64,000 nt of DNA from Methanocella sp. Lineage in GTDB: Archaea > Thermoproteota > Bathyarchaeia > Bathyarchaeales > Bathycorpusculaceae. The stretch spans positions 1 to 64,000 of the forward strand of contig JBLNCY010000053.1 in NCBI GenBank assembly GCA_050261115.1. The letters run 5' to 3'. The notes under the pieces were generated by a model. It saw nothing but the letters and a program-made list of their open reading frames with translations. It was not told the origin of the DNA and made no database searches. The position numbers and the translations under genes are program-made. Positions 1-64,000 of the stretch are shown one piece after another; the first letter of the stretch is position 1, and the number at the start of each line of letters is the position of its first letter.

Positions 1-123
1 AACCTTCTTTAGTACTTTGGGCGGAGGCTCTGTTGCAGGACTTGAAGGGCTGTCTGCATTAAAAGCAGCAGCTGTCGCTGCTAGTGTGCAGTTCTTTATC
101 TTTTTAGCGCTAAAGAGAGGCAT
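1..123 (-). CDS. 5' part of a hypothetical protein running off the window edge
   Basis: ATG at 123 opens 41 stop-free codons to position 1 (MPLFSAKKIKNCTLAATAAAFNADSPSSPATEPPPKVLKKV). Confidence 0.45.
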   Translation of the reverse strand, partial: MPLFSAKKIKNCTLAATAAAFNADSPSSPATEPPPKVLKKV

Positions 124-355
124 GTTCAACCAAAACAAACCTCAGTTTAGCAGTCTATGAATTAACCAGAAAATCAACATATTGTCTTGGTTGGGTGGGC
201 ATGTGCAGGTGATGGCATTCAAGCGCAGGCAAAATATTGCCACTGGAAATAAAATTATTTTTTTCTATGTTCTACCTGCCTCTCGAAAACAGGACATCAA
301 TTAACGTAAAAAAGAAAGGGGAAAGGTTGTGTGCAGGATAAATTCGTTTGGGGGG

Positions 356-433
356 TGGCGGGCCCGCTGGGATTTGAACCCAGGATTCTCGGCTCCGGAG
401 GCCGATGCCTTATCCGTACTAGACTACGAGCCC
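356..433 (-). tRNA. tRNA-Arg(CCG), CCA encoded
   Basis: Reverse complement gives a cloverleaf: acceptor GGGCTCG/CGGGCCC, anticodon arm TCGGC-CTCCGGA-GCCGA, T loop TTCAAAT, 3' GCCA. Confidence 0.96.
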
Positions 434-477
434 ACGCACAAAAACAACAGGCAAAGACAATTTAAAGCTACCCCAGC

Positions 478-978
478 CTACTCCTGGATTAATTCTTCCG
501 TTAGCCACCAAGCTTTCTTCTTTCCGCCCTTCTCGCCGGCGTAGTATTCGATGATGGCTTTGCCGCACTGCTTCTTACTGGCTTTCTCGATTTTCTGCAG
601 CCTATTTAGTACAAGCCAACGGTTAGTTTTGAGGTAATCGGCGATTTCGGGAGTTGTGGCAGACTTGTAGCTTAGCAGGTACTCGATGATTTTGCGGTCC
701 ACGTCGTCGGCGGCGAATTGGTAGGGGTTGACTTTGCCATGCTGGAAAGTAAGCAAGTCGAGGTCAATGAGGTACTTTTTGATTTGGCCAAACTGCTCCT
801 CTAGCTGCGCCATGCGGGTCTCAAGCGCTAAGAGCTTGTCGGGTTTGGGGGTTTTTTGTAGCTTATCAGCGATGGCTTCCCGGATAAAGTCGCTGCGGTC
901 ACCTTCGGGGATGCGTAGCGCCATCTCCTGATAGACCTCTTCGGGGAGCTTTACGGTTACTATACGGTGATCAGCCAA
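478..978 (-). CDS. Ribbon-helix-helix (CopG-like) plus winged-helix DNA-binding protein
   Basis: N-terminal IVTVKLPEE...RSDFIREAI RHH pattern, coiled linker, C-terminal DRKIIEYL...TTPEIADYL wHTH. Confidence 0.7.
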   Translation of the reverse strand: MADHRIVTVKLPEEVYQEMALRIPEGDRSDFIREAIADKLQKTPKPDKLLALETRMAQLEEQFGQIKKYLIDLDLLTFQHGKVNPYQFAADDVDRKIIEYLLSYKSATTPEIADYLKTNRWLVLNRLQKIEKASKKQCGKAIIEYYAGEKGGKKKAWWLTEELIQE

Positions 979-1103
979 ATAATCGCCCTCACAGTGCAGT
1001 ATGCATGTGTGATTATTTCACGGTTTCGATTCAAGCAGGCAACCATGCACTTCTCTGGGTTTAGGCAATAATGATTTATACACTGAGGCGAAAATAGCTA
1101 GCG

Positions 1104-2027
1104 GTGAAAAATTTGACCGACTGGTCTAAAAATGATTTACTTATTTTAGCGTTTGATCATCGAGCCTCTTTTATTGAGAAACTCTTCGGAATCAAAGGCC
1201 GCCCCCCCACAGCCGACGAAAAGAAAAAAATTGAAGAAGCAAAACAGATAATTTTTGAAGGCTTCCAAGCGGCAGTAGAAAAGAAGGTTCCAAAAGAGAT
1301 TGCAGGTTTACTTGTTGACGAAGAATTCGGCGCCGCAATCCTACGCGAAGCTAAAAAGCAGGGCTTTAACTTTGCGATGCCCGCCGAAAAGTCCGGTCAA
1401 GACGAATTCGACTTCGAATATGGCGAGGAGTTTGCCAAGCACATTGAGGCTTTTGACCCAACCTTCCTAAAGGTGCTGGTAAGATACAACCCCGAAAGCG
1501 ACGCAAGCCTCAACCAGCGCCAGCTAGTTCGCCTAAAGAAACTCAGCGACTACCTCGCAAGCGCCAACCGGCCCTTCCTGTTTGAACTCATCGTCCCAGC
1601 CACCTCCACACAGCTAGCAAGCTTGGGCGGCTCAAAACAGAAATATGACCTTGAATTGCGTCCCAAACTCATGTGTGAAGCCATAAAGCAAATCCAAGAC
1701 GGAGGCGTAGAACCAGCCATATGGAAACTAGAAGGCGTAGAGGATCCAGCTAACGCTAAAGCCATCGTTATGCAGGCTCAAGCGGGCGGTCGCAAAGCGG
1801 GCGTTATCACCCTGGGTCGAGGCGAATCCAAAGATAAGGTTAAGGAGTGGCTTGCGGTAGGCGCAAAAATCCCCGGCATCATCGGCTTTGCAGTCGGCAG
1901 AACCATCTTCTGGGATCCACTTGTCGATTTCAAGGCTGGCAAGGCGGACAGGAAAGCCACCGTCGAGCGGATCGCACAAAACTATATCGAATTCGTCGAG
2001 TTGTGGCTAAACGAAAGGAAAAAGTAA
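1104..2027 (+). CDS. DUF2090 / LacD-like class I aldolase
   Basis: LILAFDHR, KVLVRYNP, IWKLEG (candidate Schiff-base Lys) and GFAVGRTIF motifs. Confidence 0.75.
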   Translation: MKNLTDWSKNDLLILAFDHRASFIEKLFGIKGRPPTADEKKKIEEAKQIIFEGFQAAVEKKVPKEIAGLLVDEEFGAAILREAKKQGFNFAMPAEKSGQDEFDFEYGEEFAKHIEAFDPTFLKVLVRYNPESDASLNQRQLVRLKKLSDYLASANRPFLFELIVPATSTQLASLGGSKQKYDLELRPKLMCEAIKQIQDGGVEPAIWKLEGVEDPANAKAIVMQAQAGGRKAGVITLGRGESKDKVKEWLAVGAKIPGIIGFAVGRTIFWDPLVDFKAGKADRKATVERIAQNYIEFVELWLNERKK

Positions 2028-2037
2028 GTGACCACAC

Positions 2038-3021
2038 ATGACCTCCCTACGCTCATTGGCCCCAGCATTAACCCGAATTACCACCGCAGGTGCAGTCGGT
2101 GCAGCTCTTCACATCGGGAAAGGCGACCCTGACAAAGTAGACCAAACCGCCCTTGACTTTAGCCGCGCAGCCCTCAACCAAACCGAAGTAGACGGCGAAG
2201 TCATCTGCTGCGAAGGCCCAAAAGACAACGCCCCCGCCTTTACCATGAGAGAAAAAGTCGGCACAGGCAGCGGCCCCAAAGTTGAATTCGTCATCGACCA
2301 AGTGGACGGCACAACCGCCACCTCTAAGGGCCGAAAAGACGCAATATCTGCCCTCGCATGCGCCCCCGCAGGGTGCCTACAGGTCTTGCCCGACGATGGT
2401 TACTACTTTAAAGTCGCCACCGATGGCAAATCCAAAGGCAAAATCAACCTCGACATGTCCATTGAGGACATCGTGAAAACCGTTGCAGCTAACAAGAATC
2501 GGAATCTTTCCAACTTTACCGTTATCATGCTGGAACGGGAACGCCACAACGAGCTTTTATCTAGCCTGCGTAAACTCGGCGTCAGAATCATCCTCATTTC
2601 AGACGGCGACATCGCAGGCGCAATCGTAACCTGCCTCCCTGACTCCGGCATTGACCTCTTGATCGGTGCAGGTGCCGGTGCAGAAGCCACCATGGCAGCC
2701 GTCGCGGTAAAGTGCCTCGGAGGAACCATGCTGGTTAAGGTTTGGAAAGACAAGAAGGATGATTCTGGCAGATTAGATCGCTTAAGGGCGGCAGGCGTCA
2801 ATGTCGATAAAACCTATACTGAAGAGGAACTGGCAAAGGGCAACGAGATGATCTTTACGGCTTCAGGCATCACCAAAGGCGAAATGCTTGATGGCGTAAG
2901 GTTCACACCTAACGGTGCGATTGTAAACTCCTTCTGTACAAGGCTGCCGAGTGGAACGATTGAGTGGTCTAAAACTATTCTAAAGTTCAAAGGGCACCCT
3001 GTGTACAGCACGATGACCTAG
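2038..3021 (+). CDS. glpX: Fructose-1,6-bisphosphatase class II
   Basis: EGPKDNAP, IDQVDGT, LISDGDI and ASGITKGEMLDGV GlpX motifs. Confidence 0.88.
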   Translation: MTSLRSLAPALTRITTAGAVGAALHIGKGDPDKVDQTALDFSRAALNQTEVDGEVICCEGPKDNAPAFTMREKVGTGSGPKVEFVIDQVDGTTATSKGRKDAISALACAPAGCLQVLPDDGYYFKVATDGKSKGKINLDMSIEDIVKTVAANKNRNLSNFTVIMLERERHNELLSSLRKLGVRIILISDGDIAGAIVTCLPDSGIDLLIGAGAGAEATMAAVAVKCLGGTMLVKVWKDKKDDSGRLDRLRAAGVNVDKTYTEEELAKGNEMIFTASGITKGEMLDGVRFTPNGAIVNSFCTRLPSGTIEWSKTILKFKGHPVYSTMT

Positions 3022-3054
3022 CCCTTTTTCTCTTTTTTAACCCCTTATTTTTTA
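3022..3054. terminator. T-rich tracts between convergent genes
   Basis: CCCTTTTTTCTCTTTTTTAACCCCTTATTTTTT directly after the glpX stop. Confidence 0.5.
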
Positions 3055-3065
3055 GTAAAATTAGT

Positions 3066-3749
3066 TTATGCTTGGCAGCCATGTTCGTGACTATGCTCAG
3101 GATCATGGCCATGTTCATGTTTATGGCTATGTTCAAGGGCACCGTGGACATGCGGGTGCTCATGTGCTTGGTGGGTATGCTCCTGCTTATCCTCGGGAAA
3201 CACTTGTCCTGTAAGCTCAGCTAGTTCACGGTAGCGGGTGCCGACAAATTCCTGAAGCTTCGCTCTAAGGTCTTCACCTTTAGGGTTGCGCTTCTTGAGC
3301 AGGGCCATCTTTTTAGCTAATTCCTCGTCGCCTAATCCTCTAAACCATGCTTCAAAGTCGCCGCGGCCAAAGTGGAACTCGAGCGACGCAACGGCTACTT
3401 TTTCGATTTTCGCAGTGAAGTCTCTTAGGTTGTGGGCATGGATGTTTAGGGGGCTGTCGACTGCTCTGTAGAAGTTAAAAGACTTCTCGTGCGGGGCATA
3501 GGCTAGGATTTGGTTAGCTTTTTCTTTGGTGACTTCGTTTATGCCAAGGGCTTTTTTACCGTGCACTGTGAGTGCATAGAGGCCCTTTTCAGGAGTGGCT
3601 ACGTATCCCATGCGTGTTAATCCTAGAAGGTGCATCATTACTGGCTGGAATTCCCGGTGGGCTTCTTTGGCGATCTCCATGGCTTTCTGGGGCTTGCCGT
3701 TTAAAAGCATGGTTTCCAGTATTTCTTGTTTGATAGGTGATAAACTCAT
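3066..3749 (-). CDS. Winged-helix plus DUF5752-like domain protein with His-rich C-terminal tail
   Basis: N-terminal wHTH; SLEFHFGRGDFEAWFRGLGDEELA motif; tail HTHQAHEHPHVH...HSHEHGC; ATG at 3749 with an AGGTG SD-like site. Confidence 0.7.
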   Translation of the reverse strand: MSLSPIKQEILETMLLNGKPQKAMEIAKEAHREFQPVMMHLLGLTRMGYVATPEKGLYALTVHGKKALGINEVTKEKANQILAYAPHEKSFNFYRAVDSPLNIHAHNLRDFTAKIEKVAVASLEFHFGRGDFEAWFRGLGDEELAKKMALLKKRNPKGEDLRAKLQEFVGTRYRELAELTGQVFPEDKQEHTHQAHEHPHVHGALEHSHKHEHGHDPEHSHEHGCQA

Positions 3750-3916
3750 TGAAGGCACCTGCCTGTAGGGCTATGTGTGTTGGGGTAATCAAACTTTTCG
3801 CCAACAAGCTATAGTGCATGATGGATTGAGGCAGAGTTTTGTCGGTTGCCGCAGTTGGGCAAAGCTTTAGTACGCTGATACCTACCTCCATATGGTAACT
3901 GGAGCATACAAAAAAC

Positions 3917-5167
3917 ATGAAAATCGCCGTTTTCGTTTACGAGTATCCACCAAAAATCGTGGGTGGATTAGGAACCTACGCCGCTGAAATCACCCGCAAA
4001 TTCGTCCTAAACGACCACGACGTAACCGTCTTTACTATGAACGACGACGCCGGTTCATTGCCCACCCGAGAGATTTGGCGGGGCATAGAAATCCACAGAC
4101 CTCTTCACCTTGATGTCTCCGACTCGTTGCCCGATGTAATCGCAGAGGACATCCGTAAGTGGGGACGAGGCATCCACTTGTTCGGTAAGCTTATGGTTTA
4201 CAATTATCTCTCTGCAGCCAAACTAGTTAATGAGTTAATCAAGCATGAGGGCATGAAATACGACGTCGTGGTGGCTCATGATTGGCTGTCAGCGATGGGC
4301 GGTATCACAGTTAAACGGGAAACAGGCATGCCTTTTGTGTTTCATGTGCACTCCACCGAGAAAGGTCGCACGATGGGCAGCGGCTCTGGCGTTGTAAGCA
4401 ATATCGAACTCCGTGCAGGCAAAATGGCGGATATGGTGGTCACCGTTTCGCATGCAATGAAGGACGAGTTGATTGGGCTGGGTTTTCCACGGGAAAAGAT
4501 TCAGGTTAGCTATAACGGTGTTGATCCAGCGAAGTATAACCCCGAGAAGGTCTCCAAAGAAGACATCAAACGCATACGCGCCAAGTACGACATAAAAGAC
4601 GACGAGTACATGCTGCTCTTTTTGGGTAGGCTTGTCGGCGTTAAAGGCGTTGATAAACTCATCATGGCTATGCCACATATCCTGGCAAAGATCCCCAAGG
4701 CTAAACTTGTCATCGTCGGTGTAGGAGACCTCCAAGAGTACCTAACCAACCTCACTGCCATAACCAAGATGGGCGACTACGTCAAATTCTGCTTCGACTT
4801 CATCCCAGAAGAAGAACGCATAAACCACTATGCCGCCTGCGATGTGGCAGTATTCCCAAGCTACTATGAACCCTTCGGCATCGTAGCCCTAGAAGCTATG
4901 AGCATGGAGAAACCAGTGGTGGTTGGCGCCGCGGGAGTTAGCGGCATGCGAGAAATTGTCATATGCTGCGGCGAAGAACAATGCGGCTACCACATCGACC
5001 CCAACAACCCCTCAGACATCGCCTGGGGAGTAACCAACGCACTTGAAAGCCCCGAAAAAATGAAGTTCCTAGGCAAAAACGGCCGTAAACGCGTCCTAGC
5101 AGAGTTCACCTGGAGCAAAATCGCACAGCACACAGTTGAACTCTATGAGACCATAGCCAAACGGTAA
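3917..5167 (+). CDS. Glycosyltransferase family 4 (glycogen synthase-like)
   Basis: EYPPKIVGGLG, AHDWL, HVHSTE and YEPFGIVALEAM GT-B motifs. Confidence 0.9.
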   Translation: MKIAVFVYEYPPKIVGGLGTYAAEITRKFVLNDHDVTVFTMNDDAGSLPTREIWRGIEIHRPLHLDVSDSLPDVIAEDIRKWGRGIHLFGKLMVYNYLSAAKLVNELIKHEGMKYDVVVAHDWLSAMGGITVKRETGMPFVFHVHSTEKGRTMGSGSGVVSNIELRAGKMADMVVTVSHAMKDELIGLGFPREKIQVSYNGVDPAKYNPEKVSKEDIKRIRAKYDIKDDEYMLLFLGRLVGVKGVDKLIMAMPHILAKIPKAKLVIVGVGDLQEYLTNLTAITKMGDYVKFCFDFIPEEERINHYAACDVAVFPSYYEPFGIVALEAMSMEKPVVVGAAGVSGMREIVICCGEEQCGYHIDPNNPSDIAWGVTNALESPEKMKFLGKNGRKRVLAEFTWSKIAQHTVELYETIAKR

Positions 5168-5172
5168 AAGCT

Positions 5173-5784
5173 TTGACTGCAGACGACTTAAAACGGCGCG
5201 TCGCAAAGGAAGCCGCCACTCTGCTGTATTTCGGGGCAGAAAAAGAGTACAAACAAGCCAAGGGTAAAGCAGCCCAAACCTTGGGCACCCACTTTTTACC
5301 ATCAAACCTCGAAGTAGCCTTAGAGTTGGACAAGATAGCTGAGGAAAACGAGGGAGAGAAACGCAAGGACCGTCTGGTCGAGATGCGTTCAGAAGCTTTG
5401 AGGGTCATGCGGCTTTTGGGTGCTTTCTGTCCGGTTTTGATTGGCAGCGTCTGGCGAGGTACAATTCGGCGAGGCAGTGACATCGACATCGCTGTCTATG
5501 CCGACGACGCTGAAAAAGTGCTTTCTGCAATAAAGGCGGGCGGTATCAGGGTGCAAAAGACCAATTGGACAACCGTGAACAAAAAAGGTGCAACCATGGA
5601 ATCCCTCCACATCTACGCAGAAACTCCCACCAAGCATGGCTTAGAAATCGTAGTCCGAAGCGCCGAAGAAGCAACGAAAAAGCGCCGATGCGAAATTTTT
5701 GGCGACGAACTCAAGGGCCTTAGCATAAAAGACCTAGAAAAAGTCCTTTCTTCAAACCCCACAGCCCAGTTTATTCCGCAATAG
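5173..5784 (+). CDS. Nucleotidyltransferase-domain protein (Pol-beta fold)
   Basis: LIGSVWRG...SDIDIAV motif. Confidence 0.75.
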   Translation: MTADDLKRRVAKEAATLLYFGAEKEYKQAKGKAAQTLGTHFLPSNLEVALELDKIAEENEGEKRKDRLVEMRSEALRVMRLLGAFCPVLIGSVWRGTIRRGSDIDIAVYADDAEKVLSAIKAGGIRVQKTNWTTVNKKGATMESLHIYAETPTKHGLEIVVRSAEEATKKRRCEIFGDELKGLSIKDLEKVLSSNPTAQFIPQ

Positions 5785-5857
5785 TCGCTGCATTATAAGG
5801 AGTATTCATCAAAAACACTATTAAAGTACCATTTCGAATATTTTGGGTTGAAGAATT

Positions 5858-6292
5858 ATGGCGTCTGCTAAAGACATCAAAAAAATGTTCCCACATCTCT
5901 ATGAAGAACTTCAAAGCGGCGAAGTAAAGGTACCCATCAATGCCGTACGCAAAAACGCTGCCGAAGCTGAATCCGAAGCCTACATCGAAGACGTCGACCA
6001 TGAAGAATGCGGTTGCGATGAGTGCCAGGAACCATTAGAGGAGCCTGCAGAGTTAAAACAGAACAAGATGCCTGATAGGCTGCGCCACTTTAATCCGCAA
6101 GCAGTGGATTTTCTACGTCGATGTGACACCGAGGCGCAGGCTGAGGAGATAATTGCTTATCTTGAGAACAAGGGTGAAATCACTAAGGAATATGCTTGCG
6201 AGTTACGGGCGCAGCTCAAGAAGGATGGCGTCCGCGCGTTTGGGCCTAAGAAGGAAGAGAATCACTACTTCAAAGAAGCAGGCCTACTCTAA
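5858..6292 (+). CDS. DUF2095 family protein
   Basis: KKMFPHLYEEL...PQAVDFLRRCDT..AEEIIAYLE..GEI...GVRAFGPKK. Confidence 0.75.
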   Translation: MASAKDIKKMFPHLYEELQSGEVKVPINAVRKNAAEAESEAYIEDVDHEECGCDECQEPLEEPAELKQNKMPDRLRHFNPQAVDFLRRCDTEAQAEEIIAYLENKGEITKEYACELRAQLKKDGVRAFGPKKEENHYFKEAGLL

Positions 6293-6672
6293 CCGCATAA
6301 GCCACCAGTTCCTTTAAGTTTCGTGAATAGATGGCTTGGTATTCATTTTGGAGAAGTATGGTAGGCGGATTTAGCCGTGTGTTAACCAAGCAGAAGGCTA
6401 AAAAACAGGGGGAACTAGACTGGGTGTGCCTTCTCCTTGTTAACTGCCAAACCCGCTTAACGTTGGCTATCCCTTGCATTCCTACTTATCCTTATCTTGG
6501 TTGCTGGATATAAGAAAATGTGGTTACATGTCGCCTACCACAACTAGCGCAAACCCGCATTCCATAGCCAACCGCTAAAACGCCAGCCGCAAACAACAAA
6601 CACAAAACTTTTCCGGAAGCCAAAGTTGCGCTTGATTCTCATTTAAGCGTTTTATGTTAAGGAGAAAATTAA

Positions 6673-7740
<1,068 letters not shown>

Positions 7741-7795
7741 ACCTACAGGTAACCAATCTTTCCTTTCCTTAAACAGGCAAGTGAGTGAGGGAGCC

Positions 7796-9028
7796 ATGCC
7801 AAAATACAAAACCCTAGATGATTTCAACGTAAAAAACAAAACCGTGCTTGTACGCGTAGACTTTAACAGCGAAATTGACCCAGAAACCAAAAAAGTAACA
7901 AGCGACGTGCGCATCCGTGCACACGCCCAATCCACCCTAAAAGAGCTACAGGAGAAAGGCGCCAAAATAGTCATACTGGCGCATCAAGGCCGCAAAGGCG
8001 ACCCAGACTACATCCCCCTAAAAGAACACGCCGAACACCTACAAAAAATCATGCAAACACCCGTAAAATATGTCCCCGACCTCTTTGGCGAAAAAGCCAA
8101 AACCGCCATCAAAAACCTAAAGCCAGGCGAAATACTCGTGCTAGAAAACGTGCGCAGCTGGGATGGCGAAACCAAAACCGGAACCCCCGAAGCACAATCC
8201 AAAACGGAACTTGTCCAAAACCTAGCCCCATTAGCCGACTTGTTTGTTAATGATGCCTTCTCGGCGGCTCACCGCGGGCATGTCTCCATGGTAGGTTTCA
8301 CCGCTGTTCTGCCCTCAGCAGCCGGACGCATCATGCAACGCGAACTGTCCTCGCTTAGCAAGGCGCTTGAGAAGCCTGAGCACCCTTGCGTGTATGTAAT
8401 GGGCGGAGCTAAGGCTGATGATAGCCTCGAAATCAGCCGATATGTACTTGGCAACGGCATAGCAGACTATGTTTTAGTCGGCGGCGTTACTGCACAGCTG
8501 TTCCTAGCAGCAAAAGGCGTTAACTTGGGAACTGCAACGATGGATTGCTTGGCAAAGAAAGAGTTAACCCAGTTTATGCCAGGCATCAAAGCCCTCCTCG
8601 AGCAGTACGGCGACAAAATCCGAACCCCCATAGACTTAGCTATAAACATCTATGGCGATCGAAGCGAAATCGCCCTCGACCAGCTACCCACAAACTACCC
8701 AATCTTTGACTTAGGCACCAAAACAATCGAGGTCTACTCGAAACTCATCTCAGAAGCTAAAGCGGTCGTCGTAAGCGGCCCCATGGGCGTCTACGAAAAC
8801 CCCCAATTCAACAAAGGCACCAAAAGTATTCTAACAGCCATCGCAAACAGCAACGCCTTCAGCCTCGCAGGCGGCGGAAACACAATAGCCGCAATCCAAG
8901 AATATGGGTTAACAGAAAAAATCAGCTACATAAGCACCGCGGGTGGTGCGCTTATCGAGTTTTTGATGGGTAAGAAGCTCCCAGGCGTTGTGGCTCTAGA
9001 AACAGCGGTTGGCACCAAAAAAATCTAA
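7796..9028 (+). CDS. pgk: Phosphoglycerate kinase
   Basis: VRVDFN, AHQGR, VNDAFSAAHR, GGAK, ISTAGGA; ATG at 7796 preceded by GAGG. Confidence 0.96.
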   Translation: MPKYKTLDDFNVKNKTVLVRVDFNSEIDPETKKVTSDVRIRAHAQSTLKELQEKGAKIVILAHQGRKGDPDYIPLKEHAEHLQKIMQTPVKYVPDLFGEKAKTAIKNLKPGEILVLENVRSWDGETKTGTPEAQSKTELVQNLAPLADLFVNDAFSAAHRGHVSMVGFTAVLPSAAGRIMQRELSSLSKALEKPEHPCVYVMGGAKADDSLEISRYVLGNGIADYVLVGGVTAQLFLAAKGVNLGTATMDCLAKKELTQFMPGIKALLEQYGDKIRTPIDLAINIYGDRSEIALDQLPTNYPIFDLGTKTIEVYSKLISEAKAVVVSGPMGVYENPQFNKGTKSILTAIANSNAFSLAGGGNTIAAIQEYGLTEKISYISTAGGALIEFLMGKKLPGVVALETAVGTKKI

Positions 9029-9100
9029 CCCCTTTCCTTTTTATAAAAAGTTAGTGACGGTTTGTCAAGTAGCTTTTCGCATTCTTGCTCGACTTGTTGC

Positions 9101-9652
9101 TTATTCGCTTAAGGTTGACTTAAGATTTCTCTTTTGGGCTTTACTTTTGATGTAGAACCAAGAAACCACCAAGAGCAAGGCAAAAACTAAGCTGGCAAAC
9201 AACACCACACCCACCACAGCGAATACGGGAAAGCCTACAAAGTTTATCTGCTGCTCAACTGTTGTCGACTCGCCCAAGGCGTTGTAAGCCCTGACCCTTA
9301 GAACGTGAACGCCCTCTGAAAAGTGGTCGGTGTCAAAAGTCCAACCATAAGGAGTGACCGTGTCATTTTTCTGCAGTTGGTCGTCAAGGTAGAATTCGAC
9401 ACAGGTGCCGTTTACGGTGGTGCCATTCACGGTAAAGACGGCGTTGACTGTTCGGGCGCCATGAATGCCGCCGGCAAGGTCAAGTCCGCTGTTCTTAATC
9501 CACTCTAGACGCAGCGCGGGCTCTGCAGATACAGCCGCCGTAGAACCTAAAAGCAGCAGCACAAAGAGCACCCCCATCAAGTGTGAAATTTTAATCAGCA
9601 GACACCCATGCAAAACATTAACACCTGTTATATAAACGCTGATTCTGCACAC
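9101..9652 (-). CDS. Membrane-anchored Ig-like domain protein (true start probably further downstream)
   Basis: Signal-like hydrophobic segment, VEFYLD...PYGWTFDT...GVHVLRVRAYN Ig-like pattern, C-terminal TM helix plus basic tail. Confidence 0.65.
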   Translation of the reverse strand: MCRISVYITGVNVLHGCLLIKISHLMGVLFVLLLLGSTAAVSAEPALRLEWIKNSGLDLAGGIHGARTVNAVFTVNGTTVNGTCVEFYLDDQLQKNDTVTPYGWTFDTDHFSEGVHVLRVRAYNALGESTTVEQQINFVGFPVFAVVGVVLFASLVFALLLVVSWFYIKSKAQKRNLKSTLSE

Positions 9653-9716
9653 TTACACCTAATTAGTTCGCACATCGCTCCAAGTTACAACAATAATTAT
9701 ATAAGCCCACCAAAGG

Positions 9717-10418
9717 TTGTTGGTGCCTACAGCAGGGATTGTCGTGAGGAGCTTCAAACGCGCCTTAGTCATCGGGGAAGAGAACATCTTTGGAGAATTA
9801 GCCCAGATTATAGTCATTGCTTCAGAAGCCAACAAAATCTTAGACAACATGCTAACAAACTGCAAAGACGAAAAGTGCCTAGATGAAGGCATGCAAGCCA
9901 TCAGGGTTCTGGAGAACAAGTCAGACCAAATCGCGTTTAAAGTCAGCGAGGACATCACCTCAGGCGCCGTTAGCCCAAACATACTTGAGCATCTGCTCCA
10001 ATGTGTGCATGTAGCAGACGACATCGTGGACACCTACTTCTATCAGGCACGTGAGCTAAGCCGAATGCACAAGTCCCGCTTCCCCTACTCTGAGGCAATC
10101 CAAGACGCAGAGTGGATCGCCACCTTTAGAAGCATGCTCCAACTAGCCGACCAAGCCCTGTCAAAAGTTAAGCAGGTGCTTTTCGTATCTGACTTAGGTG
10201 ACATCTTAACGTTACGCAAAGAAATCGAGGCGCTAGAAAGCCAAGGGGACGAAATCAAAGACAAAGGCTTCGACGTCCTCTACCGCGAGGCTCCGCATAT
10301 CCATTACCTGCAATTCTACCACTACAGCGAGTTGCTCCACAAATTTGACGATATCCTAGACGGCTGTGAAGACCTCTCAGACCTGGTGCTATCCGTCATT
10401 ACTTCCATAATCAAGTGA
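9717..10418 (+). CDS. DUF47 / PhoU-like phosphate transport regulator
   Basis: LENKSD and LESQGDEI repeats, DDILDGCED; adjacent to a PiT transporter. Confidence 0.8.
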   Translation: MLVPTAGIVVRSFKRALVIGEENIFGELAQIIVIASEANKILDNMLTNCKDEKCLDEGMQAIRVLENKSDQIAFKVSEDITSGAVSPNILEHLLQCVHVADDIVDTYFYQARELSRMHKSRFPYSEAIQDAEWIATFRSMLQLADQALSKVKQVLFVSDLGDILTLRKEIEALESQGDEIKDKGFDVLYREAPHIHYLQFYHYSELLHKFDDILDGCEDLSDLVLSVITSIIK

Positions 10419-10425
10419 GACCTCC

Positions 10426-11337
10426 TTGTTTTTCGAAATTTTATTGATACTTTTGGTTTTCTTTGCGGTTTTGCTAGTTTCAGGCAATAATCTCTCTGCT
10501 TGTGTGGGGCCAGCTGTCGGCGCAAGAATTCTAACCAAACGCGCAGGTGCACTTCTTGGGGCAGGGGGCTTTGCTGCGGGGCTGCTTGTGCAGGGCTGGG
10601 GTATGACTGCGTCCGTAAACAATCTGCTCCCGGCGGCTTCTGAGCAGCTGATAGCCCAGATACTGGTTGCTGCTATCCTGATGTTTTTGCTTGCACATTT
10701 GGCTAGGGTGCCTTTGTCTTTGAGTATGTCACTTGTGGGGTTACTTGCCGGCGTGGGGGTGGCGCATAATTTTAACGGGCAAGCTTCCTACATAACATCT
10801 GTTGTAGCTATGTGGTTTATTGCACCCATAGCTGCCGGCGCCATAGCCTTCTACCTTATTCGGGTGATTAACAGGCAAAAGGTTACTAACATTTGGCGGC
10901 GCATCCGCATCTACAAGGTTTTGCTCATAGTGCTGGCGTTTACTTCAGCCTACACCTTAGGCGCCAACACCTTGGGGTTGATTGTTGCCACCGTCGGCTT
11001 TAACTTCTTATCGGTAGCTGCAGCGTTGATTGCGGTGTTTATCGGCGCCTTCTTCTTAGGCGAGGGAGCGGTGCGTCGGGTGGGCGAAGAATTCTATCTT
11101 ATGCGTTACTCAAATGCCACTGTGGCTTTAGCGGCCTCGACACTACTGGTGGAGATTGCGGCGTTACTAAACATTCCCTTATCCAACACGCAAGCCACAG
11201 CCGCTGCGGTCTTTGGTGCTGGCGTTTCCTACAAATCTAAATTCCTATCCCTAAGGCCTTATCTGATTATTGTCGCAGGGTGGGTGGTTGCGCCGCTGCT
11301 TAGTTTCGCTATTGGGTATCTTTTCATAAGCCCCTAA
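10426..11337 (+). CDS. Inorganic phosphate transporter, PiT family
   Basis: SGNNLSA and GANTLG repeats, IPLSNTQ, multiple TM helices. Confidence 0.8.
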   Translation: MFFEILLILLVFFAVLLVSGNNLSACVGPAVGARILTKRAGALLGAGGFAAGLLVQGWGMTASVNNLLPAASEQLIAQILVAAILMFLLAHLARVPLSLSMSLVGLLAGVGVAHNFNGQASYITSVVAMWFIAPIAAGAIAFYLIRVINRQKVTNIWRRIRIYKVLLIVLAFTSAYTLGANTLGLIVATVGFNFLSVAAALIAVFIGAFFLGEGAVRRVGEEFYLMRYSNATVALAASTLLVEIAALLNIPLSNTQATAAAVFGAGVSYKSKFLSLRPYLIIVAGWVVAPLLSFAIGYLFISP

Positions 11338-11442
11338 CTAAATGGGTTGTATTAAAACAGCAAACACGACTAATCCAAGACTGCTTCTTGAGATAATCCA
11401 GTTAATAACCATTTTATTTCAGCGCTTATTCTAGATTTATAG

Positions 11443-11841
11443 GTGAATTTTTTGGACCATACCGTAATTCATTTTGAAATCCCAGCAAATGATGTGGAAA
11501 AAATCAAAACCTTCTATACTAGCCTTTTTGGTTGGAAAATAGAGAAAGTACCTGGCGGCATGGAATACTATGTCATCACAACTGTGCCCGTGGACGAAAA
11601 AGGCAACCTCCTCCGACCAGGCGTAAACGGGGGCCTATACAAAAAAGACCAACCGCAACAGCAACCCGTGAACTACATCTATGTAGAATCCGTCGATGAA
11701 TACAGCAAAAAAGTTGAATCACTCGGCGGAAAAATCGTGGTTCCAAAGACGGAGGTTCAAGGCATGGGTTGGTTTGCGTTGGCTCAGGATCCAGAGGGCA
11801 ACACTTTTGGTATCTTCGAAATCCTGCCCACACAGCGCTAA
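11443..11841 (+). CDS. VOC / glyoxalase family protein
   Basis: HFEIPA...FYTSLFGW...GVNGG...DPEGNTFG. Confidence 0.85.
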   Translation: MNFLDHTVIHFEIPANDVEKIKTFYTSLFGWKIEKVPGGMEYYVITTVPVDEKGNLLRPGVNGGLYKKDQPQQQPVNYIYVESVDEYSKKVESLGGKIVVPKTEVQGMGWFALAQDPEGNTFGIFEILPTQR

Positions 11842-11885
11842 AACAAAGAAAACACCAATGCCACCCGGAGCAGAATAGCGCAAGG

Positions 11886-11937
11886 TCATTGTCTTCTATA
11901 CATAAGGGAAGGGGAGGCCTTGGCAAAGCAAAGACTC
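11886..11937 (+). repeat. Dispersed intergenic repeat, copy 1
   Basis: TTGTCTTCTATACATAAGGGAAGGGGAGGCCTTGGCAAAGCAAAGAC aligns with copies at ~31945, ~37322 (reverse) and ~42184. Confidence 0.55.
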
Positions 11938-11989
11938 AACCCAGCAAAAAATAGCCTACGCCACTGTTTTTGTGAGCCTTAAAGCAGGG

Positions 11990-12415
11990 TTAGCGGCGGT
12001 GCAAGTGCTCCTTCATTAGGCACTTATCCATAACCACAACCAAGCCCGCTTGCCTCGCTTTCTCAGCCGCGCCCTCATTAACGATGTCTTGCTGCATCCA
12101 AACCACAAAGGGCCGCCCAGTCCTTTGCTTAAGCTCGATAACCTGGTCTACGATTGGCGGCACGTCTTCGCTTTTACGAAAAATATCGACTACATCAATG
12201 GTGGCCTGTATCTGGGGTGGTACATCGAGAAGGCTTTTGTAGCTTTTTTCTCCAAACAGTTCGGTTATGTTGGGGTTGATTGGTATTATTTTGTAGCCAT
12301 GTTGTTTTAGGTATGCTGCGACACGGTGGCTGGGTTTGCCTATCGTGTTTGATGCGCCCACGATTGCAATTACCCTGTATTTGTTGAGGATTTCCGTTAC
12401 TTGTTCTTCGCTCAA
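11990..12415 (-). CDS. CoA-binding protein (YccU-like)
   Basis: IAIVGAS, GYKIIPINP, IDVVDIFRKSE, VWMQ, VVMDKC. Confidence 0.88.
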   Translation of the reverse strand: MSEEQVTEILNKYRVIAIVGASNTIGKPSHRVAAYLKQHGYKIIPINPNITELFGEKSYKSLLDVPPQIQATIDVVDIFRKSEDVPPIVDQVIELKQRTGRPFVVWMQQDIVNEGAAEKARQAGLVVVMDKCLMKEHLHRR

Positions 12416-12517
12416 GGCTCATCTCCAATACTCTAAGTGCCTGCTTATTATTAAAATCAAAACTATCCATCCCTGCGTGAGAGAAAGAGTTGCCTATTGG
12501 CTCCGTGCACCTACCAG

Positions 12518-12898
12518 TCAGCGGCGGCAGAAGTAGCAGTTTCCAGCCCACCTTTCAGAGAACTCACTTTGACACTTAGGGCACATTAGGCCCTTTTCGC
12601 GGATTGCGGCGCAGGTTTTGCAGAAAAGCTCCATTACACCCTCGCGGTTATCTGGTTCCTTGATGAGTTGGAGGATCATGTCGTCGATTAGTGATATGAT
12701 GTCGGGGCTGTTTTCTATGGATACTAGGTTGCTGCCGCGTTCTCGGCTTATGTAGCGGCTTACTGCGGATTGTGTGAGGCCTAATAGGTGGGCGGTTTGT
12801 TTTTCGTTGTAGCCGTGTTTTTGGACTATGGTGCGTGCCATTATGGCTTTGACGGCTGGCAGTACGTTTTTTACTCCTACTTCACAGGGCAGTATCAA
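12518..12898 (-). CDS. HTH transcriptional regulator with Cys-rich C-terminus (COG2522-like)
   Basis: LPCE, AHLLGLTQSAVSRY HTH, three C-terminal CxxC motifs. Confidence 0.75.
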   Translation of the reverse strand: MILPCEVGVKNVLPAVKAIMARTIVQKHGYNEKQTAHLLGLTQSAVSRYISRERGSNLVSIENSPDIISLIDDMILQLIKEPDNREGVMELFCKTCAAIREKGLMCPKCQSEFSERWAGNCYFCRR

Positions 12899-12944
12899 GT
12901 TCTCACCTGATTATTACCTTTTGTGGGGGGTAATTTATTTAAGT

Positions 12945-12977
12945 ATGACGGCTGTCATGAATTATGACGCGTGTCAA
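12945..12977. promoter_or_regulatory. Tandem palindromic operator TGAC-N4-GTCA x2
   Basis: ATGACGGCTGTCAT (12945-12958) and ATGACGCGTGTCAA (12964-12977) between two divergent regulator genes. Confidence 0.6.
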
Positions 12978-13055
12978 GACGGGGCCTAGTCAACCAACAC
13001 AAAGCAGCACCAACCACAACTCTTCCTCACCTTGACACACGTAAGGAGAACAAAC

Positions 13056-13994
13056 ATGACCAACGTCCTCCAAACCTCCCACAATGGCACCAAACGCAGC
13101 CTCACACTTTCGCCAAACGCCCTCGACGCCCAATGCCGCAACTGCGCACCTACCTCACCACTCGAATGCATAAACCGCTGCCAAGTCTACAAACTAAAAA
13201 ACGAACTCCGAACCTTAAGAGAACAAATGAACAACCCAAATTATAAAAAAGAACTGCATAACACCCTAAAAAATCAAACCCGTTTTCAAATATTAACCGC
13301 AATAACCGAAGGCCGATACTCCGTTACACAACTCCAGCAGGAACTCAAAAAGAAAGGGCACATTCACAGCCAAGAAACCATAAATGAAGAGTACCTGCAA
13401 CCCCTATTACATGTTGGATTAGCAAACGAAGCAAGAGAAGAATACTACGTGACCAACTTTGGCGGGTGCATAAGCAAAATTTTGAGTGCCTTTCCAGACT
13501 TTGCAAAAGTTCTTCCGGCGCACTCCGAATGCTACGAGGAACTGCTGCTAAAGGCGCTCCTGGTCGGCCCAAAAACTTTCCAGGACATAGAAACCGTCAT
13601 TCCACCCAAAATAGCATCCAGAATCCTAAAGCGGCTACGCACGGTTGGATTAATAGAGACACCAATCGAGCGCGACTACATCTTCTTTTTCAGAACCAAG
13701 CGGGACCCAAACAAAGAAACCTTCAACGAAACTGAACGCAAAGTCTACGATACAATCCCCGACCAAGGCATATCCGCAGGAAAACTCGCTAAACAAACTG
13801 GTCTCTCGATGCGGCGAACCTACAAATACATAAGGGGCTTGAAAGGCAAAAAATTGGTGTTCCTACGGCGAACACCTAAAGCTTATGGCTTGACCGATAG
13901 AGGCGAACAGCTAGCAACTGTTCTGGAAGAGCTCGAGCAAATTGTAGAGAAAACAAAGGGTTTTTCACAGCAGATTTTTAACGTCCCGCAGTGA
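13056..13994 (+). CDS. Multi-winged-helix protein with N-terminal four-Cys motif
   Basis: CRNC-x7-CINRC followed by several wHTH-like segments; AAGGAG SD before ATG 13056. Confidence 0.65.
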   Translation: MTNVLQTSHNGTKRSLTLSPNALDAQCRNCAPTSPLECINRCQVYKLKNELRTLREQMNNPNYKKELHNTLKNQTRFQILTAITEGRYSVTQLQQELKKKGHIHSQETINEEYLQPLLHVGLANEAREEYYVTNFGGCISKILSAFPDFAKVLPAHSECYEELLLKALLVGPKTFQDIETVIPPKIASRILKRLRTVGLIETPIERDYIFFFRTKRDPNKETFNETERKVYDTIPDQGISAGKLAKQTGLSMRRTYKYIRGLKGKKLVFLRRTPKAYGLTDRGEQLATVLEELEQIVEKTKGFSQQIFNVPQ

Positions 13995-14013
13995 AGACCC
14001 CCATCTTCCTTTT

Positions 14014-14508
14014 TTATTCACCTGGTGCGCCATGGAATGGTGAGCCTGCCCAAAGCATATCCCACCAATCATCCTCAGTTATCGTTTCAGCTTTAACGAC
14101 GGTTTCAAGAGTCATCTTAAGCATCGCGTGGTGACGGATTTCGTCCTCCAAGATTGCTTTGAGCAGAAAAACTACCTTTTCGTTTTGGATTTGTGGGATT
14201 TTCTCTTTGAGTTTTTTTATAAGAGCGGATTCGATTTCGATGTGTTTCTCTATGAGCGCTCGGTGCTCGTCGAGGTCAGCTTGAGCTAATGCTGTGGGCG
14301 TACTTGTTAGGAGTGTTATTGCCGAGGTGTAGAGGTCTGCATGTTTCAATGAATCAAGGGAAACCCCTTTAAGCACCCCTTTAACGGCAGGGTTTTTCAT
14401 GTCAACAAGAGCTTTCTCTAATGACTCTACAATTCCTTTCTCGACGGTAATTTGATTTTTTAAAAACTCTATCAAGGCATCATCTGTTTTTTCCAAAATT
14501 TTCCCCAT
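14014..14508 (-). CDS. Ferritin-like (rubrerythrin-type) domain protein
   Basis: DSLKH and EDEIRHH diiron-type motifs. Confidence 0.75.
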   Translation of the reverse strand: MGKILEKTDDALIEFLKNQITVEKGIVESLEKALVDMKNPAVKGVLKGVSLDSLKHADLYTSAITLLTSTPTALAQADLDEHRALIEKHIEIESALIKKLKEKIPQIQNEKVVFLLKAILEDEIRHHAMLKMTLETVVKAETITEDDWWDMLWAGSPFHGAPGE

Positions 14509-14517
14509 CCGCTTATG

Positions 14518-14961
14518 TTAAGGCTGATTTTTCAATGTTTCGGCAATCCTTCTGCCGAGATCAATACAGGCGTCTAACACCGCCTTATCAGGAATATACT
14601 TTGCAAGCAGGGGCAACTCAGAAACAACCATGCCCAAGGCCTGCATTAACTCAACTACTTGTGCCGGGGCAGTCCCATCCCAGCCATAGGAGCCAAATGC
14701 TGCACCGATTTTTCCCTTTAGGTTTATGCCTTTTTCGGCTGCTTCTTGGAAGAGGTTTTTAAAGTCGATGGGCATCTCTTTGCGATATGTTGGTGCTCCA
14801 ACGAGTATGGCATCGTAACCCGCCAACTCCGAGGCGCCATCCAAATGATACGTCAAATCTACAACGGTATCATTGACGCCCTGTGCGCCTTCCATAACCG
14901 CCTTAGCCATCTTTTCAGTGTTTCCACTGCGACTGTAATACAAAACAAGTACTTTCTTCAT
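14518..14961 (-). CDS. Flavodoxin-domain protein
   Basis: YYSRSGNTEKMA, GAPTY, AFGSYGW; start moved to ATG 14961. Confidence 0.85.
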   Translation of the reverse strand: MKKVLVLYYSRSGNTEKMAKAVMEGAQGVNDTVVDLTYHLDGASELAGYDAILVGAPTYRKEMPIDFKNLFQEAAEKGINLKGKIGAAFGSYGWDGTAPAQVVELMQALGMVVSELPLLAKYIPDKAVLDACIDLGRRIAETLKNQP

Positions 14962-15034
14962 ACCAAAAATAGCGCATAAAAATATTTCAAGCTTTGCGTA
15001 GCTTGCCCTGAGTTGTTGACCAAAAAGATGTGGT

Positions 15035-15271
15035 TTACTTGTTACCGTTAACTCGCTTATTACGCCTGCTCTTGCTGCTCCTACTTTCGCCTCCCTTACG
15101 TCCAATCTCCCTGTAGAATTCAGAGCCGCGCTGCTCCGCAACCCGTTCTCCGCCTTTTTTGCCTATTTGTCGGAAGAATTCAGGTCCTCGCTCGCGGGCC
15201 ACTTTTTCGCCGCCTATTCTGCCGGCTTCTTGGCGGGTTAACTTTTTTTTCGTTGTGCCTTTTACTGCCAA
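15035..15271 (-). CDS. KGG-repeat general stress protein (GsiB/Em-like)
   Basis: EAGRIGG, EFFRQIGKKGG, EFYREIGRKGG repeats; GGAGGTGA SD. Confidence 0.85.
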   Translation of the reverse strand: MAVKGTTKKKLTRQEAGRIGGEKVARERGPEFFRQIGKKGGERVAEQRGSEFYREIGRKGGESRSSKSRRNKRVNGNK

Positions 15272-15308
15272 TAATTCACCTCCAGAACTAACGATACTTA
15301 CAAAGAGG

Positions 15309-15587
15309 TTACTTGATTTTGCCTATCTCTTTGGTTATGTCAATAGGTGACGTGTATGTTTTATCGGGAAGCTTGTTGATTACGTTCATAACGTCCTCGG
15401 GCGCGTTTTTGCTTTGAGCGCTATTTACTAGTTTTTCCTTCTCTGCAGGATAATGCATACCCGCCAGATACTTCTCTACGATTGCGGGGCTAACACGTCC
15501 TTCTCTGCCGCTTCGGTTGGTATATTGTCTTCTCTCGCCTTTGCCTTGTCCTATGCCTTTTCTGCGCATAGTTGTTGTTTCACTCAT
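15309..15587 (-). CDS. DUF2795 family protein
   Basis: VSPAIVEKYLAGMHYPAEKEKL...LPDKTYTSPIDI; GGAGGTG SD. Confidence 0.85.
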   Translation of the reverse strand: MSETTTMRRKGIGQGKGERRQYTNRSGREGRVSPAIVEKYLAGMHYPAEKEKLVNSAQSKNAPEDVMNVINKLPDKTYTSPIDITKEIGKIK

Positions 15588-15655
15588 AATATTCCACCTC
15601 CAGATGAATGGTTAAAATAAGAAATTGTGGAGAAGAAAAGAACACACTTAATGTT

Positions 15656-15823
15656 TTATTCTTGTTCGTGTTCTTTTCCTTCTTCGATTAGTTTCTTTAC
15701 CTTCTGACCGCCTTTGTGGCCGATTTCACTGTAGAATTCTTCGCCATGGGTTTCCGCGGTTTTCTCTCCGCCCATGCGGCCTGCTTCTTCAACGGTCATT
15801 TTCCCTTTCTTTTTTTCCGACAT
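15656..15823 (-). CDS. KGG/Em-like stress protein, 55 aa (absent from the ORF track)
   Basis: MSEKKKGKMTVEEAGRMGGEKTAETHGEEFYSEIGHKGGQKVKKLIEEGKEHEQE; GGAGGTGA SD; paralogue of its neighbours. Confidence 0.88.
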   Translation of the reverse strand: MSEKKKGKMTVEEAGRMGGEKTAETHGEEFYSEIGHKGGQKVKKLIEEGKEHEQE

Positions 15824-15872
15824 GCAAGTTCACCTCCATTAAAACACGGTTTCAAAAACACGTTTTAGGGAA

Positions 15873-16058
15873 CTATTCTTCTTCATGCTCTTTTCCTTCC
15901 TGAATTAGACGTCGGACTTTTTGCCCACCTTTATGTCCGATTTCCTCGTAGAATTCTCTGCCATGAGTTTCAGCGGTTCTTCGCCCACCTTTTTGACCAC
16001 CCATGCGTCCAGCCTCTTCTACAGTCATTGTTCCCTTCCTCCGTTCATCAGCCAACAA
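15873..16058 (-). CDS. KGG/Em-like stress protein
   Basis: MTVEEAGRMGG...THGREFYEEIGHKGGQKVRRLIQEGK; SD present. Confidence 0.88.
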   Translation of the reverse strand: MLADERRKGTMTVEEAGRMGGQKGGRRTAETHGREFYEEIGHKGGQKVRRLIQEGKEHEEE

Positions 16059-16116
16059 AATTCACCTCCTATCAAAAAACATGTTAAGTATGGGTTTTAG
16101 GGTGGAATGAGAGGTT

Positions 16117-16368
16117 CTATTCTTGTTCGTGTTCCTTTCCTTCTTCGATTAGCTTTCTTACGCGCTGGCCCCCTTTGTGTCCTGCTTCTTCTAGGCTTGT
16201 TTTTCCTTCGGCTTCTGCGGTGCCTTCATGTTGTTTAGCGCGTTCGGATCCGCCTTTGCTGCCGATTTCACTATAGAATTCTGGACCGTGGGTTTCAGAG
16301 GTTTTTTCACCTCCCATTCTACCAGCCTCTTCAACGGTCATTTTTCCTTTCTTTTTATCTTCGCTCAA
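16117..16368 (-). CDS. KGG/Em-like stress protein
   Basis: MTVEEAGRMGG, EFYSEIGSKGG, EEAGHKGGQRV; SD present. Confidence 0.88.
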   Translation of the reverse strand: MSEDKKKGKMTVEEAGRMGGEKTSETHGPEFYSEIGSKGGSERAKQHEGTAEAEGKTSLEEAGHKGGQRVRKLIEEGKEHEQE

Positions 16369-16432
16369 TCATTTCACCTCCAAAAAAAGTTAACAGGTCG
16401 CTTCGTCTGCAATGTCCTAGCCCAAAACAATC

Positions 16433-16468
16433 CTCTTAAACATATGTGGCTGTTAAAACACAGCAACA
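16433..16468 (-). promoter_or_regulatory. Shared stress-cluster promoter A (palindrome plus TATA-like TTTAAG)
   Basis: 26/36 ungapped identity to 17213-17248; imperfect palindrome TGTGGCTGT-N6-ACAGCAACA. Confidence 0.6.
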
Positions 16469-16559
16469 CCAAAACTATATGACCTGTAATTTAGGGAGCC
16501 ATTAGGGAGCCAAATAATGAAACGACAAAAATAGGAAACAAGAAAATACAGGGTAAGTT

Positions 16560-16751
16560 TTATTCTTCCTCGTGGGCTTTTCCTTCCTGTATTAGTTTTC
16601 TTACACGTTGACCCCCTTTGGGGCCACCGATGCGTCCACCTTTTCGGCCGATTTCACTGTAGAATTCTTCGCCATGAGTCGAAGAAGTCTTTAAACCGCC
16701 TAGTCTTCCTGCCTCGGCAACAGTCATTTTGCCTCTTTTTTCTTCGTCCAA
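16560..16751 (-). CDS. KGG/Em-like stress protein
   Basis: MTVAEAGRLGG, EFYSEIGRKGG; start set to TTG 16751, downstream of GGAGGTG. Confidence 0.85.
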   Translation of the reverse strand: MDEEKRGKMTVAEAGRLGGLKTSSTHGEEFYSEIGRKGGRIGGPKGGQRVRKLIQEGKAHEEE

Positions 16752-16834
16752 TGTTGTTTCCACCTCCACAAAGTGTTAATTTAGTTTTTTCGTTTATTAT
16801 GAAAAAATAGCGTTTAAGAAAAATTGGTAATTTT

Positions 16835-17155
16835 TTATTCGGTTTCGTGTTTCTTCCCGGCTTGGATCAACCGGCGAACTTTTTGGCCTCCTCTGTGTCC
16901 GGCTTCTTCTAGGCTTGTTTTTCCTTTGGCTTCTGCGGTGCCTTCGTGTTGTTTAGCGCGTTCGGACCCGCCTTTGCTACCGATTTGGCTGTAGAATTCT
17001 GGGCCTCGCTCTGCGGAGACTTTCTCGCCTCCTTTGCGTCCGATTTCCTCGTAGAATTCACGTCCGTGTGTTGCGGCAGTCTTTTGTCCGCCTTTTCTTC
17101 CTGCTTCGGCAACGGTCATTTTGCCCTTTCTTGCTTCTTCAGTTCTTGTACTCAA
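16835..17155 (-). CDS. KGG/Em-like stress protein (longest paralogue)
   Basis: Four (K/R)GG repeats; TTG 17155 downstream of GGAGGTGA. Confidence 0.88.
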   Translation of the reverse strand: MSTRTEEARKGKMTVAEAGRKGGQKTAATHGREFYEEIGRKGGEKVSAERGPEFYSQIGSKGGSERAKQHEGTAEAKGKTSLEEAGHRGGQKVRRLIQAGKKHETE

Positions 17156-17212
17156 AAAATTCACCTCCTACTAAACTACGGAAAAGTCTTCAAGATATGT
17201 GCCGAACTACCG

Positions 17213-17248
17213 CTCATAAACATATGTTGTTGTCGTATGGCAGTAACA
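17213..17248 (-). promoter_or_regulatory. Shared stress-cluster promoter B (palindrome plus TATA-like TTTATG)
   Basis: Aligns with 16433-16468; imperfect 24-bp palindrome at 17225-17248. Confidence 0.6.
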
Positions 17249-17464
17249 TGCGAACTGTGCCACAGAAAACTGTTAGCTATATGGATGGATTAGACATAAA
17301 TCAGCTAATAGACCGGGGTACTATAGATATATTGGGGCATATTTTGCGACTTATCTGGGGGCCCATCTTGCTGTTGATCCGCAAAACTACAAAGCGAAAA
17401 ACCGTTCGAACTGTTAAATAAAATTTTGAATTAAAACCTGATTGGGAGGGGTTTGAGCGCGCTT

Positions 17465-17887
17465 TTAGCCGCCCTTGGCTATTATTGCGCTTTCTAGGAA
17501 CAGGTATGAGAGCAACACAAAAGTTACGCCGACCACCAGCAGCATATAGGCCTGTCTGGGTTTAGTGGCATTCCTTGCGCTCTGGTAGAGTGCCAGCATA
17601 CCGATAAATCCCATTATGTAGAGGGACGACGCTATGATTGTGTCAGATACAAACTGGTAGCTTAGACCTGGGTAGAGGAAGTAGAAGGCTCCAGTTCTTT
17701 CGTCAAAGAAGGATGGAATGGGCTGCTCGATAAGGGTGTATAAGCCGCCTCCGAAGAGGAAAATCGCATAAGCCATGCCAAGCACCGTGACAACGGTTAT
17801 TGTCGGCGCGTTCATGGTAACTTTGCGGAGCCATCTGCTAAGCGAAAATGAAACCTTCTCTGAACTCTTCTTTATTTTACCTGACAT
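17465..17887 (-). CDS. OSTC/DC2 (OST3/OST6-family)-like three-TM membrane protein
   Basis: FLFGGGLYTLIEQP, QFVSDTIIASSLYIMGFIG and LLVVGVTFVLLSY resemble recalled eukaryotic DC2 segments. Confidence 0.6.
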   Translation of the reverse strand: MSGKIKKSSEKVSFSLSRWLRKVTMNAPTITVVTVLGMAYAIFLFGGGLYTLIEQPIPSFFDERTGAFYFLYPGLSYQFVSDTIIASSLYIMGFIGMLALYQSARNATKPRQAYMLLVVGVTFVLLSYLFLESAIIAKGG

Positions 17888-18102
17888 TACTGTTCCTCTT
17901 CCTCAATTAGGTACTTTGCTACTTCTTTAGCCCATACTCCAGTTAATGAATTTTTCTGAATCTCACCTAAATATTGGCTCCAGCTGACGTCTGTTGCTTT
18001 TTGCCAAACCTGGAATTTCTCAACTAAATTCTCATACGCCTTATGATGCACCGTGCAAAAGCCGCCTTTTTGGCTGTCTCTGCTGCAGACCTTACATTTC
18101 AA
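17887..18102 (-). CDS. Small zinc-finger protein
   Basis: CKVC...FCTVH; overlaps the topA stop and the next start. Confidence 0.7.
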   Translation of the reverse strand: MKCKVCSRDSQKGGFCTVHHKAYENLVEKFQVWQKATDVSWSQYLGEIQKNSLTGVWAKEVAKYLIEEEEQ

Positions 18103-20168
18103 GGCTTTGCTGCTCCTTTACTGGGACATTGGGGGTTGATGCATAACCGCCAAGGCTTTCGATCCCTCACATAAACTGAAATCATGGGTGCTCCGCAGCT
18201 GCATGGCTTAGCGAGCGGCTTTATGGTGCCGGTTTGGGGCAAAGGGTAGGTTGTGTTGCATTTGCCGCTGAAATAGTTATTGCAGCCGACAAAGCGTTTG
18301 CCGGTTTTTTTGGAGGTTATGATGATTAGTGGGCCTTTGCAGGTGGGGCAGTTTCCTATGGTGGCTGCTTCTAGCCGGCTGCGTTGGAGCGCCTGAGTCA
18401 ACAGTGCCCCCACAGTACACTCTTTGCTCTTTAGCTCCAAGGTAACCTGCTTGAGCCGCTCCATGGCATCAGCCAGTACGGTGTATTTGGTTTCTTTGCC
18501 TGCCTGTATCGCTTCCATCTTTGCCTCAAGCGATCGCGTCATGTCTGGGGAGACTACCGTGGGGCAGTATTTTTCGAGGACTTCTGTTACTTCAAACCCT
18601 AAATCGCTCACATGCAGCTTGTCGGTTCCCTGCAGGTACTTGCGTTCCATTAGTGTCTCGATTATGGCTGCCCGTGTGGCTTTGGTGCCGATTTCTTCTT
18701 TTTCCATCTTCTGTAGGAGGCTACGGGGGTTATAGCGGGGAGGCGGCTGAGTAAAATGCTGTTTTTGCGTCACCCGCTTGATTTCAACTGGCAATCCCTC
18801 AACCAACGGCGGCAACGTATCATCTTTTATTTTCACATATGGCTGATATAACCTAAACCAGCCCTCTTTGATAGTGCGAGCCGCCGAGAAATTAAAGAAG
18901 TAACCATTTAAGCTAATGACGGCGTTAATGTTTTGTCGAATTGCTGGTTCACCGAAAACCGCAAAAAACCGCTTAACCACGAGGTCGTAGATGTTTTTTG
19001 CTGTGGCATCTAGGGGTTTTTGAGGTAGATTTCCTGTTGGATAGATGGCTGGGTGGGCGGGATCGTCTTTTTTGCCCTCATGGGGTCGGAGGTTAGATTT
19101 AGCAAGAAGCTCGGTGGCGGCTTTGCTGTAGTCCTGTGCCTTGCCGAGTTTTCTTAGAATGTCTCGGTAGCCTATGCTGGGCGGTAGTTTTTGGCTGCTT
19201 GTGCGTGGATACGATATGAGTGTTTCTATGTAGAGGTGTTGGAGTACTGATAGGGTTCGTGCGGGGGTAAGATGGAAGAGTTTGTAGGCTTCACTTTGCA
19301 GGGCGCCTAAATCGAAGGGTGCAGGCGGATTTACTGGGGCCTCAGTTACTCGGACTGTCTCGATTTTACCTTCTTTGGTTTTGCATGCAGCTTTTACTGC
19401 TTCGGCTTCGGCTAGGGTTTCGAAGGTTTTCTCGTATGCTACATCAACTACAAAGCCGTTGATGGATATCTTTGCCGTTAAGCTCCAATAGGGCGTGGGC
19501 ACAAAACACTGGATCTCTTTCTCGCGTTCTTGTAGGAACCGCAATGTGGGTCCCTGCACTCTGCCTGTGCTCAGTGTGGCGTATTGTCCGCTGAAGGCTT
19601 TAGCTGACTGCGTAAGGGCCCTTGAGAGGTTAATACCATACAGCCAGTCTACTTCATGGCGTGTTAAGCCTGCCTGGATAACTTCGAAATCAAGTTTAGG
19701 CTGCAGGTTACGGTAGGATTCTTGGAGCTCCTCTGTTGTTAGGGTGGAGTACTTCATGCGTTTAGCTTGATTCTGCTTTTCTCCGCAGGCATACTTGAGG
19801 ATAGTGTAGCCTATTATGCTGCCTTCAATGTCGTAGTCACAGCCGTTGACGAAGGCTTCAGCGTCTTGAGCTAAGTCAGATATGACTTTTAGCCATGTGC
19901 GGGTTCGTGAGGCGCCTTTTTCGGCGACGTATTTAGGTACCCATTGATAATCAAACACAGGATATTCCCGCTTAGCCCTGTCTTTTCCTGTGATGGTATA
20001 GAGATGGCCTAGGGCGGGAACAACTATGATGTTTTCATCGCGGTGGACTTCGTAGTATGGGACTCCGCTTGCTTGGATCTTTTTGGGTTTGCCTTGAGCA
20101 TCTAGCGCCATTGCTATTCGGTTGGCCGCATCGGGTTTTTCTGTGATAATGAGTGTGTATTTTTGCAC
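18099..20168 (-). CDS. topA: Type IA DNA topoisomerase
   Basis: ITEKP, CDYDIEG, STGRVQGPTL, catalytic ISYPRT, GTKATRA, C-terminal Zn ribbons. Confidence 0.95.
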   Translation of the reverse strand: MQKYTLIITEKPDAANRIAMALDAQGKPKKIQASGVPYYEVHRDENIIVVPALGHLYTITGKDRAKREYPVFDYQWVPKYVAEKGASRTRTWLKVISDLAQDAEAFVNGCDYDIEGSIIGYTILKYACGEKQNQAKRMKYSTLTTEELQESYRNLQPKLDFEVIQAGLTRHEVDWLYGINLSRALTQSAKAFSGQYATLSTGRVQGPTLRFLQEREKEIQCFVPTPYWSLTAKISINGFVVDVAYEKTFETLAEAEAVKAACKTKEGKIETVRVTEAPVNPPAPFDLGALQSEAYKLFHLTPARTLSVLQHLYIETLISYPRTSSQKLPPSIGYRDILRKLGKAQDYSKAATELLAKSNLRPHEGKKDDPAHPAIYPTGNLPQKPLDATAKNIYDLVVKRFFAVFGEPAIRQNINAVISLNGYFFNFSAARTIKEGWFRLYQPYVKIKDDTLPPLVEGLPVEIKRVTQKQHFTQPPPRYNPRSLLQKMEKEEIGTKATRAAIIETLMERKYLQGTDKLHVSDLGFEVTEVLEKYCPTVVSPDMTRSLEAKMEAIQAGKETKYTVLADAMERLKQVTLELKSKECTVGALLTQALQRSRLEAATIGNCPTCKGPLIIITSKKTGKRFVGCNNYFSGKCNTTYPLPQTGTIKPLAKPCSCGAPMISVYVRDRKPWRLCINPQCPSKGAAKP

Positions 20169-20295
20169 CGCTCTATCTGCCTATGGAACTCTGAATCGGG
20201 GTTATCAGTTAAAAGCTTTGCATTCAACTAGCTGGCATGTTGAACCTTAAAGTTAGCAACCAATAAATATGCCCAAAATATGTTAGGTAGGGGGT

Positions 20296-20481
20296 ATGTG
20301 GATGCCGCAACGTGTCGTTTGTCATGGGTGTCGCTATGTTTTATATGAAGGCGCTGAGCTTCGGCCTCCGGATGAGATTATTCAACAGTCTGGCGGGAAA
20401 TGCCCTAAATGTGCTAGGAAGCTTTCGTTGTTGCCGCTGGATGTGGCAGTTAAATCTGTTAAACCTGCAAATAGGCGCTAA
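20296..20481 (+). CDS. Small zinc-ribbon protein
   Basis: CHGC...GKCPKC. Confidence 0.7.
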   Translation: MWMPQRVVCHGCRYVLYEGAELRPPDEIIQQSGGKCPKCARKLSLLPLDVAVKSVKPANRR

Positions 20482-20747
20482 GGCACTTTTTACGCCTTAT
20501 GGCCCATGTGTATGTCTATGCATGGTTTTATGTCGGTTGATTAAGTTTAGTTGGCTAACTGTTGTTTTCTAAGCGTTTTTTGGGTTTTTGCTTGTAACTC
20601 TAAGCGGTCTAAGCTTTTTTTGGTGGATTTCTCTTGCTTTAGTAACTATGGGAATCTTTGTCATGTTGTTTGCCTTTTGGAAAGCCATAAATAAAGCCCC
20701 CCTGTGTAAAATAGTACCATAATATACAATTTACGAGATGGCTTAAA

Positions 20748-23009
20748 GTGGGGGAAACTCTTAGGGAAAAACTTGGCAACCGTTTTTCAGGTTCATCCGG
20801 ATTCGGCATTAACATAAGCCATGGCACTATCATAGCAATCGCCGCGTTAGCAACGATTATGTTCATTGCATTCACCATTCGTATGCTGCCTCTTCGCTGG
20901 GAAAGTTTGACTACGGGCACAATATACCTGAACGAGTTCGACCCCTATTATCAGCTAAGCATCACAAGGCACATGGTAGACTACGGTTTACTCTCTCCAT
21001 ACACGGACGGCTGGGTTAACATGATGAAGTGGTTCCCAGACGGGTTAGACATGTCTACTTCATTACCCTCCTTACCCATGACGGGCGCCGTATTATATGG
21101 CATAGTTTCAGTCTTTGGTCAAATCGACTTAATGACCTTTGCCGCAATTCTCCCTGCAGTTATTGCTGCTCTCTCATGCTTTGTCGTCTATTTTGTAGGC
21201 AAAGATATGGGTGGCAGAACAGTCGGGTTATTCGCTGCATTATTCCTCGCATTAGCCCCCTCTTATTTGCAGAGAAGCTCGCTTGGCTTCTACGACACTG
21301 AAGTCGCTGGTGTACTCGGCTTTGTTTTGTTTTTGTTCTTCTTCTTGCGTAGCATGGATGCGAAACGGTCTCTCCGAGGATCTTTGATTTATTCAGTGGG
21401 TGCCGGTTTGTCTTTAGCATACTTCATATGTGGCTGGGGTGCAGCATACTATGCCCTAGCGTTAGCGGCGCTTTTCGTGTTCATCTTGGTTATCCTTAAA
21501 CGATACACCCCTAGAATGCTCATTAACTACAGCATCATATTCGGCATCGCCCTAATGATAGGTACCAAAGTTCCCTATCTTGGAATAAACTACCTATTCT
21601 CAGGCGCGGTACTTCCCGTCGCAGGAGTTTTCGTTGTACTCATAATAGCCGAGCTACTGCGAAACAACATATCGATAAAGAACAAACTCGCATTTGCAGC
21701 TGGCTCAATAACCCTTCTAGTCGTTGCCTTTGCGATTCTATTGGCAACCGGTAGTCTAACTGAACTTGCCGGAAAATTCGTGACAGTCGTAAACCCCTTC
21801 ATACGAGGCGGCGAAGCACTCGTCAGCTCCGTAGCTGAACAGAGAATCACCGCATGGGCAAACGTCTACACTGAACTAGGCATAAGCATACTATTCTTCC
21901 TCGTCGGCTTCTACTTCACCCTCAAAAAGCCAACCAATCGAAACATCTTCCTACTGCTCTTCGGCGCAACCTCACTGTACTTCGCAAACTCCATGGTTCG
22001 TCTACTTGTCCTCTTCGCCCCAGCATTCGCTATCATCGCAGCTATAGGTATCATCGGCTCCGTTAAGCCATTCATGAACCTTCTAAAAGCCGCGCCTCAG
22101 ACACTTGCCAAGTCAAAGCGAAAACTGCCAAGGGTAAGCAAAGAATTCAGCGGCATCGCAATCCTGGTCATATTCATGTTGTTGGTGACCAGCTTGGCAT
22201 TTTCACCCCAGACTGGTGGTGCCCCAAGACAGATGCAGACCGCCTATGTACCCACAGCAATCAGCGCTTCAAGCCTCCCCATAGCAGGAAACAACCTCGC
22301 AACTAGCGTGGATGCTTGGCTTGACGCAATTCAGTGGCTCAACGATAATGCTAAACCAACCGACGTTGTAGCAAGCTGGTGGGACTACGGTAACTGGCTA
22401 AGTGATCTTGGAAACGTCACAACGATGGCAGACAACACCACCGTGAACTCGACAAAGATAGCCGACTTAGGCTTCATATTCATGGGCAACGAAAACCAGT
22501 CCCTGCAACTGCTCTCAATGTATGGCCAAAACCGCGTGAAATACATCGTAGTCTTCCAAGTCCTCCAAATCACACAAAGCACCCAAGGCACATACTACGC
22601 ACTCCCAGCCGGCTTTGGCGACGAAGGCAAATGGGTTTGGATGGCAAGAATATCCGCTGAAAATTCCCAACGCTTCCTCGACTTAGGCCTAATCAGCGCA
22701 CAAGACATGTGGATGGACGAAAGCGATTTCGGCCAATCAAACTCTCAAACAGGACTATTTGACTGGAACGACCGCGGCATGAACTGCACAATCCAGATGA
22801 TACTCTACGACATGCAATACCGATATGTTGAAGCAGCCAACGCCAAGGGAAACAGCGTCCAAGTTGACCACGTCGCGTCACGACCCCAATTCCTAGAACC
22901 AGTATACATTGGAGGCCTCGACACAGACCTATTTGAGTACCGCGGATTGATCCCGCTCATCGGCATCTATGAAATCGACTGGGACGCATACAACGCAGTT
23001 TACGGATAA
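20748..23009 (+). CDS. aglB: Oligosaccharyltransferase STT3/AglB
   Basis: EFDPYY, GFYDTE, SVAEQ, SWWDYG, ADNTT, DEGK motifs; many TM helices. Confidence 0.93.
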   Translation: MGETLREKLGNRFSGSSGFGINISHGTIIAIAALATIMFIAFTIRMLPLRWESLTTGTIYLNEFDPYYQLSITRHMVDYGLLSPYTDGWVNMMKWFPDGLDMSTSLPSLPMTGAVLYGIVSVFGQIDLMTFAAILPAVIAALSCFVVYFVGKDMGGRTVGLFAALFLALAPSYLQRSSLGFYDTEVAGVLGFVLFLFFFLRSMDAKRSLRGSLIYSVGAGLSLAYFICGWGAAYYALALAALFVFILVILKRYTPRMLINYSIIFGIALMIGTKVPYLGINYLFSGAVLPVAGVFVVLIIAELLRNNISIKNKLAFAAGSITLLVVAFAILLATGSLTELAGKFVTVVNPFIRGGEALVSSVAEQRITAWANVYTELGISILFFLVGFYFTLKKPTNRNIFLLLFGATSLYFANSMVRLLVLFAPAFAIIAAIGIIGSVKPFMNLLKAAPQTLAKSKRKLPRVSKEFSGIAILVIFMLLVTSLAFSPQTGGAPRQMQTAYVPTAISASSLPIAGNNLATSVDAWLDAIQWLNDNAKPTDVVASWWDYGNWLSDLGNVTTMADNTTVNSTKIADLGFIFMGNENQSLQLLSMYGQNRVKYIVVFQVLQITQSTQGTYYALPAGFGDEGKWVWMARISAENSQRFLDLGLISAQDMWMDESDFGQSNSQTGLFDWNDRGMNCTIQMILYDMQYRYVEAANAKGNSVQVDHVASRPQFLEPVYIGGLDTDLFEYRGLIPLIGIYEIDWDAYNAVYG

Positions 23010-23028
23010 CCCAAAGGAAGCGAGTTAA

Positions 23029-23892
23029 GTGTTCCCCAAGGTTCCCGACCAACACAAAGTAGGTCACCCCCTAGTTCCATGGGGTATAGGCGTTTTTTAC
23101 GTCCTATTCTCCACTGTTTATCTCTTCGTAGTTTACTTTTTGCAGCAAAGCTCTAACCCCGAACCCGTGTCGGCAGCTTTCACTTTAGCTGCCTGCATCT
23201 TATTCGGCGGATTCATGGGTATGATGGATGACTGGATTGACCTAAAATGGCGCTATAAAGCATTCATGCCCCTCATTGCAGCTCTACCGCTCATCTACTA
23301 TGCGCAATTCATTGGTGCAAGAACAACCATAACTTTGCCGTTTATTGGCATGATAGACTTCGGCATCTCCTACTTCTACATCATAATCCCATTAATCGTC
23401 ATGATCGTAACCAATACAGTTAACCAGCTAGGCGGCTTAAACGGGTTAGAGTCCGTGTGTCCGGCCATTGTAATCTGTGGCTTAATGGTGTTCTCGCCCA
23501 ACTGGCTCCTCATGCTCGGGCCCCTACTATTCTGGATAGTCCTAGCCTCACTAAACGCGGCGGGAAAAATTTTTGTGGGCAACACAGGTTCCTTTGCCAT
23601 AGGTATGACCATCGCCGCATTCGCAATCCTCTCCGACATGAAGGTTAACATGATCATATCCATAATACCCTTCATATTCAACAGCTCCGTCATCCTTCTC
23701 GCGGTTTTCTTTACACACAAAAAAGCCTCCGTAAACTTTGACGGCAAAAAACTCTGCTCAGACCGCCCCCGAAGCCTAGTAACAATTTTAACTTACAAAC
23801 GCCCCTTAACTGAGCACCAAGTCGTAGCGGCTATATCGCTGATTGTAGCCTTCTTCACTTTGCTGGGTCTATTGATACAGGTAATGTCTTGA
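23029..23892 (+). CDS. UDP-GlcNAc:polyprenyl-phosphate GlcNAc-1-phosphate transferase (MraY/AglH family)
   Basis: DQHK, GMMDD, NTVNQLGGLNGLE, KIFVGNTG. Confidence 0.8.
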   Translation: MFPKVPDQHKVGHPLVPWGIGVFYVLFSTVYLFVVYFLQQSSNPEPVSAAFTLAACILFGGFMGMMDDWIDLKWRYKAFMPLIAALPLIYYAQFIGARTTITLPFIGMIDFGISYFYIIIPLIVMIVTNTVNQLGGLNGLESVCPAIVICGLMVFSPNWLLMLGPLLFWIVLASLNAAGKIFVGNTGSFAIGMTIAAFAILSDMKVNMIISIIPFIFNSSVILLAVFFTHKKASVNFDGKKLCSDRPRSLVTILTYKRPLTEHQVVAAISLIVAFFTLLGLLIQVMS

Positions 23893-23951
23893 GCTTTATC
23901 CGTAAACCCCTTAAACGTTGCTTGGCTCTCTTTACTTGAAGAGGAATCACT

Positions 23952-24725
23952 CTGACCCAAAGCGACACCGAAATAATTGATCTAACACCCGACAACATCG
24001 CTGACTATGGCGTCTGCGGCTATAAAGACACAAAAAAGCACCTTGAGCTACGCCGAAAAATCGAATGGTTCAAAACATACTATCCTAAAGGTCTCCGAAT
24101 TAAAGCCCTCATATCACGAACTGACGGCTACCAAGGTATGCTCGAATACCTCCCCGGAGAATATTCCCACCGCCCAGTAAAAGCAGCCGGTTATATGTTT
24201 ATACACTGCGTATTTGTCGGTTTCAAAAAACAGTTCAAAGGCAAGGGTTACGCTTCAGCGATGCTTGACCAATGCATCCAGGAAGCCAAAGAGCAAGGCA
24301 AATTGGGTGTGGCGGTAGTTACACGGTCAGGGTCATTTATGGCTAAGAAAGATATTTTCCTCAAGAAGGGCTTCCATGTAGTAGACTCGGCTAAACCTGA
24401 CTTTGAACTTTTAGCCCTAAATTTTAGTCCAGACGCCGAGAACCCGAAATTTGCTATACCCTCAACTGAAGCTTACGGGGAAGGCTTGACTATTATTCGT
24501 TCTCCCCAGTGCCCCTACTCTGTGAAGAACGTTGATGCAATTTTAGCGACAGCTAAAGAGTTAGGCCTTAAAGCAAACCTCATAGACCTAGCAGACTTCG
24601 CGAGCGCCCAGCAGTCACCCTGTGCGTTTGGCACCTTCTGCATCATACAAAACGGCGAAATCATTAGCCATCACCCAATCAGCAACACCCGTTTTAAGAA
24701 CTTAATAAATTCAAAGAAAAAGTGA
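23952..24725 (+). CDS. GNAT N-acetyltransferase with YoaP-like C-terminal domain; probable CTG start
   Basis: Frame open from TGA 23937 through EIIDLTPDNI...CGYK...KIEWF into MLEYLPGE; KGKGYA GNAT motif, QCPY. Confidence 0.75.
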   Translation: MTQSDTEIIDLTPDNIADYGVCGYKDTKKHLELRRKIEWFKTYYPKGLRIKALISRTDGYQGMLEYLPGEYSHRPVKAAGYMFIHCVFVGFKKQFKGKGYASAMLDQCIQEAKEQGKLGVAVVTRSGSFMAKKDIFLKKGFHVVDSAKPDFELLALNFSPDAENPKFAIPSTEAYGEGLTIIRSPQCPYSVKNVDAILATAKELGLKANLIDLADFASAQQSPCAFGTFCIIQNGEIISHHPISNTRFKNLINSKKK

Positions 24726-24745
24726 GTTGCGCATCACTAAGTGAT

Positions 24746-26092
24746 TTAACGGAGCTTCATTAGAACCATTTCAGCAGCCAAAGTCATGGGCTCCCAAGTC
24801 TCACACAACGGCGGTGCATACGCCGTGTCAGCCTTAGCCAACTCACGCACCGTCATGCCCTGCTGAATCGCAAAACTCAGGCAGTTGATGCGTTGGGTGA
24901 CTTCTTCGCCGCCTATAATCTGTCCGCCGATGATGCGCTGTGACTCCTTTTCTACGACTATTTTGATTTTGATGGGTTTTGCGCCTGGGTAGTAGTCGGC
25001 TCTGGTTTTGCTGCTAATGGTTCCGGTTACTACTTCGATGCGGTTGCGTTGTGCTGCGTTTTCGGTTAAGCCCGTGTTTCCTGCTTCGATGTCAAAGAGG
25101 CGTGTGACTGCCGAGGCTAAGACGCCGCTGAAGAGTGAATAGTCCCCGGCGGCGTTGGCACCTGCAACTTTGCCTTCTCTTACCGCTACTGTTCCAAGCT
25201 GGGGACAGACTGGTCTGTGGGTAACTATGTGTGTGGTTTCGGCGCAGTCGCCAACCGCATAAACATCTTTGACTTCTGTTTCCATGCGGCCATTAGTCTT
25301 GATGCCCTTTGATTCACCAAGCGGTATGCCAGCTTCAACCGCGAGCTTCGTGTTGGCCCTAACCCCAAAGGCGCTAATGAACAGATCCGCCTCAAGGCTG
25401 TCGCCGCCAGCTTTCACCGCCGTAACACTATCGTCGCCTAAGAATTCCTCAACGGTCTTGTTGAGCAGAATTCGCATACCCTTCTCTTCAAGGTGCTGCT
25501 GAACTATTTTAGCCATATCCGCATCCAGCAACTGGGGCAGGATCTGCGGCAGCATCTCAATCACAGTAACATTTAGGCCCCGCTCAATTAAGCCCACGCC
25601 CAACTCTAATCCAATCAAGCCTGCACCCATGATGATTGCTGACTTAGCCCCCGATCTGACTGCGGCGTCGATCCGTTCTCCATCCTCCATGCTGCGAAGC
25701 GAGAGGATGCCCTTTTTCTCGTTACCCTTGATGGGCGGCATAAAAGGCTCTGCGCCTGTCGCAACAACTAGGCTATCGTATGGGAGGGTTTCTGTGGGGC
25801 CTTCTTTGGTTTGTACGGTGACGGTTTTTTCTTTTGTGTTGATGGCAAGGGCTTGGGTTTGGAGGCGCAGGTTTAGTTTGAGCATCTGGAAAAAGGCAGG
25901 CTGATAAACAACAAGATCCCTAAAGCTGCCGATATGTCCGCCGATGACAAAAGGTAAACCGCATCGGCTATACCCCGCGGTCTTTTCCTTAGTGATGAGG
26001 GTGATTTCGGCAGTGCGGTCTTTTTTTCTTGCCGCTGAAGCCACTTCGACGCCTGCTGCATTGGCGCCTATGATTATTATGCGTCGCGCCAT
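24746..26092 (-). CDS. FAD-dependent NADH oxidase / CoA-disulfide reductase family
   Basis: IIGANAAG, YSRCGLP, GAGLIGLE, YAVGDC, YAPP. Confidence 0.88.
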   Translation of the reverse strand: MARRIIIIGANAAGVEVASAARKKDRTAEITLITKEKTAGYSRCGLPFVIGGHIGSFRDLVVYQPAFFQMLKLNLRLQTQALAINTKEKTVTVQTKEGPTETLPYDSLVVATGAEPFMPPIKGNEKKGILSLRSMEDGERIDAAVRSGAKSAIIMGAGLIGLELGVGLIERGLNVTVIEMLPQILPQLLDADMAKIVQQHLEEKGMRILLNKTVEEFLGDDSVTAVKAGGDSLEADLFISAFGVRANTKLAVEAGIPLGESKGIKTNGRMETEVKDVYAVGDCAETTHIVTHRPVCPQLGTVAVREGKVAGANAAGDYSLFSGVLASAVTRLFDIEAGNTGLTENAAQRNRIEVVTGTISSKTRADYYPGAKPIKIKIVVEKESQRIIGGQIIGGEEVTQRINCLSFAIQQGMTVRELAKADTAYAPPLCETWEPMTLAAEMVLMKLR

Positions 26093-26103
26093 CCATGTTC
26101 CGC

Positions 26104-26523
26104 CTAGGTTTTTTCTGTGCCCTGTGCTTTATGCCACTCGACGGCTGCGTCAAAGTCCATGAGGTTTGCAAGGTCCTCTTGGAGGTTTGCTGGTTTTACC
26201 ACAAGTAGCCATGCTTTGCCAAACGGGTCATCGTTTAGGGTTTCGGGTCTGGATTGGACTTCGTCGTTGACTTCCTCTATTGTGCCGGTTATGGGGCTGA
26301 TGAGGTCAGAGACGGCTTTTACGGATTCAAGGGTGCCGTAGGGTTCGTTCTGTTTTACTTGGGTTCCGGCGGATGGGAGTTCGGCGTAGACTATTTCGCG
26401 GAGGGATTTTTGTGCATAGTCTGTTATGCCGATGCGGACTTTGTCGTCTTCGATTTTTATCCATTCGAAGTCTTTGCTGTAGTAGAGTCCTTCAGGTACT
26501 TCGTATTGTTCGACTTTCACCAT
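26104..26523 (-). CDS. gcvH: Glycine cleavage H protein (lipoyl carrier)
   Basis: IGITDYAQ and LESVKAVSD (lipoyl Lys). Confidence 0.93.
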   Translation of the reverse strand: MVKVEQYEVPEGLYYSKDFEWIKIEDDKVRIGITDYAQKSLREIVYAELPSAGTQVKQNEPYGTLESVKAVSDLISPITGTIEEVNDEVQSRPETLNDDPFGKAWLLVVKPANLQEDLANLMDFDAAVEWHKAQGTEKT

Positions 26524-26704
26524 TTTATTCTTGAACCTTCTTGTTTGTTCTAGGACACAGACTAGTCGGTATGGCTATAAAAGGTTTAACGGGGAACGGT
26601 CAACGTTTGGGTTTAGTCAAGAAGCGCCTTTTGGATGCTGCTTGAGGAAGTTAAAAGCCCTTTTGGGGATGTAAAAAACTAAGTTTGGAAAAGGGAAGGG
26701 TGGT

Positions 26705-27787
26705 TTATCTTTCTTTTTTGCCTGCGATCCAGTCTTCTGTGTCTTGGCGTGCTTGATTGTCTGGGACCTGTATTGGGGGGTGCTTGAACGCGTATGACGG
26801 CATGCTTAGGAGTGCTCCGCTGATTTTGCGGTCGAGAGCGATTTTTGCTGCGCGGATAAGGTCGATTACTACTCCGCCGCTGTTGGGTGAGTCTTCGACT
26901 TCGAGTTTTGCGCTGATAGTTATGGGGCGATCGCCGAATGCACGGGTTTTGATTGAGAGGTAGCAGATTTTCTTGTTGCCCAGGAATTCTACGTAGTCGC
27001 TTGGCCCGATTCTTGTGGGTATATTGTATGGCACTAAGCTTGTGACTGCTTCGGTTTTGCTGATGCGTTTGCTTTTTAGGCGGTTTTCAACAGTCATGTT
27101 CTGGAAGTCAGTGTCTCCGCCAAGGTTAAGCTGATAGGTTTCATCCACGATTGCTCCGCGATCCAGGCAAAGCTTGACAAGGGTGCGGTGCAGTATGGTT
27201 GCGCCTACTTGACTTTTAATATCGTCTCCAAGCACTGGGAGGCCTGCTTGCTGGAACTTCTTTGGCCATTCGCCTGTTTTGTCGCTGGCGATGAATTCAG
27301 GCATGCAGTTGACAAATGCGCAGCCTGCGTCTATGGCGCATTGTGCGTAGAAGCGGACTGCATCATGGCTTCCGACGGGTAGATAGTTGACGAGGATTTC
27401 TGCTTTGGCTTCTTTGAGGACTTGGACGACAGATTCTTTGGTTGCGCTATCGTCGTATACGTTGAAGGCTTCCCGCATATGTGGCGCAACGCCGTCGAGT
27501 ACTGGTGCGGGGTTGACTTTAACGCCCAAGTGAGGGACATCTGCGAATTTATAGGCGCAGTTCGGTTTAACCCAGATGGCTTCTGAGAGGTCTTTGCCGA
27601 TTTTGTCTTTATTAACGTCAAAGGCGGCGACGAATCGTATGTCTCTTATGTGGTAGCCGCCAAAGTTAACGTGCATAAGTCCCGGGACAGTTTCGTCATC
27701 TTTTGCGTCTTTATAGTATTGAGTTCCCTGAATAAGGGCTGAAGCGCTGTTACCAACGCCAACTATTGCTACGCGGATTTCTGGCAT
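26705..27787 (-). CDS. ino1: Inositol-3-phosphate synthase
   Basis: VGVGNSAS, NYLPVGS, GDDIKSQVGAT, QLNLGGDTDF, EDSPNSGG. Confidence 0.93.
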   Translation of the reverse strand: MPEIRVAIVGVGNSASALIQGTQYYKDAKDDETVPGLMHVNFGGYHIRDIRFVAAFDVNKDKIGKDLSEAIWVKPNCAYKFADVPHLGVKVNPAPVLDGVAPHMREAFNVYDDSATKESVVQVLKEAKAEILVNYLPVGSHDAVRFYAQCAIDAGCAFVNCMPEFIASDKTGEWPKKFQQAGLPVLGDDIKSQVGATILHRTLVKLCLDRGAIVDETYQLNLGGDTDFQNMTVENRLKSKRISKTEAVTSLVPYNIPTRIGPSDYVEFLGNKKICYLSIKTRAFGDRPITISAKLEVEDSPNSGGVVIDLIRAAKIALDRKISGALLSMPSYAFKHPPIQVPDNQARQDTEDWIAGKKER

Positions 27788-28007
27788 GTAACTGGTTACC
27801 ATCCAATGCTTTAATTAGTGAAGGGTATGGGTCTGGTGCGCTATAACTTTTTCCTAACCCCCATACTGGTCTAAACTTGTCAGGGCGCCATCTTGGCGTT
27901 CATCGCATTCTGGCGTCTTTGCGAAAACTATGCATGTAACTAGATAGAACCTGGCTATTAGAAATGTATAAGTGACTTTTAGGCGCACTCTATGTGTGGT
28001 CAGCCTC

Positions 28008-30290
28008 TTGCGCGTTAAACTCTTGGTTTTGGGCATTGTGCAGGGCGTCGGCTTTCGCCCCTTCATCTACCGCACCGCCGTAAAGCATGGCTTAGCAGGC
28101 TATGTACGGAACCGCGGCGACGCAGGGGTAGAAATAGCCCTCGAAGGTGAAAAACAAAACATCGACGCCTTCACGGCTGATTTAGTTGCCGAGAAACCCA
28201 TCCAAGCACGCATCGACCAAATTAAAAGCACCCAACTAACAGGTCCTAACCAGTACCACAACTTCACCATAATCCCAAGTTCCCAAGATGCCGAGCAATC
28301 TGGCTCCATCATTCCCCCCGACATAGCCATCTGCGACTCCTGCCTTCGAGAACTCCACGATCCCCAAAACCCCCGTCACGACTACTTCTTCATAACCTGC
28401 ACAGACTGCGGCCCCCGTTTCACCACAATCGAACGCCTACCCTACGACCGAGAAAACACAACCATGCGTGAATTCCCCCTTTGTGACTTTTGTAGGCAAG
28501 AATACTTTGACCCTCTGAATCGGCGTTTCCATGCCCAGACAGTGGCAGACTCGACCTGCGGACCCAAAGTTTACCTCACAACCAACACGGGCAAAGCAGT
28601 AGAGACCCCCGACCCCATCAGGTTAGCGGGGAAACTGCTCTCAGAAGGCAAGATATTGGCAGTTAAAGGCTATGGTGGCTTTCACATAGCATCATCCACC
28701 ACGCTTGATGCGCCTTTGCTGCGTCTCCGAGGAACAAAACACCGCAAAGAGAAGCCCTTTGCAATTATGGCACGCGACTTGGAGGCAGCCAAAACCATCG
28801 GCGAAGTCACACAAGCAGCCGAGACGCTTCTAACTTCACCACAACGCCCTATCGTCTTGCTAAATAAAGCCGCCGGCTACAACCTCTCGCCCTATGTGGC
28901 GCCGGGTCTCCAAAATGTTGGCGTCATGCTACCCTACACAGGTTTGCATTACATGCTCTTTGACCAAGTGTCTGATGCGGCTTTTGTGATGACCAGCGCC
29001 AACCCGCCTAACCAACCTATCGTCAAAGACAACGACGAAGCACTCAAAATCCTCGGCGGTACTGTCGATTACTTCATGTTCCATAACCGCAAAATCGCCC
29101 ATCGATGTGATGACTCTGTTATGCGTCTTCACGGCAGCCGCCCAGTGTTTTTACGGCGAAGCCGCGGATATGCCCCCGCACCAATCAGATTAAAGACTAA
29201 AGCTAAGGGGTGTGTGGTTGGTTTAGGCGGCGAACTAAACAATACGGCCACGGTACTTTTTGAGGATAAGGCGTTTATCAGCCAACATATAGGTGACGTT
29301 GAGAATCTTGAAACCCTAGCTTTCCTCCAAGAAGCCACCGGTCACCTCCAGCACTTGACCAACACTCACGCTGAAGTAGTGGCCTGTGATTTGCATCCCA
29401 AATTTAACACGACACAGTTAGCTAAAGAGATGGCTGAGTCAGCGGGGCTGCCGCTTGTTCAGGTGCAGCATCATCACGCTCATGCCGCTGCATTGCTTGC
29501 TGAACATGGGTTAGATGGGCTGGTCGCGATAACCTGTGACGGCTACGGATATGGCCTGGACGGCAGGGCTTGGGGCGGAGAAATCTTGTACTGTACCAGC
29601 CAGTCAGCGGAGTTTAGGCGATTGGCGCATCTTGAGCCTCAGCTTTTACTCGGCGGAGACTTAGCCAGCCGATATCCCACGCGACTCACAGCCGCTATGC
29701 TACATAAAGCAGGCATAGACCCCAGCATGTGGCTGGTCCAGAACAGTAACATGCTACCCTACGGTGCTACGGAAACTCAACTGATTCTAAGCCAGCTTGA
29801 AAAGGGCACAGGTGGACCGCAAACCAGCAGCTGCGGGAGGATGCTGGATGCTGTCTCGGCGCTTCTGGGTGTATGCGCGGTTCGGAGTTATGAGGGTGAA
29901 CCAGCGATGAAGCTGGAGTCTGCTGCGTTAGGTGGCAGCGATGTCTTGCAGCTTAAGCCCCGAATCGCTGGAGGCGTCCTCGAAACCTCTATCCTCATTA
30001 GAGCGCTCTACGAGAGCCTTGGGCAGGTGTCTATTGCCGATTTAGCCTACAGCGCCCACGCCTACCTCGCACGGGGCTTAGCCGCCCTAGCCATAGAACA
30101 AGCCAAAATCCAAGGAACAAAAAACGTCGGCTTTACGGGAGGCGCAGCCTCCAACCAAATCCTCGCCGAAACCATCCGAGAGGCAGTTGGGGCTGCGGGG
30201 CTTAGGTTCTATGTGCATGAAGCTGTTCCGGCAGGTGATGGGGGCGTTTCGTTTGGTCAGGCAATTGTAGCATCAAACTCAGGATTTTAG
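28008..30290 (+). CDS. hypF: Hydrogenase maturation carbamoyltransferase
   Basis: GIVQGVGFRPF, CxxC zinc fingers, RRFHAQ, QHHHAH, GDGGVSFGQ. Confidence 0.96.
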   Translation: MRVKLLVLGIVQGVGFRPFIYRTAVKHGLAGYVRNRGDAGVEIALEGEKQNIDAFTADLVAEKPIQARIDQIKSTQLTGPNQYHNFTIIPSSQDAEQSGSIIPPDIAICDSCLRELHDPQNPRHDYFFITCTDCGPRFTTIERLPYDRENTTMREFPLCDFCRQEYFDPLNRRFHAQTVADSTCGPKVYLTTNTGKAVETPDPIRLAGKLLSEGKILAVKGYGGFHIASSTTLDAPLLRLRGTKHRKEKPFAIMARDLEAAKTIGEVTQAAETLLTSPQRPIVLLNKAAGYNLSPYVAPGLQNVGVMLPYTGLHYMLFDQVSDAAFVMTSANPPNQPIVKDNDEALKILGGTVDYFMFHNRKIAHRCDDSVMRLHGSRPVFLRRSRGYAPAPIRLKTKAKGCVVGLGGELNNTATVLFEDKAFISQHIGDVENLETLAFLQEATGHLQHLTNTHAEVVACDLHPKFNTTQLAKEMAESAGLPLVQVQHHHAHAAALLAEHGLDGLVAITCDGYGYGLDGRAWGGEILYCTSQSAEFRRLAHLEPQLLLGGDLASRYPTRLTAAMLHKAGIDPSMWLVQNSNMLPYGATETQLILSQLEKGTGGPQTSSCGRMLDAVSALLGVCAVRSYEGEPAMKLESAALGGSDVLQLKPRIAGGVLETSILIRALYESLGQVSIADLAYSAHAYLARGLAALAIEQAKIQGTKNVGFTGGAASNQILAETIREAVGAAGLRFYVHEAVPAGDGGVSFGQAIVASNSGF

Positions 30291-30341
30291 ACCAAACTAC
30301 TTTTATCGCTCAAAAACGCCATTCATTGGTATCTGATGTTT

Positions 30342-30569
30342 ATGTGCTTAGCAATTCCTGCAAAAATCATGTCCTTACAAGGCGAGAAAGCCCAAGTTGA
30401 CTTCGGGCAGGGTGTACTGCGGGACGTTAATGTTTCCCTTGTTGAGGCTAAACTAGGTGACTACGTTTTGGTTCATGCGGGCTATGCGATTCAGGTGCTT
30501 GAAGAAAAAGAGGCACTTGAAACCTTGAGCCTCTGGAATGACGTGCTTGCCCAAGCAGGCCAAGAATGA
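30342..30569 (+). CDS. hypC: Hydrogenase assembly chaperone
   Basis: MCLAIP...YVLVHAGYAI. Confidence 0.96.
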   Translation: MCLAIPAKIMSLQGEKAQVDFGQGVLRDVNVSLVEAKLGDYVLVHAGYAIQVLEEKEALETLSLWNDVLAQAGQE

Positions 30570-30579
30570 GGTGCCGTCC

Positions 30580-31671
30580 GTGTCGGATGCGATGCACTTT
30601 AGAAGCCCCCAAGTTGCACAAACCATAGCCCAGAAAATCCGCAACATCGCACCAAAGAAGGAACAGGTAAAAATTTGCCATGTCTGCGGCACACACGAGT
30701 GGACCATTACCCATTTTGGCCTACGCAGCCTGTTGCCCGAGAACGTTGAGGTCATTGCAGGACCAGGGTGCCCTGTCTGTATTGTTCCAGCAGCTGAAGT
30801 TGATGAAGCGGTCCAGTTGGCTAAGCAGGGCAAAGTATTGACGTGCTTTGGCGATTTGCTGCGGGTGCCTGGCAGCGAATCTTCACTATTGCAGGCTAGA
30901 GCTGAGGGCGCAGATGTACGCATAGTCTACTCCGTTTCAGACGCTATACAAATGGCAAAGCAAGAGCGCGATAAAGAGTTTGTTTTTCATGCGGTAGGGT
31001 TTGAAACAACCGCGCCCATCACTGCATTGGAGGCGTTGGGTGATTTGCCTGAGAACTTTAGTTTCCTGGTTTCTCATCGGCTTATCCCACCAGCCATGGA
31101 GCTGCTGCTTGGCGTAGAAGACCTCCAGATTGACGGGTTCATCGCTCCCGGCCACGTAAGCGCCATAATCGGACTTAAACCCTACGAATTATTCACAAAG
31201 GTTTACCGTATGCCCACAGTCATCGCTGGGTTTGAACCAAACGATGTCCTGATGGCGGTTTACATGATTCTTAGGCAGTATAGCACAGGCGAGGTGGAAT
31301 TGGAAAACGAGTACTCCCGTGTCGTTAAGCCAGATGGCAACAAGAAGGCGCTGGAAGTCATGCGGAAAGCTTTCAAAGTTACCGAGGGAAACTGGCGTGG
31401 CATCGGATCGCTGGAGAATTCTGCTTATGCGCTTCGGGATTCGCTCTCACAGTATGATGCCCGCAAAAAATATGGTATCGTGCAGGTCTCGGGTAAAGAT
31501 ATTCAGGTGGGTTGCCAATGTCACAATATCATCGTGGGCAAAATTAAACCCGACCAATGCCCCCTGTTCCTTAGGGCCTGCACACCTGCTACTCCTGTCG
31601 GCGCCTGCATGGTTGGCAACGAGGGGACATGCCGCGTCTGGGCTAAGAATGTTGCTGCAAACAACCCCTAA
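30580..31671 (+). CDS. hypD: Hydrogenase formation protein
   Basis: CGTH, GPGCPVC, GFETT, PGHVS, GACMV; GAGGTG SD before GTG 30580. Confidence 0.95.
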   Translation: MSDAMHFRSPQVAQTIAQKIRNIAPKKEQVKICHVCGTHEWTITHFGLRSLLPENVEVIAGPGCPVCIVPAAEVDEAVQLAKQGKVLTCFGDLLRVPGSESSLLQARAEGADVRIVYSVSDAIQMAKQERDKEFVFHAVGFETTAPITALEALGDLPENFSFLVSHRLIPPAMELLLGVEDLQIDGFIAPGHVSAIIGLKPYELFTKVYRMPTVIAGFEPNDVLMAVYMILRQYSTGEVELENEYSRVVKPDGNKKALEVMRKAFKVTEGNWRGIGSLENSAYALRDSLSQYDARKKYGIVQVSGKDIQVGCQCHNIIVGKIKPDQCPLFLRACTPATPVGACMVGNEGTCRVWAKNVAANNP

Positions 31672-31686
31672 ACCTGCCGCTGCCGG

Positions 31687-31803
31687 TTAGTGGCACCAGC
31701 AGCGTTTCTCTTTTTTGTGCGCCTTGGCCGCTAGAGCTAAACCAGTCACCATCATAAACAGCCCAAAACCTGCAACTGCCAGATACTTCTTGTAATGATT
31801 CAT
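31687..31803 (-). CDS. 38-aa single-TM peptide ending CWCH (absent from the ORF track)
   Basis: MNHYKKYLAVAGFGLFMMVTGLALAAKAHKKEKRCWCH; GGTGA SD upstream. Confidence 0.55.
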   Translation of the reverse strand: MNHYKKYLAVAGFGLFMMVTGLALAAKAHKKEKRCWCH

Positions 31804-31944
31804 AGAATTCACCACAGAAAAGCACGGTCAAATTCTAATAAAGCGTTGTTGTTGCACCTACGAGCACCCAAAAAACGCAAAAACACAGTTAAAATCAACC
31901 TAACAGATCAGCCAACAAAGCAGTGACGTCACAAAGGCGCCTTT

Positions 31945-32016
31945 CAAGTGTGGTTGAACCTGTGGTTGGTTCCATATATAAGAGGGATCCTCTGTGAGAG
32001 CAATAAACTGCAGCAT
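31945..32016 (+). repeat. Dispersed intergenic repeat, copy 2
   Basis: GTTGAACCTGTGGTTGGTTCCATATATAAGAGGGATCCTCTGTGAGAGCAATAAAC; closest match is the reverse complement of 37322-37397. Confidence 0.6.
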
Positions 32017-32174
32017 AGACGTCTCGAATATGCGAACTGCTTACAGAACAAGGTGTCAGCAATCGATGGCAAACGCCGACGATAAATAACATTGGAAAAA
32101 GCAGTGATTCATAAAAAGAATAGGTCAAAAAATATAATCGACATAAAGGAAAGTTATGCCAAAAAAGTGGCTGT

Positions 32175-32375
32175 TTATCGGATTGCTTCGTCTATTCGGA
32201 GCCTTTGTTTAGTGCTGGTGACTTCTCGGAATAGCTCCAAACATTCTTCCTTAGTGGGCGCCTCAATACATATGCTGCCGTAAGCGCCTATGTCTATACG
32301 GTAATTACGTTCCTTACGCTCGAATTCTTCAAGTTGTGCTATACCATATACCCCCTCTCGGAATATTATCAACAC
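32175..32375 (-). CDS. Small hypothetical protein
   Basis: Protein-like composition (EFERKERNYRIDIG...EAPTKEECLELFREV); start uncertain. Confidence 0.5.
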   Translation of the reverse strand: MLIIFREGVYGIAQLEEFERKERNYRIDIGAYGSICIEAPTKEECLELFREVTSTKQRLRIDEAIR

Positions 32376-32625
32376 TATATTGCACCATTTTTTATATTCT
32401 TAATGTCGTACGAGGGGTATGCTGCTTGCTAACGCTAACTTGTATAGCCATAAGTGAATCAAACTAAACATTATTCGAAGAGAGGGGGAGCCCCTTAAAC
32501 GCGGGTAAGGAAGTTCAGGTAGAGAGAGGGAGAGAAAACCACGTTTAAGCCGGCTTTCCACTTCTTGCAACAATATGCCCAGACGCGGCATAAATAACAA
32601 TGTGGCTACATCGTCACTACAACAA

Positions 32626-33000
32626 TCATCGAGAAATTGATTGCAAAACCTCAGCTTTCCACGGCCGAATCACGCCCGAACTATCCCAATACGCGCAGCA
32701 CATCCGAATGGTGACATACATCTGGATTGATGGGTGATTACAGAACTTTTTACTAATGACCTCGCTCTGTGATCCCCCAGGCAAGGTAATAAGATCTGCT
32801 TTTTGAGCCCTCTGCATCTCTTCAGGAGACTGCGGGTTTAAGCCGCCCTGACTGTTTAAGATAGCTTGATCTACCGGTTCAGGGCTCTTGGAAACGTACA
32901 TGCAGTTGAAGCAGTTTGTGCCAACTATCTTCGGGTTTTCCATCGCTGTAAAATCCATCCAAAACAAGGAGTTGGTCAGGTTGAGCCTAAACCCCAGCAC
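32626..33000 (-). CDS. Cys-rich hypothetical protein (possible Fe-S or Zn binder)
   Basis: GTNCFNCMY...FCNHP...MCCAYW; start probably at an internal ATG. Confidence 0.55.
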   Translation of the reverse strand: MLGFRLNLTNSLFWMDFTAMENPKIVGTNCFNCMYVSKSPEPVDQAILNSQGGLNPQSPEEMQRAQKADLITLPGGSQSEVISKKFCNHPSIQMYVTIRMCCAYWDSSGVIRPWKAEVLQSISR

Positions 33001-33170
33001 ATATCCCTACTGATTCAGCACACACCGTACTTCGCCGAAACGTTTCAGATAGTTGCCTACTCAGTCTGGATACTACTTGAGGCGTGTTCCTCAACCTGAC
33101 ACAATTATACCAAGAGTCCTAATCGGATATAATGATATGTTGGCACCACATGTTACTATCCAACAGCACG

Positions 33171-34235
33171 TTAGCAGATTCTGGGCACAGGATCACCCAC
33201 GGGCCGCGCAATAATGCGTTTCCCACCCACCAGCGTCTGCATCGCCACGCCCCTAAACTCTGCAGAGGCTTCTCCGATAATCTGTGCCTCTCTCCCCTGT
33301 GGCGTCTGATGCAGAAACTCTAGCAACTCATCTGCTTTGTTGGGAACTACGCCTATGATGAGTTTACCTTCATTGCCAATCTCAAGTGGATCTAACCCTA
33401 GCATCTCACAAGCCGCCGCCACATCGCGATGGACTGGGATTTTTTCTTCATAGGTTAGGATACCTATCTTTGATTTCTCTGTCCATTCGTTAAGAGCATC
33501 TGCTAACCCGCCCCGCGTGGGGTCCTTCATGGCTACTATGCCGCCGACTTGTCCCAACATTTTCTGAACCACACCATTGAGGGGTTGCACGTCAGAACGT
33601 ATCTCGCTGCCAAACTTTAAGCCCTGCTGAGCCGAAAGCACCGCGATTCCATGATCACCAATAGCGCCAGTTAGGATGATTTTGTCGCCTGCAGTGAGGT
33701 TTGAGTCTAAAATCCAGCGGGCCTTGAGTTCACGGGTTCTGCGGACTACCTCAAGGTTATAGTCCAAGGCTGCAGTTCGTTTACCGATGCCTGAGAGGTT
33801 CATCACAAGGCCGCCTAGGGCGCCTTTTTCCACTACTTTTGTATCGCCGGTGACGATGCTGACGCCTGCCTCAAGACAAGCCACACGCATACTATCTAAA
33901 ACCCGCTGAAAATCCGCAAGCCGTAAGCCTTCCTCTAAGACAAGTCCACATGCCAAGGCATAGGGCTGTGCACCTAAACAGCTTATGTCGTTCACGGTGC
34001 CTGAAATGGCGATTCGGCCAATGTCGCCTCCTGGGAAAAAAATAGGCTTTACCGCGTGAGAGTCACTCTTAAAGACGATGTCGCCGACGACTGCTGCGTC
34101 ATCCATAGCTTCCAGCGGAACCTCCGTGTTTGCGGTGCCGCCGAAGGCTTTCACGATGTAGTTCTTGACGAGGTCATGCATGACTGTTCCGCCTGCGCCA
34201 TGCATCATGGTGATTTTTTCATCTTTATTTGCCAT
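33171..34235 (-). CDS. hypE: Hydrogenase expression/formation protein
   Basis: HGAGG, FFPGGDIG, GTVND, GDTKVV, DPTRGG, C-terminal PRIC. Confidence 0.96.
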   Translation of the reverse strand: MANKDEKITMMHGAGGTVMHDLVKNYIVKAFGGTANTEVPLEAMDDAAVVGDIVFKSDSHAVKPIFFPGGDIGRIAISGTVNDISCLGAQPYALACGLVLEEGLRLADFQRVLDSMRVACLEAGVSIVTGDTKVVEKGALGGLVMNLSGIGKRTAALDYNLEVVRRTRELKARWILDSNLTAGDKIILTGAIGDHGIAVLSAQQGLKFGSEIRSDVQPLNGVVQKMLGQVGGIVAMKDPTRGGLADALNEWTEKSKIGILTYEEKIPVHRDVAAACEMLGLDPLEIGNEGKLIIGVVPNKADELLEFLHQTPQGREAQIIGEASAEFRGVAMQTLVGGKRIIARPVGDPVPRIC

Positions 34236-34387
34236 AACCGTGCTTCCTAACAGGCTATAAGCAGATACACCAAGCGAGGCACATAAACAAATCGCAGCAC
34301 AAGAATTACGCAAGGGTTACTGAAGTTGTTCAATAACACTTTTTAAGCAAATCCCTCGAGTATAAGGTAAATCGAGAGAGGAGTAGC

Positions 34388-34825
34388 ATGGCAAACCAGC
34401 AAATAAGTAACCCTCCAACTGCAGCTTATTATTTAACCCTAATCGGCGGCATCTTAGGGGCAATAGTTGGTATATTCACTCTATTCATTATTGTTGGCGT
34501 CTGGATTATAATTGCAAATGTGTTGATGATTATTTTTGCACAGCGTCTCATGAACCAGCCAAATGAGTACTCAAAATACGGGACCTACATCATAGTGCTA
34601 TCAATACTGGGCGGCCTCAACATACTATGCCTAATAGGCGGCATACTTGCATTAACCTACCGTCCTACACTTACAGCACAACAACCATACTACCAACCAT
34701 ACACTCAGCCAACCTCCGCTCAGCCTGTACAGTATGCTTCCTCAAAGTACTGTCCACAATGCGGCAACGCAGTCGGCGCTGAAGCCCAATACTGCCCCAA
34801 ATGCGGCACAAAAATGCCAATCTAA
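34388..34825 (+). CDS. Membrane protein with C-terminal zinc ribbon
   Basis: TM helices, Q/P-rich linker, YCPQCG...YCPKCG; GGAG SD. Confidence 0.8.
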   Translation: MANQQISNPPTAAYYLTLIGGILGAIVGIFTLFIIVGVWIIIANVLMIIFAQRLMNQPNEYSKYGTYIIVLSILGGLNILCLIGGILALTYRPTLTAQQPYYQPYTQPTSAQPVQYASSKYCPQCGNAVGAEAQYCPKCGTKMPI

Positions 34826-35154
34826 CCCTCCACTATTTTCCATTAAAAGAAAATAAAGGAGTCTTTCCTCCCCAAATTTTTGAATTGAGGATTTATTGTA
34901 GTTCATTGGTGTAGCAAGTAATGCGATGCTATGTTAGCAGTAGTGGCATGAATATGATACAGAAACTATAATCAAAATGCGATAACAACGCCTAAAACAA
35001 CAGTAGCGCTATAAACCCTCATGGGGCCCTTGCTTTATTAACCAAAATAAACGGTTGGCTGCCGCTTGAATCTGATTTTATGCATAATTTAAAATAACCC
35101 TTTCCGTTTATATCAGAGAAACACTAAAGAAACAGGCATACAGGGGAAACTTGA

Positions 35155-35355
35155 ATGAATGATGAGCACGTTTCATACTGGGCTTCATTTATAGAGCGAA
35201 TATTCGGCATTGTCCTAATTGTACTGGGCGTAGTTTTGCTTTACTTGACCGTCACTACGGCAGCTTTGGGCACCTTCATAGCATTCTTTAGTGTAGTCAG
35301 CGTAGTGTTGGTTATTATTGGTGTCTTTTTACTCTTGGTTAAACCTAAAGAGTAA
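35155..35355 (+). CDS. Small two-TM membrane protein
   Basis: Two hydrophobic helices; purine-rich sequence before the ATG. Confidence 0.65.
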   Translation: MNDEHVSYWASFIERIFGIVLIVLGVVLLYLTVTTAALGTFIAFFSVVSVVLVIIGVFLLLVKPKE

Positions 35356-35528
35356 CCGATATCCCTCTCCCTTGATTTTGTTGTTCTTTTTTGGTCACAG
35401 TTCTGCACGGTGAATATTGGCTGATGGGTTGGCAAAACCCTCATTAGCACCCAAACACAAAATAAAATGTACATATTTATGTAAGCGACACAATAGAATT
35501 CAACTTACCGTTATAGGAGAAACCCAAG

Positions 35529-37316
35529 TTGCCCATACGTCAACCCATAGTCTGTGTTTTAGGACACGTAGATTCAGGTAAAACCTCACTGCTTGATGAA
35601 CTTCGTAAAACTAATGTTCAGCACCGCGAAGCCGGCGGCATGACCCAGCACATCGGCGCTAGCTTCTTCCCGGTTGAAACCCTAAAGCAACTTATCGGAC
35701 CCTATATGGGCAACTTCAAAACCGGCATCGAAATACCCGGTCTTCTTATCGTCGATACCCCTGGTCACGAAGCTTTCACTAATCTGAGGCGTAGGGGCGG
35801 ATCAGTAGCTGACATCGCTATACTTGTTGTTAATGCTGTGCGTGGCTTTGAGGCTCAAACGCATGAGTGTATCGAGATTTTAAAAGCAAAAAGAACTCCC
35901 TTTATTGTAGCTGTTAACCAAATTGACCGTATTCCCGGCTGGAAAGCCAACGATCATGCGCCTTTTCTGAAAAGCTTTGCCGCGCAGTCAAGTTTTGTTC
36001 AAGAGGAACTAAATAACAGCCTCTATCGCGTGATGGGCGAGTTTAGTCGTTTGCAATTTAAAACCGACCGCTTTGACCACATCAAAGATTTCACCCAGAA
36101 CGTTGCGCTTGTTCCAACAAGCGCCAAGACTGGTGAGGGCCTTGCGGAGTTGGTTATGGTGCTTGTTGGGTTAACTCAGCAGTTCCTTAAAAAACGTCTG
36201 CAAACCGCCGAGGGTCCAGCAAAGGGCTCTATACTTGAGGTCAAAGAGGAACCCGGCTTAGGCATGACGCTGAACACGATTGTCTATGACGGTACACTGC
36301 GCAAAGATGACTTAGTGGTAGTTGGCGGTAAACATGGTCCCATATCTGCGCGGGTTCGCACGATTTTGGTGCCTAAACCCCTCGATGAGATGCGTGATCC
36401 ACGAGACAAATTCACGGGGGTTGAATGCGTTTATGCCAGTGCGGGAGTCAAAATTGTTGCGCCTGGCTTAGAGGAGGCGTTAGCGGGTGCGCCTTTGTTT
36501 GCGGTTCCACATGATGAATCGGTGGAAAAGTATTGTCAATTAATCACTGAGGAAGTTGGCAGAGTCAGAATCACCAAAGAAATAGATGGCGTCATAGCCA
36601 AAGCAGATACCCTTGGGTCACTTGAGGCTATGGCTGAAATCCTAAAAGCCAACGGCGTGCAGGTTCGAAGCGCAGACATCGGTGATATCAGCAAACGTGA
36701 CGTAATAGAAGCCTCGGTTGTAAAGCAACGTGACCCGCTTGCTGGCGCTATCCTCGCGTTTGGCGTAAAGATGTTGCCTGACGCTGAAGTGGAGGCTGAG
36801 GCAAACGGCATAAAAGTCTTCCGAGACCCCATCATCTACAACTTGATTGACAACTATCTTCAATGGGTAAAGGAAAAGAAGGAACGCAAGGACCAAGAAG
36901 AATTCGATGCACTCATAAAACCCGGCAAAGTCATGGTGCTGCCCAGATGTATTTTCCGCCGTGCTAAACCTCTGGTTGCGGGTGTGGAAGTTCAAGCTGG
37001 CAGAGTTAGACAGAAGGTCTCCCTTATCCGCGCAGAAGATGGGGAGGATTTAGGTGAAATCCAGCAGATTCAAGAGGAAGGTAAAGCGATTCCTGAAGCC
37101 AAGCAGGGTATGCAGGTGGCGATTTCTATGGAGAAACCGATTGCAGGCCGCCACATCTTTGAAGGCGACGTGCTGTATGTGAAGGTTCCGGAGAATGATG
37201 CTAAATTGCTTTTGACGACTCATCTTGATGATTTGAATGCTCAAGAGCAAGAGTTGCTCAAGGAATACGTTAACATGATGCGCAAAAAGGTGCCGTTTTG
37301 GGCAGGCGTCATGTAA
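35529..37316 (+). CDS. infB: Translation initiation factor aIF5B / IF-2
   Basis: RQPIVCVLGHVDSGKT, TQHIGA, DTPGHEAF, KADTLGSLEA. Confidence 0.97.
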   Translation: MPIRQPIVCVLGHVDSGKTSLLDELRKTNVQHREAGGMTQHIGASFFPVETLKQLIGPYMGNFKTGIEIPGLLIVDTPGHEAFTNLRRRGGSVADIAILVVNAVRGFEAQTHECIEILKAKRTPFIVAVNQIDRIPGWKANDHAPFLKSFAAQSSFVQEELNNSLYRVMGEFSRLQFKTDRFDHIKDFTQNVALVPTSAKTGEGLAELVMVLVGLTQQFLKKRLQTAEGPAKGSILEVKEEPGLGMTLNTIVYDGTLRKDDLVVVGGKHGPISARVRTILVPKPLDEMRDPRDKFTGVECVYASAGVKIVAPGLEEALAGAPLFAVPHDESVEKYCQLITEEVGRVRITKEIDGVIAKADTLGSLEAMAEILKANGVQVRSADIGDISKRDVIEASVVKQRDPLAGAILAFGVKMLPDAEVEAEANGIKVFRDPIIYNLIDNYLQWVKEKKERKDQEEFDALIKPGKVMVLPRCIFRRAKPLVAGVEVQAGRVRQKVSLIRAEDGEDLGEIQQIQEEGKAIPEAKQGMQVAISMEKPIAGRHIFEGDVLYVKVPENDAKLLLTTHLDDLNAQEQELLKEYVNMMRKKVPFWAGVM

Positions 37317-37321
37317 CCTAT

Positions 37322-37397
37322 AGTGCTGGTGTCTGTTGCTCTCACAGGGACCCCCTCCCTTATATATAGAGTCAATTTAGGGTTCAACTCTTGCTTG
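37322..37397 (-). repeat. Dispersed intergenic repeat, copy 3
   Basis: Minus strand reads GTTGAACCCTAAATTGACTCTATATATAAGGGAGGGGGTCCCTGTGAGAGCAACAGAC. Confidence 0.6.
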
Positions 37398-37565
37398 CAA
37401 TAGATTGTGGCTGTCTTAGCGGATTCTTTGCACTGTTTGGTCGCTTATCTTACCGTCGATGTATAGTCGCTTAAGCGGAAAAATTAGAGGTGGTCAAATA
37501 ACCTTTAAATTCCGCGCAAGTCAGAGAAAAGGTGCAAACCAGCCATAAGCGGCTGGTCATTATGT

Positions 37566-37680
37566 GCCGAGGTCTCCTAGCCCGGCAGGGAGCAAGCCTG
37601 GAGATTCACCTCTTCAGGTGGTACCTGACAGCTTGTGGCCTCTCGGGGCCACGGGGGTTCAAATCCCCCTCTCGGCGCCA
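37566..37680 (+). tRNA. tRNA-Ser(GGA) with ~26-nt intron at 37/38 (37604-37629)
   Basis: Acceptor GCCGAGG/TCTCGGC, anticodon arm CAAGC-CTGGAG^A-GCTTG, long variable arm GGCCTCTCGGGGCC, TTCAAAT, CCA. Confidence 0.92.
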
Positions 37681-37881
37681 AAAACTTTTGTAATTGCATA
37701 ACTGCTTTTTCTTGTTGGCTGTGGGCTCATATTTTTGCTGGGGGGGGGTCTTTGCTGTGTGTTTAGTCTGGGGAATTGGTTTGCCTTTTAGTATTCTTGT
37801 AAACGCTAGGTTAGTTAGCTATTTACTCATTGGGTGTAAAATTGGTAACGCTTAAGTCCCTTGTTTGTAGTCGATGCTTGT

Positions 37882-38046
37882 ATGGCTAATAAAATCGCTA
37901 TTGGCAGTGGTTTAGGTCTTGTTTTTGGCGCTGCTGTAGGCACTGTGCTGTTTGCTCTAAGCAACAGTTTATGGTATATCCTAGCGGGTGCTGCAGTGGG
38001 CTTGATAGTAGGGATTATCGCAAGCAATATCCCTCACCAAAAGTAA
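37882..38046 (+). CDS. Small Gly-rich two-TM protein
   Basis: MANKIAIGSGLGLVFGAAVG...GAAVGLIVG glycine-zipper pattern. Confidence 0.65.
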   Translation: MANKIAIGSGLGLVFGAAVGTVLFALSNSLWYILAGAAVGLIVGIIASNIPHQK

Positions 38047-38260
38047 AGTGGCTTTCTCTATACTGCCCCATCAGGCATAACATATCTATGATATTAGAAA
38101 CTGCGGTAGTCAATCCTTTTGGTGGATTAAGCTACCTCTCCATGGACTGTTTCTGCGGCGAGTTAATCAGGAGAACGTTATCGAATGGTGCCAACAGCTA
38201 AACCTTCGTTTGCCCAGTATTTAAATTGCTGAAAAATGATGCTGCCCCAGCAAACTCCGT

Positions 38261-39040
38261 TCACTGGTCATCAGAGTTGGAGTTCCATTCCTTTTCAAAT
38301 ATCATCTGACTCAACCTAATGATCTGTGGATTGTTCGTGTGCAAGCTAGGTGTGTCTTTGTTAGATATGGTGATGTCTAATTCTTTATCGTCACAAAGTG
38401 TTAACCCAAAATCGAATTCGGTATCAACAAATTTCATTTTAAAATTAGGATTAGCCATTAACTTTGCAAGCTCTCGCGCTGAGACTTTAGGTAAATCACC
38501 TTTCCTAGATATGACTCGAATCTTTGCACCCTTTGACAAGGCCAGAAGCAGAGAATCGTGAAAATGATGGAGCATATAATGAATAGCCTTATCTGGAAGC
38601 ATTATTTCACATTTCAAAGCTTCAGAATAGGACTTTTTAAGTTTCATAACTAAGAGTTTTCATTCAGATGTTATGACGAATTCTGACTTACAGCTTTTGA
38701 TAGCTAAACCGGTGTTTTTCTCTGAATATTTATTTAATAGTTTGATACTGCTCTCCAGCTTGGTATGTTCCTCTGTTCTTTTCTGAAAAAGCCTTGCAGT
38801 GCCTTCGTTTAGGGGGATGGCTTTGTATAGTTTGGGCGTCGCTATAATTTCTTCTACAAGCCCGAGTTTTTCAAGTGTCGGCATTATTCTATAGATATCT
38901 TGTCTGGCGATGTTTGAAAGCTTTGAAACTAATCCTACTTCGGCTTTTTCCACGGTCGTGAGTGTTAGATAGGTTTTGGCCTGCAATTCTGTAAGATCGA
39001 GTCTCATGAGTAAGTCAAGAACTTTGTCGTTTTTTAGCAC
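38261..39040 (-). pseudogene. TrmB-like regulator interrupted by one in-frame TGA (38660-38662)
   Basis: N-terminal TrmB HTH (LTELQAKTYL...RQDIYR...LEKLGLVE) and C-terminal domain share one frame: SE*KLLVMK. Confidence 0.75.
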
Positions 39041-39216
39041 TTACTTGCCCCTCTCCGCAATTAGTTTTTAATTTTTGTTAAATATTTTTCTATTCAGTCT
39101 TTAAAGATTCATTATCAACCTGTGAATTCCATGCGACTTGTCAGAAGAGGCACTTGTTACAAGGTTTTAAGCCATCTTTGACTAATCCCGTTAGTTCATA
39201 AAAAGGAGAAAAAGAA

Positions 39217-41916
39217 ATGAATATTCAAAAAAATAGAGCTATAGCAATATTTATTGCAGCATTGCTTACTTTTTCCGTTGCAGCATCACTGATTCTAGTG
39301 CCAGACACTGCAGCACACAATCCACCATACCAGATCACTTCTTATGCCAAAGTCAGTATGCAACCTGAGGTAATTGGCGTAGGACAATCTATTATGGGCT
39401 ATGCATTCCTAGGAAACGGACCTCTTTCTGGCTCACTTATGACCAACGGAATCCGATTCCATAACTACACAGTATGGATTACCGACCCTGAGGGCAAAGT
39501 GACAGAATATCACTGGGATACCGTTGAAGACACAACCGGCGTGCAGATGTTCAGATATACGCCAACAATCGTAGGCCAATACAACGTTACCTTCACCTTC
39601 GGCGGCATGGTTCTAACAGTAAACGAAGTTACCTCTCCGACATCTCAAAGCATCGGCGACATATGGCTACCGAGCACAGCAACATGCACCTTCTATGCAC
39701 AAGAAGACCCACTGCCAAACTTCCCAGATAGCTATCCATTACCAAATGAATACTGGACTCGCCCAATCTACGGTGAAAACCCAGGATGGTACAGTATTTC
39801 GTCAAACTGGCTAGGCACCGGTTCACCTGTACTTTCAGAAACAGGCTACGGTGTAATCTCGGGAACAGGCATGCAGTCTGGTATCCAGAGATATCCAGGC
39901 GACGCCATCGGTTCCAAGACCGGTCACGTAATGTGGACTAAACCTATGCAATCCGGTGGTATTGTAGGCGGCGAAATGTACGAAATTGACGGGCAGTCAT
40001 TCTTTGAAGGCTCAGCATACATCAACAGATTCCAGAACCCCATCATCGTAGCTGGCATGCTAATCTACAAAGAACCACTCAACATGGCAAGCGCAGGCGG
40101 CGGCGACACAGTATGTGTCGACCTGTATACAGGCGAAGAAATCTGGCGCGATCCCACAATGCCGGCACTCTCATTTGCTTACGTACCCGACGTACAGAAC
40201 CCCAACCAGCACGGAGTATTCCAACCTATTCTTGCTACAAGCAACTGGGGAAGAGTCTTCGACGCATACACAGGAAAACCAATGTTCAATGTTACTGGCG
40301 TCCCAGGCGGTACCCTTGTAATGGGGCCAAACGGTGAACACATAAGATACAACTTGTTCAACAACGGCACATCCAGCAACCCAGACTGGTACATCTCTAT
40401 TTGGAATTCCACCTTAATGTGGGGCGGAATTGGCTATCACCCAGGGGAAACCGGAAGCACACCAGCAATCCAGACACAAACCGTAAACGGCGTAACATCA
40501 GTACAAGCAGGCCAAGGACGACGCTATAACTGGCTAGACGAAACTACACAGAACTTCTCCATACCTTGGAAGAACACACCACAATATAGGAACCTACAGT
40601 ATTCGGTGGTTGCAGCATACTACGATAACATCATGATATGCAGAAACGGCTCATACCCCAATCTCTCAGGAGTAACCCAGAACGTTTCAGGCACCATCTC
40701 ACTAACGAGCGCAAACTGGACATACTTCGCAATTGACCTAAACTGGAGCCACCACACATTCGGCCAGATACTATGGACAAGCCCAACCTACACATCACTG
40801 CAAGACAAAACCATTGGGTATGCAGGATCAGAACCGACAGCTAAGGTTTTCGTTGAATTATGCAAAGAAACAACGCAATTCACAGGTTATAGCATGGAAA
40901 CAGGCAAAAAACTCTGGACAACCGAGCCTTTATCAGATATGGACTACTTCGGCAACCCATCATTCCCATTCGCAGCGGCTCAAATGGCATACGGAAAACT
41001 ATACAGCCTCAACTACGCTGGTCTACTCTACTGCTTTGACCTAGCAGACGGTTCATTAGTCTGGACCTATGGAAACGGCGGCGAACGCAACAGCACACAA
41101 AGCGGCTTACAGATGCCCGGCTACTACCCAGGCTTCATAATGGGTGTAGGCGACGACATAGTATACATTGGTGCAACTCAACACACAATTATCACTCCGA
41201 TTCCGAAAGGCAACTTTATGCGCGGTATCAACGCTACAACAGGCCTAGAAATCTGGACCATCTCAGACTACACAGGCAGCTTCATGACCCTTTCATTCGC
41301 TATGGCTGATGGCTACTGTACATTCTTCAACGGCTACGACAACCAAATATACGCAGTAGGCAAAGGACCAACTTCACTGACAGTAACAGCGCCAGACCTA
41401 TCCGCAGCCTCAGGTCAACCCGTAGTCATACGCGGAAACGTGTATGATGTCTCGCCAGGCACACGCCAACACCAACTAGCTTCACGCTTCGCAAACGGCG
41501 TTCCAGTATCCTCAGATGCAAGCATGGCAGAATGGATGGGTTACCTCTATCAAGACAAACCACGGCCAAACAACTTTACCGGCGTTGAAGTTATACTCAC
41601 CGTAGTAGACTCCAACAACAACTACCGTACAATTGGTACAGCAGAAACTGACTATACAGGCGCATACAACTTCGTATGGCAACCAGATATCCCAGGCAAA
41701 TTCGATGTCATCGCAACCTTCGCAGGCTCAGAAGGCTACTGGGGCGCATCAGCTACCACAGCATTCAACGTTATGGAACCAGTAGTAACAGAGGCACCAA
41801 CACCAGAACCAGAATCTATCGCTGACACATACTTCGTACCAGCAATCGCAGGCTTACTCGTCGCTATCATTGCAGTCGGCGTAATCATTGTACTAGTTGT
41901 AAAGAAAAGACCATAA
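39217..41916 (+). CDS. Secreted PQQ-binding-like beta-propeller surface protein with C-terminal TM anchor
   Basis: Signal peptide; repeats DLYTGEEIW, SMETGKKLW, DLADGSLVW, NATTGLEIW; PT linker; TM helix plus KKRP. Confidence 0.85.
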   Translation: MNIQKNRAIAIFIAALLTFSVAASLILVPDTAAHNPPYQITSYAKVSMQPEVIGVGQSIMGYAFLGNGPLSGSLMTNGIRFHNYTVWITDPEGKVTEYHWDTVEDTTGVQMFRYTPTIVGQYNVTFTFGGMVLTVNEVTSPTSQSIGDIWLPSTATCTFYAQEDPLPNFPDSYPLPNEYWTRPIYGENPGWYSISSNWLGTGSPVLSETGYGVISGTGMQSGIQRYPGDAIGSKTGHVMWTKPMQSGGIVGGEMYEIDGQSFFEGSAYINRFQNPIIVAGMLIYKEPLNMASAGGGDTVCVDLYTGEEIWRDPTMPALSFAYVPDVQNPNQHGVFQPILATSNWGRVFDAYTGKPMFNVTGVPGGTLVMGPNGEHIRYNLFNNGTSSNPDWYISIWNSTLMWGGIGYHPGETGSTPAIQTQTVNGVTSVQAGQGRRYNWLDETTQNFSIPWKNTPQYRNLQYSVVAAYYDNIMICRNGSYPNLSGVTQNVSGTISLTSANWTYFAIDLNWSHHTFGQILWTSPTYTSLQDKTIGYAGSEPTAKVFVELCKETTQFTGYSMETGKKLWTTEPLSDMDYFGNPSFPFAAAQMAYGKLYSLNYAGLLYCFDLADGSLVWTYGNGGERNSTQSGLQMPGYYPGFIMGVGDDIVYIGATQHTIITPIPKGNFMRGINATTGLEIWTISDYTGSFMTLSFAMADGYCTFFNGYDNQIYAVGKGPTSLTVTAPDLSAASGQPVVIRGNVYDVSPGTRQHQLASRFANGVPVSSDASMAEWMGYLYQDKPRPNNFTGVEVILTVVDSNNNYRTIGTAETDYTGAYNFVWQPDIPGKFDVIATFAGSEGYWGASATTAFNVMEPVVTEAPTPEPESIADTYFVPAIAGLLVAIIAVGVIIVLVVKKRP

Positions 41917-42183
41917 GGTGAAAGTTCAATGAAAAACTTTCCCTCCCTTTTTTTAGTTTAAGCTTGAGTTCAATTGGGGCTGAGTGGGTTTCTGGGCAGA
42001 TTTACGGTGGTTGCAAGTCATCGTGGTTTGTGTTCTCATTTTGTCTTTCTCCTAAAGATTGGTGATTCAGAAGCCTCAGCAAACCCAATAATTGACTCGG
42101 GCAATCTTCAGCTCTTTTAGCTTTTGAATCCTATGTGTCCCAAGACAATTCTACGCCATGTTATAGTGAGAGGGCTAAACCTC

Positions 42184-42228
42184 TTCGCCTTTATATAAGA
42201 GGAGGGAGCCTGCTGAAAGCAACAGAAC
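42184..42228 (+). repeat. Dispersed intergenic repeat, copy 4 (partial fifth copy at 42238-42261)
   Basis: TTTATATAAGAGGAGGGAGCCTGCTGAAAGCAACAGA; then TTGACTCTTTAATAAGGGGGGAGG. Confidence 0.55.
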
Positions 42229-42530
42229 GCTGCCTATTTGACTCTTTAATAAGGGGGGAGGTACACTTGACGTAGGTAGGTACTGTCATGTTTGAGGTTG
42301 TTTTAAGCGTGGATACAACCCCTTCAACGAAAAAGGAACTTTCGAACCCAAAGAACCGCATTTAGGCAAAAATCAGGTAAATCCAATTTTACCTCAATAA
42401 CTCTTTGGTTCCCCTGTTGTATCCCATGAACAAACAATTAACGCAGTTTAAGCCATTATTGAGCCTTTTCTTGAGCTTTTTTTCCATGCTTTTACATCAT
42501 TATCGGCTTTTCCAGGAATTGCATTGATTT

Positions 42531-43208
42531 TTATTCTGGGTTTGCTGCTCTGGGCAGAAGCTCAAGGAGTTTGTCGATTAGTTCCTCTCTGCTTGTTAGG
42601 ATGTCTATTTTCTGTTTACTCTTGGCTGGGTATTCTTGGAAGAAGTCGTAGGCTAATTGAGAAAGAGTGTTTTGGGCTTTCTTTTTTGAAAGCTGATAAA
42701 CCGTTTGCTCTATGGCTTGCTGTACTGCCCTAATGCAGTTGGCTCGGCCGAGTTTTTTCCCAGTCACTATGAAACTGACTTTAGCCGCAAGCAACTGATC
42801 TGCCAATATGTCTTCAAAGAGCGTTTGCTCTCTCATCCTAAAGTGAAACTCGTACTGCTGATGAATAAACGAGTAAACAAGCATTCGCACTAACAGCATT
42901 TTTAGCGTGTTTATGCTGTCTGTTCTGGCGATGAACAGGTTGATTTCCAGAGGATTCTCTTCGCTCAGTATACCATCAAGTTGGTTATCAGCCAACCTCC
43001 GATTCAGCATCACTTTGATTCCTTCCTGCCTTGCGATTTCCGGGAAAACGCAGCCGCAGGAATCCTCGATTTTACGTAGTACCTTGGAACTGTTTTTGTT
43101 CCAGTCCTTTTCTAGGAGTTCCTTCTTTTTCTTAAGCCATTCACGGTCGCTTTTAACAATACCATTTCCTAGCTTGAAGGTAAGCGCAATATCCTCTATT
43201 TGAAACAC
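42531..43208 (-). CDS. Hypothetical protein
   Basis: 225-aa open frame with protein-like composition; no family recognised. Confidence 0.65.
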   Translation of the reverse strand: MFQIEDIALTFKLGNGIVKSDREWLKKKKELLEKDWNKNSSKVLRKIEDSCGCVFPEIARQEGIKVMLNRRLADNQLDGILSEENPLEINLFIARTDSINTLKMLLVRMLVYSFIHQQYEFHFRMREQTLFEDILADQLLAAKVSFIVTGKKLGRANCIRAVQQAIEQTVYQLSKKKAQNTLSQLAYDFFQEYPAKSKQKIDILTSREELIDKLLELLPRAANPE

Positions 43209-43285
43209 CTAAGCATGAATAGCGCTGATCACATCTAAATTTTATTGTAGCAAACACACCAACGCTATGCAGATATTTGGCAGTT

Positions 43286-44212
43286 TTAGGCTGTTCCTCG
43301 TCGTATATAGGCTGATGCCCTCATAGCTGCTAATGCGCCCTCGCCGGCCGCGGTTGAAACCTGCATTCCACCGCACGTGCAGTCTCCTGCAGCATAAACT
43401 CCGCTGATATTTGTTTGCTGATGGCGATCCACGGTTAGGCAGCCTCGGTGGTCGGTTGCTATGCCTGCTTTCTGTACAATGGCCGTTAAGGGAACGCCGC
43501 CAAGCGCTATAAAGACGCCTCTAACTTCTAGCTGCTGTGTCTGCTGCTGGTTTTGGATTTTTATGGCGTTTACCACTTGGTCGCCTACTATTTCGGTGAC
43601 GGTGCCAGAGACAAATTCGACGTTAGGTTTGGCTTTAAGCCGCTCAATTATGGTGCCCTCTACTTCTAAGCCATCTTTGCTTATGACCGTAACTTTTGAT
43701 GCTAAATCGCTCAACGTTAATGCGTCAAACGCCGCTTCCTCACCGCTTCCCACAACCGCTATGGCTTTGTTCCGGAAGAAGGGTCCATCGCAGGTGGCGC
43801 AGTAGCTTACTCCTCTGCCGAGGTATTCTGTCTCGCCTGCGACACGGAGTTTACGATGTTGGGTGCCGGTTGCGATGATAAGCGCTTTTGCGAGGTAGGT
43901 TTGCTTGCGTGAAGAAACCCGTTTCTGGGCGTCGTTTGCTTCTATGTTTATGACTTCTTCGTCTTGGTGTATTTGGGCTTTGAAGCGTTCGGCCTGCTGC
44001 TTCATTCTTTCGATGAGTTCGCTGCCTTTGATGCCCTCTGGGAAGCCCGGATAATTCTCTAAATTCGGCGCCAGATACGCCCTACCGCCTGCGACGCCTG
44101 ATTCGAGCACGATAGTTTTTAGTCCAAGCCATCCAGCGTAGATGGCTGCAGTTAAGCCTGCTGGTCCAGCGCCGATAATTACTACGTCCACTATGTCTGC
44201 TTGTTGACTCAT
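43286..44212 (-). CDS. trxB: Thioredoxin reductase
   Basis: GAGPAGLTAA, GVSYCATCDG, YAAGD. Confidence 0.92.
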   Translation of the reverse strand: MSQQADIVDVVIIGAGPAGLTAAIYAGWLGLKTIVLESGVAGGRAYLAPNLENYPGFPEGIKGSELIERMKQQAERFKAQIHQDEEVINIEANDAQKRVSSRKQTYLAKALIIATGTQHRKLRVAGETEYLGRGVSYCATCDGPFFRNKAIAVVGSGEEAAFDALTLSDLASKVTVISKDGLEVEGTIIERLKAKPNVEFVSGTVTEIVGDQVVNAIKIQNQQQTQQLEVRGVFIALGGVPLTAIVQKAGIATDHRGCLTVDRHQQTNISGVYAAGDCTCGGMQVSTAAGEGALAAMRASAYIRRGTA

Positions 44213-44280
44213 AGAAAAACCTCAACGCTGCGTGTCTAGAGTCTTCTGGAGTAACAAAAAGATTACGGAACGTCATTTGC

Positions 44281-44670
44281 CTATTGGGTTTCGATGTCTT
44301 CTTCGTCTATGACGTTTAGGAATTGTTTAATTTTGCTCATAATGCTCTGGAGGCTTGTTTGGGTTAGAGGGGGGTCATATTTTATTCTGAGTACGTCCCA
44401 GCCTTGTAGTTCAAGGAGTTCGTCGATTTCGCGGTCTTTTTGGATTGCTTTGTCTTTGTTGTGGACTGGGTTGCCGTCGAGGTAGACGATTTTGCGTTTC
44501 TCTGGCCAGCAAAAGTCGGGGATGGTTGATCGTAGGATGATGGGTTTTTGTGTGACCATGCCGCTGGTTAAGTTTGCCATGCTGAGGGCTTGGAAGAGGC
44601 TGATTTCTGCTTTGCTAACTTTTGGATGCATGAGTGCTTGGTAATTCAAGTTGTTCACGACGCAACGCAT
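44281..44670 (-). CDS. Vsr / DUF559-like endonuclease domain protein
   Basis: SKAE...PDF...VYLDG..H...DREIDELLELQGWDVLRI. Confidence 0.65.
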   Translation of the reverse strand: MRCVVNNLNYQALMHPKVSKAEISLFQALSMANLTSGMVTQKPIILRSTIPDFCWPEKRKIVYLDGNPVHNKDKAIQKDREIDELLELQGWDVLRIKYDPPLTQTSLQSIMSKIKQFLNVIDEEDIETQ

Positions 44671-45039
44671 AGTCTCTAATTGCTTATAAGGCTATGACCC
44701 AAGCGACCTTGCGTATCCTGAGGGGGGTGATTGTAAGTAAAAGTAGGCCTAGCGGATCGCCACTGTTAAAAGCGCGGCGCACATCAAAAATAGTACCCAT
44801 CTCCTTCTTATGGGCAAAAGCGATGATGCGTCCGTTTTAACCTGCTAACCCGCCAAGCGTGGGTGTACCTCTTGGATGGCTATTTCTCGCAGAAAACACT
44901 ATTTTTCACCGAGTATAAATGGAGTTGTGACTGTTAATAGTGTACAACAAATAGTCAGTTACCAACATTGGGCTCAACTGTTAATTATTTTGGGTTCTTC
45001 TCTGTAGACGGCAGGATGAAGGTTAACGTTTATCGCAGC

Positions 45040-45593
45040 AGTGTGGGGGAAGCTGCATAGATTAGGTCTAGCGGCTAAATCCACTTTGGGCAATGGAGTG
45101 CAGAGGCGGGGGCAGGCTTGCTGGTGCTGTTTGTGGTGGGTGAGGTTGCTTTTAGCTGTCTGGATGCGTATGTTTGGATTGAGCAGGACAGCATCGTTGT
45201 TCCAGTGGAGCAGGCAAACTTCTATGCCGGTAGCGGTTTAGCATCTAACCAGACCCCTTATAGTGGCCACGGAGGTCAATCACTTTAACAAGTATACGGT
45301 CTCATTATACCTAAACACCCGAGACTCCATGCGGAACTATAACGACCTGCCAGCAGTACCCGGCAGCGGCAATGGACAGCTTCGCACCCCCTTTAATGTT
45401 GCAGAGCTTGTGGATATGTGTCAAGCGTATAACATGCGGTATGTTTTGCTGTTTGAGTACGGCAAGGACCTGCAGTATTTTCAGTCGGAGCTCACAGCCT
45501 CAAAAATCTACAGCTTACTTGACGATTCGGGCTACCTCTACATTGGCGGAGGCGTTTTGTGAGGAGCCAAACAGTACATTTGTCTTTGAATAA
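45040..45593 (+). pseudogene. Frameshifted remnant of the C-terminus of a membrane glycosyltransferase-like protein
   Basis: Protein-like segments in successive frames (AGLLVLFVV..DAYVWIEQDSIVVPVEQA / TPFNVAELVDMC..RYVLLFEYG / FCEEPNSTFVFE); no start. Confidence 0.5.
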
Positions 45594-45660
45594 AACCTAC
45601 AACCATAAGCAGCGGTGGAAAGGATTAATGCAGGCTCACCCCGATATAGATGGATAAGTT

Positions 45661-46224
45661 ATGACTAAACTAGACCTCGACCAGCAAACCCTACTAAAAC
45701 TAAAAGACCTAACCGGAACAGATCACTACAGCTTCCTAGGATTCACGCTTCACACCCAAACCGGCGCCATAGACGACACCCTTGCCAGAGGCCGAACCCT
45801 AAACGACTACACCATAATGATCCTAACCACATTGCTAACCCACTATGCTAAGAGCACCCCCAAACCAGCATCAGGCAACCTCATAAAATACAAGGATCTT
45901 CCAGGCGGATGTGCCTATGCAGAAGCACTCAACAGAACAGCGATTCAACCCATCGCAGAAGTCTTCGGCAATAACCCCCAAGACCTCGCCGTTGCAGCGC
46001 AACAAATCGGCGGCAAACCCCAAAATTTCGGCGACTGCTCTGTCCAGATCGAAGCACTCAAAGGTATTCCCTTGACCTATACGGTTTGGGGGAGTGAGGA
46101 GTATCCAGCCTCCGCAAACATATTGTATGATGAAACGGCAAGCAGTTACCTTCACACTGAAGATTTAGCTGTGTTGGCAGAACTTGCAACGTGCAGGCTG
46201 ATTCAGGCGAAATTGGAAAGTTAA
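45661..46224 (+). CDS. DUF3786 family protein
   Basis: LLTHY...YKDLPGG..Y...IPLTYTVWGSEEYPASANILYD...LHTEDL. Confidence 0.8.
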   Translation: MTKLDLDQQTLLKLKDLTGTDHYSFLGFTLHTQTGAIDDTLARGRTLNDYTIMILTTLLTHYAKSTPKPASGNLIKYKDLPGGCAYAEALNRTAIQPIAEVFGNNPQDLAVAAQQIGGKPQNFGDCSVQIEALKGIPLTYTVWGSEEYPASANILYDETASSYLHTEDLAVLAELATCRLIQAKLES

Positions 46225-46250
46225 TTTAGCTGCAACACCCCCATTATACT

Positions 46251-47099
46251 GTGGGGATGCTTTTGTTGACACAAAACAATAATCTGAAAGAAACCTCAGG
46301 CATAGTGGACATTGCATATGAGGAGTATAAGCGTGACCTCCCAAGTGCCCAGACGGCAAAGGACCTCATGAGCTCCAACGTAGTCACGGCAACCCCTGAG
46401 ACTCCGCTTGAGGAAGCCGCGAAATTAATGGGGGAGAAACATATCGGAAGCCTCATTGTAGTCAAGTATCAGACGCCTGTGGGGATAATTACCGAGCGAG
46501 ACCTTTTCAGTAAAGTATTCGCTTTAGGCTTGTTCTTAAAAGACGAGAAAGTCGACGACGTAATGTCCTATCCGCTATCAGGTGTCTCTGTCTTGGCGTC
46601 GGTGAAGGAGGTAGCGCAGGCACTTATAAGCAAAAAGGGCCGATTGGGTGTATTCGATGCGGGTACGCTCGTGGGGGTTATTACGGCTTCAGATTTAATC
46701 AAAAGCCTACCCGATGGGCCGGAAACAGCGGCTAGGGTTGATGACTTCATGACTAAAGCAGTCGTCTATGCCGATGAGGAGACCTCTGTGGATGAAATCG
46801 CCAGAATGATGGGGCAACAACGCATCGGCAGCGTCCTAATTACCCGTAACGGCGAACCCTTTGGCATCTTTACTGAGCGGGATTTATTGACTTCGTTTTT
46901 GGCATGCGGCAGAGCATTATACACAGATGTCGGATCTGAATGCTCAAGCCCCCTGGTTACCATACCCAGCGGTACAAGTATCCATAGAACAGCTGCAACA
47001 ATGGCATTAAAGCATATTCGGCGTCTCCCTGTAGTCAAGGACGGGAAAATTATTGGAATTATTACCGCGCGGGATCTTGTGGAGGCATACGCCAAGTAG
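46251..47099 (+). CDS. Four-CBS-domain protein
   Basis: Repeated IGSL/V and GIITERDL / GIITARDL. Confidence 0.88.
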   Translation: MGMLLLTQNNNLKETSGIVDIAYEEYKRDLPSAQTAKDLMSSNVVTATPETPLEEAAKLMGEKHIGSLIVVKYQTPVGIITERDLFSKVFALGLFLKDEKVDDVMSYPLSGVSVLASVKEVAQALISKKGRLGVFDAGTLVGVITASDLIKSLPDGPETAARVDDFMTKAVVYADEETSVDEIARMMGQQRIGSVLITRNGEPFGIFTERDLLTSFLACGRALYTDVGSECSSPLVTIPSGTSIHRTAATMALKHIRRLPVVKDGKIIGIITARDLVEAYAK

Positions 47100-47593
47100 C
47101 CTCTCCGATTTATTATAGTCGGCTGGTTGTTTTTTCCAAACGGGTTTGCGCTTTTTATCTCATTTTTCAATGTATCTGCGGTTTTGGGGGCAAAAATTAT
47201 CTCAAGGCGGCTAATCAGGTTCTTGTCAACAATTTTTAAATATGTATTGCACGGAAGGAAGCATAATTAATAGTTGCCTAACAGGGGGGCAAGCCTGGCG
47301 GGGCGAGATAGAAGGCTCAAGTGACTCTTAATAGAGCCAGCTATGCCGAATTTATCTTCTTTGCCTCAAAGTTAGGCCACCATTACAAAATAATTTTTGT
47401 TGCAACCGCTATAAATATTTAACGTTAAAATTCACATAACCAAACTGCACTTGTTTCATTTTACTACTTTTTCAACCAAATAACTAATCAAATTTGAGAG
47501 TCCACGACCATCAAACATAAACTGCCCTAATCTACTTTCACCGCTAAGCATCACACCACTCTAACACCATAATTCTTATATCTGTGCTCATCC

Positions 47594-49141
47594 TTGAGAC
47601 TTAGAAGTGACCTTAAATGGGGTATCGCTTTATTCAACCACTTCCCTAAATCCATAAAGTTTTTAGACACCACCCTACGTGATGGCGAACAAACACCCGG
47701 TGTATCCTTAAACGTTGAAAACAAACTGCGTATAGCTCAGAAGCTAGACGAACTTGGCGTAGACGTTATCGAGGCTGGGTTTGCTGCAGTTTCTGAGGGC
47801 GAACTGGAGGCCGTAAGCGCGATTGCACACGCAGGCTTGCGGGCCGAAGTAGCCAGCGCTGGCCGAGGCACCCGCGGCGACATAGACGCGGTTCTCAAAA
47901 GTGGCGCCTCCACCATGAGCATGATCATACCCACCAGCGATTTACACATCGAGTGCAAACTACGAAAAACCCGCGACCAAGTCCTAAAAACAACCGAAGA
48001 CTGCATCACCTACGCCAAAGCCCACGGATTAATAGTGGATCTGCTAGCAGAAGACGCAACCAGATCAGACTTTAACTACCTAGTTAAAGTGTTTCAAACT
48101 GCAGTCGACTGCAAAGTCGATAGAGTAACAGCCTGCGACACCGTAGGCATACTCTCACCAGACCGCAGCTTCCAATTCTTCACCGACCTTGCAGAAAAAA
48201 TAAAGGTTCCAGTCGGCGTGCACTGCCACAACGACTTCGGAATGGCCGTCGCGAACACCATAGCCGCATTAGGTGCAGGCGCAACCGTAGCCCACGCCAC
48301 AGTCAACGGCCTAGGTGAACGTGCAGGTAACGCAGCGCTTGAGGAAATCGCTATCTCCCTTCGAAGCCTCTACAAGCTGGACTTAAACATAAAAACGGAA
48401 CTGCTCTATAGCACAAGCCAGCTAGTCAGCCGACTCACAGGCATACATACTCAACCCAACAAAGCAGTCGTCGGAGAGAACGCTTTCACCCACGAATCAG
48501 GCATCCACACCCAGGGCGTGCTCGCTAACCCCTTAACCTACGAACCCATCGCCCCCGAACTCGTCGGATGCAAACGTCGCATCGCACCTGGCAAACACAG
48601 CGGCACCAACGCCATCAGAAACGACCTCGCAAACATGGGGCTCTCACCAACAGAGGAGCAATTCAAAGAAATCTTTAAACGCATAAAAGAACTCGGCGAT
48701 AAAGGCAAAGCAGTCATGGATGCAGACGTGCTGGCTATCGCGGAAACCGTCATGGGTCTTAGCGGCGAGAAACCAATACAGCTCGAGGAGATCACCTACG
48801 TTGGAGGCAACAAAGTCACTGCTACCGCGTCCTCTAAGCTAAAACTGAATGGCAAAGACGTCTGGGGTAGCGCCATAGGCGTGGGCCCAGTTGATGCTGC
48901 GATCAATGCCGTTAAAGCCGCTATCGGCGAGAATGAGCAGATAACGCTTGAGCGCTATAACGTTAAAGCCATTACGGGCGGAACTGACGCTATGGTTGAA
49001 GTGGTTGTGCATCTTCGGAGGGGTGAGCGGACTGTGACGGCGATGGGCGTCAGAGAGGATATAGTTAAGGCCAGTATAGAAGCGGTCATAAGTGGCATGA
49101 ACGTGCTCAAGACGGATTATAACGGCAAAAAGCCACACTAG
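47594..49141 (+). CDS. 2-isopropylmalate / (R)-citramalate synthase (start uncertain)
   Basis: DTTLRDGEQTPG, HCHNDFG, NGLGERAGNA, HESGIH, C-terminal GPVDA allosteric domain; leuA vs cimA not resolvable by eye. Confidence 0.9.
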   Translation: MRLRSDLKWGIALFNHFPKSIKFLDTTLRDGEQTPGVSLNVENKLRIAQKLDELGVDVIEAGFAAVSEGELEAVSAIAHAGLRAEVASAGRGTRGDIDAVLKSGASTMSMIIPTSDLHIECKLRKTRDQVLKTTEDCITYAKAHGLIVDLLAEDATRSDFNYLVKVFQTAVDCKVDRVTACDTVGILSPDRSFQFFTDLAEKIKVPVGVHCHNDFGMAVANTIAALGAGATVAHATVNGLGERAGNAALEEIAISLRSLYKLDLNIKTELLYSTSQLVSRLTGIHTQPNKAVVGENAFTHESGIHTQGVLANPLTYEPIAPELVGCKRRIAPGKHSGTNAIRNDLANMGLSPTEEQFKEIFKRIKELGDKGKAVMDADVLAIAETVMGLSGEKPIQLEEITYVGGNKVTATASSKLKLNGKDVWGSAIGVGPVDAAINAVKAAIGENEQITLERYNVKAITGGTDAMVEVVVHLRRGERTVTAMGVREDIVKASIEAVISGMNVLKTDYNGKKPH

Positions 49142-49581
49142 CCCTTTATTTTTTTTAGGTGAGTTTTTGGGTAATCGTTAAATAGGCTTGTCGCCGAATA
49201 GTGACCGTTTGCCTGCCAAGGGAAGGTTTGTGCCTGAAAAACACAGACATACCCAAAAACCCTCCTAAGCACCTAATCCTAACAGCATGCATATTCGGCA
49301 CGATAGCATCGCCCTAAAATTCCGCACGTACTTCGATCACTGGGTTACTTCCCAACCTTCCCCAATGTACTAGACAGCGCATTTCTAATACTAAGCGTCA
49401 CCTACATAGCGGCATACATTATCCACAAAAACATAATACAAAGCAAAAACCCCACCCAATAATCCAAAACCGGCAAATAGCACCCATTAGCGGTCGAGAA
49501 CCTTTTCGCAAAGACGGCTTAAAAGTTTAAATGGTAGGATTTAGACTAAACAATCCGACGCCTCCATTTTGGGCGGTGTTT

Positions 49582-49688
49582 GCCGGGGTAGCCTAGCCTG
49601 GCTAGGGCGCCAGACTCATAATCTGGAGACAACAAGGGCCAACGCCTATTGCCAGAAGTCGCGGGCTCGAATCCCGCCCCCGGCACCA
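49582..49688 (+). tRNA. tRNA-Met(CAT), probably elongator, with 29-nt non-canonical intron at 45/46 (49629-49657)
   Basis: Acceptor GCCGGGG/CCCCGGC, anticodon arm CCAGA-CTCATAA-TCTGG, BHB-like CTGG-AG^A-CAA...TTG-CCAG-AA^G, CCA. Confidence 0.9.
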
Positions 49689-49701
49689 AAACAGTTCTAA
49701 T

Positions 49702-50715
49702 TTAACCGCATAGTTGTTTTAGTGTTTTCAACGCGTTTAGGGTTACCCATTTGCTAAGTTCGCCTCTACGTTCAATGTCTACTTGGTACTTGCCGTTGAA
49801 GCTGCTCTCAAGAAGCCACTTGCCTTCATCGGTCTGTTTAGAAACAACTAGTTCTATGGCTTGCTTCATTCGAGGGTCTTTGCAGCCAAGTTTTGCTAGG
49901 ATGCCCAGAATTTCTAGAGCATCTGTCTGGTACATTAGGGGGAAACCGAATTTTAGCCATCCCGGCTTTGACACCTTAGCAAGGTCATGGCTTTTCTTAT
50001 AGATATGATGCTTCAGGAAATACTCCACCCCGGAAGCTATGGCGGCTTTCACCTGTGGGTTCTGCTGCTCGATGGGTATCTCTGCAAGCGCTTTCAGGGC
50101 TTTAGCAGCGCCCATATGGCAGGTGTGTTTGCCAAAGCACGCTTCAAAATGGTCATAGAACTGCCCTTTAGGTGCTCCGTCGCCGTCGTCGAAGCGCTGG
50201 TAGCGGGCAATCCAGTTTATCCCCGCCTGAACCCTGGGGTCTTCTAGGTAGCCCAGTCGGATAAGACTGTAAACCATATTGCCAGTTAAGCACGGAATAA
50301 CACCGCTTTCCCTTCCCCCACCCATGCGCTTAGAGTGAGCCATAGAGAAGCCGCCGCTCTCGGAGTGCTGACTGTTTGCAAGGATGAAATCACAGGCGCT
50401 CTTAACCCTGTCATCTTGGGGGTCTGCGCCGAGCTCTGCTAAAGTCAGCAGTTGCCATACTGTGCCTTTGTATTTGGACGCGTAAAATGAGGCGGGGGTT
50501 TCCCAGTAGCCGCCCTGCCGCATTTTGGCAAGGCTGTGTGGCACGGCGCCTTGGTTCATGATGGCTTTTTTTGCTTCTGCAACTTCGGGGTCGGCTTCTG
50601 TTTTATCCAGCAGCTCTTTTAAAGTAAAATACCGCACTGACGGGTTATCTTTTTCCAGAAGCCACATTATTGCGTCCGCTTTAAGCATGGACGTCCAGTT
50701 GCCCATCATATTCAC
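49702..50715 (-). CDS. Prenyltransferase / squalene-cyclase-repeat (alpha/alpha barrel) protein
   Basis: WLLEKDNPSVRY; QW-like repeats QHSESGGF, YQRFDDG, KQTDEGKW; SKWVTLNAL. Confidence 0.7.
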   Translation of the reverse strand: MNMMGNWTSMLKADAIMWLLEKDNPSVRYFTLKELLDKTEADPEVAEAKKAIMNQGAVPHSLAKMRQGGYWETPASFYASKYKGTVWQLLTLAELGADPQDDRVKSACDFILANSQHSESGGFSMAHSKRMGGGRESGVIPCLTGNMVYSLIRLGYLEDPRVQAGINWIARYQRFDDGDGAPKGQFYDHFEACFGKHTCHMGAAKALKALAEIPIEQQNPQVKAAIASGVEYFLKHHIYKKSHDLAKVSKPGWLKFGFPLMYQTDALEILGILAKLGCKDPRMKQAIELVVSKQTDEGKWLLESSFNGKYQVDIERRGELSKWVTLNALKTLKQLCG

Positions 50716-50974
50716 TCTAAACGGTGTTTGGGCATGTTAGCTTAAATGGTTTTCCAGAGCAGGATTCTGGGTCGTCTGGGTCACTTTCATTAAAGATGAG
50801 GTATATTCTATGGGTTCTGGTTCACCTACCGTAACCTAAAAAGCGCGGCTGGTTGTGGTTTGTTGTACTTCTTGTTTGCTTGTGTGTTGGGGTCTGTTTT
50901 GCTGGTGGGTTTGTTTGGGGTGCTGTTGGTTGTTGTGTATAGAGGTTTGCAGCTTCAACTTATAGAAAAGATGG

Positions 50975-51607
50975 TTAGATGCCTAGACGTTTTACGTTGT
51001 TGCAGTAAAAGTTATCCAGAATCTTGTGACCTTCAGGATGCATTTCGCTCCCTATCGTGGTGCGTTCGGGGTGGAATTGGACGCCAAAGAAAAGCCTGCT
51101 CTTGTGTTTCACCGCTTCTACCTCGCAAGAAGCCGAATCGGCTAGCAGATTAAATCCTGCGGCTTCCAGCCCCTCCTTTTGAACATAGTCGTTGTGGTAT
51201 TCTGCTAGTGGGACGGTTTGGCCCATTCTAAACCTCGCAAGTATGTCGCCTGTTTGGATTATTCTGACTTGTTCGAATCGGTCGATGACTGACTGCTTTA
51301 GGGCGGCGGTTTTAGCTCCAAATGTTGAGCAGAGCAGTTGGTGTCCAAAGCAGATGCCAAGAAGAGGTACTTTGCAGGTTTGGATGAACTTTGCGACGTC
51401 GTCGTATTTGGCTTTGTCTTGGGGGTTGGTTATGCGTGATTCAGAACCGCTGACGACTACGGCGGCGATGTCTAGGGGCATCTGATAGTTAGCGTCAATG
51501 CTTGTGTATGGAATAACTCTGCAGACGGTAAATTTGCTTAGTGCGTCGCGGAGTTCGTTGATTTGATTTTGATCTTGGTAGCAGTTGATGAGTAGGGTTT
51601 TGGTCAC
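50975..51607 (-). CDS. Class I glutamine amidotransferase
   Basis: PLLGICFGHQ and GVQFHPE catalytic triad. Confidence 0.85.
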   Translation of the reverse strand: MTKTLLINCYQDQNQINELRDALSKFTVCRVIPYTSIDANYQMPLDIAAVVVSGSESRITNPQDKAKYDDVAKFIQTCKVPLLGICFGHQLLCSTFGAKTAALKQSVIDRFEQVRIIQTGDILARFRMGQTVPLAEYHNDYVQKEGLEAAGFNLLADSASCEVEAVKHKSRLFFGVQFHPERTTIGSEMHPEGHKILDNFYCNNVKRLGI

Positions 51608-51610
51608 GGT

Positions 51611-52483
51611 TTACTCCTCGGTTGATTGTAACATCCTATACATTGTCTCATAACTCTTACCGTAGTCCCCGTCAATTTTGGCGAGTTTCTCTCGAAGGCG
51701 ATCCATACGTGCCATGATGCCGGCGGTGTCCTTGCTCTTCATAAGGTCCACCCACTGTTGGGCATTAGCAATAAAGAGGTCTTCGATTTTTTCTAAACCC
51801 GGCACTTTAGTCTGGACGTTAGCGTAGAGGTCGGGGGTTTCCTGAGCGACCGATTCTGCAAGCGTAACAAGCATGCGATAAGTAGTGCCCGCAAGTGTCT
51901 TAGATTCTTTGAATGCTGGTTGCTCTATGAGGGTCTCGCAGGCAGCTAATCCCACAAAATGCGAAAAGCCAAGCACAATGGCCATTAACTCATCATGCTT
52001 TTCGGGTGTCATGATGAAGACATGGGCGCCTTCTTGTTCAAGCCACCGCTTAAACTCTTCAGCATAAGCAGCCTCCTGCGGGTTAGTTGGGGTCAGCACA
52101 TAAGCTTTGTGTGCAACGCCATTGCTGCCCGGCCCAAAAACTGGATGAGTCCCCAAAACCAAAGCATCCTTGAGGTACCTATGCATGACGTCCACGGGGA
52201 ACTGCTTAATTGAACAGATATCCATGATTGGCTGACACTTGTGGGTTGCGGGCGCAATCTTTTTGACGACTTCCTCTAAAGAGGAGATGGATACGCAGAT
52301 AATGACGCGATCAGCGCCCTTCACTGCGGTTGGGAAATCAGCTGTTTCGACGCCCAACTCGTTACCTAACTTTGCAAGTTGCTCTGCGTTCCTGGCTGCA
52401 AGAACGACGGTGTCACCTTTGGCTTTGCAGTATTTTGCAAACCAGACACCCATCTTTCCCGCGCCAAGAACCGCTGTTCTCAT
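51611..52483 (-). CDS. tyrA: Prephenate dehydrogenase
   Basis: GAGKMG, DICSIK, THPVFGP, HDELMA. Confidence 0.92.
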   Translation of the reverse strand: MRTAVLGAGKMGVWFAKYCKAKGDTVVLAARNAEQLAKLGNELGVETADFPTAVKGADRVIICVSISSLEEVVKKIAPATHKCQPIMDICSIKQFPVDVMHRYLKDALVLGTHPVFGPGSNGVAHKAYVLTPTNPQEAAYAEEFKRWLEQEGAHVFIMTPEKHDELMAIVLGFSHFVGLAACETLIEQPAFKESKTLAGTTYRMLVTLAESVAQETPDLYANVQTKVPGLEKIEDLFIANAQQWVDLMKSKDTAGIMARMDRLREKLAKIDGDYGKSYETMYRMLQSTEE

Positions 52484-53568
52484 TGAGCAGCCTCACAGAT
52501 TTTGTCCAAAGCGACCTCTATTTGGTCGTCTGGCGCGGTTAGGCTGATACGGAAGTGCTCAGGGTAGTCGCCGAAGCTTGAGCCTGGAGCAACCGCTACA
52601 CCTTTGTCCAGAAGGTCGAGGGTGAATTTGGTGCCGTCTAGGCCGTCTCGTTTGGGAAAGACATAGAAAGGTGCGTCGGGTGTGGTGAATTTGAATCCTG
52701 CGGCGCTTAGCTTGCTGGTTGCGAGGTCGGCGCGTGCTTTGTATTTGGCTTTTATGTTGGATGCGATTTGGGCGTGGAGTTCTAGGCCTTTTAGGGCTGC
52801 GTCTTGGATGAATACGGGTACGTTGTTGAAGGTGATTTGGTTGAGTTTGACTACTTGGTCGATGTAGGCTTTGTTGGCGACTATGTATCCGACTCGCCAG
52901 CCGGTCATGGTGAAGGTTTTGCTAAAGCCGTTGCTTAGGATGTGTTTGCTGTCTGCGCCGTAGTCTAGGATGCTTTTGGTTTTGTTAAATGCGATCGCGC
53001 CGTAGACTTCGTCGGAGAGTACAGTTATGCCCTTTCTGTTAGCTACCTCGACAACTGCATCTAGGGTTTTGGAGTCCATGGCTTTGCTGGTTGGGTTGTT
53101 GGGGTTGTTTAGTATGATCATTTTTGTTTCGCTATCAATGAGTTCCTCGAGTTTAGCGGGGTCGATTTTCCAGCCTGTCTCCATCTCCGTGGGGAGCAGT
53201 TTGGTTTTGGCGCCGAGGCTCTTAGCGATCAAGTCGTAGGCTGTCCAGTAGGGGGTGGGGATAATGACGTTGCCGCCGTTCTTGAGCATCAAGAACATGG
53301 TGACAAAAATCGCCCACTTGGAGCCAGGAGTGATTATGACGTTTTCTGCTTTGACACCGTGTGACTCAGCGATTTTCTGACGCAGCTTAGCTTCGCCGTA
53401 GCTGGATGAATACTTGGTTTTGCCTGCCTTCATGGAAGCATAGGCTGCTTCGACGATTTCAGGGGGGGTAGCCATGTCTGGGTCGCCGAGGTTTAGTCGG
53501 ATGATCTTTTTTCCTTCGCTTTCTAGTCTGAGTGCTTTCTCGTTTATCTCATAGAGCATAGTTTCCAC
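52480..53568 (-). CDS. PLP-dependent aminotransferase class I/II (aromatic / aspartate)
   Basis: NNPNNPT, SDEVY, SKTFTMTGWRVG. Confidence 0.92.
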   Translation of the reverse strand: METMLYEINEKALRLESEGKKIIRLNLGDPDMATPPEIVEAAYASMKAGKTKYSSSYGEAKLRQKIAESHGVKAENVIITPGSKWAIFVTMFLMLKNGGNVIIPTPYWTAYDLIAKSLGAKTKLLPTEMETGWKIDPAKLEELIDSETKMIILNNPNNPTSKAMDSKTLDAVVEVANRKGITVLSDEVYGAIAFNKTKSILDYGADSKHILSNGFSKTFTMTGWRVGYIVANKAYIDQVVKLNQITFNNVPVFIQDAALKGLELHAQIASNIKAKYKARADLATSKLSAAGFKFTTPDAPFYVFPKRDGLDGTKFTLDLLDKGVAVAPGSSFGDYPEHFRISLTAPDDQIEVALDKICEAAQ

Positions 53569-53584
53569 TCTCCGTTAAGAGTCC

Positions 53585-53845
53585 CTACTCTTGAACGGCA
53601 CTGCACATATTAACTATTTCGCGGTAGAGACGCTCAATCTTGTCAGGATCAAGTTTAAGGAGAAGCGCACGTTCCCTGGCGCGTTTGAAGACTTGGACCT
53701 CTCGGTTTAGGTCCTGTACGGGTTTGCCCTGCTGCTTTTTGAGTTCACCGATGGCTCGGCAAATCTTAACACGGTGAGCTATGCTTCGCAGGATCTGGTC
53801 ATCGGTTGCATCAATTTTTTCTCGTAATTCAGCTAATTCATCCAT
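53585..53845 (-). CDS. Chorismate mutase (AroQ type)
   Basis: LRxKIDxxD...R...IGELK...DxxRE. Confidence 0.9.
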   Translation of the reverse strand: MDELAELREKIDATDDQILRSIAHRVKICRAIGELKKQQGKPVQDLNREVQVFKRARERALLLKLDPDKIERLYREIVNMCSAVQE

Positions 53846-53847
53846 AT

Positions 53848-54954
53848 CTAGTGCTCCTTGAGAACTCGGGGTATCTCTCCTGCTCGGAGGAGGTGATCTA
53901 GGAGGGTTACTGCAACTGCAGCTTCGACCGCTGGCACCGCCTTTGGCACCACACAGGGGTCATGACGCCCCTTCACAGATATCGACGCATTCTCCATCTT
54001 GGTCATGTCAACGGTTTGCTGCTCCTTAGCGATGGAGGGGGTGGGTTTGATGGCGACACGGATTATGATTGGCATACCTGAAGAGAGGCCGCCTAAGATG
54101 CCGCCCGCATTCTCCGTCGCGGTAACAACCTTGCCGCCCTTCATGAGGAACGCATCGTTGTTTTCTGAGCCGCGAAGCTCTGCAGCTTGGAAACCTAAGC
54201 CGAATTCTACGCCTTTGACGGCGGGAACCGCAAAAAGCGCTTTGGCCAAGTCTCCGTCGAGTGTGTCAAATAGAGGTTGGCCCACGCCTATGGGCATGTT
54301 GAGTGCTTGGCATTCGATGACTCCACCAAGGCTGTCGCCTGCTTCTTTTGCTGAGATGATAGCTTGCTCCATCCTCTCTGCGCAGGCAAGATCGGGGCAG
54401 CGAGTGGCTGCTTGGTAGCGGACTTTTTTGATTTCCTGGGCTGAGAGTTTTTTGGTGCTTTTGATGGGGCCGATGGATTTTGTGTAGGCTATTACATCGA
54501 TGTTATAGCGGTTGAGTACCTTTTTGGCGATGACTCCTGCCATGATTAGGGCTACGGTGACTCTGCCGCTGAAGCGTCCGCCGCCCCGGTAATCGTTAAA
54601 GCCTCCGAATTTTATTCGTGCAGGGTAGTCCGAGTGGGCGGGTCGGGGCAAGTCTTTTATGGCTTCGTAGTCGCTTGATTTTGTCTCCTTGTTTTCAACC
54701 ATCACTGCGATGGGTGCGCCTGTGGTGAAGCCGTTAAAGATGCCGCTTAAGAGTTTGGCTTTGTCTTTCTCGATTCGCGGCGAGACGATTCGAGGGTCGG
54801 GGGGGATTCTTCGGTCAAGTTCCTCCTGAAAATCAACCTCCGAAAGTGGCAAGCCCGCTGGGCAACCATCAACGACGACTCCAATCGCGTATCCGTGACT
54901 CTCCCCGAACGTTGTAACTGTGAATTCTTTACCTATCGAGTTTCCCGCCAACAA
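53848..54954 (-). CDS. aroC: Chorismate synthase
   Basis: FGESHG, RPAHSD, GGGRFSGR, KPTPSI, GRHDPC. Confidence 0.96.
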   Translation of the reverse strand: MLAGNSIGKEFTVTTFGESHGYAIGVVVDGCPAGLPLSEVDFQEELDRRIPPDPRIVSPRIEKDKAKLLSGIFNGFTTGAPIAVMVENKETKSSDYEAIKDLPRPAHSDYPARIKFGGFNDYRGGGRFSGRVTVALIMAGVIAKKVLNRYNIDVIAYTKSIGPIKSTKKLSAQEIKKVRYQAATRCPDLACAERMEQAIISAKEAGDSLGGVIECQALNMPIGVGQPLFDTLDGDLAKALFAVPAVKGVEFGLGFQAAELRGSENNDAFLMKGGKVVTATENAGGILGGLSSGMPIIIRVAIKPTPSIAKEQQTVDMTKMENASISVKGRHDPCVVPKAVPAVEAAVAVTLLDHLLRAGEIPRVLKEH

Positions 54955-56218
54955 TGTCAGCTCCTAATTGTTTTATGTGAAGGTAGAACTGCGGATAAGA
55001 CTTTCTGACGCATTCTGCATGTTGAATCGTGGTTTTGCCCTCTGCTCCTAGCGCGGCTACGGCTGCTGCCATGGCGATTCGGTGGTCGTTGTGGGGGTCG
55101 ATGTCTGCGCCCCGGAGGGGTGCGCCTTGGATGGTCATGGAGTCTTCGGTTATGGTGATTTTCGCTCCCATCTTCCCGAGTTCCTCAGAGACTGTGAGAA
55201 GACGGTCGGATTCTTTTAGGCGTAGGCGTCTTGCGCCTGTGATTTTTGAGGTGCCCTCAGCGTAGCATGCGAGAACCGCAATTACGGGCACCAAGTCAGG
55301 GATATTTTTTACATCAACATTGATGGGTTTTAGTGGTGTGCCGGTGCCTGTGATTTCGATGCTGTGGGGGCACACTTTACTTTCAACACCCATCTCTTTT
55401 AGGATCATCAGGATGGCCCTGTCGCCCTGCACTGCTTGATAGTCGAGGTTGTTTATGGTGACTTTTGAGTTTGTGATGGCTGCGGCTGCAAGAAGAAACG
55501 CTGCCGAAGAAAAATCGCCAGGTACGTTGTCATCTGCCGCCTTGTATGTTTGGTTACCCGCAATAAAGATGGCATCATCTTCGAAGGCTACTTCTACTGC
55601 GTGTTTGGATAGAACTGCCTGTGTCATCTTTACATAGTCCACTGATTCAAGCGGGGAAGTGAGTAATATCTGGGTGTCTGCCTCTGCCAATGGGCAAGCA
55701 AACATCAAGCCTGAGATGAATTGGGAGCTTACGTCGCCGCGGATGCTGCATTTACCGCCAACTATCCCGCCGCCCTCCACGTAGACCGCGTCTAAATCGC
55801 CTTCACATCCAACGTGGCCGTTGGCGCCGAGTTCTTTGAGGCTTGCAAGCAACGGTTCTACCGGGCGCCGCTCAAGAGAACCCCTAAACAGCAACGTTGA
55901 AGGCCCATCCGCAAGTGCCGCGACAGGTATCATGAAGCGCAGGGTTGCACCAGATTCGCCGCAGTCGATGGGTTGTTTGGCAGCTTTGGGCTTAGTGCCT
56001 TTGATTATCCAGCAGGCGTCTTCTGCTTGGAATTCTGCACCTAAAGCGGTGACTGCCCGTAACGCCGCCTCGGTATCTTCAGAGTAAAGCGGATTGTAGA
56101 TGTGTGAGGTGCCCTCAGATAACCCGGCAGCTATAACCATACGCTGCGTATAGGACTTTGAAGCAGGAGCAACAACCAGACCAGAGAGTTCTCTGGCCTT
56201 TTTGACCACCATGTCCAT
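54929..56218 (-). CDS. aroA: 3-phosphoshikimate 1-carboxyvinyltransferase (EPSP synthase)
   Basis: SKSYTQR, GESGATLR, SSQFISG, KESDR, DHRIAM, KSYP. Confidence 0.96.
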   Translation of the reverse strand: MDMVVKKARELSGLVVAPASKSYTQRMVIAAGLSEGTSHIYNPLYSEDTEAALRAVTALGAEFQAEDACWIIKGTKPKAAKQPIDCGESGATLRFMIPVAALADGPSTLLFRGSLERRPVEPLLASLKELGANGHVGCEGDLDAVYVEGGGIVGGKCSIRGDVSSQFISGLMFACPLAEADTQILLTSPLESVDYVKMTQAVLSKHAVEVAFEDDAIFIAGNQTYKAADDNVPGDFSSAAFLLAAAAITNSKVTINNLDYQAVQGDRAILMILKEMGVESKVCPHSIEITGTGTPLKPINVDVKNIPDLVPVIAVLACYAEGTSKITGARRLRLKESDRLLTVSEELGKMGAKITITEDSMTIQGAPLRGADIDPHNDHRIAMAAAVAALGAEGKTTIQHAECVRKSYPQFYLHIKQLGADIVGGKLDR

Positions 56219-56221
56219 TGT

Positions 56222-57091
56222 TTAGATCACCTTGGCTTTTTCGCTGTTGAATTGGGTTATCAATACTTCGCCTTCATACTGTTGCAGGGCAACTTTGACT
56301 TTATCAACATTATCTTTGGTGGTTATGGCGGTGACGGTGGGTCCTTTACCGCAAAGCCCTGCAGCAACTGCGCCTGCGGCTAGGGCGTCTATGGCGATTG
56401 TTGGGTTCTGGTTTGATGCGGCAGAATAGACCAACCCGTTTAGGGTCAGGGCTTCCCAGATTTTGCCCTCTATGGCCTTCTCAAACGCCGACTCAACCAG
56501 AGGCTTGATTGTCTGGAGCCGTTTTACATCGCTGTTTATGGTGTAGGCCTTCTGAGGCGGCACATGGAAAAGCACCACCAAATCTTTCGGCAATGGGAAC
56601 TGCTTGAGGATTCGGAGATTCAAGTTATCTGTAACAACTGCGCCGCCAAAGTAGGATGCACAGGCATCATCAAAAGCGCCGGTTATGGTACATTTGGCGT
56701 CAAAAGCTGCCTGTACGCCGAGTTTAACGATTTCTAAATCCGTAAGTTGCTTGCCAAGCGACGCTACGGTCGCAAGAGCGGTTGCATTAGCGGCTACACT
56801 GCTGCTCTTTAGGCCTCGGGCGGCGGGAATGTTCGAAGTTGTGGTAACTTTTGCGCCAACCTCTTTTTCTAAGCCAAACTTTTCTAGTACGCGAAAGACT
56901 GTGCGCTCAACTAGTAGCGGGCTCTCATTGGGATCAGAGGTGATTTTTACGTCAAATACGCCTGCTTCGCCTGTAAGGGTGACTTCTGCTTTTGTCCATA
57001 AATCTACGCCGAATGCTGCCCCATTGCCAAGCGCGATTGCATTCACTATTGTTGCCGCGCCGTGTGCAACTGCCGCTGCTTTTCCCGTCAT
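56222..57091 (-). CDS. aroK: Archaeal GHMP-type shikimate kinase
   Basis: GAATIVNAIA, PAARGLKSSS, TGAFDDA. Confidence 0.93.
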   Translation of the reverse strand: MTGKAAAVAHGAATIVNAIALGNGAAFGVDLWTKAEVTLTGEAGVFDVKITSDPNESPLLVERTVFRVLEKFGLEKEVGAKVTTTSNIPAARGLKSSSVAANATALATVASLGKQLTDLEIVKLGVQAAFDAKCTITGAFDDACASYFGGAVVTDNLNLRILKQFPLPKDLVVLFHVPPQKAYTINSDVKRLQTIKPLVESAFEKAIEGKIWEALTLNGLVYSAASNQNPTIAIDALAAGAVAAGLCGKGPTVTAITTKDNVDKVKVALQQYEGEVLITQFNSEKAKVI

Positions 57092-57951
57092 TGTTTTGCC
57101 TTCTGTAAGTGAGTTAGCGCTGCCTGCCTCATAACTTCGACGGGTGCTGATTTTCCTGTCCAGATCTCAAAGGAGGCTGCACCCTGATAAATCAACATCT
57201 CCACGCCGCTAACGACTTTGGCTCCGACTGCCTTCGCATCTTTTACAAGTTTGGTTTCTAGCGGGTTGTAGATTATGTCCATTACTGAGAGGTTTTTACG
57301 CAGTAACTCGATAGGCACAGGAGTCTCGTCAAAGCGGGGTTTCATTCCGACTGAGGTGGCGTTGATTAGGATATCTGAGTCCTGCAGGTTTACGTCTATG
57401 TCTTCTATTGAGAGCGAACCTGAGACGATTCGTTTGTTTGCGGCTTTCTCTACCAGCCTTGCCAGCGCCTGCGCATCTTTCACAGTGCGGTTTAAAACTG
57501 CGAGTTCGTCGGCTTCTTTTGCGATTGCGTAAGCTATGGCTCTTGCTGCACCGCCTGCGCCAAGCAACAGCACCTTGCGGCCTTTGAGTGGAACTCCGTT
57601 TTCTTTGAGGGCTTTAACTGCGCCGACGCCGTCAGTGTTAAAGCCAAACAGCAAGTTATCCCTGTTTAGGATAGTGTTAACGGAGTCGATTAGCTGGGCC
57701 GATAGGTCGATGCGATCCAGGCTCTTCATGACGGTTTTCTTGTGGGGCATGGTTACGTTTAAGCCACGGATGTTGAGCGCCCGCATGCCGTTAACTGCGT
57801 CCGCTACACGGGATGATTTAACCCGAAACGCTAAATACACATAGTCAAGACCCAACGCTTGAAAAGCGGCGTTATGCATGATAGGGCTTAGCGAGTGCTC
57901 TATGGGGTCACCTATAACAGCACAAACACGAGTTTTGCCCGAAATCGCCAT
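57088..57951 (-). CDS. aroE: Shikimate dehydrogenase
   Basis: HSLSPIMHN, NVTMPHK, NTDG, GAGGAARA. Confidence 0.96.
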   Translation of the reverse strand: MAISGKTRVCAVIGDPIEHSLSPIMHNAAFQALGLDYVYLAFRVKSSRVADAVNGMRALNIRGLNVTMPHKKTVMKSLDRIDLSAQLIDSVNTILNRDNLLFGFNTDGVGAVKALKENGVPLKGRKVLLLGAGGAARAIAYAIAKEADELAVLNRTVKDAQALARLVEKAANKRIVSGSLSIEDIDVNLQDSDILINATSVGMKPRFDETPVPIELLRKNLSVMDIIYNPLETKLVKDAKAVGAKVVSGVEMLIYQGAASFEIWTGKSAPVEVMRQAALTHLQKAKQ

Positions 57952-58638
57952 TTACTGCCCTATCCCTAATAGTTTGTATGCAGTCTTCATATCTTTTATA
58001 CTCATCTGTCCCGCCGCCGTCTGGCTACCGGTCTCTAACGCGGCGAAGGTAAAGAATGCGCCAAAGACAGGGGACAGAAACCGCGAAAGCTTGCCCTGCT
58101 TGCCCATACAGAAGCAAACTAGCTTAGCTTTAGCCGAGGCAAAGGAAACAAAGCTAAGAATTGGCAGGTTATCTTCGATTTGTTTAGCGGTTAAGACGAT
58201 CTTACAGATGTCTGCTCCGATGCTGATTTCCTCATCAAGAACACGCCCAAGCGAGGATACGTCAAGGACGCCGTCGAATTTGTGGTAGGAAACCACGATT
58301 TTCTGGTTTAACTCCTTGAGCTTAGCAATGGTTTGCGCACGGAGGGCGCTTGAAAAGTCAACATCAACAAACGCAAACCCTGCCCTAGCGGCGTCTAGCA
58401 GAGTTTGCTGACGCTCTGCTTCGGAACCGACAAAAAACCCTCCTTCGCTCTGCAGTTTATTGGTTGCTATAAGGGGGAGTTTGGTGCATTTCGGCAAGTC
58501 AGAGAGGCCACGGGGTTCTTCGAGGCAATCCATGCGGAGTTCAACGAAGTCAGCGCCAGCCGCTTCTGCCCTGCCAATGAGGTCTGTTGCTTCAACTGTG
58601 TTTTTGGGGAGAATGGAGACGCAAATCTTTGCGCTCAC
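57952..58638 (-). CDS. aroD: 3-dehydroquinate dehydratase type I
   Basis: ELRMD, VSYH, ICKI, MG..G..SR, AAGQ. Confidence 0.9.
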   Translation of the reverse strand: MSAKICVSILPKNTVEATDLIGRAEAAGADFVELRMDCLEEPRGLSDLPKCTKLPLIATNKLQSEGGFFVGSEAERQQTLLDAARAGFAFVDVDFSSALRAQTIAKLKELNQKIVVSYHKFDGVLDVSSLGRVLDEEISIGADICKIVLTAKQIEDNLPILSFVSFASAKAKLVCFCMGKQGKLSRFLSPVFGAFFTFAALETGSQTAAGQMSIKDMKTAYKLLGIGQ

Positions 58639-59651
58639 TTCTCAATCACCGTTTCATCCGGCACCGAAATGCCAAAGTGCCTGCCGCCCCTCGCCGCGAG
58701 GTGAACGACGACTTCGTCACCCTGCTTTAACTCGGTAACTGGTTTAGAGCCATTGGGGGTAACAACACGGATTGTTTCAGCGTTCTGCAGAATGGTCTTG
58801 ATTGTTTTGCCGTTAACCTCGGCTTCGACTAGGATGAGCGGTCGAATCTCGATTTTTATTCGTCCGACATTGGCCTTGCGCGTTTTCCCTTCTCGGGTGA
58901 CAAGGATGACTTCGTCGCCTGCCTTGAACTCTTGTAGGTAACGCGTCGTCTGGAGGTTGCCTAGTGTGTACATGGAGCAGGAGCCCGCGTTAACCCTAAA
59001 GGGACGAGACGCAACATAGGGGTTCTCACTAACTTCCGCTTCGACAAGGAAGAGACCTGCACTTTGGCTACCGACCAGCATACCTTCGCCGGCCTGCATC
59101 AAGTCACAAGTATCAACGCAGACGCGCGCACCAGTACTGATGGGTCTGGTGCTGACGATTTTGGCGGTGGCCATTTCGAGTTTAAGCGCGTCGGGTTTGA
59201 CGACTTCGACGGTCTTTATGACCTCGTCGGGGTTGTCGGTTTTTAGTAGAACGCCATCTGTGCCAAGCTCTAGCGTTTGGAGGGCGACTTTGGCTTCTTC
59301 GGCGTTATTGACTTCGGCTATGAGTTTGCTTCTACCCTTTATTCGGGCTATGAGGTTCTCAAGGGGAATGACGCGCCAGTTAGCGGTGCTCACAAGGATA
59401 TGGGTTGCGCCTATCTCGGCGGCTTTTACGACTAGGTTTTCGCTTGCTTTGTCGTTTATGCATATGCGCATGACTTTAGCTGCTTTGGCGCTCTCAAGCG
59501 CTGCCTCATCGGCTGGGGATGCCACTGACTGGATTTGGTTGCTAGCGGTAAATATGGCTTTGTCGCCTTCGAGGACTACATCGACATATTGCTTGACAAG
59601 TGACTCAATGGCGTCTTTTTTTGTTTGGGTTTCCAGCCAGAGTTCCTTCAT
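58635..59651 (-). CDS. 3-dehydroquinate synthase II (archaeal AroB')
   Basis: WRVIPLENL, RVCVDTC, RPFRVNAG, LQNAETIR, GRHFG. Confidence 0.93.
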   Translation of the reverse strand: MKELWLETQTKKDAIESLVKQYVDVVLEGDKAIFTASNQIQSVASPADEAALESAKAAKVMRICINDKASENLVVKAAEIGATHILVSTANWRVIPLENLIARIKGRSKLIAEVNNAEEAKVALQTLELGTDGVLLKTDNPDEVIKTVEVVKPDALKLEMATAKIVSTRPISTGARVCVDTCDLMQAGEGMLVGSQSAGLFLVEAEVSENPYVASRPFRVNAGSCSMYTLGNLQTTRYLQEFKAGDEVILVTREGKTRKANVGRIKIEIRPLILVEAEVNGKTIKTILQNAETIRVVTPNGSKPVTELKQGDEVVVHLAARGGRHFGISVPDETVIEK

Positions 59652-60439
59652 GCCTTAACACCCAATATCTTCTCTGCCTGATCAACCGTCGCGTTCTCAT
59701 GCACGATGGCGGACAGGGCTTTTGCTATAGCGGTGGGATTTTCGCATTGAAACACGTTGCGCCCGATTGATAACCCTGCAGCTCCTGCTTTGAGTGCATC
59801 AAAAGTGGTTTGAAGGACTTCTTGGGGGGACTTGCATTTCGGTCCGCCTGCAATCACCACGGGTGCAGGGCAGCTTTCAATGACCTGCTTGAAGCTATCA
59901 ATGCTTCCAGTGTAGTTAGTTTTAATGATATCCGCACCTAATTCTGCACCAATACGGGCAGCGTGAGCAACAACTTCTAATGCATGCTCGTTGGCGATTT
60001 TGGGGCCACGGGGATACATCATAGCAAGAAGGGGCACACCATAGGCGTCGCATTCCTCAGAGACTTTCCCCAAGTTCGCAAGCATCTTATCCTCATCCTG
60101 AGCACCGACGTTAACATGCACGGAGACGGCGTCTGCTCCCAACCGCAGCGCTTCCTGGACGCTGCACACTTGCACTTTGGCGTTAACATTTGGGCTAAGA
60201 TTGGACATGCCGGAGAGCATAACTATTAGGCCTGCGCCGTCGACGTCGATGCGTCGTGCGATGCCTTTGTGTACGAGGATGGCGTCGGCTTTGCCTTTGA
60301 TGAGTTTGTCGGTTATCGTTTGCATGTTACCTATACCCTGGATGGGGCCGACGGTGACACCGTGATCCATGGGCACGATTACGGTTCGGTTATCTTTTTG
60401 GAAGATCTGTTTTAGTCTGCGGGTTTTGCCTTCATTCAT
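59648..60439 (-). CDS. 2-amino-3,7-dideoxy-D-threo-hept-6-ulosonate synthase (archaeal AroA')
   Basis: VPMDHG, GADAVSVHVN, MYPRG, ELGADIIKT, GRNVFQ; adjacent to AroB'. Confidence 0.9.
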   Translation of the reverse strand: MNEGKTRRLKQIFQKDNRTVIVPMDHGVTVGPIQGIGNMQTITDKLIKGKADAILVHKGIARRIDVDGAGLIVMLSGMSNLSPNVNAKVQVCSVQEALRLGADAVSVHVNVGAQDEDKMLANLGKVSEECDAYGVPLLAMMYPRGPKIANEHALEVVAHAARIGAELGADIIKTNYTGSIDSFKQVIESCPAPVVIAGGPKCKSPQEVLQTTFDALKAGAAGLSIGRNVFQCENPTAIAKALSAIVHENATVDQAEKILGVKA

Positions 60440-60452
60440 GCTTCCACTTTCT

Positions 60453-61697
60453 TTAGTGTTTTTTAAGCGCGTTTTTAATTAACTTTAGCGCTTTCTCCTT
60501 CTCGTTCCAATCTACAAAGAGCAGAATACTCGATGTGATAGTGAGGATGCCGCTGATGTTTATGCCGTTGAGCCGTAGGTCTTCGCTGATTTTGCCGATT
60601 ATGCCCTGGGTTTCTTCTAAGCCTACTCCGCTAGTTTTGATAAACACGAGGTCCTTTTTTACGGCCATGGCTATGGTTTCTTTGTTGTTTATCGTTATGT
60701 CGTGGATTTGGTTAAAGAGCTTGCTGATGGTCTCAGTTTGGGGTACGTAGACGATGATGGAGTTAGTGTTCATGGACATGCCGATAAGACTAGTGTTTTC
60801 CTTAACACGCTGAACGATTTCGGTTATGACCTGTGGATTTTTGGACATGCCCTCTCCGATAACCGTGATTTCCGCGACGGGGCCATCATTGGCGATTTCC
60901 GCGTCGAGTTCAGTGGCTAAGCCGCCAGTTATTATGGTGCCGTCTTTGCTTAGGTCATCAAGTTTGTTGCTCATGACTTTGACATCTATATCTTTGGGTT
61001 TGTACTTAAGCGCTTTACTGTGAATGAATTTTGCGCCTGAATCAGCTAAGCCTACTAGGGTGTTGACGTCTATGGTTGGGAGTAGTTTAGGCGATGCAAT
61101 GATTTTGGGGTCACTGGTCATAATGCCTTCTGCGTCGGTGACAAGGACAATCTGGTCTGCTTTAATGCCTAACCCCATCAGAAACGCGGTGGTATCGCTT
61201 CCGCCTCTGCCTAGCGTGGTGATTTTGCCGTCTTTGGTTTTTCCAATGAAGCCCGCTATGACGGGGATGGTTCCTTTCTCGACAAGCGGCAGAATAACCT
61301 GTGAGACGTTTTTCTCACATTCCTCCACCAGTGGGTTGGCGTTTTGGAAGTTGTCGTCTGAGATGATGGGCCACTTGTCATCCATGGGGTCGAAGTAGCA
61401 TGCATCCGCGCCATTGTTGCGTAAAGCGCTGGCAAAGAGGCGTATGCTGGTTCGCTCCCCCATCGAGAGGATGTCGTCTAATTCGTGTTTTGCTAGTTTT
61501 CCATTCGAAGTGTTTTTTGCGGTGGTTAAAAGTTGGTCTGTGGTTTTACCCATAGCTGACACGACGACAGCAAGTTTAGTGCCCTTTTTGGATTCGTTAA
61601 CCACTGCCTTGGCTGCTTTTAGCATCCGCTCGTGATCGGCTAGACTCGAACCGCCGAATTTAACCACCATTTTTTTTATAGAGGACTGTTTTACCAT
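60453..61697 (-). CDS. Aspartate kinase with ACT domains
   Basis: VVKFGGSS, VVSAMG, TTLGRGGSD, C-terminal ACT repeats; ATG at 61697. Confidence 0.93.
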   Translation of the reverse strand: MVKQSSIKKMVVKFGGSSLADHERMLKAAKAVVNESKKGTKLAVVVSAMGKTTDQLLTTAKNTSNGKLAKHELDDILSMGERTSIRLFASALRNNGADACYFDPMDDKWPIISDDNFQNANPLVEECEKNVSQVILPLVEKGTIPVIAGFIGKTKDGKITTLGRGGSDTTAFLMGLGIKADQIVLVTDAEGIMTSDPKIIASPKLLPTIDVNTLVGLADSGAKFIHSKALKYKPKDIDVKVMSNKLDDLSKDGTIITGGLATELDAEIANDGPVAEITVIGEGMSKNPQVITEIVQRVKENTSLIGMSMNTNSIIVYVPQTETISKLFNQIHDITINNKETIAMAVKKDLVFIKTSGVGLEETQGIIGKISEDLRLNGINISGILTITSSILLFVDWNEKEKALKLIKNALKKH

Positions 61698-61721
61698 GTT
61701 GTTTTTACACACCCTTGCTTT

Positions 61722-61759
61722 GCCCAGAACCTTTTTCTAAAAATTTTTTAGTTCTGGGC
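61722..61759 (-). promoter_or_regulatory. Putative attenuator hairpin
   Basis: Perfect 9-bp inverted repeat GCCCAGAAC/GTTCTGGGC with 20-nt A/U-rich loop, starting at the base after the leader stop. Confidence 0.7.
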
Positions 61760-61846
61760 TTAGGAGTAATAGAGGTAATAATAAAAGCCGTAGTCGAAGC
61801 TGCTGATTTGTGCTGCGTTGCCTGTGTTTATGTTGGCATGGGACAT
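61760..61846 (-). CDS. Putative Tyr/Phe-rich leader peptide, 28 aa
   Basis: MSHANINTGNAAQISSFDYGFYYYLYYS: 6 Tyr and 2 Phe in the last 12 codons, upstream of the aromatic operon. Confidence 0.75.
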   Translation of the reverse strand: MSHANINTGNAAQISSFDYGFYYYLYYS

Positions 61847-61875
61847 CTGCTTCGAACCTGCAAATGTGTTTCCGC

Positions 61876-61897
61876 CATATAAATATAAGCGTTTCGG
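61876..61897 (-). promoter_or_regulatory. BRE/TATA promoter of the leader plus aromatic operon
   Basis: Minus strand CCGAAACGCTTATATTTATATG about 30-40 nt upstream of the leader ATG. Confidence 0.65.
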
Positions 61898-62197
61898 GGA
61901 AGCATTTATTTTTGAGCGCCTTCTTGCTTTGTTGCTGCTATGGGCTCTGCGAGTCTCTTGGCTGAGCTTGCCAATTTGGGCGATGTTTTCTGCAGCCGAT
62001 TCGAATGTTTCAGCGATTTCTTCCACGCTGATTTTTTTAGGAGCTGACTGCGGAGGTGACGGCACAAAAGATTCGTCGTTTCCAGTACTCTAGAGGCTTG
62101 TATCAGGTTGTTGGGCCATGGCAAGCCAACTCAGTATAATGCAGGTATTGATTAGTGCTGGGACGTCTTACAAACGACACACAAATAAAGCAGCCAT

Positions 62198-62902
62198 TTA
62201 GGGTTCGATCTTTACTATCTGAGGAATCTTTCCAGCGGTTCCCACTTGACCCTTGTAGAGTATAAACACACCCTCAACGCCCGTTATGGATAAACCCCTC
62301 TCTATTCCCGCACAAATACCCGCTTTAGCATCGCCACCTTTTACCACATTGCCTACCGCTGTTGCTGCTGCGTCGGCTAGGGCAGCGGTTCTGCAGAAAA
62401 CTATGGCTGCCTCCGCATCCCCAAAACTCAAGGCATGACTAAAGCGCCCCGAACTTGTAGCTACCCCCCTCGGAAACTCCGTGAGTCGAAAACCAAAACG
62501 TCTAGAGAGGGGCTCCTCTCCTGCGGCAACAGCGACATCAACTGGCTGGTTTGAATCAGCAGCTATTTCACCCCCGTTCTCCACCACCGCCACCTCACAG
62601 CCCACTCGCTTCATATCAGCAACGGCTAGGTCGGCTATGGCTCCGGCGACCGCCGCCATGGGCCCTACCCCTGCCTCCTGGGCTGCTTCAGTCATCATTT
62701 GGGCGACAAGCGGCTCTTGGGGCACGGGGGTTGGTGTTAATGTGTAGAGAAATTTGGGGTTTGTTCGTACATAGGCCTCTAGTTCTTGGCGGCTGCGGCA
62801 AATAGATGCCTTGGCGGCTTCTATGGCTGCGGGGTTATCTGAGATGACCGTGCATTGAGATTCTTTTATTGTGAAGGCTTCTTTGTGCAGTCCTCGAGTC
62901 AA
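62198..62902 (-). CDS. UPF0280 (ApbE-like) protein
   Basis: VGPMAAVAG, VENGGEI, TSSG..SHALSFG, ALADAAAT. Confidence 0.85.
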   Translation of the reverse strand: MTRGLHKEAFTIKESQCTVISDNPAAIEAAKASICRSRQELEAYVRTNPKFLYTLTPTPVPQEPLVAQMMTEAAQEAGVGPMAAVAGAIADLAVADMKRVGCEVAVVENGGEIAADSNQPVDVAVAAGEEPLSRRFGFRLTEFPRGVATSSGRFSHALSFGDAEAAIVFCRTAALADAAATAVGNVVKGGDAKAGICAGIERGLSITGVEGVFILYKGQVGTAGKIPQIVKIEP

Positions 62903-63336
62903 GCTTGCTTTACCTGGCCATCGGCGGCGTGGTCGTTGCCGTTTGGTTTAACGGATTTTATGGCCCGCGCAGGGCAAGCATCAACGCAGATGCTGCATGA
63001 GCTGCCGAGGCATTTTTCTTTGTCAAACTGAACAGTTTTGTCCTCATCAGTGTTGATGGCTTCCACTGGGCAGAGGGCAACGCAGGTTCCGCAGCTAAAG
63101 CATCGGTCGCTGTTGACTTCAATGAGTTTAGGGACTAATACGCGGATGCCTCTTTTCCGGAAAGCTTCTGCTACTTTGGCTTCCATCTCGTCTGGGACTT
63201 CCACCAAGATTTCCCCGCCCTTGTTGTTGATGTGTGCGGATAGGATTGCCATGGGAACCTTGTATTCGATGATGATTTGTGAAGCGATTGGTTCGGCGAC
63301 TTGTTCCTCGCTAAATCGGATAAATAATCTTCCCAT
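62899..63336 (-). CDS. NIL-domain 2[4Fe-4S] ferredoxin (homocysteine biosynthesis partner)
   Basis: N-terminal NIL-like domain; CFSCGTCVALCP and CLGSSCSICVDACP. Confidence 0.85.
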   Translation of the reverse strand: MGRLFIRFSEEQVAEPIASQIIIEYKVPMAILSAHINNKGGEILVEVPDEMEAKVAEAFRKRGIRVLVPKLIEVNSDRCFSCGTCVALCPVEAINTDEDKTVQFDKEKCLGSSCSICVDACPARAIKSVKPNGNDHAADGQVKQA

Positions 63337-63340
63337 ACCA

Positions 63341-64000
63341 TTACCTCCCCAGCAGCTTGGACACATCCTCAGACGTGATGATGCCCAGCACCTTCTTTTC
63401 TATATCAATCACTGGTAATGCGGATATGTTATGTTGGGCCATGCGTCTTGAAGCAGCCTCAAGCGGTTCATCGGGTCTAGCCGTGATGACGTTGCGTGTT
63501 TCGATGTCCGCTAAAGCCTGTTTGCCCTCGGCCATAGCACGGGTTAAGTCCCATGAGGTCACGATGCCTCTTAGTTTGCCTAATCCATCAACGACGACGA
63601 TGTGGTTTACTGACTTGGTGACTATTCGGTTGGCTATGGCTCGTATGTCTTCGTTTTCCGTGCAGGTTACCGCTGGATGCATAACGGCCACAACGAAGGG
63701 AATTTCCTCAGTTTGCCGCATCGGCCTAAATACAGTATCGGAGGGCAAGCGCTCGATAGGCAAAGTTAAGGTGAAAAGGCCCTGGTCAATCCACATCTTT
63801 AGCGTAGCAGCAACTTTTCTTGCCATCTTTAGGCTAGACAGCGAAGAGACACGTACCTTTTTGCCGTTAACAGTGATTGCGCCTGATTTGAGTTCCTTGT
63901 AGCTGACCCGACCAAGTTTCGGTCTGTCTCTGCGGGGCACACTATAATCGACTATGTCGGTGAATATTTCGCTGTCACGAATGGCTACCTTCTTAGCTAA
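63341..64000 (-). CDS. 3' part of DUF39-CBS homocysteine biosynthesis protein (aspartate-semialdehyde sulfurtransferase)
   Basis: Frame open to the window edge; VDYSVP..RP...SYKELKSG...LSS..A..A..LKMWI followed by a CBS pair; next to the NIL ferredoxin. Confidence 0.85.
   Translation of the reverse strand, partial: LAKKVAIRDSEIFTDIVDYSVPRRDRPKLGRVSYKELKSGAITVNGKKVRVSSLSSLKMARKVAATLKMWIDQGLFTLTLPIERLPSDTVFRPMRQTEEIPFVVAVMHPAVTCTENEDIRAIANRIVTKSVNHIVVVDGLGKLRGIVTSWDLTRAMAEGKQALADIETRNVITARPDEPLEAASRRMAQHNISALPVIDIEKKVLGIITSEDVSKLLGR

Follow-up and report, generated by a model that had tools for sequence, protein, structure and literature searches.

A candidate leader-peptide sensor of tyrosine and phenylalanine supply ahead of an archaeal aromatic amino-acid operon

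Gene content and features of the locus

The window, which is the whole 64,000-nucleotide stretch of DNA that was analysed, carried a 12-gene operon on the minus strand. The operon ran from the shikimate pathway to tyrosine, with an aspartate kinase gene first. The kinase matched NCBIfam NF005159 with 386 bits (cut-off 379). Its ATG was at 61697, and a GTG at 61712 was a possible alternative kinase start. Genes 2-6 were ADH synthase, 3-dehydroquinate (DHQ) synthase II, aroD, aroE, and archaeal shikimate kinase. Genes 7-12 were EPSP synthase, chorismate synthase, chorismate mutase, aminotransferase, prephenate dehydrogenase, and GATase. This was the content claimed by the first-pass annotation, from the shikimate pathway to chorismate mutase, aminotransferase and TyrA. 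Its statement that the operon held no Trp genes or prephenate dehydratase was also correct; trpE and prephenate dehydratase were encoded on other contigs of the genome. The annotation had further described, in order on the minus strand, a BRE/TATA, a Tyr/Phe-rich ORF of 28 codons, a stem after its UAA, a Shine-Dalgarno (SD) sequence and the kinase ATG. This order was confirmed on the sequence. The features were as follows.

61881..61897, minus strand: operon promoter BRE/TATA, CCGAAAC-GC-TTATATTT, read from the sequence
61856..61860, minus strand: predicted transcription start, placed by the TATA spacing, which would give a 5' UTR of ~10-14 nt
61849..61855, minus strand: 5' arm of helix P0, UCGAAGC, just before the leader ATG (RNAalifold)
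61760..61846, minus strand: leader ORF, 28 codons plus TAA, MSHANINTGNAAQISSFDYGFYYYLYYS; ATG 61846-61844, TAA 61762-61760
61794..61800, minus strand: 3' arm of helix P0, GCUUCGA, in the Ser16-Phe17-Asp18 codons (RNAalifold)
61766..61798, minus strand: aromatic codon tract, codons 17-27 (F D Y G F Y Y Y L Y Y), proposed stall site
61750..61759, minus strand: 5' arm of hairpin P1, GCCCAGAAC(U) = GCCCAGAACU, directly 3' of the stop codon (RNAalifold)
61739..61743, minus strand: U5 run within the P1 loop, read from the sequence
61722..61731, minus strand: 3' arm of hairpin P1, (G)GTTCTGGGC = GGUUCUGGGC (RNAalifold)
61710..61714, minus strand: SD GGGUG of the aspartate kinase gene (AGGGTG at 61715-61710), 7 nt past P1
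60453..61697, minus strand: aspartate kinase, first long gene of the operon (Pfam AA_kinase and ACT)
50975..60439, minus strand: operon remainder, 11 genes (Pfam and NCBIfam)

The promoter was strongly maintained in an alignment of 70 loci. The TATA columns showed no variation, and CCGAAACGC made up the 9 nt preceding the TATA in 52 of the 70 loci. The start-site prediction was based on the usual spacing between TATA and start in archaeal promoters. The 5' arm of P0 was found 30-34 nt downstream of the first T of the TATA (68/70 loci).

Four RNA-library runs were inspected for contigs over this region. One contig (X1, 1907 nt, no differences) covered the kinase, P1 and the Tyr codons without a gap and reached 61826; it might in principle come from DNA in the RNA library. 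Positions 61834-62040 were covered by no contig. Contigs of X5 and X6 stopped at 61720 and 61686, and contigs of this kind cannot show transcript ends.

Coding signature of the leader ORF

The leader ORF carried 6 Tyr and 2 Phe within its final 12 codons. Genome-wide, Tyr accounted for 3.6% of codons, Phe for 4.1%, and Tyr, Phe and Trp together for 8.9%. ATG ORFs of 10-45 codons were scanned in all six frames of the 2.15-Mb genome. At least 5 Tyr per 10 codons were found in two ORFs only, and 6 Tyr per 10 codons in the leader ORF alone. It also ranked as the most Tyr-rich among the 5839 intergenic ATG sORFs of the genome. The Tyr/Phe leader ORF is real and far beyond chance.

The same property was observed at the related loci. 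The 3' third of the ORF consisted of ~60% Tyr/Phe codons, sometimes with Trp, and 64 of 68 distinct leader peptides had 7-9 Tyr, Phe or Trp codons among their last 13. The ATG aligned in frame in 69/70 loci, despite a variation of 0-4 nt in its distance to the conserved 5' motif. The leaders were 24-29 codons long, and each of the six lengths was made of whole codons. In the variable N-terminal part, stops were present in frames 0, +1 and +2 of 0, 28 and 38 of 69 loci, respectively. The N-terminal two thirds of the peptide were not conserved, and the peptide gave no match in Pfam or NCBIfam. The coding signature of the leader ORF was strong, and its translation is predicted from it.

Conserved helices and the position of the aromatic codons

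Two conserved helices were obtained with RNAalifold. P1 was the stem after the stop codon, and P0 was a second helix that the first-pass annotation had not described. P0 joined the 5' end and start region of the mRNA to the codons directly ahead of the aromatic run. In P0, 99.4% of the cells were paired, and every variation was a G.U pair or a bulge shift. P1 had 10 bp with a loop of 18-20 nt, and it was present in both the MFE and centroid structures of the leader. It started immediately 3' of the stop codon in 59/69 loci. The spacing from P1 to the SD was 7 nt in 56/69 loci, and the SD read GGGTG in 50/69. Downstream of P1, the window and the main family had AAAGCA/AAACAC, with no direct U run.

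The pairing of P0 and P1 was found in 98.7% of the cells, compared with 22-46% when the partners were slid. Outside the terminal pair, 32 cells were G.U and only 3 were C.A. Variation to G.U but hardly to C.A points to selection on the sense-strand RNA and not on a DNA palindrome. The sequences of both helices were nearly invariant across the main family. Covariation in this family was thin, with double changes at 3 pairs, and the observed pairing was reached by 5 of 500 shuffles. The whole 176-nt leader folded no better than its shuffles (z -0.83). When any arm of P0 or P1 was masked, RNAalifold gave no conserved alternative helix in the 70 sequences. The P0 and P1 patterns each occurred once in the genome, so that no second copy of the element was found there. 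An Rfam cmscan of 61000-62600 with E up to 10 returned four chance-level hits and no leader family.

The position of the aromatic codons relative to P1 was nearly fixed. The last aromatic codon began 9 nt ahead of P1 in 60/69 loci, and P1 was moved to 11 nt in 5 loci whose final codon was aromatic. This meant that a stalled ribosome would abut P1 and would hardly melt it. The first-pass annotation had suggested that stalling on Tyr/Phe codons keeps the 5' arm of P1 unpaired, and the geometry was the opposite of this. On this geometry, the 5' arm of P1 would be covered only once the stop codon had entered the ribosomal A site. The annotation had also suggested that the Tyr-Ser codons resemble an anti-SD and could extend the stem over the SD. 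Pairing between the tail and the SD was predicted in 34/69 loci, compared with 46/69 for codon-shuffled tails. Anti-SD pairing was rejected as a specific feature because the shuffled tails paired more often.

Distribution among related loci

We found 79 loci with the kinase, of which 3 lacked upstream DNA and 76 were assessable. An aromatic-rich sORF was present in 74 of the 76, and both exceptions were bacterial (WOR-3). The distance from the sORF to the kinase match was 52-88 nt, with 171 nt in L075. In L066, L070, L072/73, L075, and L094-L105, the plan was kept with different helix sequences, and the hairpins ranged from -10.7 to -35 kcal/mol. Within the Ca. Bathyarchaeum tardum order, all 14 aromatic-type kinase loci had the leader (L103 weakly). 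However, 15 paralogous kinase loci of the same order (35-39% identity) showed at most 5 aromatic codons in 12. In the distant Bathyarchaeia, the leader plan is found only before the aromatic-pathway kinase and not before its paralogue.

The exact P1 pattern was carried by 36 of the 39 genomes of one genus, and outside family f1 it was seen only as GC-rich, chance-like palindromes. Since most main-family genomes came from one genus, they were not independent. In the order of L075, a search of 60 further genomes gave only matches with 31-34% identity to its kinase, and we therefore make no claim for that order. The first-pass annotation had expected a Tyr/Phe-rich sORF and a covarying stem in relatives, and had named their absence as evidence against its reading. 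Both the sORF and the stem recurred with a clear coding signature, as the counts above and the 70-locus alignment indicated.

These data also bore on an incidental ORF, or one with a different role. Candidates for such a role were a structured RNA leader of a riboswitch-like or protein-bound kind, DNA operator palindromes, a functional aromatic micro-protein, and the C-terminus of a longer ORF. The near-invariant P0 and P1 of the main family are what a bound factor would leave. In addition, the leader frame was open upstream of the ATG to a GTG at 62065, which made an ORF of 101 aa. However, the coding signature was limited to the interval from ATG to stop, with the variable spacing to the 5' motif noted above, and the conserved BRE/TATA would fall within the 101-aa ORF, where its frame differed among genomes. 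DNA palindromes did not fit the variation to G.U instead of C.A. The agreement of the codon content with the product of the operon recurred with unrelated helices and was absent before the paralogous kinase. For a structured RNA or a micro-protein, there was no Rfam, Pfam or NCBIfam match, and most of the peptide was not conserved. Taken together, an incidental ORF or another role seemed improbable.

Other leaders were sought in the same genome, in line with a scan that the annotation had suggested. Crude scans for sORFs rich in a single residue gave no convincing other amino-acid-specific leader. A similarly crude scan for an sORF plus hairpin before genes gave no convincing case among the best 45 of 222 candidates. 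No leader was found in front of trpE or pheA, and the gap before the 2-isopropylmalate/citramalate-synthase-like gene at 47594 held no ATG sORF.

U-rich RNA and the proposed mechanism

Judging from codon content, coding signature and position, the element is likely to sense the supply of Tyr/Phe through its leader peptide and to serve the aspartate-kinase/shikimate/TyrA operon. The earlier interpretation was thus partly supported. Its core, the Tyr/Phe leader, stood, and the unpairing of the 5' arm on stalling and the anti-SD did not. Gating of oligo-U termination by the structure, which was also part of that interpretation, is a live idea. Its bacterial form was excluded because the U run was inside the P1 loop and not after the stem.

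We examined the U-rich RNA around P1. A T run of 5 or more was present in the P1 loop in 56/70 main-family loci, and the run was 3 or fewer in 7/70, which meant that the U run cannot be essential everywhere. The end of the loop U run was 34-38 nt upstream of the kinase start in 57 of the 62 main-family loci with a run of at least 4. In the case of the distant lineages, the stretch from the 3' half of P1 to the SD was U-rich in 12/12, with a mean of 49% U and 72% pyrimidine, compared with 15% U in the 5' half. The main family showed a weak asymmetry of U across P1, 19% versus 27%. Some distant lineages had the hairpin followed by U4-U6. The A/T-rich P1 loop was also considered as an internal promoter. 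This was unlikely because A-tracts are poor TATA boxes and the loop was without a T run in 7 loci.

Across the genome, T5 or longer runs were found after 43% of 789 gene ends and in 17% of 755 gene fronts, and the expectation from the coding sense strand was ~6-8%. The genome encoded an orthologue of the termination factor aCPSF1/FttA (TIGR03675, 902 bits, cut-off 580) and two further beta-CASP paralogues. FttA is described as binding U-rich RNA and as threading the nascent RNA, in single-stranded form, out of the exit channel; the optimal position for U is -23, and U-rich RNA is placed at -30 to -36 (PMC11616081). The KH domains of aCPSF1 are described as binding terminator U-tracts (PMC8716108). 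The FttA geometry comes from Thermococcus data and may not be that of Bathyarchaeia.

The proposed mechanism has two states. When charged tRNA-Tyr/Phe is scarce, the ribosome would stall in the aromatic run. It would stop short of P1, and P1 could fold once it is made. The folded P1 would enclose the U-rich stretch. In distant relatives this stretch consists of a U/C-rich 3' arm and a U run, and here it is the loop U run. Transcription would then continue, and a ribosome would load at the nearby SD. When Tyr/Phe is plentiful, the ribosome would proceed as far as the stop codon and hide the 5' arm of P1 under its footprint. With P1 open, the U-rich RNA behind the polymerase would be single-stranded and could serve as a substrate for oligo-U or FttA/aCPSF1-dependent termination. 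Termination there would lower transcription of the operon. The hairpin would act as the anti-terminator and the single-stranded U-rich RNA as the terminator, which is the reverse of the bacterial layout. P0 would close off further leader translation after the first, transcription-coupled ribosome. A leader free of ribosomes would also fold P1, so that the operon would be ON by default if the leader is not often translated. By simple polarity, a stalled and uncoupled ribosome should favour FttA termination, which is opposite in sign to the proposal unless the RNA is shielded by P1.

A sensor combined with this inverted anti-terminator output was the best explanation overall, and we propose it tentatively. 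The output step itself, with P1 as anti-terminator and the U-rich RNA as terminator, is held with considerable doubt. Archaeal ribosome-mediated attenuation of inverted logic, in which the completed leader unmasks a terminator that the Tyr/Phe-starved ribosome leaves masked, is a possibility that we rate as rather unlikely.

Alternative outputs were weighed against the same data. In translational attenuation of the mycobacterial poly-Cys type, the U-rich aromatic tract of a leader free of ribosomes would pair with the A-rich kinase initiation region across the P1 clamp. A ribosome on the tract would free the initiation region, and low kinase translation would lower the operon remainder via polarity. 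The sign of this scheme is right, and it accounts for P1 touching both the stop codon and the SD. In the main family (n = 68), 9.4 pairs between the tract and the initiation region were expected, compared with 2.9 when N-terminal codons of the same leader took the place of the tract and 6.5 when the tract bases were shuffled. Placing a ribosome on the tract raised the predicted unpaired probability from 0.33 to 0.58 for the kinase AUG and from 0.36 to 0.47 for the SD. However, the 13 distant lineages gave 6.2 pairs for the wild type versus 9.0 for both controls, with unpaired values of 0.43 versus 0.42, and their SD accessibility did not follow ribosome position. No switch in SD/AUG accessibility by ribosome position was common to the main family and the distant lineages. 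RNAalifold gave no conserved third helix, and tail-to-SD pairing was no better than with codon-shuffled tails. The limit that P0 would set on repeat leader translation also fits better with a one-shot co-transcriptional decision than with a steady-state translational one. Translational attenuation was regarded as unlikely.

The output could also act on mRNA stability, as in the erythromycin-induced stabilisation of ermC. A stalled ribosome would shield the AU-rich stretch between P0 and P1 against endonucleolytic cuts, or would block 5'-to-3' exonucleases from the mRNA, and starvation would give a longer-lived mRNA. Because this needs neither an alternative helix nor a U run, it would fit all lineages. 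The ~30 nt of single-stranded U/A-rich RNA between two stable helices, the location of P0 at the predicted extreme 5' end, and the two beta-CASP paralogues were consistent with it. However, it does not explain why P1 directly adjoins the stop codon, why the last aromatic codon keeps a fixed distance of 9 nt, or why the 3' side of P1 is U-rich, and we considered it improbable as the output.

Comparison with known systems

The element is not a classical bacterial attenuator. It shares with pheL-pheA, trpL and hisL a short first ORF that is enriched in codons for the end product, with the sensing codons near the 3' end. As in the enterobacterial attenuators, a helix arm would be covered only by the ribosome at the stop codon, and the leader start would be sequestered after the first round. 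In contrast to them, the element is archaeal, with predicted near-leaderless initiation from a BRE/TATA promoter. Terminator and antiterminator hairpins that exclude each other were not found, and there was no terminator of hairpin plus U run because the U5 is in the loop. Oligo-U or FttA would terminate here, instead of a bacterial intrinsic terminator.

The proposed output resembles in one respect tnaC of the E. coli tna operon and mgtL, where the position of the leader ribosome gates access of the termination factor by the stop codon. Here too, the ribosome position next to the leader stop codon is proposed to decide termination-factor access. Rho is the factor in the tnaC and mgtL systems, and the signal is free Trp or Pro/Mg. 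Stalling at the stop codon switches tna expression on. In the present proposal, by contrast, a ribosome that completes the leader would switch expression off, via FttA/aCPSF1.

Bacterial leader-peptide attenuation has been described in general terms, together with a mycobacterial poly-Cys sORF (Ms5788A class) in which control is translational, through pairing of the tract with the SD of the following gene (bioRxiv 10.1101/834739, Canestrari et al.). According to that description, the Ms5788A class has the plan that is predicted for the present element, with a (near-)leaderless sORF as first cistron, a sensing tract at the 3' end, no competing hairpins, and a stalled ribosome that occupies the RNA. 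However, in the present element, pairing of the tract with the initiation region was predicted in the main family only and not in the distant lineages, and the features that were conserved were a strong hairpin apart from the tract and a helix at the 5' end.

Implications

No published archaeal leader-peptide attenuator was found, and the searchable literature describes the device as bacterial. Control of archaeal amino-acid operons by DNA-binding proteins is known. In Thermococcus kodakarensis, TK0271 is described as a DNA-binding transcription activator of aromatic biosynthesis genes (PMC6737238). Both cases concern control of archaeal aromatic amino-acid operons, through a protein there and a proposed cis-acting translated RNA leader here. 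The operon at stake is the archaeal aromatic operon of the aspartate-semialdehyde route. Annotation of the uncultured Bathyarchaeia would gain from the leader, whose sORF is below gene-caller length. With ~170 nt, the leader would be a compact test object for the interplay of polymerase, FttA/aCPSF1 and ribosome in Archaea. If the proposal is true, Archaea too let the ribosome gauge the supply of charged tRNA, and this gauging would work without the bacterial pair of terminator and antiterminator.

Organization of the leader and the aromatic operon

The small leader ORF was located on the minus strand ahead of the aspartate kinase gene. The promoter, ORF, hairpin, Shine-Dalgarno (SD) sequence and kinase ATG described in the first-pass annotation were all present within 61400-62300. 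RNAalifold was applied to an alignment of 70 leaders (69 loci and the window), and two helices were predicted. P1, the hairpin right after the leader stop, had already been noticed; P0, which joins the 5' end with the Ser-Phe-Asp codons, had been overlooked.

Leader features in the window (P0 arms from RNAalifold on the alignment, the others from sequence reading of 61400-62300)
61897-61881, minus: BRE/TATA, CCGAAAC-GC-TTATATTT
61855-61849, minus: P0 5' arm UCGAAGC, just before the leader ATG
61846 (ATG) to 61762-61760 (TAA), minus: leader ORF, 28 codons, MSHANINTGNAAQISSFDYGFYYYLYYS
61800-61794, minus: P0 3' arm GCUUCGA, within the Ser-Phe-Asp codons
61759-61750, minus: P1 5' arm GCCCAGAACU, pairs with GGUUCUGGGC
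61743-61739, minus: U5 in the P1 loop
61731-61722, minus: P1 3' arm GGUUCUGGGC, pairs with GCCCAGAACU
61714-61710, minus: SD, GGGUG
61697 (ATG), minus: aspartate kinase, 414 aa

The operon was assigned with Pfam and NCBIfam. It encodes aspartate kinase, 2-amino-3,7-dideoxy-D-threo-hept-6-ulosonate synthase, 3-dehydroquinate synthase II, aroD and aroE, followed by archaeal GHMP-type shikimate kinase, EPSP synthase and chorismate synthase, and at the end by chorismate mutase, aminotransferase, prephenate dehydrogenase and glutamine amidotransferase. Aspartate kinase at the head fits because the archaeal dehydroquinate route begins with aspartate semialdehyde. On other contigs of the same genome (G000), trpE heads its own separate operon, and prephenate dehydratase (PF00800, 225 bits) lies within an ilv/leu-type operon (G000:C57:109802-115930). 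This ties Phe synthesis to the branched-chain operon instead of the leader-controlled one. Genes resembling the acetolactate-synthase small subunit and LeuC precede the C57 operon.

Immediately upstream of the leader and in its orientation (62198-64000, minus), Pfam and NCBIfam identified genes for an HcyBio-plus-CBS protein, a NIL-plus-4Fe-4S ferredoxin protein and a member of the PRK04334 family, which together resemble the archaeal homocysteine pathway. That pathway likewise begins with aspartate semialdehyde, so the kinase is flanked by two pathways consuming this intermediate. Elsewhere in the window, a gap of about 500 nt (47100-47593) with a TATA-like CTATAAATATTT precedes a 2-isopropylmalate/citramalate-synthase-like gene (47594-49141). 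No ATG occurs in the last 190 nt of this gap, indicating that a leader peptide is absent there; a G-rich stretch at 47280-47340 might fold.

Conservation of the leader among relatives

The kinase was used as query with one genome per species, and 79 loci were collected. Almost all carried Bathyarchaeota/Bathyarchaeia labels, and several Ca. Bathycorpusculum species were among them. Three had no upstream DNA. An aromatic-rich small ORF was found upstream of the kinase in 74 of the 76 usable loci, and the two loci lacking it were both bacterial (WOR-3). The ORF ended 52-88 nt from the kinase match (171 nt in locus L075). Together with the conservation of P1 across the alignment, this bore out the expectation of a Tyr/Phe-rich small ORF and stem in relatives.

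Over the entire aligned leader, the conserved 5' blocks were BRE/TATA and GG-UUCGAAGC, followed after 0-4 nt by an invariant ATG. About 48 nt without conservation led to the aromatic block, AGC UUC GAC UAC .. UUU UAU UAU UAC .. UAU UUU CCU UAA, and then came the hairpin arms and GGGUG. The exact P1 pattern was present in 36/39 sampled genomes of the window's genus and 46/103 of its family; matches elsewhere in the class were only GC-rich, chance-like palindromes. Since the exact hairpin is largely confined to genus and family, the 70 sequences are close kin and not independent counts.

Standard pairs filled 98.7% of helix cells, compared with 22-46% after the 3' partners were slid by 1-3 columns. 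Covariation within this main family was thin, with double changes in three pairs. Among one-sided changes, terminal pair excluded, 32 cells were G.U or U.G and only 3 were C.A. This bias was exactly that predicted for selection on sense-strand RNA, unlike a DNA palindrome.

Distant lineages and the paralogous kinase

Loci L066, L070, L072/L073, L075 and L094-L105, the last drawn from a second order, that of Ca. Bathyarchaeum tardum, shared the plan with unrelated helix sequences. In each, a helix connected the start region to the leading edge of the aromatic tract; a strong hairpin (-10.7 to -35 kcal/mol) began at the stop codon or no more than a few nt from it and preceded the SD. Judged by these predicted folds, the distant lineages supply the covariation that is thin in the close family.

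In the second order, the leader was found at all 14 loci with an aromatic-type kinase (47-100% identity to the query), weakly in L103 (5 aromatic of 11 codons); for L092 and L093 it was taken from the printed RNA, the script's best window being in another frame. A paralogous kinase (35-39% identity), encoded after a dapB-like gene, provided a natural control: its 15 loci had at most five aromatic residues in 12.

The record of L075 is labelled Methanosarcinales. No close relative of its kinase was found among 60 sampled genomes of that order, and our claims are therefore restricted to Bathyarchaeia. At L075:2700-4200, the leader came first, then a long hairpin and a 30-codon CxxC...CxxC mini-ORF that overlaps the start of the kinase; genes for aspartate-semialdehyde dehydrogenase, ADH synthase and DHQ synthase II followed the kinase. 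Members of its order in the genome collection have small genomes (0.6-2.7 Mb). These observations suggested horizontal transfer, mis-binning or a mislabel.

Probable translation of the leader ORF

In 69 of 70 loci the aligned ATG shared its frame with the aromatic run and the stop; in the remaining one (L071) a second ATG takes over. Frame was kept while the distance from the ATG to the conserved 5' motif varied by 0-4 nt. ORF lengths took six values, all of 24-29 codons, which meant that every indel between ATG and stop was of whole codons; those before the ATG and after the stop were not so confined. The unconserved N-terminal part contained stops in none of 69 distinct sequences in frame 0, as against 28/69 and 38/69 in the other frames. 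Tyr, Phe and Trp made up 7-9 of the last 13 codons in 64/68 distinct peptides. By this comparative signature, the leader ORF appears to be read by ribosomes.

The aligned leaders used TAT 185 times and TAC 126 times, opposite to the long ORFs of the genome (TAC 2.18%, TAT 1.39% of codons); the sensing run may favour the wobble-read Tyr codon. The leader frame stays open upstream as far as a GTG at 62065. That the leader is the tail of a 101-aa frame is improbable: this frame was unconserved, its nucleotides upstream of the ATG fell in differing frames between genomes, and BRE/TATA lies within it.

Parts of the region were represented in 23 public runs labelled as RNA and in one more presumed to be RNA, and four were examined. 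In one of them, a 1907-nt contig without differences extended with no break from the kinase across P1 and the Tyr codons as far as 61826. All it showed is that the kinase is connected to the leader in this library, as such contigs show neither ends nor strand and RNA libraries can contain DNA.

Rarity of the Tyr-rich ORF in the genome

ATG ORFs of 10-45 codons were compared in all frames of the 2.15-Mb genome. Only two reached at least 5 Tyr per 10 codons, and the leader alone reached 6. It was the richest in Tyr of 5839 intergenic ATG small ORFs, with long ORFs using Tyr at 3.6%, Phe at 4.1% and Trp at 1.2%. The Tyr-rich ORF thus exceeds chance.

Two other sites drew attention. At G000:C59:1976-2071 (plus), a 31-codon small ORF ending ...HYAFYYYDEQF lies 25 nt ahead of the gene for a 349-aa protein whose N-terminus is radical-SAM-like (CxxxCxxC type), and a second such gene is next; the arrangement is more suggestive of a possible ribosomal-peptide precursor and its maturase than of a leader. 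At G000:C16:10360-10450 (minus), the TrpE frame has no ATG, GTG or TTG from the preceding stop to the conserved LLESIEGP region, and a 28-codon ATG ORF (MIKMGNHLWQ...) in another frame overlaps it in a stretch with several A runs. A frameshift introduced during assembly may explain this, or it may be of greater interest.

Proposed sensing and output

Four findings pointed to the same sensor step: the codons match the operon product, the ORF bears a coding signature, the leader recurs with different helices, and it is missing before the paralogous kinase. When charged tRNA-Tyr/Phe is scarce, a ribosome would probably stall on the Tyr/Phe codons of the leader. That no ribosome sensing occurs at all is improbable.

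The geometry was also conserved. P1 began directly after the stop codon in 59/69 loci, was 38 nt long in 50/69 and ended 7 nt from the SD in 56/69. The first base of the last aromatic codon lay 9 nt ahead of P1 in 60/69 loci; in five loci whose final codon was aromatic, P1 was displaced and the distance was 11 nt. Ribosomes reach about 12 nt beyond the first A-site base in bacterial and eukaryotic footprints. With this reach, a ribosome stalled anywhere in the run would leave P1 essentially intact, and one with the stop codon in its A site would cover the whole P1 5' arm. This is the reverse of the earlier proposal that stalling keeps the arm unpaired. Extension of the stem by an anti-SD was not specifically supported either, being predicted in 34/69 loci and in 46/69 with the last five codons shuffled. 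The attenuator interpretation stood as to its kind, a ribosome-read sensor, and its mechanism was wrong or incomplete.

We tentatively favour a one-hairpin output in which P1 would act as an anti-terminator, every step being inferred. With the leader ribosome stalled, P1 would fold once its 3' arm is made and hide the U-rich stretch. A ribosome at the stop codon would hold the 5' arm, so that the U-rich stretch trailing the polymerase would remain unpaired and accessible for termination. Closure of the leader start by P0 after the first, transcription-coupled ribosome would make this a one-shot decision. TATA and the P0 arm were 30-34 nt apart in 68/70 loci, and the usual archaeal TATA-to-start spacing predicts a transcript start within a few nt of 61858, so that the P0 5' arm would form the very 5' end of the mRNA.

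Five points lend support to this anti-terminator model. In all 12 distant lineages, the P1 5' half was purine-rich (15% U) but the 3' half, up to the SD, was rich in U and averaged 49% U and 72% pyrimidine, and in the main family the loop carried a T run of at least 5 in 56/70 loci. Such runs followed 43% of 789 gene ends compared with 17% of 755 gene fronts in this genome, as expected if oligo-U marks terminators, and an orthologue of the termination factor aCPSF1/FttA is encoded. According to PMC11616081, FttA binds U-rich RNA, captures single-stranded nascent RNA directly as it emerges from the exit channel, and prefers U at -23 and U-rich RNA at -30 to -36; PMC8716108 describes recognition of terminator U-tracts by the aCPSF1 KH domains. 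The chief weak points are seven main-family loops without a U run and a ribosome-free leader that would default to ON.

Parking of the ribosome might also free the kinase initiation region from the U-rich tract, a translational attenuation that we consider rather unlikely. It has some support from models of the main family: the tract was predicted to pair with the A-rich initiation region across the P1 base (9.4 expected pairs versus 2.9/6.5 in controls), and with a ribosome parked the kinase AUG became more accessible (unpaired probability 0.58, up from 0.33). However, neither this pairing nor AUG opening was seen in 13 distant lineages. Stabilisation of the mRNA by the parked ribosome is less likely still.

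Comparison with known systems

No conserved alternative helix was found in the alignment with any P0 or P1 arm masked, no U run follows P1 in the window, and the leader matched no Rfam family. It therefore falls outside the family of classical bacterial attenuators. Among described systems, the nearest are enterobacterial leader peptides, which share the sensing principle but differ in RNA logic, and mycobacterial leaderless poly-Cys small ORFs. The latter also lack competing hairpins and act by freeing the SD (10.1101/834739), unlike the proposed archaeal output. A full-text search of mostly openly available literature, which is no proof of absence, found no description of leader-peptide attenuation in Archaea; control of archaeal aromatic genes known so far is by a protein activator (PMC6737238). 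On comparative sequence grounds, these results suggested that the element is an archaeal amino-acid sensor, read by the ribosome and built on a plan unlike the bacterial one.
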